From NCBI GenBank assembly GCA_032718475.1, contig JAUCBJ010003313.1, positions 1 to 64,000 of the forward strand: a stretch of 64,000 nt of DNA, read 5' to 3'. Shown here one piece after another: positions 1-64,000 of the stretch (its first letter is position 1; every line of letters begins with the position of its first letter). This DNA is from Nemertoderma westbladi (lineage: Eukaryota > Animalia > Xenacoelomorpha). A program made the position numbers and the translations under genes. Under the pieces are notes generated by a model. That model was not told the origin of the DNA. It saw only the letters and a program-made list of their open reading frames with translations, and did not search any database.

Positions 1-1110
1 ACTTCTTAACCATTGGCCATTCTATCGATTTACACGATACGGACTATGTCGAACATATCCTACCCAGAGGAGTCGAAACGATAAACCAAAATTCTAATGC
101 GAAAATCCTATTCGAAATCGACTCGAAAGAAAAGACATTAAAGAAACAAATAAACGCGGTAACTCCAACATATATTTGGAATTCTTGATAGAAGCCTTGT
201 AACAACAAATAAATATCATCCGCGTTTCCCCTACCAGACGTGCGTCTTTGGTATTATTACGATAAATGCCCTAGACCCAGCAAATAAACGGAAAGACATA
301 AACATCCACGGAAACGTTGTGTTAAACACAGTTGTGCTCGTTATATTTACTGGAGTTTCGAGCGAAACTTGTTTGACGTATCACCTATGCTCACTCGGCT
401 CGAACGATCCTGGAGTAAACCTACGATCAGAGTCCCGGAATACTCGGTCAAACCTCCTCATTCCTTAGTTGGACCTCAGACCTGCGATCCTGGTGGTGTT
501 GCGGATCCTCGCGGACTGTATTCACTGTTCAAAGATCTAGTGCTACCCTAACAATTAATCGGTAACACTCCGACAGTGATTTCTAGCTAGCCGCCCATCT
601 TACCTAGCCGGATTGTGACGCGGACACCTAATATCACTATCCAACCGTATGGTCGTCCCCGTTTAACGCGATACAACCCTTCATCAAGGTGAAGGAGAAC
701 GTTGTGCGAAACGAATTAAACGCTATTCTACAAAGATCAAAAAGAAACCTGCGTTTGTTCAGATAAACGTAAGTTATAACAGTAAGTCCAATCGATAAAC
801 GAATTGGCCTTATCTCAGTTCGATTGGGAAATCTCGAATCTCTAAGAAGATATCAAGCTTAGAAAACCCTATTCTCTGCGAGAGTTTTGGACAAACGTAT
901 CCCATGACAAGCGGAGGAAAATCAGCTCGAGGAGAAGCATATCGAAATGGACGAGACACCGACCGTAAACCCAAACCTTCTAATGCAATTGTATTGCACC
1001 CTTTACCCAGGAGTTATAGCCTTTCTAGTAAAGTGGCTCGCCCCAAAGAGAAAAGGACTCTTGCTGGCCTCGGGAAACTGCGTGAACGCCGTCCGCGCAA
1101 GAAAAACTAA
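1..1110 (+). pseudogene. Degenerate 3' accessory ORF of LTR element A (BEL/Pao-related), truncated by window start
   Basis: 1-130 aligns by eye to 35578-35730 (FLT.GH.IDLHDTD.V). 975-1188 aligns to 36673-36886 (KVARPKEKRTLA...KLR.RRPRKK*, then the purine tract GGGAGCGG). The middle is broken by stops and is not alignable. Confidence 0.75.
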
Positions 1111-1188
1111 CTGTTTAGAGTATCTTTATGTTTTAGAAACTGTGATTTTTATATTTTATAGACTGAAAATCCCATTTTCTGGGAGCGG

Positions 1189-2388
1189 TGTAAAAGCTTT
1201 TGCTGAATTGCCCGGTTATTTTTCCTTATTTTTCCCGTAAAATACTCTGTAGTTGGTTTAATAGGCGTAAGAGGCCGTATTATTGCTGTATCGGTGTTTT
1301 TAGAGGATCTAAGAGCTATTTCTTCCGTATGTGTACTGTGGAAGGCATAGTTGATGATTCTATGGCAATTCCGTGACGCAAAAGAGGCGAGATACTCTTG
1401 AACAGTAGTTACTATGACGACGGTTAACAGCTGATATTCATACGTGTCGATTTTCTTTGTTCTACGGCTTCTCTCAGTTCAGTCAACCAATCAGAGCGTT
1501 TTTACTGTTCTTGTACAGAAATTTCCTAGAAATCACGCAATGCTTTATGGGCAGTGTTATCATTCTGTCCTGAGCCAGGAAAGAACGGCTTTGGAATATT
1601 TTGTGCTTTTCTGCTTTTAGCCTAACACTAGTAGGCTTAATTATAAGGACATATATCCGTTATCTGGTTATCTCACTGCATTTATCATATCAACCAACCA
1701 AACATACATATCTTACTTAACATTACTGCTTTGCTGTCGGTTATTCATTATATTTGTTGATGAATTATTATATTTGGAATAACGATAAATAACCCCGAAA
1801 ACCCAATATTCTTGATATACCGAAGGTAAGAGAGAAAGGTTACATATAACGATTGTGACTTATGTTAAAGTGGTTTGAAGTGAATCTAATGTTATTTGAT
1901 AGACCCTACATGAGTCGGTCCGTGTTCCTTTTATATGTGACTAAAATCAGTGAAGATCGGCAGATCAGTGTGCAGTATTGTGCAGCATTGTGTATGAGTG
2001 AGACTGATAACGAAGCATTTCCTAAAGAATGCGCCATATATGTGAATTGTAACTAAGCCATATCGTTGCGTGTAGTTTAAGTCATAGCTCTGTTTATATA
2101 GATAGAGCGCCACGTCCTAAAGGAACTGTTAATATTTCCCGAAGGTGAATAATATTGTCAGAGATTATATAATACTGTCAGTCGAATAATACATTAGGCT
2201 TACATAGCAATACGATTAAGCTGTCGAAATCAATCTCCCGGGTATATCCAACGGGTGAATGATCGCGCACAGATTGGTTTCAACTAGTGTAGTGAATCAA
2301 ATACTTGTCAGAGGCTAAAAGCGATTTATTATCTAGAAGACATCCTAATTTGGCGGGTTAAACTGCCAAAGGTCTGAAAGCGCGAACA
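1189..2388 (+). mobile_element. 3' LTR (1200 bp) of LTR retrotransposon A, related to the BEL/Pao element at 23751-38069
   Basis: Starts TGTAAAAGCTTTTG after GGGAGCGG and ends AAAGCGCGAACA, the same termini as the LTRs at 23751 and 36887. The 3' portion is clearly homologous; the 5' portion is divergent. Confidence 0.9.
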
Positions 2389-2389
2389 C

Positions 2390-2510
2390 TCGCACTCACT
2401 ATGACACCCCTGTAGAGACTGTCGTAGTTTCTCTTGGCTCGCACTCACTGTGACCCCCCTGTAGAGACTGTCGTAGTTTCTCGTGGCTCGGACTCACTGT
2501 GACCCCTTGT
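2390..2510 (+). repeat. 49-bp tandem repeat, about 2.5 copies
   Basis: TCGCACTCACTGTGACCCCCCTGTAGAGACTGTCGTAGTTTCTC.TGGC-like units start at 2390, 2439 and 2488. Confidence 0.85.
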
Positions 2511-2589
2511 ACTTGTACAAGGACCCCCTTGTACCTGGACTAGACTGTCATTTTTGGAAAGGCAGTTACATTAGATTTATTTACTTTAG

Positions 2590-3958
2590 TTTAATTACTC
2601 ATTTGCTCCAGTGTTATTCGGAGAAACTTAGTGGGGTTGCTGTCAAAATCTTTCGAATTCTTTGCAATTTCGCGTTCACGGGAGCGTTTCTGCATTCCAT
2701 TGAGCAGAGTTTTAGCTAGAGTACGCGATGCAGATTGAGTAGGTTGTGGCGTTATGTCGTAATACACAGTGATTGCGTGGCAAACTTGTTCCAACTGCCG
2801 GAAACAAAGAACAGTTCCTTCGGGGACATTTCCTAGCCATTTCATTGCCGCCATTGTCCACCCACCAGACAAGCTCTTGTGAAGTGATTATTAAACCACC
2901 CCAAGATAATGTCCGTGTGAAAGATAGGTCTTGCTCACAAGTTGGATAGGTGTTGTCGAGCTCAGGGTTCGATCTCACTATGAAACGGTTTCATAGTGAG
3001 ATCGAATCCTGAGCTCGACAACCTGCCACGTATCCACCAATTTGACGCTCGTCTTCACTCAATTGCACATCAGCAAAGGAGCTCTATGTTCCGTCGTAAG
3101 GGATGTTAGTCGTAGAATTAAATTTTCATCCGCTTCATAAAGCTCAACGACATCTTGCCAACGTCCAACGGCGTTCCCGATTCGTAATAATTAATTAGTT
3201 AATTAACTAATTTAGTAATTAGTTTTTCCGTTACCTGTGTAAAATAAACAAAATATATCTATTAACTTATTATATAAGTATTTACTTACTGTACTGTAAT
3301 AATTAATTATTTTGCCATATCTATGTACTCAGGTATACTTTTACCTATTACCTCTTAGCTTAGGCTACCAATTAAAGTCACACCAAAATTGATGAAAATT
3401 TCACCAAAAAAGTCGCTAAAAAAAGTCGCTAATTCGGATGGGGCATCGACCGCATAATCGAACACACTGTAGCCGTGGTAAACGAAACGTGTTTATCTCA
3501 TCCGTTACAAGACACATGTGCTTTAGTTCTTCAGATTTCGCCTTCTTTAAGGCAGTTTGAACTAACAGTTCACTCTGGTAACCGCCTGTTTTAATGAGCG
3601 CATCTTACGTTCAGAAGGTAAAATGGCGATTGCTCGCAATATTTGATAAGGGAGTCGTGGAAATCGCTGTATGCGTATAGCCAACATGTAATCCGATTTC
3701 CAGTAGGATTTGTAACAGTGTAGTTCAAGTTGTCGAGCGATAAACTCCAATTGGCTACGATATTTTGTCTCTTCTAAAGTCTACAAAGCTGACTGGACAA
3801 TCTTTCTTTGCCTCAGAAAGGAGCGCCGATTCGGATCGATTGAACCGCTTTACGGCAGCTACAACTTTAAAGAAGTATCTGCCGCTGGAAGTCGGACAGT
3901 ACGTGTTAGTCCCCGGATAGTTCCCTTTGCAGCCATAAACACAACATTGTTTTCCCAT
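2590..3958 (-). pseudogene. Decayed P-element/THAP9-like transposase
   Basis: Fragments in the expected order on the minus strand: THAP start MGKQCCVYGCKGNY; YQILRAIAILPSERKMR; HMCLVTDEI (first catalytic D-like motif); RWQDVVELYEADENLILRLTSLTTEH (GTP-binding insertion-like); LSWGGLI (C-terminal SRGGL-like). Many stops, frameshifts and deletions. Confidence 0.7.
2952..3022. repeat. 71-bp near-perfect palindrome
   Basis: GTTGTCGAGCTCAGGGTTCGATCTCACTATGAAAC-G-GTTTCATAGTGAGATCGAATCCTGAGCTCGACAAC: 35-bp arms, one mismatch, 1-nt loop. Confidence 0.95.
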
Positions 3959-5080
3959 ATTATTATTAATATTACTGTATTATTGGTATTAAATTATTAA
4001 AAATAATTATTAATCCGACTGTACATATCTCAGAATCTCAGTATCTGAATAAAAACTGAAAAGTAATCTTTCAGTTTCAGTTGTCAATCCAGTATGCCAG
4101 TGCCAGTGTTTAAGAGTCTGTCTGTCAGTGGGTCAGTGCAGTGGTAGGCTAAAATGTAAAAGAATGAAAAACATTGACCCCGCAAGCGGGGTCCGGATTA
4201 CTGCTGTGCCAGTCCTTCAGTATAGTAGTAGTCCTTGGCTACACCAAAACTGTAACGGCAGAACGGTATGGTCAGGTCAGATGGTACTGCACTGCAGTAG
4301 GCCTACAGGAGTACCGGTACTGGTACTGTAAAAAATTGACAGGTAGGAATAATAGAACAGTAGAAAGCCCCATTGAAGTCTGGACAATGATGTAGATAGG
4401 GCAGTAGGGTGCTATTGCTTTACTGCTACCAGCTGTACTGTCCAGCTGTCTGCTGTCTGACTGTGGTATCGGTACCTGTCTGTATATAGTACCTACTGAC
4501 CTACAGACAGACAGAGCTGCATAGTACAGACTGACAGACCTAGGCCTATACCCCCTTCTGCAAAGTGATTTTTTTGTGCGCCGAACGCGACGCGGCGCAG
4601 AAAAAAATGTGCGCCTGCGCAGTCGAAAACAGTGCAAAATCCGCGTGCGCAGCAGAAAAACTGCGCGAAATTGGCAGTTAGCTACAATGGCCAAATCTGG
4701 CAATGATTGTGATTGCCATATTTGGCAACCAAGCAAAATCTGGCAACATTTCTGATTGCCTGATTTGGCAACTATATAAAGCCGTTGTTGCCATATTTGG
4801 CAACTTAACTAACAGACTAACTCATTGAATATGGATTATATGGTTCTGCGTCATTAAGTCCTTCTATGGCAGTATGGTCATTCCTTAGACTGTTAGATCC
4901 TGAAATGTTAATGTTAGGCCTAGAAAAAAGGCAAAGGAGTAGCGCCGGGTTACAGGTTATACTTATACCAGTAGTGCAGTAGTGGCATATTCTAAGTTCT
5001 AACCAATCAGCCAATACAGCAATATATCCTAATACATGAGGTGAGAATGAGAGTCAATAACACAAACACAGACTGACTGG

Positions 5081-5907
5081 TAGGGCTCGATCGGAGTTGG
5101 GATTTGGCCGGAGCCTGAGTTTGACAATTTGGCCGGAGCCGGAGCAGGAGCCGGAGTTTTTCAAAAATTTTAAAAATGTAATTATTTATTAAAAAATAAA
5201 TAAAGTATGGTTATCGTTCGCCAATCGCCAATAATCAATCATACTGTAGGTCTAATTAATTTCATAATTCAGTAATTTATCTGTCTGTCTGTTTATAGAT
5301 TTTCGAATTTTCAATTTAAAATTTAAGTAATTAATTTATCACGGACAGACTGACAGACGGCCTGACGCTGACGGCTAAAAATTACCTACAGTACCTAACT
5401 CACTAACTGTCTAATTGTGGTAGAGGTGTGTACTGTATGTAGCCTACCGTACGTGTACCAGTCTGCCAGTATTGCAGTCTGCAGTACACAGGTACAGTAT
5501 GCTGGCATGACAGCAATAAATGGCTGCAGTGGTACAGTGTACAATCATAGCATTTACAATTTTTTCAGTCAGACAGTATGGCCTATCTGTAATAGTCTGC
5601 TAGTCAGCCAGCCTGCCAGCTGGCCAGTACCAGTACTGGTACTGCAGTACAGTCAACAGTCAGTCAGTCATTGACTTTAAGTAATAAATACTACAGTATT
5701 ATGCTGGACTGCTGGATATTGAAGCTGTACTACAGTCTGACAGTACTTATAGTGTAAATAATTTTTCAGAATAGAATATGCACGAAATACAGAAATATAA
5801 TACTTTATTAAAAAATTAACTCCGGCAATATTTTTACCGGAGCCGGAGCCGGAGGTGCCAAAATGGCCAGAGCCGGAGCCGGAGGCCGGAGCTCCGATCG
5901 AGCCCTA
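5081..5907. mobile_element. Non-autonomous hAT-type MITE
   Basis: 16-bp terminal inverted repeats (TIRs) TAGGGCTCGATCGGAG/CTCCGATCGAGCCCTA, 8-bp TSD CTGACTGG (5073-5080, 5908-5915) and subterminal GCCGGA repeats. A fragment of the same end lies near 9933-9980. Confidence 0.92.
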
Positions 5908-6811
5908 CTGACTGGCAGACTGATGATAGTTTTTTTGCTTTTTTGACATTTTTGCTAGTAATCTCTGGCGCTGCTTGGGGAGGTGGTTGATTGTTGTTTG
6001 TACCGGTACCAATCAGCCAATAACAGTTTAGTAGTTAAAGATTGTAACTGTGTAATGCTGATACAATTGCCCAGCAATCTAACAGTCTAAATCATCCTTC
6101 ACTCTATATCCAGATATCAGTTCAGTATATCTATCTATCCATTCCTACATCAGTACATACAGACATATAATGAAAATAATTTCATCCCGTTTTTCATCAT
6201 CTGATTAGGGCCTACTAGAAACAATTTGTTGAATCCCTTAACCTGTTAACACGCGTTTTGGTTTTCTCAGTCTTTCTAAATTTTGACACTATTTTTTTCC
6301 GTCACGCCGTTTCTCAAACTTTAATGCCCCCTTTCCTTTTGGTGATATTAACGTTCTGACGGGTCTTGCTTTAACGCGTATGCGGAGGCTACGCGGAGCC
6401 TCCGCGGAGCCTCCGCGTAGGTGAAAATAATTATGTTTTGCGTATCTGAAATTTATAAGACGGTAAGCGTAGGTAGCCAATAGAATAGCAGATATGCAAA
6501 TAAGTGGGAAATTTAAATAAATGAGGCAGCGGACAGAGTTACTAGACAAGTCCGTAAAAGGTGCCACCCTGCTCCATAGCGCGGGAAATTCAAATGATTG
6601 AAAGACATGTTATTTGTACTGGAAAGGGTGGAAGACACCTTGGTGGCAGATCAGATCTGCCACCTATATATTGGCGGTAAATTCAAATCTGTTTTAACAT
6701 TGAATACATGAATAGAGTAAGACCAATCTGCCAATGTAATTCATTGAATCAGAATAAATTATTTATTATCGGTTTAACTCACTCATCCGTTAATGTTGTT
6801 GATTTATCTAT

Positions 6812-7078
6812 TCTGGGACTTCGAGCACGTGAACAACTAAACCAGCACGCTAACTACAACTACCGGTAGTCTGGGGCTTCGACTTTTCGAGCACCACGTG
6901 AACAACTAAACTGGCTGGTTACCTAGTCTGGGACTTCGAGCAGCACGTGAATAACTAAGCTGACTGGTTAACTAGTCTGGGATTTCGAGCAGCACGTGTT
7001 CAACTAAGCTGCCTGGTTAACAAGTCTGGGACTTCGAGCAGCACGTAAACAACTAAGCTGACTGGTTAACTAGTCTGG
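6812..7078 (+). repeat. 49-58-bp tandem repeat inside the MULE, about 5.5 copies
   Basis: TCTGGGACTTCGAGCAGCACGTGAACAACTAAGCTGACTGGTTAACTAG-like units start at 6812, 6870, 6927, 6976, 7025 and 7074. Confidence 0.9.
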
Positions 7079-7245
7079 TACATGTCTGGAACAGATATAG
7101 CAGTATAGGCAGAAGCATTATACACCCATTGTTATCACAGTAGACCTACCTGCGAATGCTGCGATATATTTTACTATCAGTTCCCTGCTATATTGTTATA
7201 ATTATAATGTTCTGATGTAATTATAACTGAACTTTGAACTTTTAA

Positions 7246-7869
7246 TTGCAACAAATTATTAACATTAAACATGATGTTAACCAGATAGTTATATCCGATG
7301 ATATCGTTAATGAGTACAACCAACTTATTAACACGTATATTGCCGATGGCGTAGATGTTAGATTGTGTCAATATTTGTTGGATATATTTCCTCTCTTTCG
7401 GGATCATTGTAATATTGGGATTTTGAAGCTGCGCGATAAACGAATTCTCTACAATCAGGCTAATGAATCTATGAACAAAGTAATCAAGGATTTCACTCAT
7501 TCTCTGCCAGTTGATGAAGCAATTATTCGTATTAAAGATGTTGTTAAGTATCAACATGAAGATATTATTAAAGGCTTCATATAAACTGAAGAGACAGTTC
7601 GAACATCTGCAGTGGGACGAATCTGAGTTCTTTAAATTGGATTCTTCGGAAAGATCATGGCTATATACGAAACAAATTCAAAAGATACATAAACTTTTAC
7701 TCAGTGAATCCTTTGCAATAGATACTAGTGGAATAGATACCATCCAGGATGAACCGATATACTACATTATATAGTTGACGAGAAAAGTGATTTGGACGTC
7801 GACCATGGTAATACCGCTGAGATTAATGTTTCCAATAATGACGTGTTGCTGGCATCTACTTATATTTGA
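7246..7869 (+). pseudogene. Probable C-terminal remnant of a MULE-type transposase (frameshifted)
   Basis: YNQANESMNKVIK resembles the N..ES.N..+K catalytic-Glu motif of Mutator transposases. It continues by frameshift into YKLKRQFEHL and lies between MULE TIRs. Confidence 0.55.
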
Positions 7870-10400
7870 TCTACTTATACGGTATATATACATCTACTTA
7901 TATTCGATATTATATTTGACGGACAGATTGTCGGATAGTCAGATAGACATATAGACGGATGGTGGGGGATTCCCCCCCCCCCCCTTAATATTCGGTTTAC
8001 AAGTAAGCTAAGATTGACTTTGTAATTAACTTGAATCCCCGCTGAATTGGGGCCAGGGTATAGTTTCCGCACAAATGCTTTAATGGGACTAACCGGGACG
8101 CATATCTGCCTTGCACACTTAATAGTATGCACGGCCGGTCAATAAAATTGACCGACTGTGTTAGTCATAATATAGGCCGACCGTTTTAGCCATCTCAGTG
8201 TAGATCGGAGTTAGCTCGGTAGGCCTATAGGCCAGTATATTTTGCTTTTTAAGATCGGTATACCTCTGTACTGTATTGCATTGTTATAGCTCAGAATGGG
8301 TCGGTATATATACGTTTTAGAACGTACTGATTTATCTTTGCTAAACTGGGTACCGTACCAGTATGTTACTGTTAGTCTGTTCTTAAAGAACTTAATTTAT
8401 ATTATTATCATTATGGTATGTTCTGTTTAAGTCAGCATGTCCACTGTCTCATTAATTTAAATTTCCCACTGATTTGCATATCAGCTATTGGCTACCTACG
8501 CTTACCGTCTTAAAAATTTCAGATACGCAAAACATAATTATTTTCACCTACGCGGAGGCTCCGCGGAGGCTCCGCATACGCGTTAAAGCAAGACCCCGTT
8601 CTGACGTTGTCAAATATTATTACGTTTATTTCCATTTCAGCCTTTGAAGCATGTAATTCTTTAGATTTGTTTAGGGTCCTACTAAATACTACAAAAAGCA
8701 CAAAAAGAACAAAAAAGTAAAAAAAAAAAAGCACAAAAAACAAACACCCCCCACATACGAAGGTAAACCCATACCTATGATTGATTAATTTGCAACGTTC
8801 TGACCTACAGTATGTAAAGGCCACAATACTGCAAAGTGTATTTGTAATTAAAATCACTATAAAAAAACATAATAAAACACATACAGTTTAGATTAATAAC
8901 TTAATAAAACTACAGTAAAATAGGATCGTGGGAAAGAACACCCAGGATCTAAGGCACTCATGGGGGTCGTAAATTAAGGTAAAATAAAATAGAATATTGA
9001 TATATAAGATAAGTACGCATGAACTCCTAAACAACATTGCAAACAATCTGGCAGTTATTATAGAAATTTCAAAGTATACAGTAGTGTTACAACAGCAGTG
9101 GTTAACCCCAGGCAGGAACTGTGTTTCCAACAGACGCAGATATCGTAACCAAGGCAGTTCCGACCTAAGCGAGATTCTTGCAAGTATGACTATGGCTAAT
9201 ATCTGAACTAATATCGCCCACTCGAGAGGTTCGGGCAGACCGTGATGTGATAATTGTACAGTATGTCGATTTATCGGTGAATAAAGGCATTCCAATAACA
9301 GAATAATCGCGATTTCGGTCAACACTGACATCCAGTTTACAAGCGCCTATGCTGCGTCGCTACATCTCCCACATCGCTACATCATTACATACTGACTGAC
9401 TGACATTGACAGATTGGTTACACTCCCTCAAAATTGAATTTGCATTGGCATGGCGCTCTTCAAAATTGTTTCAATGTGTGGCGCGCTTAAAAATTTAGTT
9501 GGCGCGGGGTTTTTTCGAAATTGCATCGGCGTGCTTAAAAATTTAGTTGGCGCAGGGTTTTTCAGGTGGTATAAATTTTAAAATGCGACAATTTTGTATG
9601 GAATGCGCTTAGCGTTCTCATTTTTTCCTATGTTCGTCTATGGGGAAAATGCAGCAAGATTGGTTCTGGCGACGCCAAATTTTGGCGTTCAAAAGGACAA
9701 AATCGGGCGTTGTGTCCCTAACTGGTAGAGTACAGGAGTATGTTAAACCCCCTCCACCCTCTAGTGCAGCAGTGCAAACTCACCCCCGCATTTATCAATT
9801 TTCACTCTGCTGTTCTGTGCAAATCCATCTCCGTCTCCCTGTCTCCGGTTAAATTTACCTAGCAGTGCCTAGTCAGCTAGTGTATCTTCCTCACTCCAGC
9901 TCCAGCAGTCCCGGCTGCGCGGTGTATATTAAGATCGGAGTTGGGATTTGTCCGGAGCCGGAGTTTTTAAAAAATTTAATTATTTAGGCCTATTAAAAAA
10001 AATAAAGTACCGGTACTGTGATAAAAATGGGACGCCCGATTATGTCGGGCAATGCTTCATAAATATAATCATAAAACATAATCATAAAACATAATCTGGC
10101 GTCCTAAACTGCTAAACGCCTATTTCTACCGACAAAATCGGGCGTTGTGTTCCTAACTGTCTACCGGAAGGGAAAATACACCCCAGGGCCAGGAGTGAGA
10201 ATGCACTAGGGAATTTTAAATTGCTGGGGAGTTATTTTGCTTGGGGAGTGAAAATTCTTTGTTACACCGGTAACGGTAACGTAAGTGGTACCGTAGTCTG
10301 TAGTCTGATCATATTTCTTATTTTACATTAAAATATTAGGCTACCTTTTGTAGGGCACCTTTCCTGACTTCAGACCTTCCTCCGTACCAGTAATGCAGTA

Positions 10401-11267
10401 ATGGAAGACATCGAAGTTTATAAAGCGAAACATCGTTATAAAGGCCTCCCAGTCACATCCAAGAACGAACATCGGACAGACGTTCTAAAGTTCGGCAAAG
10501 GAGCGCTGTTCGAAGTACTCAAACGTTCGGACACTGGCTGGTGGGTGGCTCGTTGTATCACTGACGGCGGTTCTATTGGCTACGTCCCAAGCAAATTCCT
10601 TCAAGTTACCTCGAAAAAGGTTATCAGAAAGCTGATAGACGATGGCGACTCCGCGAGCTTTGACGAAGATGACGACGATGAAAACGACGTGGCCGAAGAA
10701 GATATCCTAATTCCTGACGCGCCGCCTCTCCCTTCGCCATTTGACGTCTTATTTACTCGTAAAACGTCCTCCCCTGGAAACTCGGAAGTTACGGATCTCG
10801 TACAGAAAGGTCACATGCCGCACGAGATGGCCATTCACGATAAACTCAACAACGTGCTGCTGAAACCCACTAATTTGCCTCGACCACCATCCCCACCTGC
10901 CTCCCCAGGGCTCTCGACCAAGCCGCCACATCCCTCCTTCGTGTCCCCCATAGCCGATCCTTCGGGGGAGACCTTGTTGATGCAACTCAATCAGGAGTTG
11001 TCATTCAACCAGCGTCTTGGAATCGACGTTCTCAAAAAGGATGAGATTCACAAGGCCTGGGCCACTAAGAATTGGCAGGCGAATAAAACGCGTCAGCAGC
11101 AACACGAAGGTCACAGAAAGCGAAACAGTTTCGATAAGGCCTTGGAGAAGCAACACATAAAGCTAGAAGAGGCTGACAAACCCGTGAACCCGGAGGATGT
11201 TGGGAAAGAGAAACCTGCTTGGGCCAGCGTGCAGCTAAGGAAGACAGGAGTTAATGTGGACGATTGA
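10401..11267 (+). CDS. SH3-domain protein with proline-rich linker and FAM107/DUF1151-like C-terminal domain (288 aa)
   Basis: SH3 motifs: YKAKHRY...LKFGKG..FEVL...GWWVARC...GYVPSKFL. Acidic stretch and PxxP-rich linker follow. The C-terminus LNQELSFNQRLG...FDKALEKQHIKLEE...PAWASVQLRKTG resembles FAM107 (LHRELLxNQKxG...KLE...PEFxxVxxxLRxT). Candidate acceptor TTTTGTAG ends at 10353; AATAAA at 12044. Confidence 0.85.
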   Translation: MEDIEVYKAKHRYKGLPVTSKNEHRTDVLKFGKGALFEVLKRSDTGWWVARCITDGGSIGYVPSKFLQVTSKKVIRKLIDDGDSASFDEDDDDENDVAEEDILIPDAPPLPSPFDVLFTRKTSSPGNSEVTDLVQKGHMPHEMAIHDKLNNVLLKPTNLPRPPSPPASPGLSTKPPHPSFVSPIADPSGETLLMQLNQELSFNQRLGIDVLKKDEIHKAWATKNWQANKTRQQQHEGHRKRNSFDKALEKQHIKLEEADKPVNPEDVGKEKPAWASVQLRKTGVNVDD

Positions 11268-13407
11268 GTTGTTTAATAACAAGTAATGTTTGTTCAGCAC
11301 CCAGTATAGGCCTATACGAGTACCGGTAGGTTTATAAGAATAGGTTTATATTCCATTATCTCTCAGTGCAATTATTTCTTTAGCCATATCCAATCTACCT
11401 GTACTTTAATATCCGGCTATTAACTACTTCAGTAGGTATTATTTAGAATTTAACTTAGTAGATAATAATATCCTTTATTTATATAAATAATGATATTTAT
11501 ATTGTCAATTTAAATTTAATAATTTTTTAGATTAATTTGTGTTGTTTCTTTTTATTTCTACCGTCGGATGTTAGAGATTTCCCATATTGTTCTTAGAATC
11601 AGTTAGATTACATACTGGTACACGGTTTCACTTCAACAGTATATTATATACCGGTACTTGTAATTAATAGCTAATTAGTTTATATTTATATTATTGTAAG
11701 AAATGAAGCAGAACAAATGTATTCATTTACTCAATAATTTATGAGTATTAATATTTCATTGTTCATAATCATATTTACATTTAGTGTAACTTATCATAAT
11801 TAATTACTAATAATTAACCGTCGCGTATATAATTAGTATACTGGTAATTCGATTATCTATACATTTTGCTTCGCCTTTGTATTTTTGTTTGTTTCAACAT
11901 TCCATATTAATTATAGTTGCTACCGGTAATTAAATTGATTGCAATCAGTAGTTTTGTTTAAGTCAATGTTTCATAGTACTCAAGATTCAAGGACAGAGAC
12001 TGTAAGGGATCGATATTATAATATATCATTAATATTTGGTCTCAATAAAACTTAATTAATTATTGCTCAATATGTCTCCATTGTATTTCCTTCCTTCTTT
12101 TATCAGATGTCCATGATTTACACTCCGAATGGTGTGGTGGGGATTCCCATAGGCACTCGAAATATCGAATAACTTTATTTCAGATGAATCTAATTTATTT
12201 GGTATTTCTATTTAGTTGCTAGTTCATTTCTATGGTTTAGATATTCATTTACCTTGCTATGACGTCATGCTTTAATTACTCTTTTTGTTTACCCTTTTGT
12301 CTAACACTTCTTTTATTAACGTTTTGTATATTGTATAAACTTTTTTCAGTGTCACTACAAAATATAGCTTATTCAGAAATGCTTAATATATTATTATGGA
12401 AGTAATATCGTCGCTTAAGTACGTGTAGGCCCTAAAAATCTGGTTTGTAAATTTTGCAGAAGCAATATCCGAAACAGAAAGTTAACATTCTTAAAACAAA
12501 TGGTATGCATGGGAATATGGGAATAACAAAGGATTTGAGGGGAATTTGCGACATAATTGGATTGATGGCTCATTTGAAACTATAAGTATAATTTTATTTA
12601 ACATCTGTTTGTCGGTTCCATCTGGCTTGGAATTTTGCACCGTGTAATTTTTCTGAGTTCTGATTTCCAATAATATTCGGAATATTATACTATACAGTCT
12701 AAACTTAATCTTTTTTGGAATTTACAATAATTATTAGACTGGATAATAATACATAGGGTTAGATAATGTCGTTTAATAATGTGGTGCCCATTTTTTACAT
12801 TAAGGATCATCATTTTCTAAAAATGTTTGTTTTACTGGTAATGTCATTGTGCTTAGATTGCAATGTAGCTAAATGTTTTACATTCTGTTCAGATTGAAAT
12901 TATAATCAAGATGGCAGTGGTCAGTGGCAACTGTTCGAAAACCACAAACCTCACTTTATGTAGATTTCATACTCCATGGCATCCTGACGAAAATGCTCCT
13001 GAGTCTGGAATCCAGGGGCGATAGCTACTGCACTCTGCGGCAAATATAAGTTATGTGACAGCATTTCAACTTTATTTAAAAAGCTTAACTCGAGTTGGAC
13101 CTCATAGAGGGTGTGCACTTTTAAGACACATCACGACACGTCCTGGAAATGATTGTTAATATATAACGAAACTGCCTCTTTAGGTTGATAGTTGTAGGAA
13201 AGAGACACCGACACCCTCTCATTTATATGTGTCAGAATTAAGATGTGAAAGGTTCGATCCCGGAACACATCTTACATCTTTTTGTTTAAAAAAATAACGC
13301 ATCAACCTTCGGATTACTAGCAAAAATGAAACTGCTTGGATTGTACCTTCGTTTATTGTATTAGTTACAATCAAGGCGTACTATATAAGGCCATGCCATC
13401 GAGTTAA

Positions 13408-15222
13408 CTACTACTACTACTAGGTCGAGCGAACTCGGACAGTGGAAATGAGATCCTTCCAGGCTTCCCGATTCTCCATAGTTGTCGCAATTTCGTTTCT
13501 CCCAAGTTCAGTATCCCTTTCAAGTTGATCTATATATGTTATGGCAGGTCGTCCACGACTACGCTTTCCATGAGTTGGTTGCCAGAAAAGTAGATCTGGT
13601 ATGACCTCGTATTTACTTCGCCAGCAGTGCCCACTGAATCTTAATCTGCGTTCACGGAGGGTGGTTGATACAGGTGGTATTGTACCATAAAGCTCGGCGT
13701 TTGTCATGTGTTGTCTCCAGCTGATGTTTAGGGCTGCCCTTAGTAGTCTTGTGTAGCAACCATCAATTCGTTGTTCAAGTGATTTAGTCAGTGTCCAGGT
13801 CTCACCCCCGTATAAAAATACACTTTCCACTGTGGCTCGAAAGAACTTGGTCTTCAGGTGCCTGGAGAGATCTGATTTCCAGATGGTATCCATTTTTGAT
13901 AGAGCTACCCAAGCCTTTGCTTTCCTAACTTCTATGTCCTTTTTGCTACTCTCTATCCACGATCCAAGGTACTGGAAGTCATCGACCTTCCTTAGTTGAT
14001 TATTATCAATGGTTGTCAAGTTTCCATCAACATTAAAGGTCATGAATTCGGTCTTGGTAGCATTTATATGCAATCCAACCTCCTTAGCAGCCCTCTCCAC
14101 TTTATTTAATAGAAGCTGTGCATCTGCTAGCGTATTAGAGAGCAGGGCGATGTCATCCGCAAAGTCGGTGTCTGTGACTGTAGTTGCCGGTATCTACTAC
14201 TTCTGCGTTCTTGAAGTGTGAATCCCAGATCTTCACCCTTTGTGGCCGTCCTCATTGCGTAATCCAGCACAATTACAAATAGTAATGGTGCTAATGTGTC
14301 ACCTTGCAGTACGCCAGCCAGGATTGAGAAAAACTCAGTTTCACCATCTGGTGAGAGTACCTGCGCTTCTGTGTCACAATATAACAATCCAATGCCAGCA
14401 ACAATTACTTCAGGTATTCCATAAGCTCTTAGGATTTCAAGCATTTTACCTCTATGGATAGAGTCGAATGCCTTCTTGAAGTCCACAAAAGTCATGACTG
14501 CGGGGAGATTCTTTGACTTAATTCCTTCTATCAGTCTCCGTAGTGCAAGTATCTGAGCTATTGTTGATCTACTTGGTCGAAATCCGTTTTGGCTCTTACG
14601 CAGTAGTTTCTCTATGTGAGGCCTAATCCTATATAGAATCATTTTATTGTATATTTTGGCAGCTACCACAAGCAGACAGATCCCACGATAGTTTGTTGGT
14701 ATGCCGAGGTCTCCTTTCTTGGGGAGAGGCTTTAGTTGACCTTTAGTCCAAATTAGTGGTGGCTTTTCCCCTTTTAGCATCCGGTTGCAAACATTCAATA
14801 ATGGTCTGTTTAGCACTCCGGTTTTCCATACCTCCGCTGGGATTTCATCTAATCCACTCGCTTTATTATTGGACATGCTTTTAATGCTTCTTTGGAGTTC
14901 GGCAGGTGTGAAGTCCCCTGTTTCTATAGGTAGTGTCTTGTCATATATTTTCCTTGTAGGGCTGACCTCGATGTTTGGTGGCTGCCCAAGCAAGTTGCTG
15001 AACTGATTTTTCCACTTCCCAACACGTTCTTCAGGACTATCGGCTTTGAGGCGCCCCTTTGCACAACTTTTCCGACCAGATGCCTCATTTACAGTTTGCC
15101 AGGTAAGTCTTGATTGTTGCTGTATGTGAGCAGTTGTAATTGCTTCAGTTTTATCCTGTATGTACTTTTCCTGGCTGATGTTGTAGGCCAATTTAAGATC
15201 GTCCTTAGCTTTCTCAACCTTG
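13408..15222 (-). mobile_element. RTE-clade LINE, 5'-truncated; RT domain with one frameshift
   Basis: ORFs 14127-15248 and 13420-14100 carry FVDFKKAFDS, GVLQGDTLAP, DFADD (after the frameshift near 14185) and RRLRFSGHCWR. A (TAG)n tail overlaps the stop codon. Confidence 0.95.
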
Positions 15223-15226
15223 TTAA

Positions 15227-17656
15227 TATGTGGGTCAAATTGGCCCAACTCGTTGTTAAAAATCCAGCTGTGAAGTACAGGCTGGCGTGATGGTCATAAT
15301 ATCTTGTGACATCCTACCCCTACTAGTTAGTAACCATATGCTATAATATAATAACATATACCGAAATGGTGTTCTAGCAGTAGACATCTAAACACCTTGT
15401 ACACGTGGTTTACCAAAGTGGGTCAAATTGACCCAATAGTGTAAATGCTGTTCCTTATCTTATACAAGCGCTTATACATAGTAGGAAATATACCATTGGT
15501 AACTTGAAAAACGTGGGAATTTTGAATTTTCTCCAGTGAATCTTAGTGTACCGCTGTACCGGTAGTGATTGTATGTTGATATTAATCTTATAGTTGAAAG
15601 GCTGAAAGGTAACTGGATAAACATAAACACTCTCAGAGATCTCAAATTTCGGAGGTATCATTTAGTATGTCGAATCGTTATCCTAATCGGACAAGACGTC
15701 CTGTGAATGCCTATGGGTACCTTTTTCCGTCCCAAGATGAGTTCCTGGATGACAGCGATGGAGTTGATAGTGATGCAATAGATGACAATGATGAACTGGA
15801 TGGTGGTGAGAGTGAGGTGGAAGACTCTGGAAGCGATGTGTCTGCCGGAGATGGTGTGGAGGAGTGCGGGATGAGTGATGCCGGAGGAGTCGGGGAGAGC
15901 AATGGAGAAGGTGAAGGGGCAACATTATATGTATCACGTAGGGGCAACATTGAGTGGAGCAAGACGCCATGTCTTCCAACTTCTCAAGTTCGATCCATCA
16001 ATATCATTCGTGAGGGTCGGTCCATTCCCAAACATGTGAGAGATAAGAATATGTCTTCCCCACTGGACACATTTACCAATTTCATTTCACATGAAATGTT
16101 GATGATCGTTTTGGACGCAACGAACAACAGTGCGATTGACCCTGACGTTACACTCGACGAGCTGTATGGTTTCCTCGGCATCCTTATCTTTGCAGGAGTT
16201 CATCGAGACAATCGACTTCCAGTACGTTCACTCTTCCACAATGAATATGGCCGGCCCATTTACAGTGCCACTATGTCCCGAAATCGTTTCGTTGAAATTT
16301 TGCGCCACTTTCGCTTTGACAACAAAGAGACTCGTGTAGAACGGCGAGCTACTGACAAACTGGCCCCAATCCGGGAAGTGTGGGACATGTTTGTAAACCG
16401 TCTCCGATCGTCCTATGTACCAGGTCCGACTGTGACTGTGGACGAGATGCTGTCACCATTCCGTGGTAGGTGTCCGTTTCGGCAATACATCCCATCAAAG
16501 CCAGCGAAGTACGGCATCAAGTTCTGGTGGCTATGTGACTCTGAGACATTCTATCCATACAATGGCCAAGTTTATTGCGGCCGGCTTCCGAATGAAGCAC
16601 GAGAAAAGGGACAGTCTAAGCGTGTGGTCCTGGACTTGGCGCAGCCTTTATTTGGAACTAATAGAAACATTTGCGCAGACAACTTCTTTAGTAGTATGGA
16701 ACTTTTATTGGAACTGAAGCAGCATCGGCTCAGCTACCTAGGAACTGTCAGGCGTAACAAGCCGGAGGTTCCCCAAGAGTTCGTTGACACACGCGGAAGA
16801 CAAGTCCATTCCTCTTTGTTCGGCCACACCAATGACGCAACATTGGTTTCGTATATACCAAAGGCAAGCAAGTGTGTGCTGATGTTATCATCGTCCCACT
16901 TTGATCAGGAAGTATCAGCCGAGGCGACCCACAAACCCAGCATGATTTTGGATTATAATGCGCAAAAATGTGGTGTTGATGTGATGGATGCGATGGTGGG
17001 TCATTTCACAGCACGCAGGGCCACCCGCCGCTGGCCCATGCGGGTCTTCATGGTGGTAGTTGATGTTGCTGCAGTTGCCGGGTTTGTGGTGTATTACACT
17101 CTCTTCCCAACAACCCGTCGCACTAATCGGGCGAGGTTCAATTACCTAACAGAGGTATCTCAGGGTCTTATGAAGATCAGTATGACGTCTCGTACCCTAT
17201 CCCGTCATATTGCTGAGGCACCTCGTACTATAGCCCAGCGAGAGCAGCAGCTCAGTACATCCTTGGTGGGCTCCAGTTTTTCAGCACCCAAAGTTCCCAA
17301 ACGTGGGAGATGCTACAGGTGCCCACAAAAGTCTGGGTCTACAAAGTATTCACGAAAATGCGACAACTGTGCACACTTCATCTGCGACGTACATTCGCGT
17401 GTATCAACGTATTGCACTAGTTGCACCTAGAGTCCGAACATACTATTGATAACATGATATTGATAACAATCGATAACATGATATTGGTAATCGATATATA
17501 ACTCTGTACAATCACTTGTACTATATTTTAACCCTATAATTATATTGGCAGTGTGGAAATTGATTATTTCCCCTACAAAGTCGTTTTTTGTAGGTATGGG
17601 TCAAATTGACCCAAAGCGGGTGTCTATGTGGCAAAACAAAACCGGGTATAGGCGGG
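15227..17656 (+). mobile_element. piggyBac transposon; right end intact, left TIR missing
   Basis: Right end CCGGGTATAGGCGGG followed by TTAA (17657-17660). Subterminal palindromes TGGGTCAAATTG.CCCA near 15231, 15419 and 17597. No CCCGCC.. TIR at the left junction with the LINE. Confidence 0.88.
15667..17430 (+). CDS. Intact piggyBac transposase (PGBD4-like, 587 aa)
   Basis: Acidic N-terminus; DDD triad motifs VTVDEML, CADNFFSS and GVDVMD; C-terminal Cys-rich domain RCYRC...CDNC..FIC..H...C..C; no stops. Confidence 0.95.
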   Translation: MSNRYPNRTRRPVNAYGYLFPSQDEFLDDSDGVDSDAIDDNDELDGGESEVEDSGSDVSAGDGVEECGMSDAGGVGESNGEGEGATLYVSRRGNIEWSKTPCLPTSQVRSINIIREGRSIPKHVRDKNMSSPLDTFTNFISHEMLMIVLDATNNSAIDPDVTLDELYGFLGILIFAGVHRDNRLPVRSLFHNEYGRPIYSATMSRNRFVEILRHFRFDNKETRVERRATDKLAPIREVWDMFVNRLRSSYVPGPTVTVDEMLSPFRGRCPFRQYIPSKPAKYGIKFWWLCDSETFYPYNGQVYCGRLPNEAREKGQSKRVVLDLAQPLFGTNRNICADNFFSSMELLLELKQHRLSYLGTVRRNKPEVPQEFVDTRGRQVHSSLFGHTNDATLVSYIPKASKCVLMLSSSHFDQEVSAEATHKPSMILDYNAQKCGVDVMDAMVGHFTARRATRRWPMRVFMVVVDVAAVAGFVVYYTLFPTTRRTNRARFNYLTEVSQGLMKISMTSRTLSRHIAEAPRTIAQREQQLSTSLVGSSFSAPKVPKRGRCYRCPQKSGSTKYSRKCDNCAHFICDVHSRVSTYCTSCT

Positions 17657-17966
17657 TTAAATGGATAGAAAATCGCTGTCCATAGAAACCAAGATAAAAA
17701 TTTAACGGAGCACTGCGTAGTGACGTCAAATCTGTAACAGCCAATCACAGTCGATTTTCAAAATTGGCTTTCCGCGCATAATTAATCTCGCAATTTCGAA
17801 CGTTTCCTCGCGTTTTTACAAAAAGCACACCCCGCCACTCGATTCAGGGCACCTTGCTACCCTTTATTAAATTGTTTCTAGCCCAACAAGTTTTTCGCTA
17901 ACCAACCCTATATAGAACTGTATTGATATATATTTATAAAAAATATAATTTTATTTAGTTATTAGT

Positions 17967-19575
17967 TACTACTACTACTAGATCGTGTGAACTCGGACAG
18001 TGGAAATGAGATCATTCCAGCTTCCCGATTCCCCATAGTTTCGTTTCTCTCAAGTTCAGTGTTTCTTTCAAGCTGGTCTAATATGTCATAGCCGGTCGTC
18101 CACGGCTACGCTTTCCTTGTGTTGGTTGACTGACAGAGAAGTAGATCTGGTATGACCTCATGTTTACTTATCCAGCAGTGCCCACTGAATCTTAATCTGA
18201 GTTCCATCAAATCGTTGTTCGAGTGATTTCATCAGTGTCCAGGTTTCACCGTATTGCCGTATAAAAGTAAACTTTCCACTGTGTCTCGAAAGAACTTAAT
18301 CTTCTGGTACCTGGAAAGGTCTGGTCTGATTTCCAGATGGTTATCCAGATAGTCATTTTTGATAGAGCCACCCGTGCCTTTGCTTTCCTAACTTATATCT
18401 CTTCTATCCACATGACCCAAAGTACTGAAAGTCGTCAACTTTTCTTAGTTGATAATTATTATCGTTTGTTATCAACTTTCCATCAACATAAAAAGTCATG
18501 AATTCTGTCTTGGTAGCATTTATATGCAATCTAACCTCCTTAACAGCCCACTCCACTTTATTCAGTAGAAGCTGTCATTTCATTAAAGAGCAGGGCGATG
18601 TCATCCGCAAAGTCGGTGTACAATTACACTACAATTACGAATAGTACTGGCACCAATGTGTCACCTTGCACTACCACAGTTAGGATTGAGAAGAACTCAG
18701 TTTCACCATTTGGTGGGAGTAGTACCTGAGCTTCTGTGTCACAATATAACAATCCAATGCCAGCAACAATTACTTATGGTATTCCATAAGATCTTATGAT
18801 TTGAGACAGAGGGAGAAACTGGATGCAAAGCCCGCTTTGGCGAATTATTATCCCGCCCCAATGTTAAATTCTCAATTTAGGGATAGCAGCAGGTTACAGT
18901 GGAACGTTATTTTAACCAAAACAATAAACTAAACACAATAGAACAGGTTACAGTTTTATTTTTGATCGTAAGCAGCGGTTATTTGCATCCAATTTGCCCT
19001 GGAGAGGGATTAATTTGTATTGCATCCAGCCCCCCCCCCCCCCCCCCCCCTCTATTTTTGTAGGATTTCCTGCATTTTACCTCTATGGATGGAGTCGAAT
19101 GTTTTCTGTTCTTTTGAACAAATGTTAGGACTGCGGTGAGATAGATTCTTTGAATTAATTCCCTCAATCAGTTGTCGTAGGGTAGCACAGAACAAGTACC
19201 TGAGCTACAGTAGGCCTATTGTTGATCTATTTGGTCGAAATCCATTTTGGCTCTTATGCAGCAGTTTTTCTATGTGAGGCCTAATTCTATATAGTTTAAT
19301 TTTGTTGTATATTTTGGCAGCTACTACAAGCAGACAGATCCCACAATAGTTTGTTGGTATACCCAAGTATCCTTTCTTAGGGAGAGGCTTTAGTTGACTT
19401 TTAGTCCAAATTGGTGGTGGCCTTTATACCCTTTGAGCATCCGGTTGCAAACATCAAATCTGGTCTGTTTAGCACTTCTCTTTTCCATACCTCTGCAAGG
19501 ATTTCATCTGATCCACTCGTTTCTGATTGGACATACTTTTAATGCTTCTTTGAAGTTCGGCGGGTGTGAAGTCCT
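17967..19575 (-). mobile_element. Older, decayed copy of the RTE family at 13408-15222
   Basis: Colinear nucleotide similarity to 13408-14915 with deletions, and a (TAG)n tail at about 17967-17981. Interrupted by an insertion at about 18803-19060. Confidence 0.9.
18803..19060. mobile_element. Small MITE-like insertion in the decayed RTE
   Basis: Flanked by a degenerate duplication TATGATTT/TAGGATTT with imperfect TIRs (CTGGATGCAA/TTGCATCCAG). An inverted copy of the same family lies at about 47870-48000 plus 52420-52495. Confidence 0.6.
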
Positions 19576-19854
19576 GGAGCATGCTGAAGGCAGGATGCGG
19601 TGTAACATAATTATATTATAACTTTGTGACAATCGTGATCAACGAGATTCCACGAAAAGATCTGAAGTGTCAAGTTGTCCTTTCTGGGAACTACTGGCAT
19701 TAAGCCCAAATTACTTCTCAGCCCCTAGAGCCATCAAAGGACACAAACAAAACAAACAAATAACACAAACAAAAATAACATAATAACATAATAACATGCT
19801 CCACATACAGGTATGTATCGCAACCCTAACCCTAAAACCTAACCGCCATACAAT

Positions 19855-20962
19855 AAATGATACCGGTAATAAACTGCACGAAAGCGAAGCCAATATTCTA
19901 TAAGAAAATATATGACAATTTTGTCGCCGTGAAAGGGGTAGGACTAGGGCAAAAATAAATAATTTGTGAAAAATATGGTTGCGCTTCGGTGTCTCGGACC
20001 AGTACGCGCTAATCCTCGACACCATCGTCAGCTGGACAAGGAATTAGCCAAGCCTAGCTATCTATATTGCACCAATGACCTAAATTAATCGCATCATCAA
20101 TTCAGTTACCCCCTAAACCAAACAGACGTCAACAATATAACATTGGCACCCTATAGGCCTATGGTAAGTAAACATGTTACCAATGGAAAACTGGTAGATT
20201 GCTAGGGCAAACACACAGTACAAAAATTGATTTGACAATATGCAGTGATATCTGAATTCTGCTCTTTACTTCATATGTGATAATTGAATGTACCGACATA
20301 CTGACTAACAGGGGGTTGTTATATATTAACTTAAAGGTAAACACAAGAGTCTTTCACCCCTTAAACTACAAAAAAATATAGAATCAGGACATTAAGCCCA
20401 AATTACTTCTCTGCCCCTAGGGCTAATTTCCTATCCAGCTAATCCCCTAATCCCCTAATCCCTAATTCCCTGTCCAGCTGACGATGTTGTCGAGTATTAG
20501 CGCGTCCATGTTACAGTCCAGGTACTGGTCCAAGACACCGAAACGCAACCATATTTTTCAGAAATTAATTATTTTTGCCCAAGTCCTACCCCTTTTACGG
20601 CGACAAAATTGTCATATATATATGTCCCACCTTGGTGTAGTGGTTGCATTGAATTCACATCTCCTGTAGGTCGTGGGTTCGATCCTCACATGGGCCAGGG
20701 CAGTTTTCGTTTCGGCACGAATGCTTTAAAGGGACCAGCCAGGGTGCATCTCTGCCTTGCATCCTTAAGTGGTAGCTTAATGAGTACTGGAGTTTCCTCT
20801 GGGGAGTAAAGTTCTGGGGGGACCGCACTGGAAATAAGTCGTCAGACTTTGTGCGTAATCCCTGGCCTAGCGGCCGAAGAAAATTAACTTATAATATATA
20901 TTTTCTTATAGAATATACAGTACAGTAAGCGTAGCTTTCGTGCAGTTTATTACCGATATCAT
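19855..20962. repeat. Pair of about 195-bp inverted repeats (19855-20050 versus 20462-20623 plus 20894-20962)
   Basis: Reverse-complement similarity, e.g. GACAATTTTGTCGCCGT/ACGGCGACAAAATTGTC. The second copy is split by a SINE. Confidence 0.8.
20624..20893 (+). mobile_element. tRNA-derived SINE with Nin/Deu-like central domain
   Basis: A-box TGGTGTAGTGG, B-box GGTTCGATCC, central GCCTTGCATCCTT...AATGAGTAC...GGGGAGTAAAG (Nin-like), and TSD ATATATAT. A related fragment lies at about 8050-8122. Confidence 0.8.
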
Positions 20963-21012
20963 TTAACTTCAGCAATATTCTAAATTACAAAATTTATTAT
21001 CGGTATCCTTAG

Positions 21013-21175
21013 GTGGGTAAAATTGGCGGGCGTCAAGAAATATCGCTTGGTGACGGTTGCCATAGCTTTGGAACTGCTGTACACGAAGTGTTACATGCCT
21101 TGGGAGTCCACCACGAACAGGGCAGACCAGACCGGGACAGCCATGTACTGATACTCTGGGATTTCATTGAAGAGT
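21013..21175 (+). CDS. Astacin (M12A) metalloprotease catalytic exon; other exons not located, 3' boundary uncertain
   Basis: Acceptor TCCTTAG, then [54 protein letters not shown], matching the astacin signature HExxHxxGxxHExxRxDRD. Confidence 0.8.
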
Positions 21176-21581
21176 CGAAAAAGTTAGAAAATCATTTCAA
21201 TATATTATTACAAACTGTAAATATTTTCAAAATACGCAAGTAAAATTAATCATAGTTTCTAAATCTAAAAAAATAAATTAGCAATAGCAATTTTAGTTTT
21301 GAGTTATCATAAAAGCTATTTATCTCGAAAGATTTTTTCGGAATTTAATTATTTCAACGCCCTGCTACATTTACTATTTTTGAGGAATGGGCACCAGTAT
21401 GGAACTATTACAATTACATATCGATTTAATTACAAATCAGGAACGACATAAATATCAAATATGACACAAGTTTAAAAGATGCGGCTCGCTAAATACATAT
21501 TAAAATGTATCTTTTGAACTCCGTTTGTTAGCGCTTTATTGTCCGCACAGTTAAATTTCCGATACATAAGGAGTACACGAA

Positions 21582-22098
21582 GTGGGGACTTCGCGCAGCA
21601 CGAAGTTGGCGAAGCCTTAGCGAATTGACACTGTTAGGGGGTGGGTCAATTTATGCAAATAGTTGTCGTTGTCACGTTGGCCCTCTAGCGGCAGACTGGA
21701 GAACTGCAGATGGATTCGCCTCCTTTGAAAGTCACAGCTAATGGTCTAATACATATCTGCCAAGTTTCAGCTTAAACGGATTAAAAGCAAAGAAATGGGA
21801 GGGCATTTAATGTTTAGACATGTGGCCCTCTAGCGGGAGACCATTGCACTGATGGTGTCTGAAAGTCTCTCAAAAATCTCAACTTTTGCTCATATTGATA
21901 CCTACAAATTTTCAACTTGGCAGCTTTAAATCCGACAAAGTTATTAGCATGTCAAAATCGTAACGACGACGACAACGACGACGACGACGACGACGACAAC
22001 GACGACGACGACGACGACGACAACTATTTGCATAAATTGACCCACCCCCTAACAGTGTCAATTCGATAAGGCTCCGCCAACTTCGTGGCTCGCCCCAC
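21582..22098. mobile_element. MITE-like element with about 90-bp TIRs and an internal (CGA)n microsatellite
   Basis: CACGAAGTTGGCG...GAATTGACACTGTTAGGGGGTGGGTCAATTTATGCAAATAGTTGTCG occurs with its reverse complement at about 22016-22098. No clear TSD. Confidence 0.8.
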
Positions 22099-22574
22099 AA
22101 ACACTACACCTTTGCAGGGATCCAATCGAATATGAGTCTATATTTGGAGAAACTGTGAATTGGTCGCTAATTTAAGGGGAGTAAGTAGTACAGGCATTTT
22201 TTCCATACAAACTACTATTAAGCATCGGTGCCATTTTAGAACGCATCAGATTACTTTATAGGCCGACTGTTCTTGCATTCTAACCGGTATTTAACGGGCT
22301 TTCTTTCAGGTAAACCAATTAGTTTTTTGAATTTCAATTTTTTTTTCATATATTTAACTTATTTTTTGAAAAATGGACCAAATTTTCAAAAAAATTAGCC
22401 AAATAATTAATGTCACAAACATTAAAATCAAAATTTGGTGCTTATGCATACATAATATAAAAAAAACTAATTGGTCTACCTTATTCTACGGTAAAAAATG
22501 ATCCTAGTGAAAAATTTTCAAGTCTATAACTGAGAAAAATGTACCGAAAGAATTCTAAATCCAGTTATAATTTG

Positions 22575-23085
22575 AACCTTCCCGGTCCCGCATCGCGTTT
22601 CCTTTCAAATCCTACCAAGGAACACATGGTTGCTGCGAGAAGCGTTGTTTGTTTACGTTTCTTGAAGGGGACTATCGATTATAAACTGACATACCCGAGG
22701 AATACTCAAGATCTACGACTGCTTGGGTACAGTGATGCTGATTGGGCCAGAGATACCTCAGATAAGAAATCAACCTCGGGGTATTGTTTTAAATTAACAG
22801 AGTGTGGTGTAGTGGTATCGTTGTGTTCCCAGAAGCAAAATTGTGTTGCTCTGTCCACTGCCAAAGCGGAATATGTAGCTCTAAGTGTTGCTTGCCAAGA
22901 AGCATTAGATTTGCGTTTAATGTTGAAGGAGTTTGTTTATGATGTCAAAGAACCAGTTACCATCTTTGAAGACAATCAATCTGCGATATCTCTAAGTAAC
23001 CATCCCAGTGTTAGAAAGAAAACAAAGCATATTGACATCAAATATCACTATGTAAGGGGACTTGTTGAAAGTGATATTGTATATA
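22575..23085 (+). pseudogene. Ty1/copia RT-end and RNase H fragment
   Basis: GYSDADWA, KSTSGY, KQNCVALSTAKAEY, IFEDNQSAI and KHIDIKYHYVR motifs; no LTRs seen. Confidence 0.93.
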
Positions 23086-23197
23086 TTCCATATTATATTA
23101 TTCCATATATATTCATATATTCCATCTGAACATAGATCTATCCCATCATAGTAGACATGTACCGAACAACAAGAGTCCCACAAGAAATGAAAACAAA

Positions 23198-23750
23198 TAC
23201 TACTACTACTAGGATCGGCATGCTGCATTGCAGCTGCATTTTTAAGAATGCTGTGCCGGCTTGTCAACAAAATTGCACCGCCACAACTCCCTATCACCCA
23301 TGACATTTGCTAGATCATCCGCATCTTTAAGGCCAGTGTCCTTTAAGATGCGTCTCAAGAAAGTCATGGGCTGTCCACCATGCTTATTCACTCCATGAGG
23401 CTGCCAAAGTACAAGATTATGCACTGGCTGGTCCTCACGGCGAAAGCAATGTCCTGCAAAGCGGAGGCGATTTTGTTCTAGTGTCAAGCTTGGGGGAACC
23501 AATGAGACACCTCCAATGTTATACAGTGTCTGGTTGGAGATGTGTGCATTGTACTTGACACAATGTACCCGGCGTAGCATTCTTGTGAATGTGCCATCCA
23601 GAGATTTGGTGTCCTCAGCAGTTAGAGCCCAGCATGGACTCCCGTAGAGGAGTACTGGAACTACTGCTGCTCTAAATAATCGGACCTTAAGTTTCCGATT
23701 AATTCTAGGTGACTTCCAAATCCTGGAAAGCCTATTCAAGGCTGCCCATG
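23198..23750 (-). mobile_element. 3' part of an RTE LINE split by the BEL/Pao insertion
   Basis: ORF 23242-23739 (LLYGSPCW, RLRFAGHCFR) continues the frame ...KGKAW from 38070-40163. (TAG)n tail at about 23198-23212. Confidence 0.93.
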
Positions 23751-24932
23751 TGTAAAAGCTTTTGTGGGATAACTGATACGTTTGCCTTTGCTGGCCAGTT
23801 CCCCCCCAGTCGCTAGAATACTCTCAAAGGGATTTATAACTAAAATAGTGCAAGCTACCAGCTTATTGGCTGATGTGCTGTACGGAGATATCTGGGCTCA
23901 GTTTAATCGGCCAACTAGCTTAGAGAGGTTGCCTTAGCCTTGCTGTTCGTGTCGGCCAATAGAATTTGCGTAGGCGTTGATTTCGACCTATCCCAGCGCT
24001 ACTGAACTGAATTTCCTATCTCTATGCTCATCCTCTGTGTTGAACGGGAGCTTCGTGGAATAAGGGAGTTGGTATCTTCGTATAGAGCAGTAGTCACATG
24101 TTTCTGTTGTTGTGTTCCCATTTTTCGCCATAACACCGGCTTTTGGAACAACTCTAGTAAAACTGCTTAGATTATAGAAAGTATAACTGTTACCGGCGGT
24201 GTTACCTCACTTAATTTAACTGCACTAATCATATTGTTTGTACTGCTATTTACCGTCAGTTATTAATTGTATCGATTTGTTGATGAAATATTGTCATTTG
24301 GAGAATATTGATAAATCACCCAAATTTCCCAATTTCTTGATACACTACAGGTTAGAGAGACAGGCTATATATAACAATTGCGATTTATATCAATGTGGTG
24401 TGTATTGAATCTAATGTTATTTAGTAGACACTACCTGAGTCAATTGCTGTTCTCTTTATGTGTGATCAAATATACTGACGGTCGGCAGAATAGTGTGCAT
24501 GATTGTGAGTGTGATGTGACTGGTAACAAAGCATTTCCTAAAGAATGCGACTTATACTTTAATCATAAGCCTTATCGTTGCGTTTAGTATAAGTCCTAGC
24601 TCTGTTTAAATAGATAGAGCGCCACGTCCTAAAGGAACTGTTAATATTTCCCGAAAGTTAATAATATCTGTCAGAGATTAATTATTAACGATCTATCGAA
24701 TAATACAGTAAGTTTACACTGCAACCTTACACTGCAATAATAAAATCTAAGCATCCGAATTCAGCCTCCCGGGTGTAGATCCATCAGGTGAATGATCGCG
24801 CATGGGCTGGCTTCGGCTAATGTTTTGTTTATTAGCATAAAATATTGTCGTATGCTAAAGGTGTGTTAATTAACTAAAAGACATATAAATTTTGGCAGGT
24901 TAAACTGCTAAAGGTCTTCAAAAGCGCGAACA
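23751..24932 (+). repeat. 5' LTR of element B (1182 bp)
   Basis: Nearly identical to 36887-38069 (I see one 1-nt indel and one substitution). AATAAA at 24739. Confidence 0.95.
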
Positions 24933-24944
24933 GTAACAGTTATA
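24933..24944 (+). promoter_or_regulatory. Putative non-tRNA primer-binding site, complementary to LTR position 24182-24193
   Basis: GTAACAGTTATA directly follows the LTR-terminal CA, and its exact reverse complement TATAACTGTTAC lies inside the LTR. No TGG-initiated tRNA PBS. Confidence 0.6.
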
Positions 24945-25225
24945 ATCTTATTGCAGTAGGCAATAAGGTTGCAAAATACCGTAGTGACTGGTAAAACTGA
25001 ACCGGTGCTTCTGTAGGTCAGTAGGCCTAACTGTCATCACCGGTACCGGTACTGCTGTACAAGTACATTTAGTATTATTCGATTTTGATTATTGTATACC
25101 GGTAGGCTGTTTAAGAGATTAGGGACTGTACACCCCTTGTTTCTTTTGGAGCTTACTTATTTCTGTCGGTTTTATTTCCTAGTAAGTTAATATTGAGCTG
25201 AAGACGTGTAAGTCTGCTCAGATTG

Positions 25226-25770
25226 TTCAAATAATTGTAGGCTGAACTGCTGTCTGACTGTGTTGAGTTTGGAGAGATTACGGCGTGTGTAGAGTTTGTC
25301 TGATCAAGTGCCGTTAGTAAGTTGGGGCAGCCATATGCGGTAAGGTCAATCCCCTCTTAAAGAATAAGTCGTACTACCGTGTTAGAACGCATACTAACTA
25401 ACAGTTTCAGAGTCTGCATATACTGTAGTTTATTTAGGCTTGATCGTAGTCTGCCAGTGTTTTAGCCTGTGTTTGTTTGTGTGGTCTGTTCAGGTACCGT
25501 AATAGTTATTACTCAAATATTTGTAGGCTGGATTGTTGTCTAGCTATTTTTAGGTCTGAAGGGATTGCTGCGTGTGTAGAGTTGGTCTGATAAAGTGCCG
25601 TTAGTAAGTTGGGGCAGCCATAAGCTGTAAGGTCAATCCCCTCTTAAAGAGTAAGTCGTACTACCGTGCTAGAACGCATACTAACTAACAGTTTCAGAAT
25701 CTGCACATACTGTAGTTTGTTTAGGCTTGATAGTAGTTTGCCAGCGTTTAGTTTGTATTTTGTTTGAGTA
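25226..25770 (+). repeat. About 287-bp diverged tandem duplication in the 5' leader of element B
   Basis: AAGTGCCGTTAGTAAGTTGGGGCAGCCAT...AAGGTCAATCCCCTCTTAAAGA...AGAACGCATACTAACTAACAGTTTCAGA occurs twice. Confidence 0.88.
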
Positions 25771-27112
25771 TTCTGTACGGGTAGCGAAATATTTATTATT
25801 CAGAGTTTATGCGATTATTCGCAACATTCATGTCCCCAAGTTTATTCCTACAGTAATTGTGCTTGTTATACATACCGTTATAGTTAAACTAACCCCGGTA
25901 CTACATCAGGGCTGCTCGGCGTAGGTAAAGACTGGTGACTTTGTGCTTTGGTCACTCCAGCAGATGCCGTGGTTCTTTTAACTGTTCAAGTATATTTAAC
26001 TACTGATTATTTGTTATACCGGTACTTGTACCTAATTTAGGGTTTAGTGTACAGTGCTTTCCGAAGTAATTAGTGTAGGCAGTATATTTGTGTTGTAAAG
26101 TGGTTGATAGGCACATTCGTTAGCTCTATTAGCTTCTGGGTAGGAACAATCCGTGATACATAACGTAGTACCTATAACGATACGGTTATAGGTCGTCAGG
26201 CGGTGGTATTTTCCTATCTGGACAGTACAGTATATTTACTACTACTTATTATTTTCAAATACCGTAGTACCCTGTCCATTGTAATAACCAGAATTCTAAC
26301 CCTTTGTTAGGCTGGTTTGTAGACTTCCTGTAAAATTACCCTAAAAATTCGTACGTAATATTTTTGTTGTGTTTAACTAGAGATTTAATCTCACCCGTAT
26401 CGTAAGTAATTTGTAGTATTAAGTAACTTAGGTAAATTAGAATTATCTGTTTTAGTGTCCCATAGGTAGCACTTCACTGAGAGCGCACAGCTTCTGTGTA
26501 GTGACTCCCCCAGAAATAATAACATCTATTTCAATATTGTAACAAAACCCCTCATACGGGTACATATAAATCCACTAAATCTATTAATAAAATAGTAGGC
26601 CTATTATACAACACTTAGGTCTTAATATCAGTTGGACTGCTGCTCAAATAACGGTAATAAAGTAAGTAAAGTAACCAAGTGACCCCTAACATTCAGAAAT
26701 TCAATTATTTTTAAAATAATTGACATACCGGTATTTACAATAGGCTTATTATATTTATTTCCATAAATTTAAGCTGAAATCATACCGGTATTCTGTAATT
26801 AATTTTAGTTCATAATTATACTTTATATATATTATAAGTGTAAGCTGTATACTGGTATCCACGATAGGCCTATTATATATTTATATATATATTTGTGCTA
26901 AATTTATATACCAGTACTCTGTGACAAATCTAGTCTGTAATAATACTTATATATACTATAAGCATACCGGTATTCTAATATATTATATATATATATCACG
27001 CTACATTGAGTAGCAGTATCGGTAATTAATTATTAGGCTAGCAGTGATACTGAATTACTAGACTTGCTTTAACTGTATATGTAGCAGTAGGCATCCAACT
27101 GTATAAAGCGAA

Positions 27113-30100
27113 ATGTCTGACACAACACAAACATTGTCAGATAGTCTCTTAGAGGGTTTTAGAATGAGTCGTCGACTTGGACAGTGTCTTGAAAGGAGAG
27201 AAGACAGAAAAGAAGCGGAAAGAAAAGTAGCAGCGACAGAAGCAGAAAGAAAAGCGGCAGAGGCAGTGGCAGAAGCAGAACGGAAGACGTCTGAAGCGAC
27301 TATCCAACTAGAGCTGGAAAACCTTCAGGCGAAACCAACCAGAAGACTACCTGTGCCCAGTAGGACTGTTCCCGAGTCCGAACCCGTCCTGGACGCCGAG
27401 CGAGGTATCAAGAATTTATCGCCCGTCGTCTCTCGCTCGCCCGCTACTACGTTGGCGACTCCCGCTTCGGCGGTTGAGTGGGTAGCTGAGGGACGACGGG
27501 AGATGGGTCTCCTGCTCGAGCAGCTGAGGTAACACTGTTTGTGCTCCTCTCAGCAGGTCAGGGAAATGGAAGAGACTGTTCAGCAGCTCAAGGGAACAGT
27601 AAGGGAAAGTAGGTTAGAGTTGCAAAAAGTGCAGCAAAGTATCGTACTAGAATGCGACAAATTAGTCAACCAACAAAAGGGAATACCAATAACCCCTGTA
27701 ACAGTGTGTCAGCCTGTTAGGTCTGAAGTATTACATGCGCAAGGTGTGGAGCCTACACGCATCTATACTGCTAGTGAAGTAGAAACTCCTATAGCAAACC
27801 CTATTAAGGGTGATTATACGCCTGTTGTTAATGACATTCCCAATAGACCTGATAATAATCCGAGAAATTTATATACCGATAACTCGATATTCAATAACAC
27901 GATGGCCCAAGAAAGTTTTACGCGTCAAATGGCTAGAACCGAAGCCCGTCAAGCGGTAAAGGTTGGAGAGATAGTCAAGTTCAATGGAGATGAGATGAAA
28001 TGGTTACCTTTTAATGAATATTATAAAGATAACATACAGAACTCTGTGTTATCCAACGGAGAGAAACTTAGATTCCTCATCGAGTGCTTGGAAGGACCTC
28101 CCAAGTCAATGGCGTTAAAATTTATTGGACATCCAGATGGATTAAGACAAGTTTGGGATATACTAAACATCAGGTATGGTAATAGGAATAACATAGCTAG
28201 GTATTTATATGCGAAATTAATGGCCCCCCGAAAGTTTCTTAGCAGCGGGATTATAGAGTTTTCCGATGAGATTCAGGAGATCTGTAGACAACTAGATTGG
28301 TTAGGTAAGTCTCATGAATACCAGAATTCTATGGTTGTAGGAGCCTTAGCATCTACTTTGCCCAAGGGTGGAGTAGGTACACGCTGGGACAAGAAGGTGT
28401 TATATACGATGGAACAACAACAACGAGACCCTACCATGGCTGATCTCATGTCATTCTTGGATGGCGAAGTGAAATTACAACTCCTAAAGCATTCCAGAGA
28501 GAAAACACCGGAAAATAAGGTAAGTGAGAAACCCGTTTCTAGGAGAAGAGTAACACCGGTGTGTTATACTGATGACGGCGAAAGCCAAGCTTCTCAAGAA
28601 GAAGACAGCGAGAAAGACACCGAGAAATTTTACTATGTTAACAAGACCTCAAAGAACGTAAGTAAATCTAAAGCTCGAACCCATGACAGGAGAGAACAGG
28701 TTGCTAAGACTCCTCTTCAGTTTCCTAACAGAGTACACGGAAGAAAGCCCGAAGAAAGAACTAGAGTGCATAACGTCACCCAAGGTAAAGTGAGTAACAT
28801 TAAACCAAAATGTGCGCTGTGCGATGGGCCCCACCGTTTGAGTGTGTGTGCTGAATTCCTAAAGAAATCCCTGGTAGACAGACATGAAGTCATGTGGGAT
28901 AAGCGGTTATGCTATAATTGCCTCAGACCAGGACACCAACGGCGAACCTGTTACTCCGAAGTAAAGTGTGCAAAGTGCGGTGCGAAACATCACATCTTGT
29001 TACGCAGTGAATTCGAACGAAACAACCCGAGTCAGGTAAGTGAGCCCGAACTACATGTCCAATTCAGTGATGTAAATGACACTGATCAAGAATCTGAGTG
29101 GGAAGGATTCTATACGGACGAATTCTCCGATGCCAACGAATCCTGTTATCTAATAAATACCACAGTGTATCGAGCACTTACGGATGAAAAGGACACTGAC
29201 GAGTTTACTCCAACTCCTTTTGACAAACAACCATCTTGGAAAGTTCCAACTTCCAACATAGGAATAAGAGAATTTCCTGTAGTGCAAGTTCGAGTTCATG
29301 GTCCCAACAAGAGTTACATAGTGAACGCCCTACTTGACTCCGGCAGCACAGGAACATTCATCGATCAAGAACTAGCCGAAGATATCTTTGCTGGACAACC
29401 CAAGTTCCGGACTAAATTGAATATGTCAGGAATCATACAGGTTTGGAAATCTACCATAACGGCAGATTACTATGTAGGTGCGTTGTCCACCCCCCAGGAT
29501 AAATTAGGAGCACAAAGTATAAGGTCAGTAAAAATGGTGGCTATAAAGAACTTCGCTACTACCCAAGCAGACCTTTATAATTGGGACGAGGATGAGAGCA
29601 TCCAACATCTTAAGATACCTCGATTCCAGACAGATTATCCTGGAGTGCAAATACTCATCGGCCAAAACGCGCATGAGGCGCTAGAGACATTGGAGAAACG
29701 GCCTGCTCAACCACAGCCACTACAAACCTATGCGGTAAGAACTAGAGTAGGTTGGTACTTCACTGGCCCTTCCCGTAGAACTCTCAAAGAGAGATTACCT
29801 CAACAACAGGTATACCAAGTAAAGGAATGGGAAGTGGAGAGCAGTGATGTGGACGATCCAACTGAGGGAACACCATACTCCTCAGATAATGACGATATTA
29901 ACTCCAATGTAGATCAATGGAGACATTGCCTTGGGACGATTAATCCAGCCGACATCGCTTCCAGAGGAGCAACTCCTCAAGAACTGATAGATACTCCAGG
30001 CTGGTTAGGTGGATCCGACTCCTTAAGTAAAGAAGAAGAAGAATGGCCTCCTCATCTTACCACGGCAGAAATTAGACAGGCCAAGGGAGCGGAGAAAGTA

Positions 30101-30220
30101 ACACAACAACTCAATCGCCCAGCTAGTCGTTTATGTTTACTGGAAAGAGACCGAAAACTGTCCGAAAACTATGGAAGGCAAGATACCCAAGGAGGTGAGG
30201 TCTCTATAGGGGTGTCTTGA
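27113..30220 (+). CDS. gag: BEL/Pao gag-aspartic protease polyprotein fused to an RNase H C-terminal remnant; one in-frame TAA at 27530
   Basis: ORFs 27113-27532 and 27539-30220 share a frame. Motifs: DUF1759-like KFNGDEMKW..F...EKLRFLIECLEG; three Cys/His knuckles CALCDGPHRLSVC, CYNCLRPGHQRRTC, CAKCGAKHH; protease ALLDSGSTGTFI; then WRHCLGTINPADIASRG...W..G..L...EEWP (end of Pao RNase H). Confidence 0.9.
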
Positions 30221-32356
30221 ACAGGCGGCGGCGGACTCGTGAGGGTCTGGGGGCACGTTAAATCCCTTCTATAGTGCAGGGGAGTTACTGAAGGCCCTCG
30301 TGTCTTGCGAACCATGAATTAACATGGTGCCGTGGTACCGTCTAGTCGGCATGTTGCCGTACTGCCAGTCCTGTACACAGTAGGGGTGGTGGCTTAGTGT
30401 GATCTGTGGTTTATGTGGTCTATGTGGTAGGTCTATGTTTGGTATGTATGAGTTGACCAGACTCTGTACTGTCTCCGATCGGTTGCCAAAACGTGTTTTT
30501 TCCCAGGGTAGCACTATTGGAATGGAGGTGTTGCATCGGAATGGACAGGTTCTGATGATTCTGTTGGTACTACTATTGGAATGGAGGTGGCACCCGGAAT
30601 ATCGGCTGCAAGGAGGGGTTAGTGTTGTAGTGTGGTCCGAGTGAATGATACTCTGGAATCTGTGGTATGTGTGTAGACGATCAGTGGCAGTTTGCTTGAG
30701 CTTTCTGTTGCTGTGGGTACGTGGTATACGTGAGTGTATGTATGGCCACTGCGAGTGAGTATGGGAACCCTTGCCGGTTGGTCTAGACGCCGCTGGTATT
30801 AGTAGGACCATATCTTTACTGCGCCCCAGCATACTTTGTGCACACAAAGTTATTTTGCCCTGACGGCAAAATAAAGTACTCTCGACTTTTATTAGTCGAT
30901 ACAATTTTGTCCCCTCTGATTTTGTCACCGATTTTGTCTTCCCCGATTATGTCCTCTGTGTGTGCGTGGTATGCGTCAGATTTTGTGTTTACCTTTTGTG
31001 TACTTGATTATCGAACATCTGTTGAGTACACGTGTACAGTGACTGGTAAGTGGTTACTTGTTCCTAGCTTTCGAGCTAGTCAGTATTGTTTGCGGAACCG
31101 ACTTCCCCTCAATACTGCCGGCGAGGCGGGTGAAAACGGTCAATATTCCATGTGGGTAGTGCAAGCCCGCTTGGGACAAGACCGTCGGTTTGGCTCAAGG
31201 GCGACCTTGATGCTCGATCGCTATCGACTGGTCCACCCGCCGGTTGACTCTCTGAGTTGGCTCAATGTACAGTCAGGCCACAGCAAGTTGACAGTAGCCG
31301 ACCATCTGGCTACACCGACGAGTTGTGCCGGTGTGATCGGGGGATTGAAAAGTGAACCCGGGAAGCATCGGGCTACCCTCTGGCCCAGTCTGATCGGAGT
31401 CGGACTGGCCCCAAGGGTGGTGGGACAGCGTCCGCCTCATGGGTGCGCCTCGGAGTCATCAGAGAGGAGCCCAGAAGGACGCAAGCGACTCTTCCTACGA
31501 CTACTTCCCTAATCCGGCAAATATCTAGGGACTCCATAACGTGATAGCATGTGGAGTGGGCGTGTGACTATATCATTTTATATTTGTTTTTATTTTATAT
31601 TTATGTATGTATTATTATGTAATTTTATTATAATCGTTTTCTTTAATTTTATTTAGTAGCATGTTATTTTAGAATATTTAGTAAATTAGTGCAATATATT
31701 AGTGTTTATTACGTACATAATTACTTATAATATATATTTAGTGCGACGGCAAGAAGTAATTATTTTCTCTTTCCTTACTGTCCGTATTATATTATAAATG
31801 CGAGACTATAGTAAGATGACATGTCAGTACTTCTTAAAGTACAATAAAGCCACTACTATATTTAAGTATTATTGGTAGGCAGAGTATTAGGAATGCAAAG
31901 TTCAGATCCTCGTGTCTCGGCTAAACCAAGCTCTGGGTAGACCTTGGAAACGACTTGCCTCTTCACACTGACATTGCTTCGTGCGATATTGCTCTTCTAC
32001 CTTATAACAAATAATACATATAGTAGCGTGATGTCCCTCTAACAGTAGCGTAAATCGCAAATAAATCTGTTAAACTTTTGACCATCTGTAATTCTAGTCG
32101 ATTAACCCTTTAGGTACTATGGATCACCCATGTGATACATAAGCAATGGTCTTCTAGAGCGCTATGTATCATACAGGTGATCCATGCTTTTAAATGTTAC
32201 CCTATGCTATTCTATTCAGCTTTAGTGCATTTCTAAGCACTCTGCTATTTTATTAGTGCATCAAGGGACATCTTTTTAGATACCGGTACCAGTTTACTGC
32301 ACCTGACTAGCAGATATGTGACTCTTACCATACCGGTACGGTAGGTACGTAAGCTT

Positions 32357-33359
32357 CACAAAGGTCGCTTGAGTTTCAAGCAGTATATCAAAACCAAGCG
32401 CGCTCGGTTTGGAATTAAGTCATTCATTTTATGCGATGCAAATGGCTTCTTAATTCGTGCTCTATGTTACTACGGGAGTGAGTCCGCTTTACCACAGGTA
32501 GAAGCTGATCCAAAACTTTCAAAGAGCGAGAACGTTGTAGCGTTACTACTGTACTATTAGAGGAATCGGATATGTTCGGGAAGGGGTATACAGTTAATGT
32601 TGATAACTGGTACTGTAGTGTACGATTAGCCCGCTTTCTCCTTACCAAGGAAACTGGTTCGAGAGGAACTATTCGAGTAGTACAGTAGTACTGAAAGAGT
32701 TTAAACAAACTCAGATCTCTTCAAAGTTTAGTTATTGTGGCAATAAGTTATTGGCCATGAAATTTACAGACAAGAGAGATGTGTACATGGTTTCGACGGT
32801 TGATGATTCGTCTATGGTAACAAAGACCAGGTATGCAAAGAAGACTGGAGATCCAACAGAATTCGAGAAACCAACTGTAATAAATAACTATAACAAGTTT
32901 ATGGGAGGTGTCGATATACAATACTCAATTATAAAGTCATTCAATCCAGTTCGAAAATCGCATGCGTGGTTTAAGAAAGTTGGAATAAACATGATTGCTA
33001 GGTTGGTGGTAAACTCATTCTTGATCTATAAAAGGACGAATAATGGAAACCCAAAAGGAAATCTACAGTTACTTCTCTGTCTGAAGAAAGTTATAACAAT
33101 TCTGACAAATATGAAGTCAGATGGTCCGAAGCTTAGTCGGAAACGGTTGAAGCTTATCGATTCAGCATCAACATCATCAAAGCCCGTGCACGCCGTCACG
33201 TTCATCCCCCCAACGGATAAAGCCGCGAAACCACGTCGTCGATGCCGAGTTTGCTACGCGAATGGCAGGCGTATTCGGCTGACCCGCTTCCATTGCCCAA
33301 TGTGCCCTTCAAAGCCAAGCTTATGCCATGGGTGTATCGCCAAGTGGGACCACAAATGA
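32357..33359 (+). pseudogene. piggyBac transposase C-terminal remnant
   Basis: GRLSFKQYIKTKRARFGIK, VDNWY, YNKFMGGVD and terminal RRRCRVC...CPMC...LC..C...H. Frameshifted; N-terminal half deleted. Confidence 0.9.
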
Positions 33360-33484
33360 ACAATAATAAGATAATTATAATTTCTATATAATTTCAATAA
33401 GAATAAATGGAAATTGTAAGTGCATCTACCATTATGTTTTTTGTAGTTTTTTTGGTTGGTTGGCATACCTTCTCAATTTTTGGC

Positions 33485-34225
33485 AGACAAACTGACAGAA
33501 AGGCGGACAAATATATATTGTAGATTTCGTCAAACGTAAAAACTGACATCAGAAATGAAATCACCGTCCAAGAAAACCCCCATAGCCAAAATTTCCGGTT
33601 GATCGTATGCGTTCTTAGTTTTTGACAGACAAACTGACAGACAGACAGACGGACAAACAGACAGTGTAGATTTCGTTAAACGTAAAAATTGACATCAGAA
33701 ATGAAATCACCGTCCAAGAAAACCCCATAGCCAAAATTTCCGGTTGATCGTATGCTTTCTTAATTTTTAACAGACAAACTGACAGAAAGACGGACAAACA
33801 GACAGTGTAGATTTCGTTAAACATAAAAACTGACATCAGAAATGAAACCACCGTCCTAGAAAACCCCCATAGCCAAAATTTCCGGTTGATCGTATGGTTT
33901 CTTAATTTTTGACAGACAAACTGACAGAAAGACGGACAAACAGACAAACAGACAGTGTAGATTTCGTTAAACATAAAAACTGACATCAGAAATGATACCA
34001 CCGTCCAAGAAAACCCCATAGCCAAAATTTCCGGTTGATCGTATGCTTTCTTAATTTTTGACAGACAAAATGACAGAAAGACGGACAAACAGACAAACAG
34101 ACAGTGTAGATTTCGATAAACGGAAAAACTGACATCAGAAATGGAATCGCCGATCTTTAAAACCCCAAAGCGAAAATTTCAGGATGACGATATGCTTACT
34201 TAGTTTTTAACAGACAAACAGACAA
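33485..34225 (+). repeat. About 145-bp tandem repeat (about 5 copies) in the piggyBac right arm
   Basis: AGCCAAAATTTCCGGTTGATCGTATG and TGACATCAGAAATG recur every 142-149 bp. Confidence 0.9.
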
Positions 34226-35358
34226 AGGCAGCTCTAATTTGTAAAAATTTTCAGCGCATTACTATATGTTATTTGGGAATATTCAGTACCTAAAGGGTTA
34301 AGATATCGTGGCACCCACCGATATACTTGAAAGACAAATTCTAGAATCAGTGGTTAACGTCCCCAGACAAGTTCTGGAATAAATCGGTGCTCATCCTAAA
34401 TATTAATTTAATATTTATTAAAATCTGTAAAATCCCGATCCTTTAAAACTTCTAGTCAAATAAGATATCGCAGTATTTACCGATATTCTTAGAAGGACTA
34501 TTCATAGAATTAAGGATCCTATGTCCCCAGACCTGCTCTGGAATCAAATTGTGTCAATTTAACATCAAATAATAAAATTCACGGGAATAAATTTAAATTC
34601 ATATTCGAATGAATTTCATAAATTGTCATTTTGTGCAATTTATAACATTCCCAAAATTCCAGTAATTAATAGATCATGGGAGCGGAGATTCATATTGAGT
34701 GTACTAGAGTGCGAGAATCTCCAACATATAGTCAATAGCCGATAAAATTTATAAAATCATGCATAAAGGGGATATTGACAATTAAAAAATTACTATTAAA
34801 TAACATCCCAGATCTGTATGCATGAGGATTGCCCTAATTCTACCGCTAGTTTTCCATAATGTCACCATGGCAACACCCACGCTAGAATTAGAAGCAAGTT
34901 AAAGGAACAATAAAAAGCTTGCCCCATTGCGTAGCATAAGAGTATACATAGCGCGCTATTAGTATCCAAGGATACATAGTAATAACGTGACATTCTGGAA
35001 GACACTGACTAACGGACAAATGGCATGCGTGTGTGCAGTAAGTAATGATTGTATGGAATTTGTGCGTTTATAGGTGAATGTTACTACTAAAGTGTGTTTA
35101 CAGTAGCTAATCGCAATTGTAAAGTAGCCCTAACTCTACCGAGATAACCTCAAGTGGATTCAAGCCTTTGGGACGGGCAGTGGTGGGACTTGTGCCGGTT
35201 ATCGTTGTCGTGCTGTTGCTACATGTTGGCGTAAACACTGCGACAACGGTACATCGGCGCTGAGAAACCCACTGTCCGGGGGCAAAGCCTAGTAGGCAGC
35301 GACGCCCGCTTGCCTAAATATTAACTCATATTGATATTAATAAACTCAGATAGCAGAT

Positions 35359-36808
35359 ATGACGGAATTGATAGAAGATGACCTTGGTATTAGAGAGCGA
35401 TATACTCTACCTTACAAGCGTTTGTGGATAGCTTGATACGCGGTGAAGCCGATCCGACTATTACGGAGGACGATGGTCGTTATATCGAACCGCCGATGTC
35501 CCAAGAGCAACTTACGCGTGAATTGGACTATCGAAAATTAACCGCTCGCTATACGCATCATAATGGTACGTATATGGACTTCTTAACTACCGGCCATCCT
35601 ATCGATTTACATGATACGGACGATGTAGACACCGAAAGGGAAATGGTTCTATTTAAATATCATACCCAGCGGCGTCGTAACGATAAACCGAGAATAGATC
35701 ACGAAAATTCTATTCGTAACAGACTGGGAAGACGAACCAATATGTCTAGAATCTGAGGAGATTCAGCCTATCGCGCTCGGAACAGCGACAACGATTACAT
35801 CCTAGAATGGTATCAAGGTCCACAGTGTCTCACTGCGTACGATTATCGCCATGCCAACTATGTTTCTCGGCAACGTTGTCGGTTATGCGCATCGAGAGAC
35901 CATGTTACGCCCATGGACACCAACGATCCTCTGTTCCTATTTCCACGAGCAACCGTCGATGGAAATCTATTGTGCATATTGTCGGCTTTAATAATTTGCA
36001 CATTTTTGCTGTCTGCCCCCAATTTATGACTCAATGTCACCATTGTCAACTAAAGGGACATGCCAGTTTCGATTGCCCTTTTAATCACGATTTGGAAAGC
36101 GTAGATGAAATGATCACACTACGTTACATCAGAGCTTGGGAAGCGAACACTGATTTATATTGTGATTCGCGCCATCGCTATTATCCCGGACGCGCTTACG
36201 AAGGAGTTTATGCGTTACATCCTTATCTATTCGCTTCGGTTGAACAGAAATCACGCATATCAAGTTACGAGCTACTGAAGCGCGTCGGAGAATGTATTTC
36301 AACCAAATTCGTACGCAAATTTCTCAGGAGTGTTAATCCTAGCGACCTTCATTCCTATAACTTAATCAATCATATCCGTCAGGATCCGGACTATGGAGAA
36401 TTGTTTGTTAACTCACACCCTGAGTTACAGGAAGTATATCGACGGCCTTACGAATACCGAGCCCGCGAACGCGAGTTGGAAAGAACCATTAAACCAAGGA
36501 AGTTTCTAACTGCCTATGGTCCACCCACGGCCCTCGTTCAGACCACTCGTAAAGGACCCGTAAGAGCGGCTGTCTTGAAACGAGCTCTCAAAGCCGTTAG
36601 ACCCCTCTCCCCGGACGTTGATGTCAATCAACCCGGTACTTCGACCGGCGGATATACCGATCGCAATCCCATACCTTCTGATGCAATCATATTGCACCCT
36701 TCACCCAGGAGTTATAGCCCTCCTCGTAAAGTGGCTCGCCCCAAAGAGAAAAGGACTCTTGCTAGCTTTAAAAAACTGCGTAAACGCCGTCCGCGCAAGA
36801 AAGACTAA
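35359..36808 (+). pseudogene. Accessory ORF in the env position of element B: multi-CCHC zinc-knuckle protein with basic C-terminus, disrupted
   Basis: ORFs 35424-35756 and 35807-36808. Reading through the TGA at 35754 gives RCRLCASRDH; then, across frameshifts, CAYC..NNLHIFAVC and the intact CHHCQLKGHASFDC; ends KKLRKRRPRKKD. A homologue lies at 1-1110. Confidence 0.65.
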
Positions 36809-36886
36809 CTGTTTAGAGTATTTTTATATTTTAGAAACTGTGATTTTGTATATTTTATAGACTTAAATCCCATTTTCTGGGAGCGG

Positions 36887-38069
36887 TGTAAAAGCTTTTG
36901 TGGGATAACTGATACGTTTGCCTTTGCTGGCCAGTTCCCCCCCAGTCGCTAGAATACTCTCAAAGGGATTTATAACTAAAATAGTGCAAGCTACCAGCTT
37001 ATTGGCTGATGTGCTGTACGGAGATATCTGGGCTCAGTTTAATCGGCCAACTAGCTTAGAGAGGTTGCCTTAGCCTTGCTGTTCGTGTCGGCCAATAGAA
37101 TTTGCGTAGGCGTTGATTTCGACCTATCCCAGCGCTACTGAACTGAATTTCCTATCTCTATGCTCATCCTCTGTGTTGAACGGGAGCTTCGTGGAATAAG
37201 GGTAGTTGGTATCTTCGTATAGAGCAGTAGTCACATGTTTCTGTTGTTGTGTTCCCATTTTTCGCCATAACACCGGCTTTTGGAACAACTCTAGTAAAAC
37301 TGCTTAGATTATAGAAAGTATAACTGTTACCGGCGGTGTTACCTCACTTAATTTAACTGCACTAATCATATTGTTTGTACTGCTATTTACCGTCAGTTAT
37401 TAATTGTATCGATTTGTTGATGAAATATTGTCATTTGGAGAATATTGATAAATCACCCAAATTTCCCAATTTCTTGATACACTACAGGTTAGAGAGACAG
37501 GCTATATATAACAATTGCGATTTATATCAATGTGGTGTGTATTGAATCTAATGTTATTTAGTAGACACTACCTGAGTCAATTGCTGTTCTCTTTATGTGT
37601 GATCAAATATACTGACGGTCGGCAGAATAGTGTGCATGATTGTGAGTGTGATGTGACTGGTAACAAAGCATTTCCTAAAGAATGCGACTTATACTTTAAT
37701 CATAAGCCTTATCGTTGCGTTTAGTATAAGTCCTAGCTCTGTTTAAATAGATAGAGCGCCACGTCCTAAAGGAACTGTTAATATTTCCCGAAAGTTAATA
37801 ATATCTGTCAGAGATTAATTATTAACGATCTATCGAATAATACAGTAAGTTTACACTGCAACCTTACACTGCAATAATAAAATCTAAGCATCCGAATTCA
37901 GCCTCCCGGGTGTAGATCCATCGGGTGAATGATCGCGCATGGGCTGGCTTCGGCTAATGTTTTGTTTATTAGCATAAAATATTGTCGTATGCTAAAGGTG
38001 TGTTAATTAACTAAAAGACATATAAATTTTGGCAGGTTAAACTGCTAAAGGTCTTCAAAAGCGCGAACA
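36887..38069 (+). repeat. 3' LTR of element B (1183 bp)
   Basis: TGTAAAAGC...GCGCGAACA, preceded by GGGAGCGG and followed by TSD CCATG. Confidence 0.95.
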
Positions 38070-40180
38070 CCATGCCTTTCCCTTACGTATTCGAAGGTCC
38101 TCACCTGACTTCCGGATCCATGATCCCAGGTAACAGAAGTCGTCCACATGCTCAAGCATACCATCCTTTGAGCTTATGCTCATCCGATCAGAGACTTGCT
38201 GAGGACTTTCAAAGTTAACTGTCAGAATTTTGGTCTTTCTGGAGTTAATAAAAAGACCAACACTAGAAGCAGCATGTTCTAATGAGCTGAGGAGCCGCTG
38301 GGCTCCCTCTAATGATTCTGAGAGTACTCCTAAGTCATCAGCAAAGTCTAGATCAGTTAGGTACTTGGCAGCATTTCCTCGACTTCTGGAGCCAGTAGGT
38401 GGAGTTATCATCACCCCATCATCATTATGATGATCTAAGGACATGCGTAGAACATAGTCAACCACAATAATGAACAAGAATGGTGCAAGTGTGTCTCCTT
38501 GGAGGACGCCCCATAACACTTCAAATGGTTCTGTGTCACCGTCAACAGTAGACACAAATGTTGTCGAACCGTCGTATACTGATCTGATTGCTGCAATAAT
38601 TTCATCAGGAATCCCATATAATGAAAGTATGCTGAACATACGTGAGCGAGAGACTGAATCAAAGGCCTTGAAGAAGTCAACAAAGATAACAGCCAGATGC
38701 CTGTCTTTCTTTTTTGATAACTCTTCAATTATCCTTCTAAGTGCCAAAATTGGCTCCATGGTCCCACGACCTTTACGGAACCCATTCTGATTTCCACGTA
38801 GCAGTCTCTCAATGGGATCCCTGATGCGATTTAATAGAATTCTATTGTATAGTTTTGCAGCAATCGAGATCAATGAGATTCCCCGAAAAGAACCATAGAG
38901 TGTTAGGTTGCCCTTCTTGGGAACTGGCACCAACTTATTTGTTTTCATTTCTTGTGGGACTCTTGTTGTACGGTACATGTCTACTATGATGGGATAGATG
39001 AGCTTTAAACACTCAGGTATTTTAAAGACCTCAGGGGGAACACCATCTACTCCACTGGCACGATTGGTCTTAATGCTCTTTGCAGCAGCCTTCACTTCTG
39101 CAAAGGAGATATCGCCAATGGGAATATCTGGGAGTACAGACTCAGACACTTTTACTTCTATAAAGTTATCAGGCAATACCCTGTCATTATTGAGGAGCTT
39201 TTCAAAGTGGGCTTTCCAACCATTAAGGCGATCGGCTGGTGATTCAGCCTTAACCTTGGTGGTTGGTTGGCTTTTCTGCCCAGTAAGCAGATTGATCGAT
39301 TTCCATGCCTGGGATGATTGCCTGCTGTCGTCAGCATCATTGATGGCATCAACCTGTTGGTTTATTAGCTCCTGTAGATTAACAGAGTACTGCCTGTTCA
39401 GGGACCTAGATGCAGCTTTAACTGCATTCTTGGCCGCTGTAGTCTGTTTGAGTCGGGACTCTTTCTGCGCCTTATGAAGGTCATTTCGGCACTTCTGAAT
39501 TTTGTTGTCAGTCCAGGGGGCCCTTTTCCTGTTTCGAGGGTATACAGGAACTGTTTCTGCAGCTGCTAACTTAACTGCTTCTGTAAAGGCAGTATAGCCC
39601 TCACAGTGATCTGCCGCCTCAGAGGCAAGAGCCTCATACCTGTTGCTCAGCTGTAGTGTGAAGCTGGATCTCACACTTGGCTGTTGCAACAGAGAGGACC
39701 AGTCATGCCGTGGCAAGGCAGATTTCGTTGTTCTGCTAGCACGCAGACTAAGTCTTACCTTGGCCACAATAAGGCGGTGATCACTGGAGAAGGGTCGAAG
39801 TGTAAATGCATTACAGTCTTGTATAGAGCTCCTGTATTTCCTACGAAACAGAATATGGTCTATCTGGGACTTGTGACCACTGGGTCCACTATGAGTCCAT
39901 AGCTTTCCAGTTCGCTTCTTGAACTGGGTTCCAGCCGAAAACAATCCATTTCCAGAGATAAAATCCTGAAGATGGACAGAATTTCGGTTAACACTATTGC
40001 TATAGACCCAGGGCGATGTAGGTGATTGATGCAGACTTGCATTAAAGTCTCCCAGGAATGTTAAGAATGCATGCTGATCCACTCCATCAGTAGCTGCTTG
40101 TAGATTGTGGTAGAAATTTTCCACCTCCTCTACAGGGGCAACACTAGTTGGAGAGTAGCACACAATCAGAACTACCTTAG
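38070..40180 (-). mobile_element. 5' part of the split RTE LINE: partial APE endonuclease plus RT, open frame
   Basis: GDFNA, QIDHIL and SDHRL (APE); FVDFFKAFDS, GVLQGDTLAP and DFADD (RT). 5'-truncated within the endonuclease. Confidence 0.95.
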
Positions 40181-40465
40181 GAAACTTATAGGAACCTTAG
40201 CACATTTTAAAATGTAAACACTATAACACGTAAAAACAGTAAAGACAAAAAATAAACTAGAATGTAACTACAATACACTTATATTATTGACCTTTCTATA
40301 TTGATGAAGAATTACATTGCATCTAATTGAATATTAACTACTTTATTCTATTTAATAAATACAGGCCATTTATTATATAAAGTGTAATAAATCTACAAGT
40401 TTTCTATATATAAATTAGGCACAGATTTTATAAAATGAATTAATTCATTAAGTTAGGATAAGAGT

Positions 40466-42153
40466 TCAGGGTCCATCGAATAGGTCACCCGGAGAGGGAC
40501 CGCCCGTCACCATAACAGACGCCACGTTGCCCACTAGAATGGCCACCTGAATCCGCTGTAGGAGGAAGCGGAGTGAGCGGGGTTCGTGGGTGAACGCGTG
40601 CATTCGGGAGCCAACCTCCCGGAGGAAGGCCGCAGTCTCCGGGCCGGGGCGGCCGAGGGTCTCAAAGGCCACAGGATGGAAAATGTGGAGGCCCTGCTGC
40701 TCCAGCTCGGCGTACGTCGCGCGTTTCCTCCGCTCTGCCTCCTCAGCTGTGCGCCCACCGGCGATGAGGGTCTGTTGGAGGTGGCTGGGGGCGAGGGGGT
40801 CGACTACCGTAGCGTCCCAAGTAAGGCTTTGTCCCCCGCTCCAAGGGGCGAGGCTCACCCCGTCCACTCGTTTCCCGTCGTTCCTGAAGAGACCCGGGGG
40901 TTCCAGGACTGATGGGATGTCGCAGCTGACCAGTGCCCGCCTCACCAAGTTGTTTATCATGGTGTGGCGGGGGTGCCGGCCCGCACTCCTCCGGCAGGAG
41001 AGGCCGTGAAGGCCGTCTGCGGCGACTGGACTACCGCAAAGGTCACAGGTGTGGGGTTCCACCACCTTGCACCCAAGCCGGGTGGCGATGGCGATCCGGA
41101 ACTGGGTGTTGGTTAGTTTCAGCCCCAACGAGGCGCAGGGGAGGGCATCGAGCCAGCAGCTCGCTGTGGGGTTGTCGACCGAGTTCAGCCGCGCGAGGTT
41201 CAGTTGCGATGCTGCGCGAAAGGATGCTGGCGAGGGACTCCTCGTGCACCGGGGCCATCCATGCGCGCTGGACAGGCACGGTGGGCAGCGCCTAACCGGC
41301 TGGAAGGGAGGTGTTGCGCACTGCGTGTGCCAACTCTACTGCTGGGCTAGGGGGGACCTCTGCAGACGGGTAAAGGCGGTTGGAAAGAGTAGCGCATGCA
41401 GCCGTGGAAGCCAAGAAGGCGGAGGGTGCGATCTGTGCTGCAGAACTCAGTCCTAGGCCGCCAACCCTTGCCGGGAGGCATGCCTGGGCCCAGGCGAGTC
41501 ATCAAAGTGGGTGTTGGCGACCTCCTGGAGTGTGCTACGCTGGACGCGATCAAAGTCCTGTAGTAGGGCCGGAAACCGGGAGCAGGGTGCCGTCCACAGG
41601 AAGTAGGTCAACCGCGGCATGGCAAATGAGTTCTTCAGGAGGAAGAACCCATGGTGGGCGTCGAGGAGCGGCAGGCGGCTAGCGAGAGTCAAGAGGTTTC
41701 CTACCTTGGAGGCGAGGCAGGACTCGATGGCGGAGTCTCCAATAGGCGCACCCAGCATCATCAGCTCGTCCAACGGCGGGTACTGGATGCCAGCGCAAAT
41801 GGTATCAAACTCCCGACGTATTTGGGCGCGTAACTCCTCCGTATCTGGCCCCAGGAAGAACACCTCACTCTTCCTGGGGTTTATTGTTAAACCGCACTTC
41901 CTCCCCCCCTCCTCGATCAACTGCGCCAAGTCCCACAGTACCACCTGGGAGTCGTCGGAGAGGTTCCCATCGTCCAGGAAACAGACGTTGAAGGCAGACT
42001 CCATTGTCTGGATGACGGGGTTGGCGGTGTCCCCCGAAGAGACGAGGGCCGTCAGTGTCCCCCTGCTGAACACCCTCGTCGGAGAGGATGGTGTCGTCGC
42101 CATGCATGAGGAAGGTCGCATCCCCATAGGCCGCGAGGGTGTAGTTGTATATG
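40466..42153 (-). mobile_element. CRE-clade RLE non-LTR retrotransposon, 5'-truncated, GC-rich, frameshifted (copy 1)
   Basis: GVQQGD, FLDDG, zinc knuckle CDLC...HGLSC, RHTMIN and DGKRVDG...WDATVVD (restriction-like endonuclease). An AT-rich 3' region extends toward about 40200. Confidence 0.9.
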
Positions 42154-42399
42154 CCTAGAATTATATTATTGATTTATAGTTAAGATTTAATTAAGTTAAG
42201 TTATAATTTATTAAGATTACAGATCTTAGGGCAATTTCTATCAATGTATTTCTTATTTAGCGGTTTATTTTTTTTTTTCAGTTTGGCCTACTGTTATTCG
42301 TGATAATCGAACAGAGGCGTATTTAAGTTTTGGTCAAGGAGTAGGATAAAATTCACTTTAAAAATGACGTTGAAAAACGGAAAGGTGGTAGGCCTACAC

Positions 42400-42441
42400 A
42401 CCAAGGCGTACTATATACATATGTATATAGTACGCCTTGGT
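42400..42441. repeat. 42-bp perfect palindrome
   Basis: ACCAAGGCGTACTATATACAT-ATGTATATAGTACGCCTTGGT. The arm CAAGGCGTACTATATA also occurs at 13372-13387. Confidence 0.95.
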
Positions 42442-43379
42442 ATACTCACATTAAAACAGATAATATGAAGGATGGCGATTAATGAAGGCATTAATTAGAA
42501 TTGGAAAGGAAATTGTGGATGTTAATATATTAATATATTAGTTACTAATATAGAAATATTGATAATACGTGAATGTGCATAACAAGGGAGAAAATTCGAG
42601 CGTAGCGAACAGTTTTTAAACAATGTTAAGATTTTGCGCATTTTATTCTACTTTTTATCCAATAATACTTTGATAATCTAATGACTTTATATTACAGGCC
42701 GGAATATTATAGTGGCTACACTTCTGCAGTAATATAATACTGTAGGAAATCGCTTTAGTGGTTTAGTACTCAAAAATTTCGCCCTCTTTTAGGCCTGTAA
42801 TTTCGCCCCCTAGAAACTTGCTGGTGGGCAATTTCCCCCCATTCCACCATGCCCCCCCTGCCCCCCTGCCCCCCCTGCCCCCCTGCCCCCCTGCCCCCCC
42901 CCCCTCTGGTCACCCCCTTCCCTTACGCCTATTGTTGACCCTTCTGTTGTCGTTATTAGAAATGTTTGAACACAAATAAGTCGATCAAGTATTGATGAAA
43001 TTGAAACAAACTTGGTACACATGTAGTCTATAAAAGGTTAAGAATATCCCTGCCATGTTTTGTGAAACCAGTTAATTCTAACCAAGATAGATTATACAAC
43101 AAATTAAGTTATCGAATATATATAAATTAATTTGAAATACAATATTGATATATATACCTCAAATATGTTTACTTATATTAAATATTAAATATGCAGATAA
43201 CTTAAGATGAACAACGATATAGTAAAACGAATTATCGCTCCATTTGCCATAGATTTGTTCATTCTAATTCCGGTTAAATTTCTTAACTGGATCTTAAAAC
43301 ATAAGATCAATTAATTATATACTCTTTTAACACATTTAACGTGTTAAGATGAATTTATTTCCTTTCAATATCTTCACAG

Positions 43380-43606
43380 GTCGCCTCCACAGTGCTACGT
43401 CGAAGGAACCAGTCGACCGCAGTGGCTCCCAATTGGCGTCACGTGATGGGTTTACTTCCCGCTAAACAAGATGAAATTCTCCAGGAAACGGAGAACCAAT
43501 CAGAGGCCGAAAAGGTTTCGCTATTGCAGCGGTTCAGTAAAGCTGCGCGGCTATTGGTTATTGTCCTTCGGTTTATAAGACCAGAAAAGGAGACAGACAA
43601 GTCAAG
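43380..43606 (+). CDS. CNBD2-like cyclic nucleotide-binding protein, exon a
   Basis: Acceptor CTTCACAG; VASTVLRRR...LLQRFSKAARLLVIVLRFIRPEKETDKS; donor AAG/GTACAC (phase 2), compatible with the next exon. A possible tiny first exon ATGAACAACGATATA/GT at 43207-43221 is unproven. Confidence 0.7.
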
Positions 43607-44213
43607 GTACACCCGTAGCAGTAAACCGAGCCAGTAGTATACATGGAACTTATGGGGAGGGGTTGGTCTGTGTTAATTAATCAATTTCATAGCAAACCGG
43701 TCAAACCGGCATTTTACTAATAAAAGTGTCTTGTAATTATTAATATACACACATATATAAAATATAAATATGCAATAAACAAAATATGGCACAAATTATA
43801 GCGAAATTGTTCCAGAATTGTTGAAGGGAGTGGGACACCTTGTTTCCTAGTTTGTTGGAAACCACATCTGTTTATTACCGGTTCAGTTGTTTTTGTTGCA
43901 TCACTGCCTGTTTTGGGATTATATATAGGGAAGTGAGTCTGTAACACGTTCATTATTCAGTGGTAAGCAATGTGAAGTCGTGACTAGGTCATTGTTGCAT
44001 GCAATGATACTTGATACATGGTCGCCATCTGGACTATTCATTCGAATTATTTCGCTTTGATTTTTCAGGGCTGCCAGCTGTATCTCTTTGCAGAGGTTGC
44101 CAGCTGTATCTCTTTGTAGAGGTTGCCATGGCGATGGTGGTGGTGAAGTCCAACTTATTATTATGATTCAAGATTAAAATTAAAATATTTTGCTTATATT
44201 TTCTTTGCTGCAG

Positions 44214-44376
44214 AATTTCCTTCCACATGTTGCAAGCTCAGATCCGCGAGGAGGGGCGGAAGAAGCGGGAGCTGATGTTCGACGTGTCGTTGTACCGGGC
44301 GAGGAAGGAAGCCCAGCTGCCACCGAAGGCGAGGGAGATACTGTCGATATCGCCAGGGTCGAGGTCCAAGGACGAG
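44214..44376 (+). CDS. CNBD2-like protein, exon b
   Basis: Acceptor TTGCTGCAG; (R)ISFHMLQAQIREEGRKKRELMFDVSLYRARKEAQLPPKAREILSISPGSRSKDE; donor GAG/GTGCGT. Confidence 0.8.
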
Positions 44377-44904
44377 GTGCGTCAATAGTCTGTGATAGGG
44401 GATAAGTATAAGTTATTTACACATTACGTCACGTTGTGTGGATAACGAACACACGGAATTCACATTGTCTAATGATTATGGGTATGGATAACGAACACAC
44501 GGAATTCACATTGTCTAATGATTATGGGCCTGTCTATAGAGTGGAAACACTAGTAACTTGATCATTATTTGTGAACAACCCCGTCTTAGTGAAATTACCT
44601 GTATTTTTCAAATCACTCTTCCACTAACGCATTACACATCCATACAGTATTGTTTTATGGGCTTAATGTCCTAATTCTACGTTGGTTTCTTTCCAATATT
44701 ACATAGTTTTCGCACCAAATATACTTTTTTACCGCCCCAAAACGATAGCCCCAAATTTAATGTTTCTGTAAGCAATATACATTAAAGCTACGTCTAAATA
44801 TATATTTCTTTCCCAGATTACAAACATTTCGCACCAAAATATTTAAATTCGTCACAAAATATTTTTTATACTGTATATTATTATATGTATTTTTATATTA
44901 GTAA

Positions 44905-45290
44905 TTGTTAACAACATCGTTTATTGTTTTGGTTAGAAAAAGCCGTCTCTGTAACGTGCTACTTTCCCTCACAATTGGTAACAACATAGTTTATTGTTTT
45001 GATTAGAAAACGCCGTCTCTTTAACCTGCTCCTTTCCCTCATTTGGTAACAACATCGTTTATTGTTTTGGTTTGAAAAATACGTATCTGTAACCTGATCC
45101 TTTCCCCGAATTGCTATAACAATATTGTTTATTGTTTTGGTAAGAAAAAGCCGTCTCTGTAACGTGCTACTTTCCCTCACAATTGGTAACAACATAGTTT
45201 ATTGTTTTGATTAGAAAAAAACCGTCTCTGTAACCTGCTCCTTTCCCTCATTTGATATTATCATTGGTTTATTTTTTTGGTTAGAAAAAC
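44905..45290 (+). repeat. About 70-bp tandem repeat (5-6 copies), intronic
   Basis: AACAACAT.GTTTATTGTTTTG.TTAGAAAA..CCGTCTCTGTAAC.TGCT.CTTTCCCTCA units. Confidence 0.88.
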
Positions 45291-45526
45291 CTACTCAATG
45301 GAAATAAATAACCAATTGAACAAATTTTACATCTTGGAACATTATATTATGCTTAATTAATTTAACCCGGTAAATAATGTGAAGTTTGCTGGACTGAATC
45401 ATATTTGATAGAATCTGTCTGCATCTATGTTTCATCTGTAATATAAGATTTGTAAAAAATGGAAATATTATGTTACCCATTATGATAAAATATACATTAT
45501 TCCCTAACAAACTTCCGGTATTTCAG

Positions 45527-45658
45527 ATAAACTTGACGATAAGAGCTTTACAGACGACGTGTGAAGCCTTCGCAGAGTTTCCGGTGAGAATGCAGGAGAG
45601 TTTGGCCTCTAAAGCAATTTACAGTTGTATCCGTGGCAACAGAGTGATTATTCGACAG
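45527..45658 (+). CDS. CNBD2-like protein, exon c (start of cNMP-binding domain)
   Basis: Acceptor ATTTCAG; INLTIRALQTTCEAFAEFPVRMQESLASKAIYSCIRGNRVIIRQ; donor CAG/GT (phase 0). VIIRQ-G is the start motif of a cNMP-binding domain. Confidence 0.85.
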
Positions 45659-46064
45659 GTTATTGTTAAACTCTTTATTGTTTCAATGTGGCCCTTCCAT
45701 AACATTCTCACAAATTACCTAAACAAATATATATTATTAGGGTTGTGGTTCAATCAATATATACAATTTGTCGATTTGGATTCGGGTGGGCAGTGGGAAT
45801 TATCAGTGGGAATACAAATACGGTAGTGATTTAGAGCAAATTTTTGTAATTTAAATTTTTTGTCCATTTTTGACGTATTGTCTGATATATTTTTAGTAAT
45901 GACTTACGAAAATTTTTTTTTCTTTTGCAATGTCACAAAATTAAAAAACGATAAAACAGAGAAAAAGATACTGGTGGCTTATAATGAAACAAACCAATAA
46001 ACAAACTTCTATATCACAAGTACGCCTAAACATATAACAATATCACAATATCAATTTATGTCAA

Positions 46065-47829
46065 CGGTGATGAAATTTTCACGGTGATGAAATCTTACTC
46101 TCTGATGAAGGAGCCCAACAAGGTGCCCCCGAGGGACCCCCTCTCTTCGGAGACACGATCAACGACACCATCCACTCGTTGAAATCCGATTTTAACGTAT
46201 GGTATCTTGACGATGGTAACATGGCAGGATTGTATACCGTTGTTCTAGACGATCTGAGAACGATAATTGTGGAAGGGAAGAAACTCGGCCTCACCCTAAA
46301 CCCCTCAAAGTGCGAGCTATTTTTTCTGGGTCCAGTTTCTGACGATGATCGAGCCCGGATTCAGGAAGATTTCAATAGAGTTTGTGGAGGAAAGATCCAG
46401 TTACCTTCAGCTGACCAACTGATTATGCTAGGGGCCCCAATCGGATCCGAGGCTATAGAGTCCTGTCTGACTGACAAGATAAACGACTTGGCCTTGATTA
46501 GCGACCGGCTTCATCTCCTCGACAGCCACCATGGATTCTTCTTGCTTAGGAACTCTTTCGCAATCCCTCGCCTGTTATATTACCTCCGCTCTGCTCCATG
46601 TTTTTCGTTCCCCCAGCTTCTGGAAAGATATGACGATTCACTGCGGTCTGCATTGGTGAAAATGGCAAACGTCGGAATCAATGACAGTTCGTGGATACAG
46701 GCCTGTTTACCAGCTCGTTCAGGTGGGTTGGGCCTAAGCTCAGCCATACAGCTCGCCCCTTCTGCCTATCTGGCTTCTGCGGCAGCATGTGCTGAACTTA
46801 CTGGCTGTCTTTTCACCACCACTGCGCCTACTCCATCTCGAAACACCTTAACTGATCACGCCTATGTGCTCTGGAAGAGATCGGTGGCCACCGATTGCGA
46901 GCAACCTTCAGCGTCCTCTGTAAACATGCAGAAGACTTGGACAAACCCGATCCATGAAGAGAACCTCGCGTCACTTCGCCGCACCGCTTCTCCAAAGAAT
47001 ATCGCTCGACTAAACTCTTTAGATGACCCTGTCGCCGGTTGCTGGATAGACGCGCTACCATCGTCGTCGCTAGGTTCAAAGCTAACTGACAGTCAGCTCC
47101 GCATCTCAATCGCTACTCGACTAGGCTGTCGAGTCACAGAACAACACACATGCGCCAGATGCGATAAGGAAGTCGATACCGAAGGCCTACATGGCTTGTC
47201 CTGCCAGAGGAGCTTGGGGCGGATTCCGTGCCACACGGCGCTAAATGACATCATAAAGCGCGCACACTCCAGCTGTGGTGTTCCGTCCATCCTGGAGCCG
47301 CCAGGCCTCTGTCGAATGGACGGTAAACGCCCAGACGGCATGACCCTCATCCCTTGGTCGCGCGGTAAGTCCCTGACGTGGGACGCGATGGTTGTAGACC
47401 CTCTAGCGCCCAGCCATCTCGCTACCAGTCTATCCGCAGGAGGTCGTGTTGCCAAGGAGCAAGAAGAGACCAAATCCAGAAAGTACGAAGAACCAGTAGA
47501 CCGATGATACCTCTTCGCACCAGTAGCCTTCGAAGCCCTTGGCCGGCCAGGACCAGCAACAACCTCATTCCTGAAAGAGGTCGGCAGGAAGATTTGACAA
47601 GCAACACAGGAACCCCGGTCTCATCGATTCCTGCTGCAAAGACTCCTGATAGCCATCCTAATCGGCAACTCGGCCTCGATCCTAGGAACTGTAGACTCCA
47701 CTAACAATAGCAGCCTCTTCGACATACTTGAAGAACATTAATAATTAATAATTATTTAACATAAATACAAAACATTTAATTTAATTTAGTTTATATAAAA
47801 AAAAAAAAGTTTATATTAATAGTAATAAT
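46065..47829 (+). mobile_element. CRE-clade RLE non-LTR retrotransposon, 5'-truncated (copy 2)
   Basis: ORF 46179-47507 has WYLDDG, CARC...HGLSC and DGKRPDG...WDA; premature stops near the end. 11-bp TSD ATTTATGTCAA (46054-46064, 47830-47840). Confidence 0.92.
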
Positions 47830-48148
47830 ATTTATGTCAATATTAATTTTTAAGTTATATCAATTTAGCAGATGGTGGGGAGAGGGGGGGGGAGGGGGGG
47901 AGGAGGGGGACTGTACGCAATAAAAATTCATCCCTCTCCAGGGGAAGAAATTCGATGCAAATAACAGATGATTACACCCAAAAATAAAACTACTGTAACC
48001 GGAGTTAGTGAAATTTATTAATTAATATAAATAATTAAATAAAAATGGAGATCAAATTAACTAAATAAATGAATACGAGTCCATGTTCTCTATAACGAAA
48101 ACAAGTAAATGTTTTCTGATACATAACATCTAAAACTGTTGCGGGTCC

Positions 48149-52088
<3,940 letters not shown>

Positions 52089-52578
52089 TGAACCTAGTTT
52101 GGTTTTGCTTGATTTTTAGGTTTACAATCTTATTTCAGTATTAAAAAGCGTTTGCTGTATCGGTACTGCAGTATCAATATCCAATATCAACCAATATAAA
52201 CCAGTAAGATGTATTACTATTATGTATTGCTCTTATTATTTGTGTTCATTATCCGGTTTCTTTATTTAGCAGCTTAAATTTTTAAATATATCGACCCTAA
52301 ATAAATAATCTGTGGAGTTACAAGTTATTATATGCCTGAGGGTTAGCTATGCGTAAATTAACTCTTAAAATTTAGTCACCCTCTCTTACTCTATATTCTA
52401 GAAAATTTTTTAGAAAATATACTGTAACCTGTTCTATTGTGCTTAGTTTATTGTTTTTGTTAAAATAACGTGCCACTGTAACCTGCTCCTAGTCGCCATT
52501 ACTGTTTGTAGATAATCTGATGTTGCAATTTTAATTTGTTCCCTCAATAAATAATAAATAATTAACTTATTATTTCAG

Positions 52579-52717
52579 GGTCGTAAGGCTGAGAATTATT
52601 ACCTGATACTAAGTGGCTCTGCTGCTGTTGATGTGTTGGATAAAGAGACAGGGATAACCTCCACAGCCGCAATGCTTTGTAAAGGAAACAGCTTCGGGGA
52701 ATTAGCATTACTGCTGG
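52579..52717 (+). CDS. CNBD2-like protein, exon d (phosphate-binding cassette)
   Basis: Acceptor ATTTCAG; GRKAENYYLILSGSAAVDVLDKETGITSTAAMLCKGNSFGELALLL; donor G/GTAATA. FGELAL is the cNMP-binding hallmark, in frame with exon c. Confidence 0.9.
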
Positions 52718-53235
52718 GTAATAATCGTTTATCTGTTTAATCATTTTCTTTAAAGATTGTAAAAATAGCAACAAAACTACTGAAAGGTGTTAAAATGTCT
52801 CCGATGATGACAGGAACAGCACCGGCGGACCCATCAACATAGATCTTACGGTCATACACTACCTTCTAGTTCATCCCTGTCGTCAAGTCCAGTGTCATTC
52901 AGCAAGTGTCATCTTTAGCAGGAAACTCATTGGCTGATGTCCACCACGTCTATTCTATCCAGAAGGCAGCCACAGCACAAGGTTGTGTAGGTTGATACTG
53001 CCAGCTGAAACAATGTCCAGCAAGCTTCAAACGGCGATGTAATTCTTTTGGTATAATGTCTCTCTCTAATGTTGTGTTTTTGATTTGATTTGAAATAAAT
53101 TGTCCTCTAATATCATTAATCACGTCATTCTATTATTTAGAAAGCCTAATGTTAACTTTTGTAGTTATCCAACTAAATACTGCCGATTGATTGGCTACTG
53201 TAGATTTGTAATGAATTAAGAATTTCTGTCTGATT

Positions 53236-56200
53236 GGCTACTGTTGTTTTGTTATTTTTAGGTGGTGTCCGATCTGCCACTGTAGTTTTGTTATTTTTAG
53301 GTGGTGTCCGATCTGCCACTGTAGTTTTGTTATTTTTAGGTGGTGTCCGATCTGCCACTGTAGCTTTGTTATTTTTAGGTGGTGTCCGATCTACCACTGT
53401 AGTTTTGTTATTTTTAGGTGGTGTCCGATCTGCCACTGTAGCTTTGTTATGTTTAGGTGGTGTCCGATCTACCACTGTAGTTTTGTTATTTTTAGGTGGT
53501 GTCCGATCTGCCACTGTAGCTTTGTTATTTATAGGTGGTGTCCGATCTGCCACTGTAGTTTTGTTATTTTTAGGTGGTGTCCGATCTACCACTGTAGTTT
53601 TGTTATTTTTAGGTGGTGTCCGATCTGCCACTGTAGTTTTGTTATTTTTAGGTGATGTCCGATCTGCCACTGTAGTTTTGTTATTTTTAGGTGGTGTCCG
53701 ATCTGCAACTGTAGTTTTGTTATTTCTAGGTGGTGTCCGATCTGCCACTGTAGTTTTGTTATTTTTAGGTGGTGTCCGATCTGCCACTGTAGTTTTGTTA
53801 TTTTTAGATGGTGTCCGATCTGCCACTGTGGTTTTCTTATCTTTATGTGGTGCCCGATCTGCCACTGTAGTTTTGTTATTTTTAGGTGGTGTCCGATCTG
53901 CCACTGTAGCTTTGTTATTTTTAGGTGGTGTCCGATCTGCCACTGTAGTTTTGTTATTTTTAGGTGGTGTCCGATCTGCCACTGTAGTTTTGTTATTTTT
54001 AGATGGTGTCCGATCTGCCACTGTGGTTTTCTTATCTTTATGTGGTGCCCGATCTGCCACTGTAGTTTTGTTATTTTTAGATGGTGTCCGATCTGCCACT
54101 GTGGTTTTCTTATCTTTATGTGGTGCCCGATCTGCCACTGTAGCTTTGTTATTTTTAGGTGGAGTCCGATCTGCCACTGTAGTTTTGTTATTTTTAGGTG
54201 GTGTCCAATCTGCCACTGTAGTTTTGTTATTTCAGGTGGTGTCCGATCTGCCACCGTAGTTTTGTTATTTTTAGGTAGTGTCCGATCTGCCACTGTAGTT
54301 TTCTTATATTTATGTGGTGCCCGATCTGCCACTGTAGTTTTGTTATTTTTAGGTGGTGTCCGATCTGCCACTGTAGTTTTGTTATTTTTAGGTGGTGTCC
54401 GATCTGCCACTGTAGTTTTCTTATATTTATGTGGTGCCCGATCTGCCAATGTAGTTTTGTTATTTTTAGGTGGTGTCCGATCTGCCACTGTAGTTTTGTT
54501 ATTTTTAGGTGGTGTCCAATCTGCCACTGTAGTTTTGTTATTTTTAGGTGGTGTCCGATCTGCCACTGTAGTTTTCTTATATTTATGTGGTGCCCGATCT
54601 GCCACTGTAGTTTTGTTATTTTTAGGTGGTGTCCGATCTGCCACTGTAGTTTTGTTATTTTTAGGTGGTGTCCGATCTGCCACTGTAGTTTTGTTATTTT
54701 TAGGTGGCGTCCGATCTGCCACTGTAGTTTTGTTATTTTTAGGTGGTGTCCGATCTGCCACTGTAGTTTTGTTATTCTTAGGTGGTGTCCGATCTGCCAC
54801 TGTAGTTTTGTTATTTTTAGGTGGCGTCCGATCTGCCACTGTAGTTTTGTTATTTTTAGGTGGCGTCCGATCTGCCACCGTAGTTTTGTTATCTTTATGT
54901 GGTGCCCGATCTGCCACTGTAGTTTTGTTGTTTTTAGGTGGTGTCCGATCTGCCACTGTAGTTTTGTTATCTTTATGTGGTGCCCGATCTGCCACTGTAG
55001 TTTTGTTATTTTTAGGTGGTGTCCGATCTGCCACTGTAGTTTTGTTATCTTTATGTGGTGCCCGATCTGCCACTGTAGTTTTGTTATTTTTAGGTGGTGT
55101 CCGATCTGCCACTGTAGTTTTGTTATTTTTAGGTGGTGTCCGATCTGCCACTGTAGTTTTGTTATTTTTAGGTGGTGTCCGATCTGCCACTGTAGCTTTG
55201 TTATTTTTAGGTGGTGTCCGATCTACCACTGTAGTTTTGTTATTTTTAGGAGGTGTCCAATCTGCCACTGTAGTTTTGTTATTTTTAGGTGGTGTCCGAT
55301 CTGCCACTGTAGTTTTCTTATATTTATGTGGTGCCCGATCTGCCACTGTAGTTTTGTTATTTTTAGGTGGTGTCCGATCTGCCACTGTAGTTTTGTTATT
55401 TTTAGGTGGTGTCCGATCTGCCACTGTAGTTTTGTTATTTTTAGGTGGCGTCCGATCTGCCACCGTAGTTTTGTTATTTTTAGGTGGTGTCCGATCTGCC
55501 ACTGTAGTTTTGTAATTTTTAGGTGGTGTCCGATCTGCCACTGTAGCTTTGTTATTTTTAGGTGGTGTCCGATCTGCCACTGTAGTTTTGTTATTTTTAG
55601 GTGGTGTCCGATCTACCACTGTAGTTTTGTTATTTTTAGGTGGTGTCCGATCTGCCACTGTAGTTTTGTTATTTTTAGGTGGTGTCCGATCTGCCACTGT
55701 AGTTTTGTTATTTTTAGGTGGTGTCCGATCTGCCACTGTAGTTTTGTTATTTTTAGGTGGTGTCCGATCTGCCACTGTAGTTTTGTTATTTTTAGGTGGT
55801 GTCCGATCTGTCACTATAGTTTTGTTATTTTTAGGTGGTGTCCGATCTGCCACTGTAGTTTTGATATTTTTAGGTGGCGTCCGATCTGCCACCGTAGTTT
55901 TGTTATTTTTAGGTATTGTCCGATCTGCCACTGTAGTTTTGTTATTTTTAGGTGGTGTCCGATCTGCCACTGTAGCTTTGTTATTTTTAGGTGGTGTCCG
56001 ATCTGCCACTGTAGTTTTGTTATTTTTAGGTGGTGTCCGATCTGCCACTGTAGCTTTGTTATTTTTAGGTGGTGTCCGATCTGCCACTGTAGTTTTGTTA
56101 TTTTTAGGTGGTGTCCGATCTACCACTGTAGTTTTGTTATTTTTAGGTGGTGTCCGATCTGCCACTGTAGTTTTGTTATTTTTAGGTGGTGTCCGATCTG

Positions 56201-59200
56201 CCACTGTAGTTTTGTTATTTTTAGGTGGTGTCCGATCTGCCACTGTAGTTTTGTTATTTTTAGGTGGTGTCCGATCTGCCACTGTAGTTTTGTTATTTTT
56301 AGGTGGTGTCCGATCTCCCACTGTAGTTTTGTTATTTTTAGGTGGTGTCCGATCTGCCACTGTAGTTTTGTTATTTTTAGGTGGTGTCCAATCTGCCACT
56401 GTAGTTTTGTTATTTTTAGGTGGTGTCCGATCTGCCACTGTAGGTTTGTTATTTTTAGGTGGTGTCCGATCTGCCACTGTAGTTTTGTTATTTTTAGGTG
56501 GTGTCCAATCTGCCACTGTAGTTTTGTTATCTTTATGTGGTGCCCAATCTGCCACTGTAGTTTCGTTATTTTTAGGTGGCGTCCGATCTGCCACCGTAGT
56601 TTTGTTATTTTTAGGTATTGTCCGATCTGCCACTGTAGTTTTGTTATTTTTAGGTGGTGTCCGATCTGCCACTATAGTTTTGTTATTTTTAGGTGGTGTC
56701 CGATCTGCCACTGTAGTTTTGTTATTTCAGGTGGCGTCCAATCTACCACCGTAGTTTTGTTATATTTAGGTAGTGTCCGATCTGCCACTGTAGTTTTCTT
56801 ATATTTATGTGGTGCCCGATCTGCCTCTGTAGTTTTGTTATTTTTAGGTGGTGTCCGATCTGCCACTATAGTTTTGTTATTTTTAGGTGGTGTCCGATCT
56901 GCCACTGTAGTTTTGTTATTTCAGGTGGCGTCCAATCTACCACCGTAGTTTTGTTATATTTAGGTAGTGTCCGATCTGCCACTGTAGTTTTCTTATATTT
57001 ATGTGGTGTCCGATCTGCCACTGTAGTTTTGTTATTTCAGGTGGCGTCCAATCTACCACCGTAGTTTTGTTATATTTAGGTAGTGTCCGATCTGCCACTG
57101 TAGTTTTCTTATCTTTATGTGGTGCCCGATCTGCCACTGTAGTTTTGTTATTTTTAGGTGGTGTCCGATCTGCCACTGTAGTTTTGTTATTTTTAGGTGG
57201 TGTCCGATCTGCCACTGTAGTTTTGTTATTTTTAGGTGGTGTCCGATCTGCCACTGTAGTTTTGTTATTTTTAGGTGGTGTCCGATCTGCCACTGTAGTT
57301 TTGTTATTTTTAGATGGTGTCCGATCTGCCACTGTGGTTTTCTTATCTTTATGTGGTGCCCGATCTGCCACTGTAGTTTTGTTATTTTTAGGTGGTGTCC
57401 GATCTGCCACTTTAGTTTTGTTATCTTTATGTGGTGCCCGATCTGCCACTGTAGTTTTGTTATTTTTAGGTGGTGTCCGATCTGCCACTGTAGTTTTGTT
57501 ATTTTTAGGTGGTGTCCGATCTGCCACTGTAGTTTTCTTATATTTATGTGGTGCCCGATCTGCCACTGTAGTTTTCTTATATTTATGTGGTGTCCGATCT
57601 GCCACTGTAGTTTTGTTATTTTTAGGTGGTGTCCGATCTGCCACTGTAGTTTTGTTATCTTTATGTGGTGCCCGATCTGCCACTGTAGTTTTGTTATTTT
57701 TAGGTGGTGTCCAATCTGCCACTATAGTTTTGTTATTTTTAGGTGGTGTCCGATCTGCCACTGTAGTTTTGTTATTTTTAGGTGGTGTCCGATCTGCCAC
57801 TGTAGTTTTGTTATTTTAGGTGGTGTCCGATCTGCCACTGTAGTTTTGTTATTTTTAGGTGGTGTCCGATCTGCCACTGTAGTTTTGTTATTTTTAGGTG
57901 GTGTCCGATCTGCCACTGTAGTTTTGTTATTTCAGGTGTCGTCCGATCTGCCACCGTAGTTTTGTTATATTTAGGTAGTGCCCGATCTGCCACTGTAGTT
58001 TTGTTATTTTTAGGTGGTGTCCGATCTGCCACTGTAGTTTTCTTGTATTTATGTGGTGCCCGATCTGCCACTGTAGTTTTGTTATTTTTAGGTGGTGTCC
58101 GATCTGCCACTGTAGTTTTGTTATTTTTAGGTGGTGTCCGATCTGCCACTGTAGTTTTGTTATTTTTAGGTGGTGTCCGATCTGCCACTGTAGCTTTGTT
58201 ATTTTTAGGTGGTGTCCGATCTGCCACTGTAGTTTTGTTATTTTTAGGTGGTGTCCGATCTGCCACTGTAGATTTGTTATTTTTAGATGGTGTCCGATCT
58301 GCCACTGTGGTTTTCTTATCTTTATGTGGTGCCCGATCTGCCACTGTAGTTTTGTTATTTTTAGGTGGTGTCCGATCTGCCACTGTAGTTTTGTTATTTT
58401 TAGGTGGTGTCCGATCTGCCACTGTAGTTTTGTTATTTTTAGATGGTGTCCGATCTGCCACTGTAGTTTTGTTATTTTTAGATGGTGTCCGATCTGCCAC
58501 AGTGGTTTTCTTATATTTATGTGGTGCCCGATCTGCCACTGTAGTTTTGTTATTTTTAGGTGGTGCCCGATCTGCCACTGTAGCTTTGTTATTTTTATGT
58601 GGTGCCCGATCTGCCACTGTAGTTTTGTTATTTTTAGGTGGTGTCCGATCTACCACTGTAGTTTTGTTATTTTTAGGTGGTGTCCGATCTGCCACTGTAG
58701 TTTTGTTATTTTTAGGTGGTGTCCGATCTGCCACTGTAGTTTTGTTATTTTTAGGTGGTGTCCGATCTGCCACTGTAGTTTTGTTATTTTTAGATGGTGT
58801 CCGATCTGCCACTGTGGTTTTCTTATCTTTATGTGGTGCCCGATCTGCCACTGTAGTTTTGTTATTTTTAGGTGGTGTCCGATCTGCCACTGTAGTTTTG
58901 TTATTTTTAGGTGGTGTCCGATCTGCCACTGTAGTTTTGTTATTTTTAGGTGGTGTCCGATCTGCCACTGTAGTTTTGTTATTTTTAGGTGGTGTCCGAT
59001 ATGCCACTGTAGTTTTGTTATTTTTAGGTGGTGTCCGATCTGCCACTGTAGTTTTGTTATTTTTAGGTGGTGTCCGATCTGCCACTGTAGTTTTGTTATT
59101 TTTAGATGGTGTCCGATCTGCCACTGTGGTTTTCTTATCTTTATGTGGTGCCCGATCTGCCACTGTAGTTTTGTTATTTTTAGGTGGTGTCCGATCTGCC

Positions 59201-62200
59201 ACTGTAGTTTTGTTATTTTTAGGTGGTGTCCGATCTGCCACTGTAGTTTTGTTATTTTTAGGTGGTGTCCGATCTGCCACTGTAGTTTTGTTATTTTTAG
59301 GTGGTGTCCGATCTGCCACTGTAGTTTTGTTATTTTTAGGTGGTGTCCGATCTGCCACTGTAGTTTTGTTATTTTTTAGATGGTGTCCGATCTGCCACTG
59401 TGGTTTTCTTATCTTTATGTGGTGCCCGATCTGCCACTGTAGTTTTGTTATTTTTAGGTGGTGTCCGATCTGCCACTGTAGTTTTGTTATTTTTAGGTGG
59501 TGTCCGATCTGCCACTGTAGTTTTGTTATTTTTAGGTGGTGTCCGATCTGCCACTGTAGTTTTGTTATTTTTTAGATGGTGTCCGATCTGCCACTGTGGT
59601 TTTCTTATCTTTATGTGGTGCCCGATCTGCCACTGTAGTTTTGTTATTTTTAGGTGGTGTCCGATCTGCCACTGTAGTTTTGTTATTTTTAGGTGGTGTC
59701 CGATCTGCCACTGTAGTTTTGTTATTTTTAGGTGGTGTCCGATCTGCCACTGTAGCTTTGTTATTTTTAGGTGGTGTCCGATCTGCCACTGTAGTTTTGT
59801 TATTTTTAGGTGGTGTCCGATCTGCCACTGTAGTTTTGTTATTTTTAGATGGTGTCCGATCTGCCACTGTGGTTTTCTTATCTTTATGTGGTGCCCGATC
59901 TGCCACTGTAGTTTTGTTATTTTTAGGTGGTGTCCGATCTGCCACTGTAGCTTTGTTATTTTTAGGTGGTGTCCGATCTGCCACTGTAGTTTTGTTATTT
60001 TTAGGTGGTGTCCGATCTGCCACTGTAGTTTTGTTATTTTTAGATGGTGTCCGATCTGCCACTGTGGTTTTCTTATCTTTATGTGGTGCCCGATCTGCCA
60101 CTGTAGTTTTGTTATCTTTATGTGGTGCCCGATCTGCCACTGTAGTTTTGTTATTTTTAGGTGGTGTCCGATCTGCCACTGTAGTTTGTTATTTTTAGGT
60201 GGTGTCCGATCTGCCACTGTAGTATTGTTATTTTTAGGTGGTGTCCGATCTGCCACTGTAGTTTTGTTATTTTTAGGTGGTGTCCGATCTGCCACTGTAG
60301 TTTTGTTATCTTTATGTGGTGCCCGATCTGCCACTGTAGTTTTGTTATTTTTAGGTGGTGTCCGATCTGCCACTGTAGTTTGTTATTTTTAGGTAGTGTC
60401 CGATCTGCCACTGTAGCTTTGTTATTTTTAGGTGGTGTCCGATCTGCCACTGTAGTTTTGTTATTCTTAGGTGGTGTCCGATCTGCCACTGTAGTTTTGT
60501 TATTTTTAGATGGTGTCCGATCTGCCACTGTGGTTTTCTTATCTTTATGTGGTGCCCGATCTGCCACTGTAGTTTTGTTATCTTTATGTGGTGCCCGATC
60601 TGCCACTATAGTTTTGTTATTTTTAGGTGGTGTCCAATCTGCCACTGTAGTTTGTTATTTTTAGGTGTTGTCCGATCTGCCACTGTGGTTTTCTTATCTT
60701 TATGTGGTGCCCGATCTGCCACTGTAGTTTTGTTATCTTTATGTGGTGCCCGATCTGCCACTGTAGTTTTGTTATTTTTAGGTGGTGTCCGATCTGCCAC
60801 TGTAGTTTGTTATTTTTAGGTGGTGTCCGATCTGCCACTGTAGTATTGTTATTTTTAGGTGGTGTCCGATCTGCCACTGTAGTTTTGTTATTTCAGGTGG
60901 CGTCCGATCTGCCACTGTAGTTTTGTTATTTTTAGGTGGTGTCCGATCTGCCACTGTAGTTTTGTTATTTTTAGATGGTGTCCGATCTGCCACTGTGGTT
61001 TTCTTATCTTTATGTGGTGCCCGATCTGCCACTGTAGTTTTGTTATTTTTAGGTGGTGTCCGATCTGCCACTGTAGTTTTGTTATTTTTAGGTGGTGTCC
61101 AATCTGCCACTGTAGTTTTGTTATTTCAGGTGGTGTCCGATCTGCCACCGTAGTTTTGTTATATTTAGGTAGTGTCCGATCTGCCACTGTAGTTTTCTTA
61201 TATTTATGTGGTGCCCGATCTGCCACTGTAGTTTTGTTATTTTTAGGTGGTGTCCGATCTGCCACTGTAGTTTTGTTATTTTTAGGTGGTGTCCGATCTG
61301 CCACTGTAGTTTTCTTATATTTATGTGGTGCCCGATCTGCCAATGTAGTTTTGTTATTTTTAGGTGGTGTCCGATCTGCCACTGTAGTTTTGTTATTTTT
61401 AGGTGGTGTCCAATCTGCCACTGTAGTTTTGTTATTTTTAGGTGGTGTCCGATCTGCCACTGTAGTTTTGTTATTTTTAGGTGGTGTCCAATCTGCCACT
61501 GTAGTTTTCTTATATTTATGTGGTGCCCGTTCTGCCACTGTAGTTTTGTTATTTTTAGGTGGTGTCCAATCTGCCACTGTAGTTTTGTTATTTTTAGGTG
61601 GTGTCCAATCTGCCACTGTAGTTTTCTTATATTTATGTGGTGCCCGTTCTGCCACTGTAGTTTTGTTATTTTTAGGTGGTGTCCGATCTGCCACTGTAGT
61701 TTTGTTATTTTTAGGTGGCGTCCGATCTGCCACCGTAGTTTTGTTATTTTTAGGTGGTGTCCGATCTGCCACTGTAGTTTTGTTATTTTTAGGTGGTGTC
61801 CGATCTGCCACTGTAGTTTTGTTATTTTTAGGTGGCGTCCGATCTGCCACTGTAGTTTTGTTATTTTTAGGTGGCGTCCGATCTGCCACCGTAGTTTTGT
61901 TATTTTTAGGTGGTGTCCGATCTGCCACTGTAGTTTTGTTATCTTTATGTGGTGCCCTATCTGCCACTGTAGTTTTGTTATTTTTAGGTGGTGTCCGATC
62001 TGCCACTGTAGTTTTGTTATCTTTATGTGGTGCCCGATCTGCCACTGTAGTTTTGTTATTTTTAGGTGGTGTCCGATCTGCCACTGTAGTTTTGTTATTT
62101 TTAGGTGGCGTCCGATCTGCCACCGTAGTTTTGTTATTTTTAGGTGGTGTCCGATCTGCCACTGTAGTTTTGTTATTTTTAGGTGGCGTCCGATCTGCCA

Positions 62201-64000
62201 CTGTAGTTTTGTTATCTTTATGTGGTGCCCGATCTGCCACTGTAGTTTTGTTATTTTTAGGTGGTGTCCGATCTGCCACTGTAGTTTTGTTATTTTTAGG
62301 TGGCGTCCGATCTGCCACCGTAGTTTTGTTATTTTTAGGTGGTGTCCGATCTGCCACTGTAGTTTTGTTATTTTTAGGTGGCGTCCGATCTGCCACCGTA
62401 GTTTTGTTATTTTTAGGTGGTGTCCGATCTGCCACTGTAGTTTTGTTATTTTTAGGTGGTGTCCGATCTGCCACTGTAGTTTTGTTATTTTTAGGTGGCG
62501 TCCGATCTGCCACTGTAGTTTTGTTATTTTTAGGTGGTGTCCGATCTGCCACTGTAGTTTTGTTATTTTTAGGTGGTGTCCGATCTGCCACTGTAGTTTT
62601 GTTATTTTTAGGTGGCGTCCGATCTGCCACCGTAGTTTTGTTATTTTTAGGTGGTGTCCGATCTGCCACTGTAGTTTTGTTATCTTTATGTGGTGCCCGA
62701 TCTGCCACTGTAGTTTTCTTATCTTTATGTGGTGCCCGATCTGCCACTGTAGTTTTGTTATTTTTAGGTGGTGTCCGATCTGCCACTGTAGTTTTGTTAT
62801 TTTTATGTGGTGTCCGATCTGCCACTGTAGTATTGTTATTTTTAGGTGGTGTCCAATCTGCCACTGTAGTTTTGTTATTTTTAGGTGGTGTCCGATCTGC
62901 CACTGTAGTTTTGTAATTTTAGGTGGTGTCCGATCTGCCACTGTAGTGTTGTTATTTTTAGGTGGTGTCCGATCTGCCACTGTAGTTTTGTTATCTTTAG
63001 GTGGTGTCCGATCTGCCACTGTAGTTTTGTTATTTTTAGGTGGTGTCCGATCTGCCACTGTAGTTTTGTTATTTTTAGGTGGCGTCCGATATGCCACAGT
63101 AGTTTTGTTATTTTTAGGTGGCGTCCGATCTGCCACTGTAGTTTTGTTATTTTTAGGTGGTGTCCGATCTGCCACTGTAGTTTTTTTATTTTTAGGTGGT
63201 GTCCGATCTGCCACTGTAGTTTTGTTATTTTTAGGTGGCGTCCGATCTGCCACTGTAGTTTTGTTATTTTTAGGTGGCGTCCGATCTGCCACCGTAGTTT
63301 TGTTATTTTTAGGTGATGTCCGATCTGCCACTGTAGTTTTGTTATCTTAATGTGGTGCCCGATCTGCCACTGTAGTTTTGTTATTTTTAGGTGGTGTCCG
63401 ATCTGCCACTGTAGTTTTGTTATTTTTAGGTGGTGTCCGATCTGCCACTGTAGTTTTTATTTTTAAGTGGCGTCTGATCTGCCACTGTAGTTTTGTTATT
63501 TTTAGGTGGTGTCCGATCTGCTACTGTAGTTTTGTTATTTTTATGTGGTGTCCGATCTGCCACTGTAGTTTTGTTATTTTTAGGTGGTGTCCGATCTGCC
63601 ACTGTAGTTTTTGTTATTTTTAGGTGGTGTCCGATCTGCCACTGTAGTTTTGTTATTTTTATGTGGTGTCCGATCTGCCACTGTAGTTTTGTTATTTTTA
63701 TGTGGTGCCCGATCGGCCACTGTAGTTTTGTTATTTTTAGGTGGTGTGCAATCTGCCACTATAGTTTTGTTATTTTTAGGTGGTGTCCGATCTGCCACTG
63801 TAGTTTTGTTATTTTTAGGTGGTGTCCGATCTGCCACTGTAGTTTTGTTATTTTTAGGTGGTGTCCAATCTGCCACTGTAGTTTTGTTATTTTTAGGTGG
63901 TGTCCGATCTGCCACTGTAGTTTTGTTATTTTTAGGTGGTGTCCGATCTGCCACTGTAGTTTTGTTATTTTTAGGTGGCGTCCGATCTGCCACTGTAGTT
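53236..64000. repeat. 39-bp satellite array, at least 10.7 kb (roughly 275 units), running off the window end
   Basis: Consensus GGTGGTGTCCGATCTGCCACTGTAGTTTTGTTATTTTTA, head-to-tail with no spacers; recurrent variant units. Confidence 0.97.

Follow-up and report, generated by a model that had tools for sequence, protein, structure and literature searches.

How does a BEL/Pao retrotransposon prime minus-strand DNA if the sequence that follows its 5′ LTR offers no site for the 3′ end of a tRNA? The question is raised by element B, which lies in the 64,000-nucleotide stretch of Nemertoderma westbladi DNA that we analyzed (the window; Table 1). B is a young, non-autonomous, defective BEL/Pao retrotransposon. 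Its LTR pair, the single long direct repeat found when the window is compared with itself (99.8% identity over 1184 columns), differs at 2 places, and since the differences are so few, the cis signals of the element were probably functional until recently. B has the TG...CA LTRs, target-site duplication and purine tract of a BEL/Pao element. It has no primer-binding site (PBS) that would pair with the 3′ end of a tRNA, the first TGG past the 5′ LTR being at 24989, 57 nt downstream of the LTR.

The BEL/Pao identity proposed in an earlier sequence-only reading of this DNA holds. The main frame of B contains DUF1759 (E 1e-13), and all eight of its longer homologues carry Pao peptidase (PF05380) together with DUF1759 (PF03564) domains. 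Gag and protease are fused directly onto an RNase H C-terminal motif (29900–30112), and with 12 homologous proteins as queries, neither reverse transcriptase (RT), integrase nor most of RNase H was detected in B. Judged by the type of its Gag and protease, B is thus a member of BEL/Pao (Belpaoviridae), with the RNase H C-terminal motif as the sole pol remnant downstream. Membership in Tf1/sushi, which have Ty3/gypsy chromovirus proteins, was considered and is ruled out, as the proteins of B are BEL/Pao-type. The extra 3′ frames contain two zinc-knuckle-like motifs and a basic C terminus, and their counterparts in the related element A (3–133 and 946–1107) are 65–76% identical; these frames have no Pfam match, and Atlas gave weak leads to zf-CCHC proteins.

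Table 1. Positions in the window of features of element B and of the related element A; pairings and functional roles are predicted
Feature	Position	Strand	Remarks
Left target-site duplication	23746..23750		5 bp, CCATG
B, 5′ LTR	23751..24932	+	1182 bp, TG...CA; 2 differences from 3′ LTR
LTR part unalignable with the LTR of A	23751..24170	+	likely U3
Candidate self-primer in LTR	24182..24193	+	exact complement of the PBS position
Outer LTR arm	24695..24706	+	complements leader 25072–25083; 11/12 kept in A, the change allowing G-U
Two 10-nt LTR arms	24720..24740	+	24720–24729 and 24731–24740; complementary to leader just past PBS
AATAAA	24739..24744	+	only one in LTR, likely poly(A) signal; ~550 nt downstream of candidate primer
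LTR-end stem, 5′ arm	24793..24801	+	stem with last 9 nt of LTR (8/9 pair); 9/9 identical in A
LTR-end stem, 3′ arm	24924..24932	+	ends at terminal CA; 9/9 identical in A
Primer-binding position	24933..24944	+	GTAACAGTTATA, without TGG; complements 24182–24193
Leader arms	24948..24973	+	24948–24957 and 24964–24973, pairing with LTR; 24948–24957 kept exactly in junction contig of run X5
Outer leader arm	25072..25083	+	
Broken gag-pol	27107..30220	+	in-frame stop 27530–27532, near start
piggyBac-type insertion in B	32102..34301	+	TTAA ends, transposase remnant
Extra 3′ reading frames	35394..36808	+	zinc-knuckle-like motifs; partly common to A
Short purine-rich tract	36879..36886	+	precedes 3′ LTR; identical in A
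B, 3′ LTR	36887..38069	+	TG...CA
Right target-site duplication	38070..38074		CCATG
A, 3′ LTR	1189..2388	+	74% identical to B over last 665 nt
A, equivalent of candidate self-primer	1652..1663	+	9/12 identical to that of B

Several other features of the window are recorded here. The long 5′ leader of B includes ~288 bp that are tandemly doubled (25227–25802), and a 149-bp unit is repeated 4.8 times (33470–34225) within the piggyBac-type insertion. Outside B, an uninterrupted 605-codon piggyBac-type transposase frame (15613–17430) is accompanied by a TTAA-type end at 17528, and a frame at 10368–11267 that lacks introns and encodes SH3 and DUF1151 domains, either a host gene or a processed copy, resembles mollusc and echinoderm clusters, which faintly suggests a marine invertebrate. 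On the minus strand, a Ulp1-type protease frame lies directly upstream of an RT frame (48774–52115), an order also seen in non-LTR elements that carry a protease. From 53240 to 64000, where it runs off the end of the window, there is a 39-bp satellite; its copies, at least 276 in number, are 93% similar.

What, then, occupies the primer-binding position of B? As the sequence-only reading had claimed, the 12 nt that follow the 5′ LTR, GTAACAGTTATA, lack TGG, begin immediately behind the terminal CA, and match a segment within the LTR exactly in reverse complement. In this pairing the 3′ C of the LTR segment stands opposite the first base past CA. An exact complement to this 12-mer occurred in 7 of 20,000 dinucleotide-shuffled LTRs, and a complement of at least 12 nt beginning at offsets 0–3 in 24 of 20,000. 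Among 11,914 start positions inside the element, just 3 are complementary over 12 nt to the LTR, the PBS position being one of them. A published screen for self-primers asks for at least 10 bp beginning 0–5 bp after the LTR (PMC6317226); with 12 nt at offset 0, B passes it. The proposed self-priming signature holds at the level of sequence. We found no tRNA gene in the 64-kb window and no tRNA-like Rfam match in B, where the sole match was to a weak miRNA model, below the gathering score.

A primer assembled by splicing was considered and rejected: among 52 GT-AG joins in the LTR, the best uses a weak donor and lengthens the 12-nt pairing to 15 nt, a gain that we ascribe to chance, and the unspliced LTR already has the 12-mer in one piece. 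Separately, an 11-nt stretch in the region of the gag in-frame stop (27525–27535) is complementary to the LTR just past the candidate primer (24199–24209), which is within chance levels.

If the LTR segment is a self-primer, it should lie near the start of the transcript. Where does R begin? Element A is represented in the window by its 3′ end and 3′ LTR, its 5′ junction being outside. Over the first ~430 nt the LTRs of A and B are 0.51 identical, compared with 0.47–0.50 in 5 shuffles; identity climbs from about 24230 and is 0.65–0.97 in 11 of the 12 sixty-base bins from 24231. In fission yeast elements, a divergent U3 segment ends near the U3/R junction (bioRxiv 10.1101/2022.12.06.519325). 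By analogy, R may begin near the candidate primer site, where the alignment of the A and B LTRs starts. Part of the LTR is present in 6 of 9 sequencing runs listed, and in all four runs whose contigs were aligned, the alignment of family contigs to A ends at 1662–1666 and gives way to unlike sequence, the end of the conserved block falling within 3 nt of the predicted 3′ end of the primer (among the 19 of 27 loose ends listed). This ending could also reflect a core promoter with transcription starting just after the site. A weak TATA-like word is conserved just upstream (24173 in B, 1642 in A) and, were it a TATA box, the start would lie downstream of the site.

Such a start would place the segment in U3, so that the RNA carried only the 3′ LTR copy and the PBS paired with the 3′ end of the genome, either for priming by a 3′ fragment or for 5′–3′ circularization. 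We consider this unlikely. There are weak TATA-like words both directly upstream of and inside the site, and the conserved block (~1607–1666) ends where a start 25–30 nt past the TATA-like word would fall, but these words do not match TATAWAW. The sole AATAAA is ~550 nt downstream, so the 3′ end of the RNA is not predicted at the site, and a cut there would presumably detach the 3′ R needed in strand transfer.

Two further properties of the LTR can be mentioned. The stretch most conserved between A and B (24601–24655 in B, 2090–2143 in A; bin identity 0.97) lies ~90 nt upstream of AATAAA and has the highest contig depth in the LTR. The 50–65 nt right past the candidate primer (24197–24240 in B, 1667–1730 in A) are highly variable among family contigs and lie between two conserved blocks.

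Could the transcript fold so that primer and PBS meet? The segment from 24155 to 24975 folds better than 20 of 20 shuffles (z −6.0), and the models predict three nested helices between LTR and leader: 24948–24957 with 24731–24740, 24964–24973 with 24720–24729, and 25072–25083 with 24695–24706. In the nested local fold the PBS is predicted to be largely unpaired (0.58–0.98). The two arms that would flank the primer/PBS duplex jointly arose in 1 of 20,000 shuffles and singly in 219 and 65, the figure being a generous one since the arms were chosen after inspection. The Tf1 "pretzel" (bioRxiv 10.1101/2022.12.06.519325) consists of the self-primer/PBS duplex and two duplexes that join PBS-adjacent sequence to LTR sequence downstream of the primer, and a similar three-duplex layout can be drawn in B. 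The central pair is beyond the scoring of the folding program because it crosses the leader helices. Opening both 12-mers would cost 5.1 kcal/mol against a duplex of −13.8 kcal/mol, before any pseudoknot penalty; a nested fold in which the pair is forced is 8–10 kcal/mol worse than the free fold, and primer and PBS are ~740 nt apart. A stem at the LTR end is predicted to be weak in B (pair probability 0.15–0.22) versus strong in A (0.96–0.99 for 5 pairs), and among the 40 of 152 substitutions listed, the sole variant in the counterpart of its 5′ arm hits an unpaired position. The AATAAA overlaps an arm of the inner helix by 2 nt in B; speculatively, this overlap may help to keep AATAAA from acting in the 5′ LTR.

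The folds also bear on how far the pairing with the PBS region extends. The sequence-only reading had continued it across a bulge to about 24162, and the complementarity is indeed present in the sequence (across a 9-nt bulge, duplex −20.6 versus −13.8 kcal/mol), but its GCAGT part has a better partner in the 10 bp at 24731–24740. That helix has a pair probability of 0.94–0.95 in three of four folds with different start points and of 0 in the fold that starts at 24162, and in the A/B LTR alignment the upstream ACTGC is not kept in A. Because GCAGT pairs better elsewhere and A does not have the upstream partner, a transcription start at 24162 is without support.

If PBS and LTR segment function together, they should change together. 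The LTR site of A differs from that of B at the partners of PBS positions 1, 6, and 8, and it had been predicted that A would carry roughly ATAACGGATATA after its own 5′ LTR. Among the 24 of 285 loose ends listed, one low-depth contig from run X5, which comes from another organism (organism B) and may be RNA, starts in an A-like LTR end and passes over into sequence that is homologous to the junction of element B. We take it to be a 5′ junction rather than flanking DNA, because the 10-nt leader arm of element B (24948–24957) is retained exactly, 3 nt further out. By eye, its first 12 nt differ from the PBS of B at positions 1, 5, 6, and 8; at positions 6 and 8 the letters are those that pair with the LTR site of A, and at position 1 there is a third letter. 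The prediction was therefore borne out at 2 of 3 diagnostic letters and at 10 of 12 overall, in a contig that is not A's own junction. The contig pairs at 10 of 12 positions with the site of A versus 8 of 12 with that of B, its mismatches to A falling at position 5 and at the priming end (position 1). Chance is put roughly at 0.005, a figure that sets one low-depth contig against the LTR of a different element and leaves shared ancestry out of account. Across the LTR site itself, the X5 contig there has 4 differences from A within 1607–1666. At the LTR end, run X4 has a loose end in which 3 contigs are mixed (agreement 0.63). Neither viral nor metagenome contigs matched the conserved LTR motif (0 in each), and protein queries for family loci gave none that was confirmed (0 of 2, 0 of 51, and 0 of 53).

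These data also bear on the possibility that B takes its primer from the host, as an internal tRNA fragment or another RNA, and that the LTR complement only covers the PBS, in a pairing with a structural or regulatory function. Priming by half-tRNAs requires no TGG and is known in copia lineages (PMC6317226), and the extensive LTR–leader structure is present regardless of the primer. Against this, two family members have junction 12-mers that disagree at 4 positions, and there are just 4 G or C residues in the 18 nt past the LTR. A fixed host primer is expected to reset the PBS in every cycle. Since the PBS appears to vary within the family along with the LTR, a fixed host tRNA would fit poorly, and we regard a host primer as improbable. 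Least likely of all is that the complement is an accident without function in priming, arisen by chance or when a template switch in this defective copy produced a short inverted duplication: B is heavily rearranged internally and has 12-nt LTR complements at two further internal positions, but the placement exactly at the first base past CA, the presence in a contig from another organism of a homologous junction whose changes match, and the conservation of the flanking arms all count against an accident.

We conclude that the family of B probably primes minus-strand DNA in the manner of Tf1, with a short fragment of its own RNA that comes from the 5′ part. Self-priming is favored because the exact 12-nt complement is at offset 0, TGG is absent, and two flanking duplexes can be drawn; because the X5 junction has A-matching letters at positions 6 and 8 and keeps the leader arm; and because the site sits at the onset of the A/B LTR alignment, with contig alignments ending within 3 nt. 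Arguing against it, covariation comes from one low-depth contig compared with the LTR of a different element and includes a mismatch at the priming end; the LTR-end stem of B is weak, the primer is distant from the PBS, and the forced nested fold is unfavorable; and the conserved TATA-like word would, as a TATA box, place the start past the site.

How might self-priming proceed? Transcription would start at or shortly before 24182, and the helices between LTR and leader would keep the PBS exposed within a loop. There the transcript's 5′ segment would dock as a pseudoknot, its 3′ C facing the first base after CA, and a cut after 24193, made in Tf1 by RNase H, would free a 3′-OH. In Tf1, RNase H cleaves between bases 11 and 12 (PMC7175516). 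RT and integrase would be supplied in trans by an intact family member, since B lacks RT and its LTRs are near-identical.

The evolutionary reading is less secure, although we put its chances at slightly better than even: a BEL/Pao lineage in a marine invertebrate dropped tRNA priming and converged on self-priming of the Tf1 type, three-duplex fold included, with a leader helix that masks the poly(A) signal of the 5′ LTR only. If this is correct, self-priming occurs in all three superfamilies of LTR retrotransposons, and Tf1/sushi and one lineage of plant copia are not alone in having abandoned tRNA priming. LTR finders that demand a tRNA PBS would overlook such families. Self-primed elements would also evade silencing by 3′ tRNA fragments.

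For Cer7 of Caenorhabditis elegans, a BEL-like element, a self-encoded primer RNA has reportedly been proposed, one that is tRNA-like and lies inside the element; in B the candidate primer is instead an LTR segment, and the search for tRNA-like genes gave none. The ICTV describes Belpaoviridae as host-tRNA-primed, with a PBS whose 18 nt pair with the 3′ end of tRNA-Arg or tRNA-Gly (PMC8742986), and a self-primed branch would call for a revision. B resembles that description in LTR length (0.2–1.2 kb), type of Gag and protease, and short purine tract, but has no such tRNA site. Achilles has a tRNA-Tyr PBS (PMC4580426). The literature that we searched, which leaves outside it most subscription papers, Repbase, and GyDB, yielded no report of self-priming in BEL/Pao; its absence from print is not established. 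A term search found no discussion of the PBS in four BEL/Pao surveys (PMC554778, PMC3118150, PMC2774666, PMC6238403), mentions in PMC8220671 are generic only, and PMC3286476 leaves its BEL/Pao elements unanalyzed.

The sequence-only reading named Tf1/Tf2 and sushi as the known self-primers, which is incomplete, since the Tcn1 clade and the Ty1/copia TAR lineage are also predicted to self-prime (PMC6317226). Self-priming has been shown for Tf1 and is predicted for Tj1, Tf1/sushi, Tcn1, and, among plant copia elements, the TAR lineage (PMC6317226, PMC7175516, bioRxiv 10.1101/2022.12.06.519325); PMC3601003, PMC6934838, and PMC5443660 mention it as well. Tf1, Tf2, Tj1, and Tosmo, together with Tf1/sushi elements including Tcn1 (Ty3/gypsy chromoviruses), share with B an LTR-complementary PBS and the lack of a tRNA site. 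The Tf1 group also shares the arrangement of a central duplex with two PBS-adjacent duplexes, which in B is predicted. The Tf1 group belongs to another superfamily, whereas B has a DUF1759 Gag and longer homologues with Pao peptidase domains. The complement is 11 nt in Tf1 and 12 nt in B, whose candidate primer lies far from the PBS in a 1182-bp LTR, and whose start and cleavage points would be those proposed above. Like B, the plant Ty1/copia TAR lineage (Houba, Osr-1) is predicted to self-prime from the same type of signature and lies outside Ty3/gypsy (PMC6317226); that lineage is plant copia, whereas B is animal BEL/Pao.
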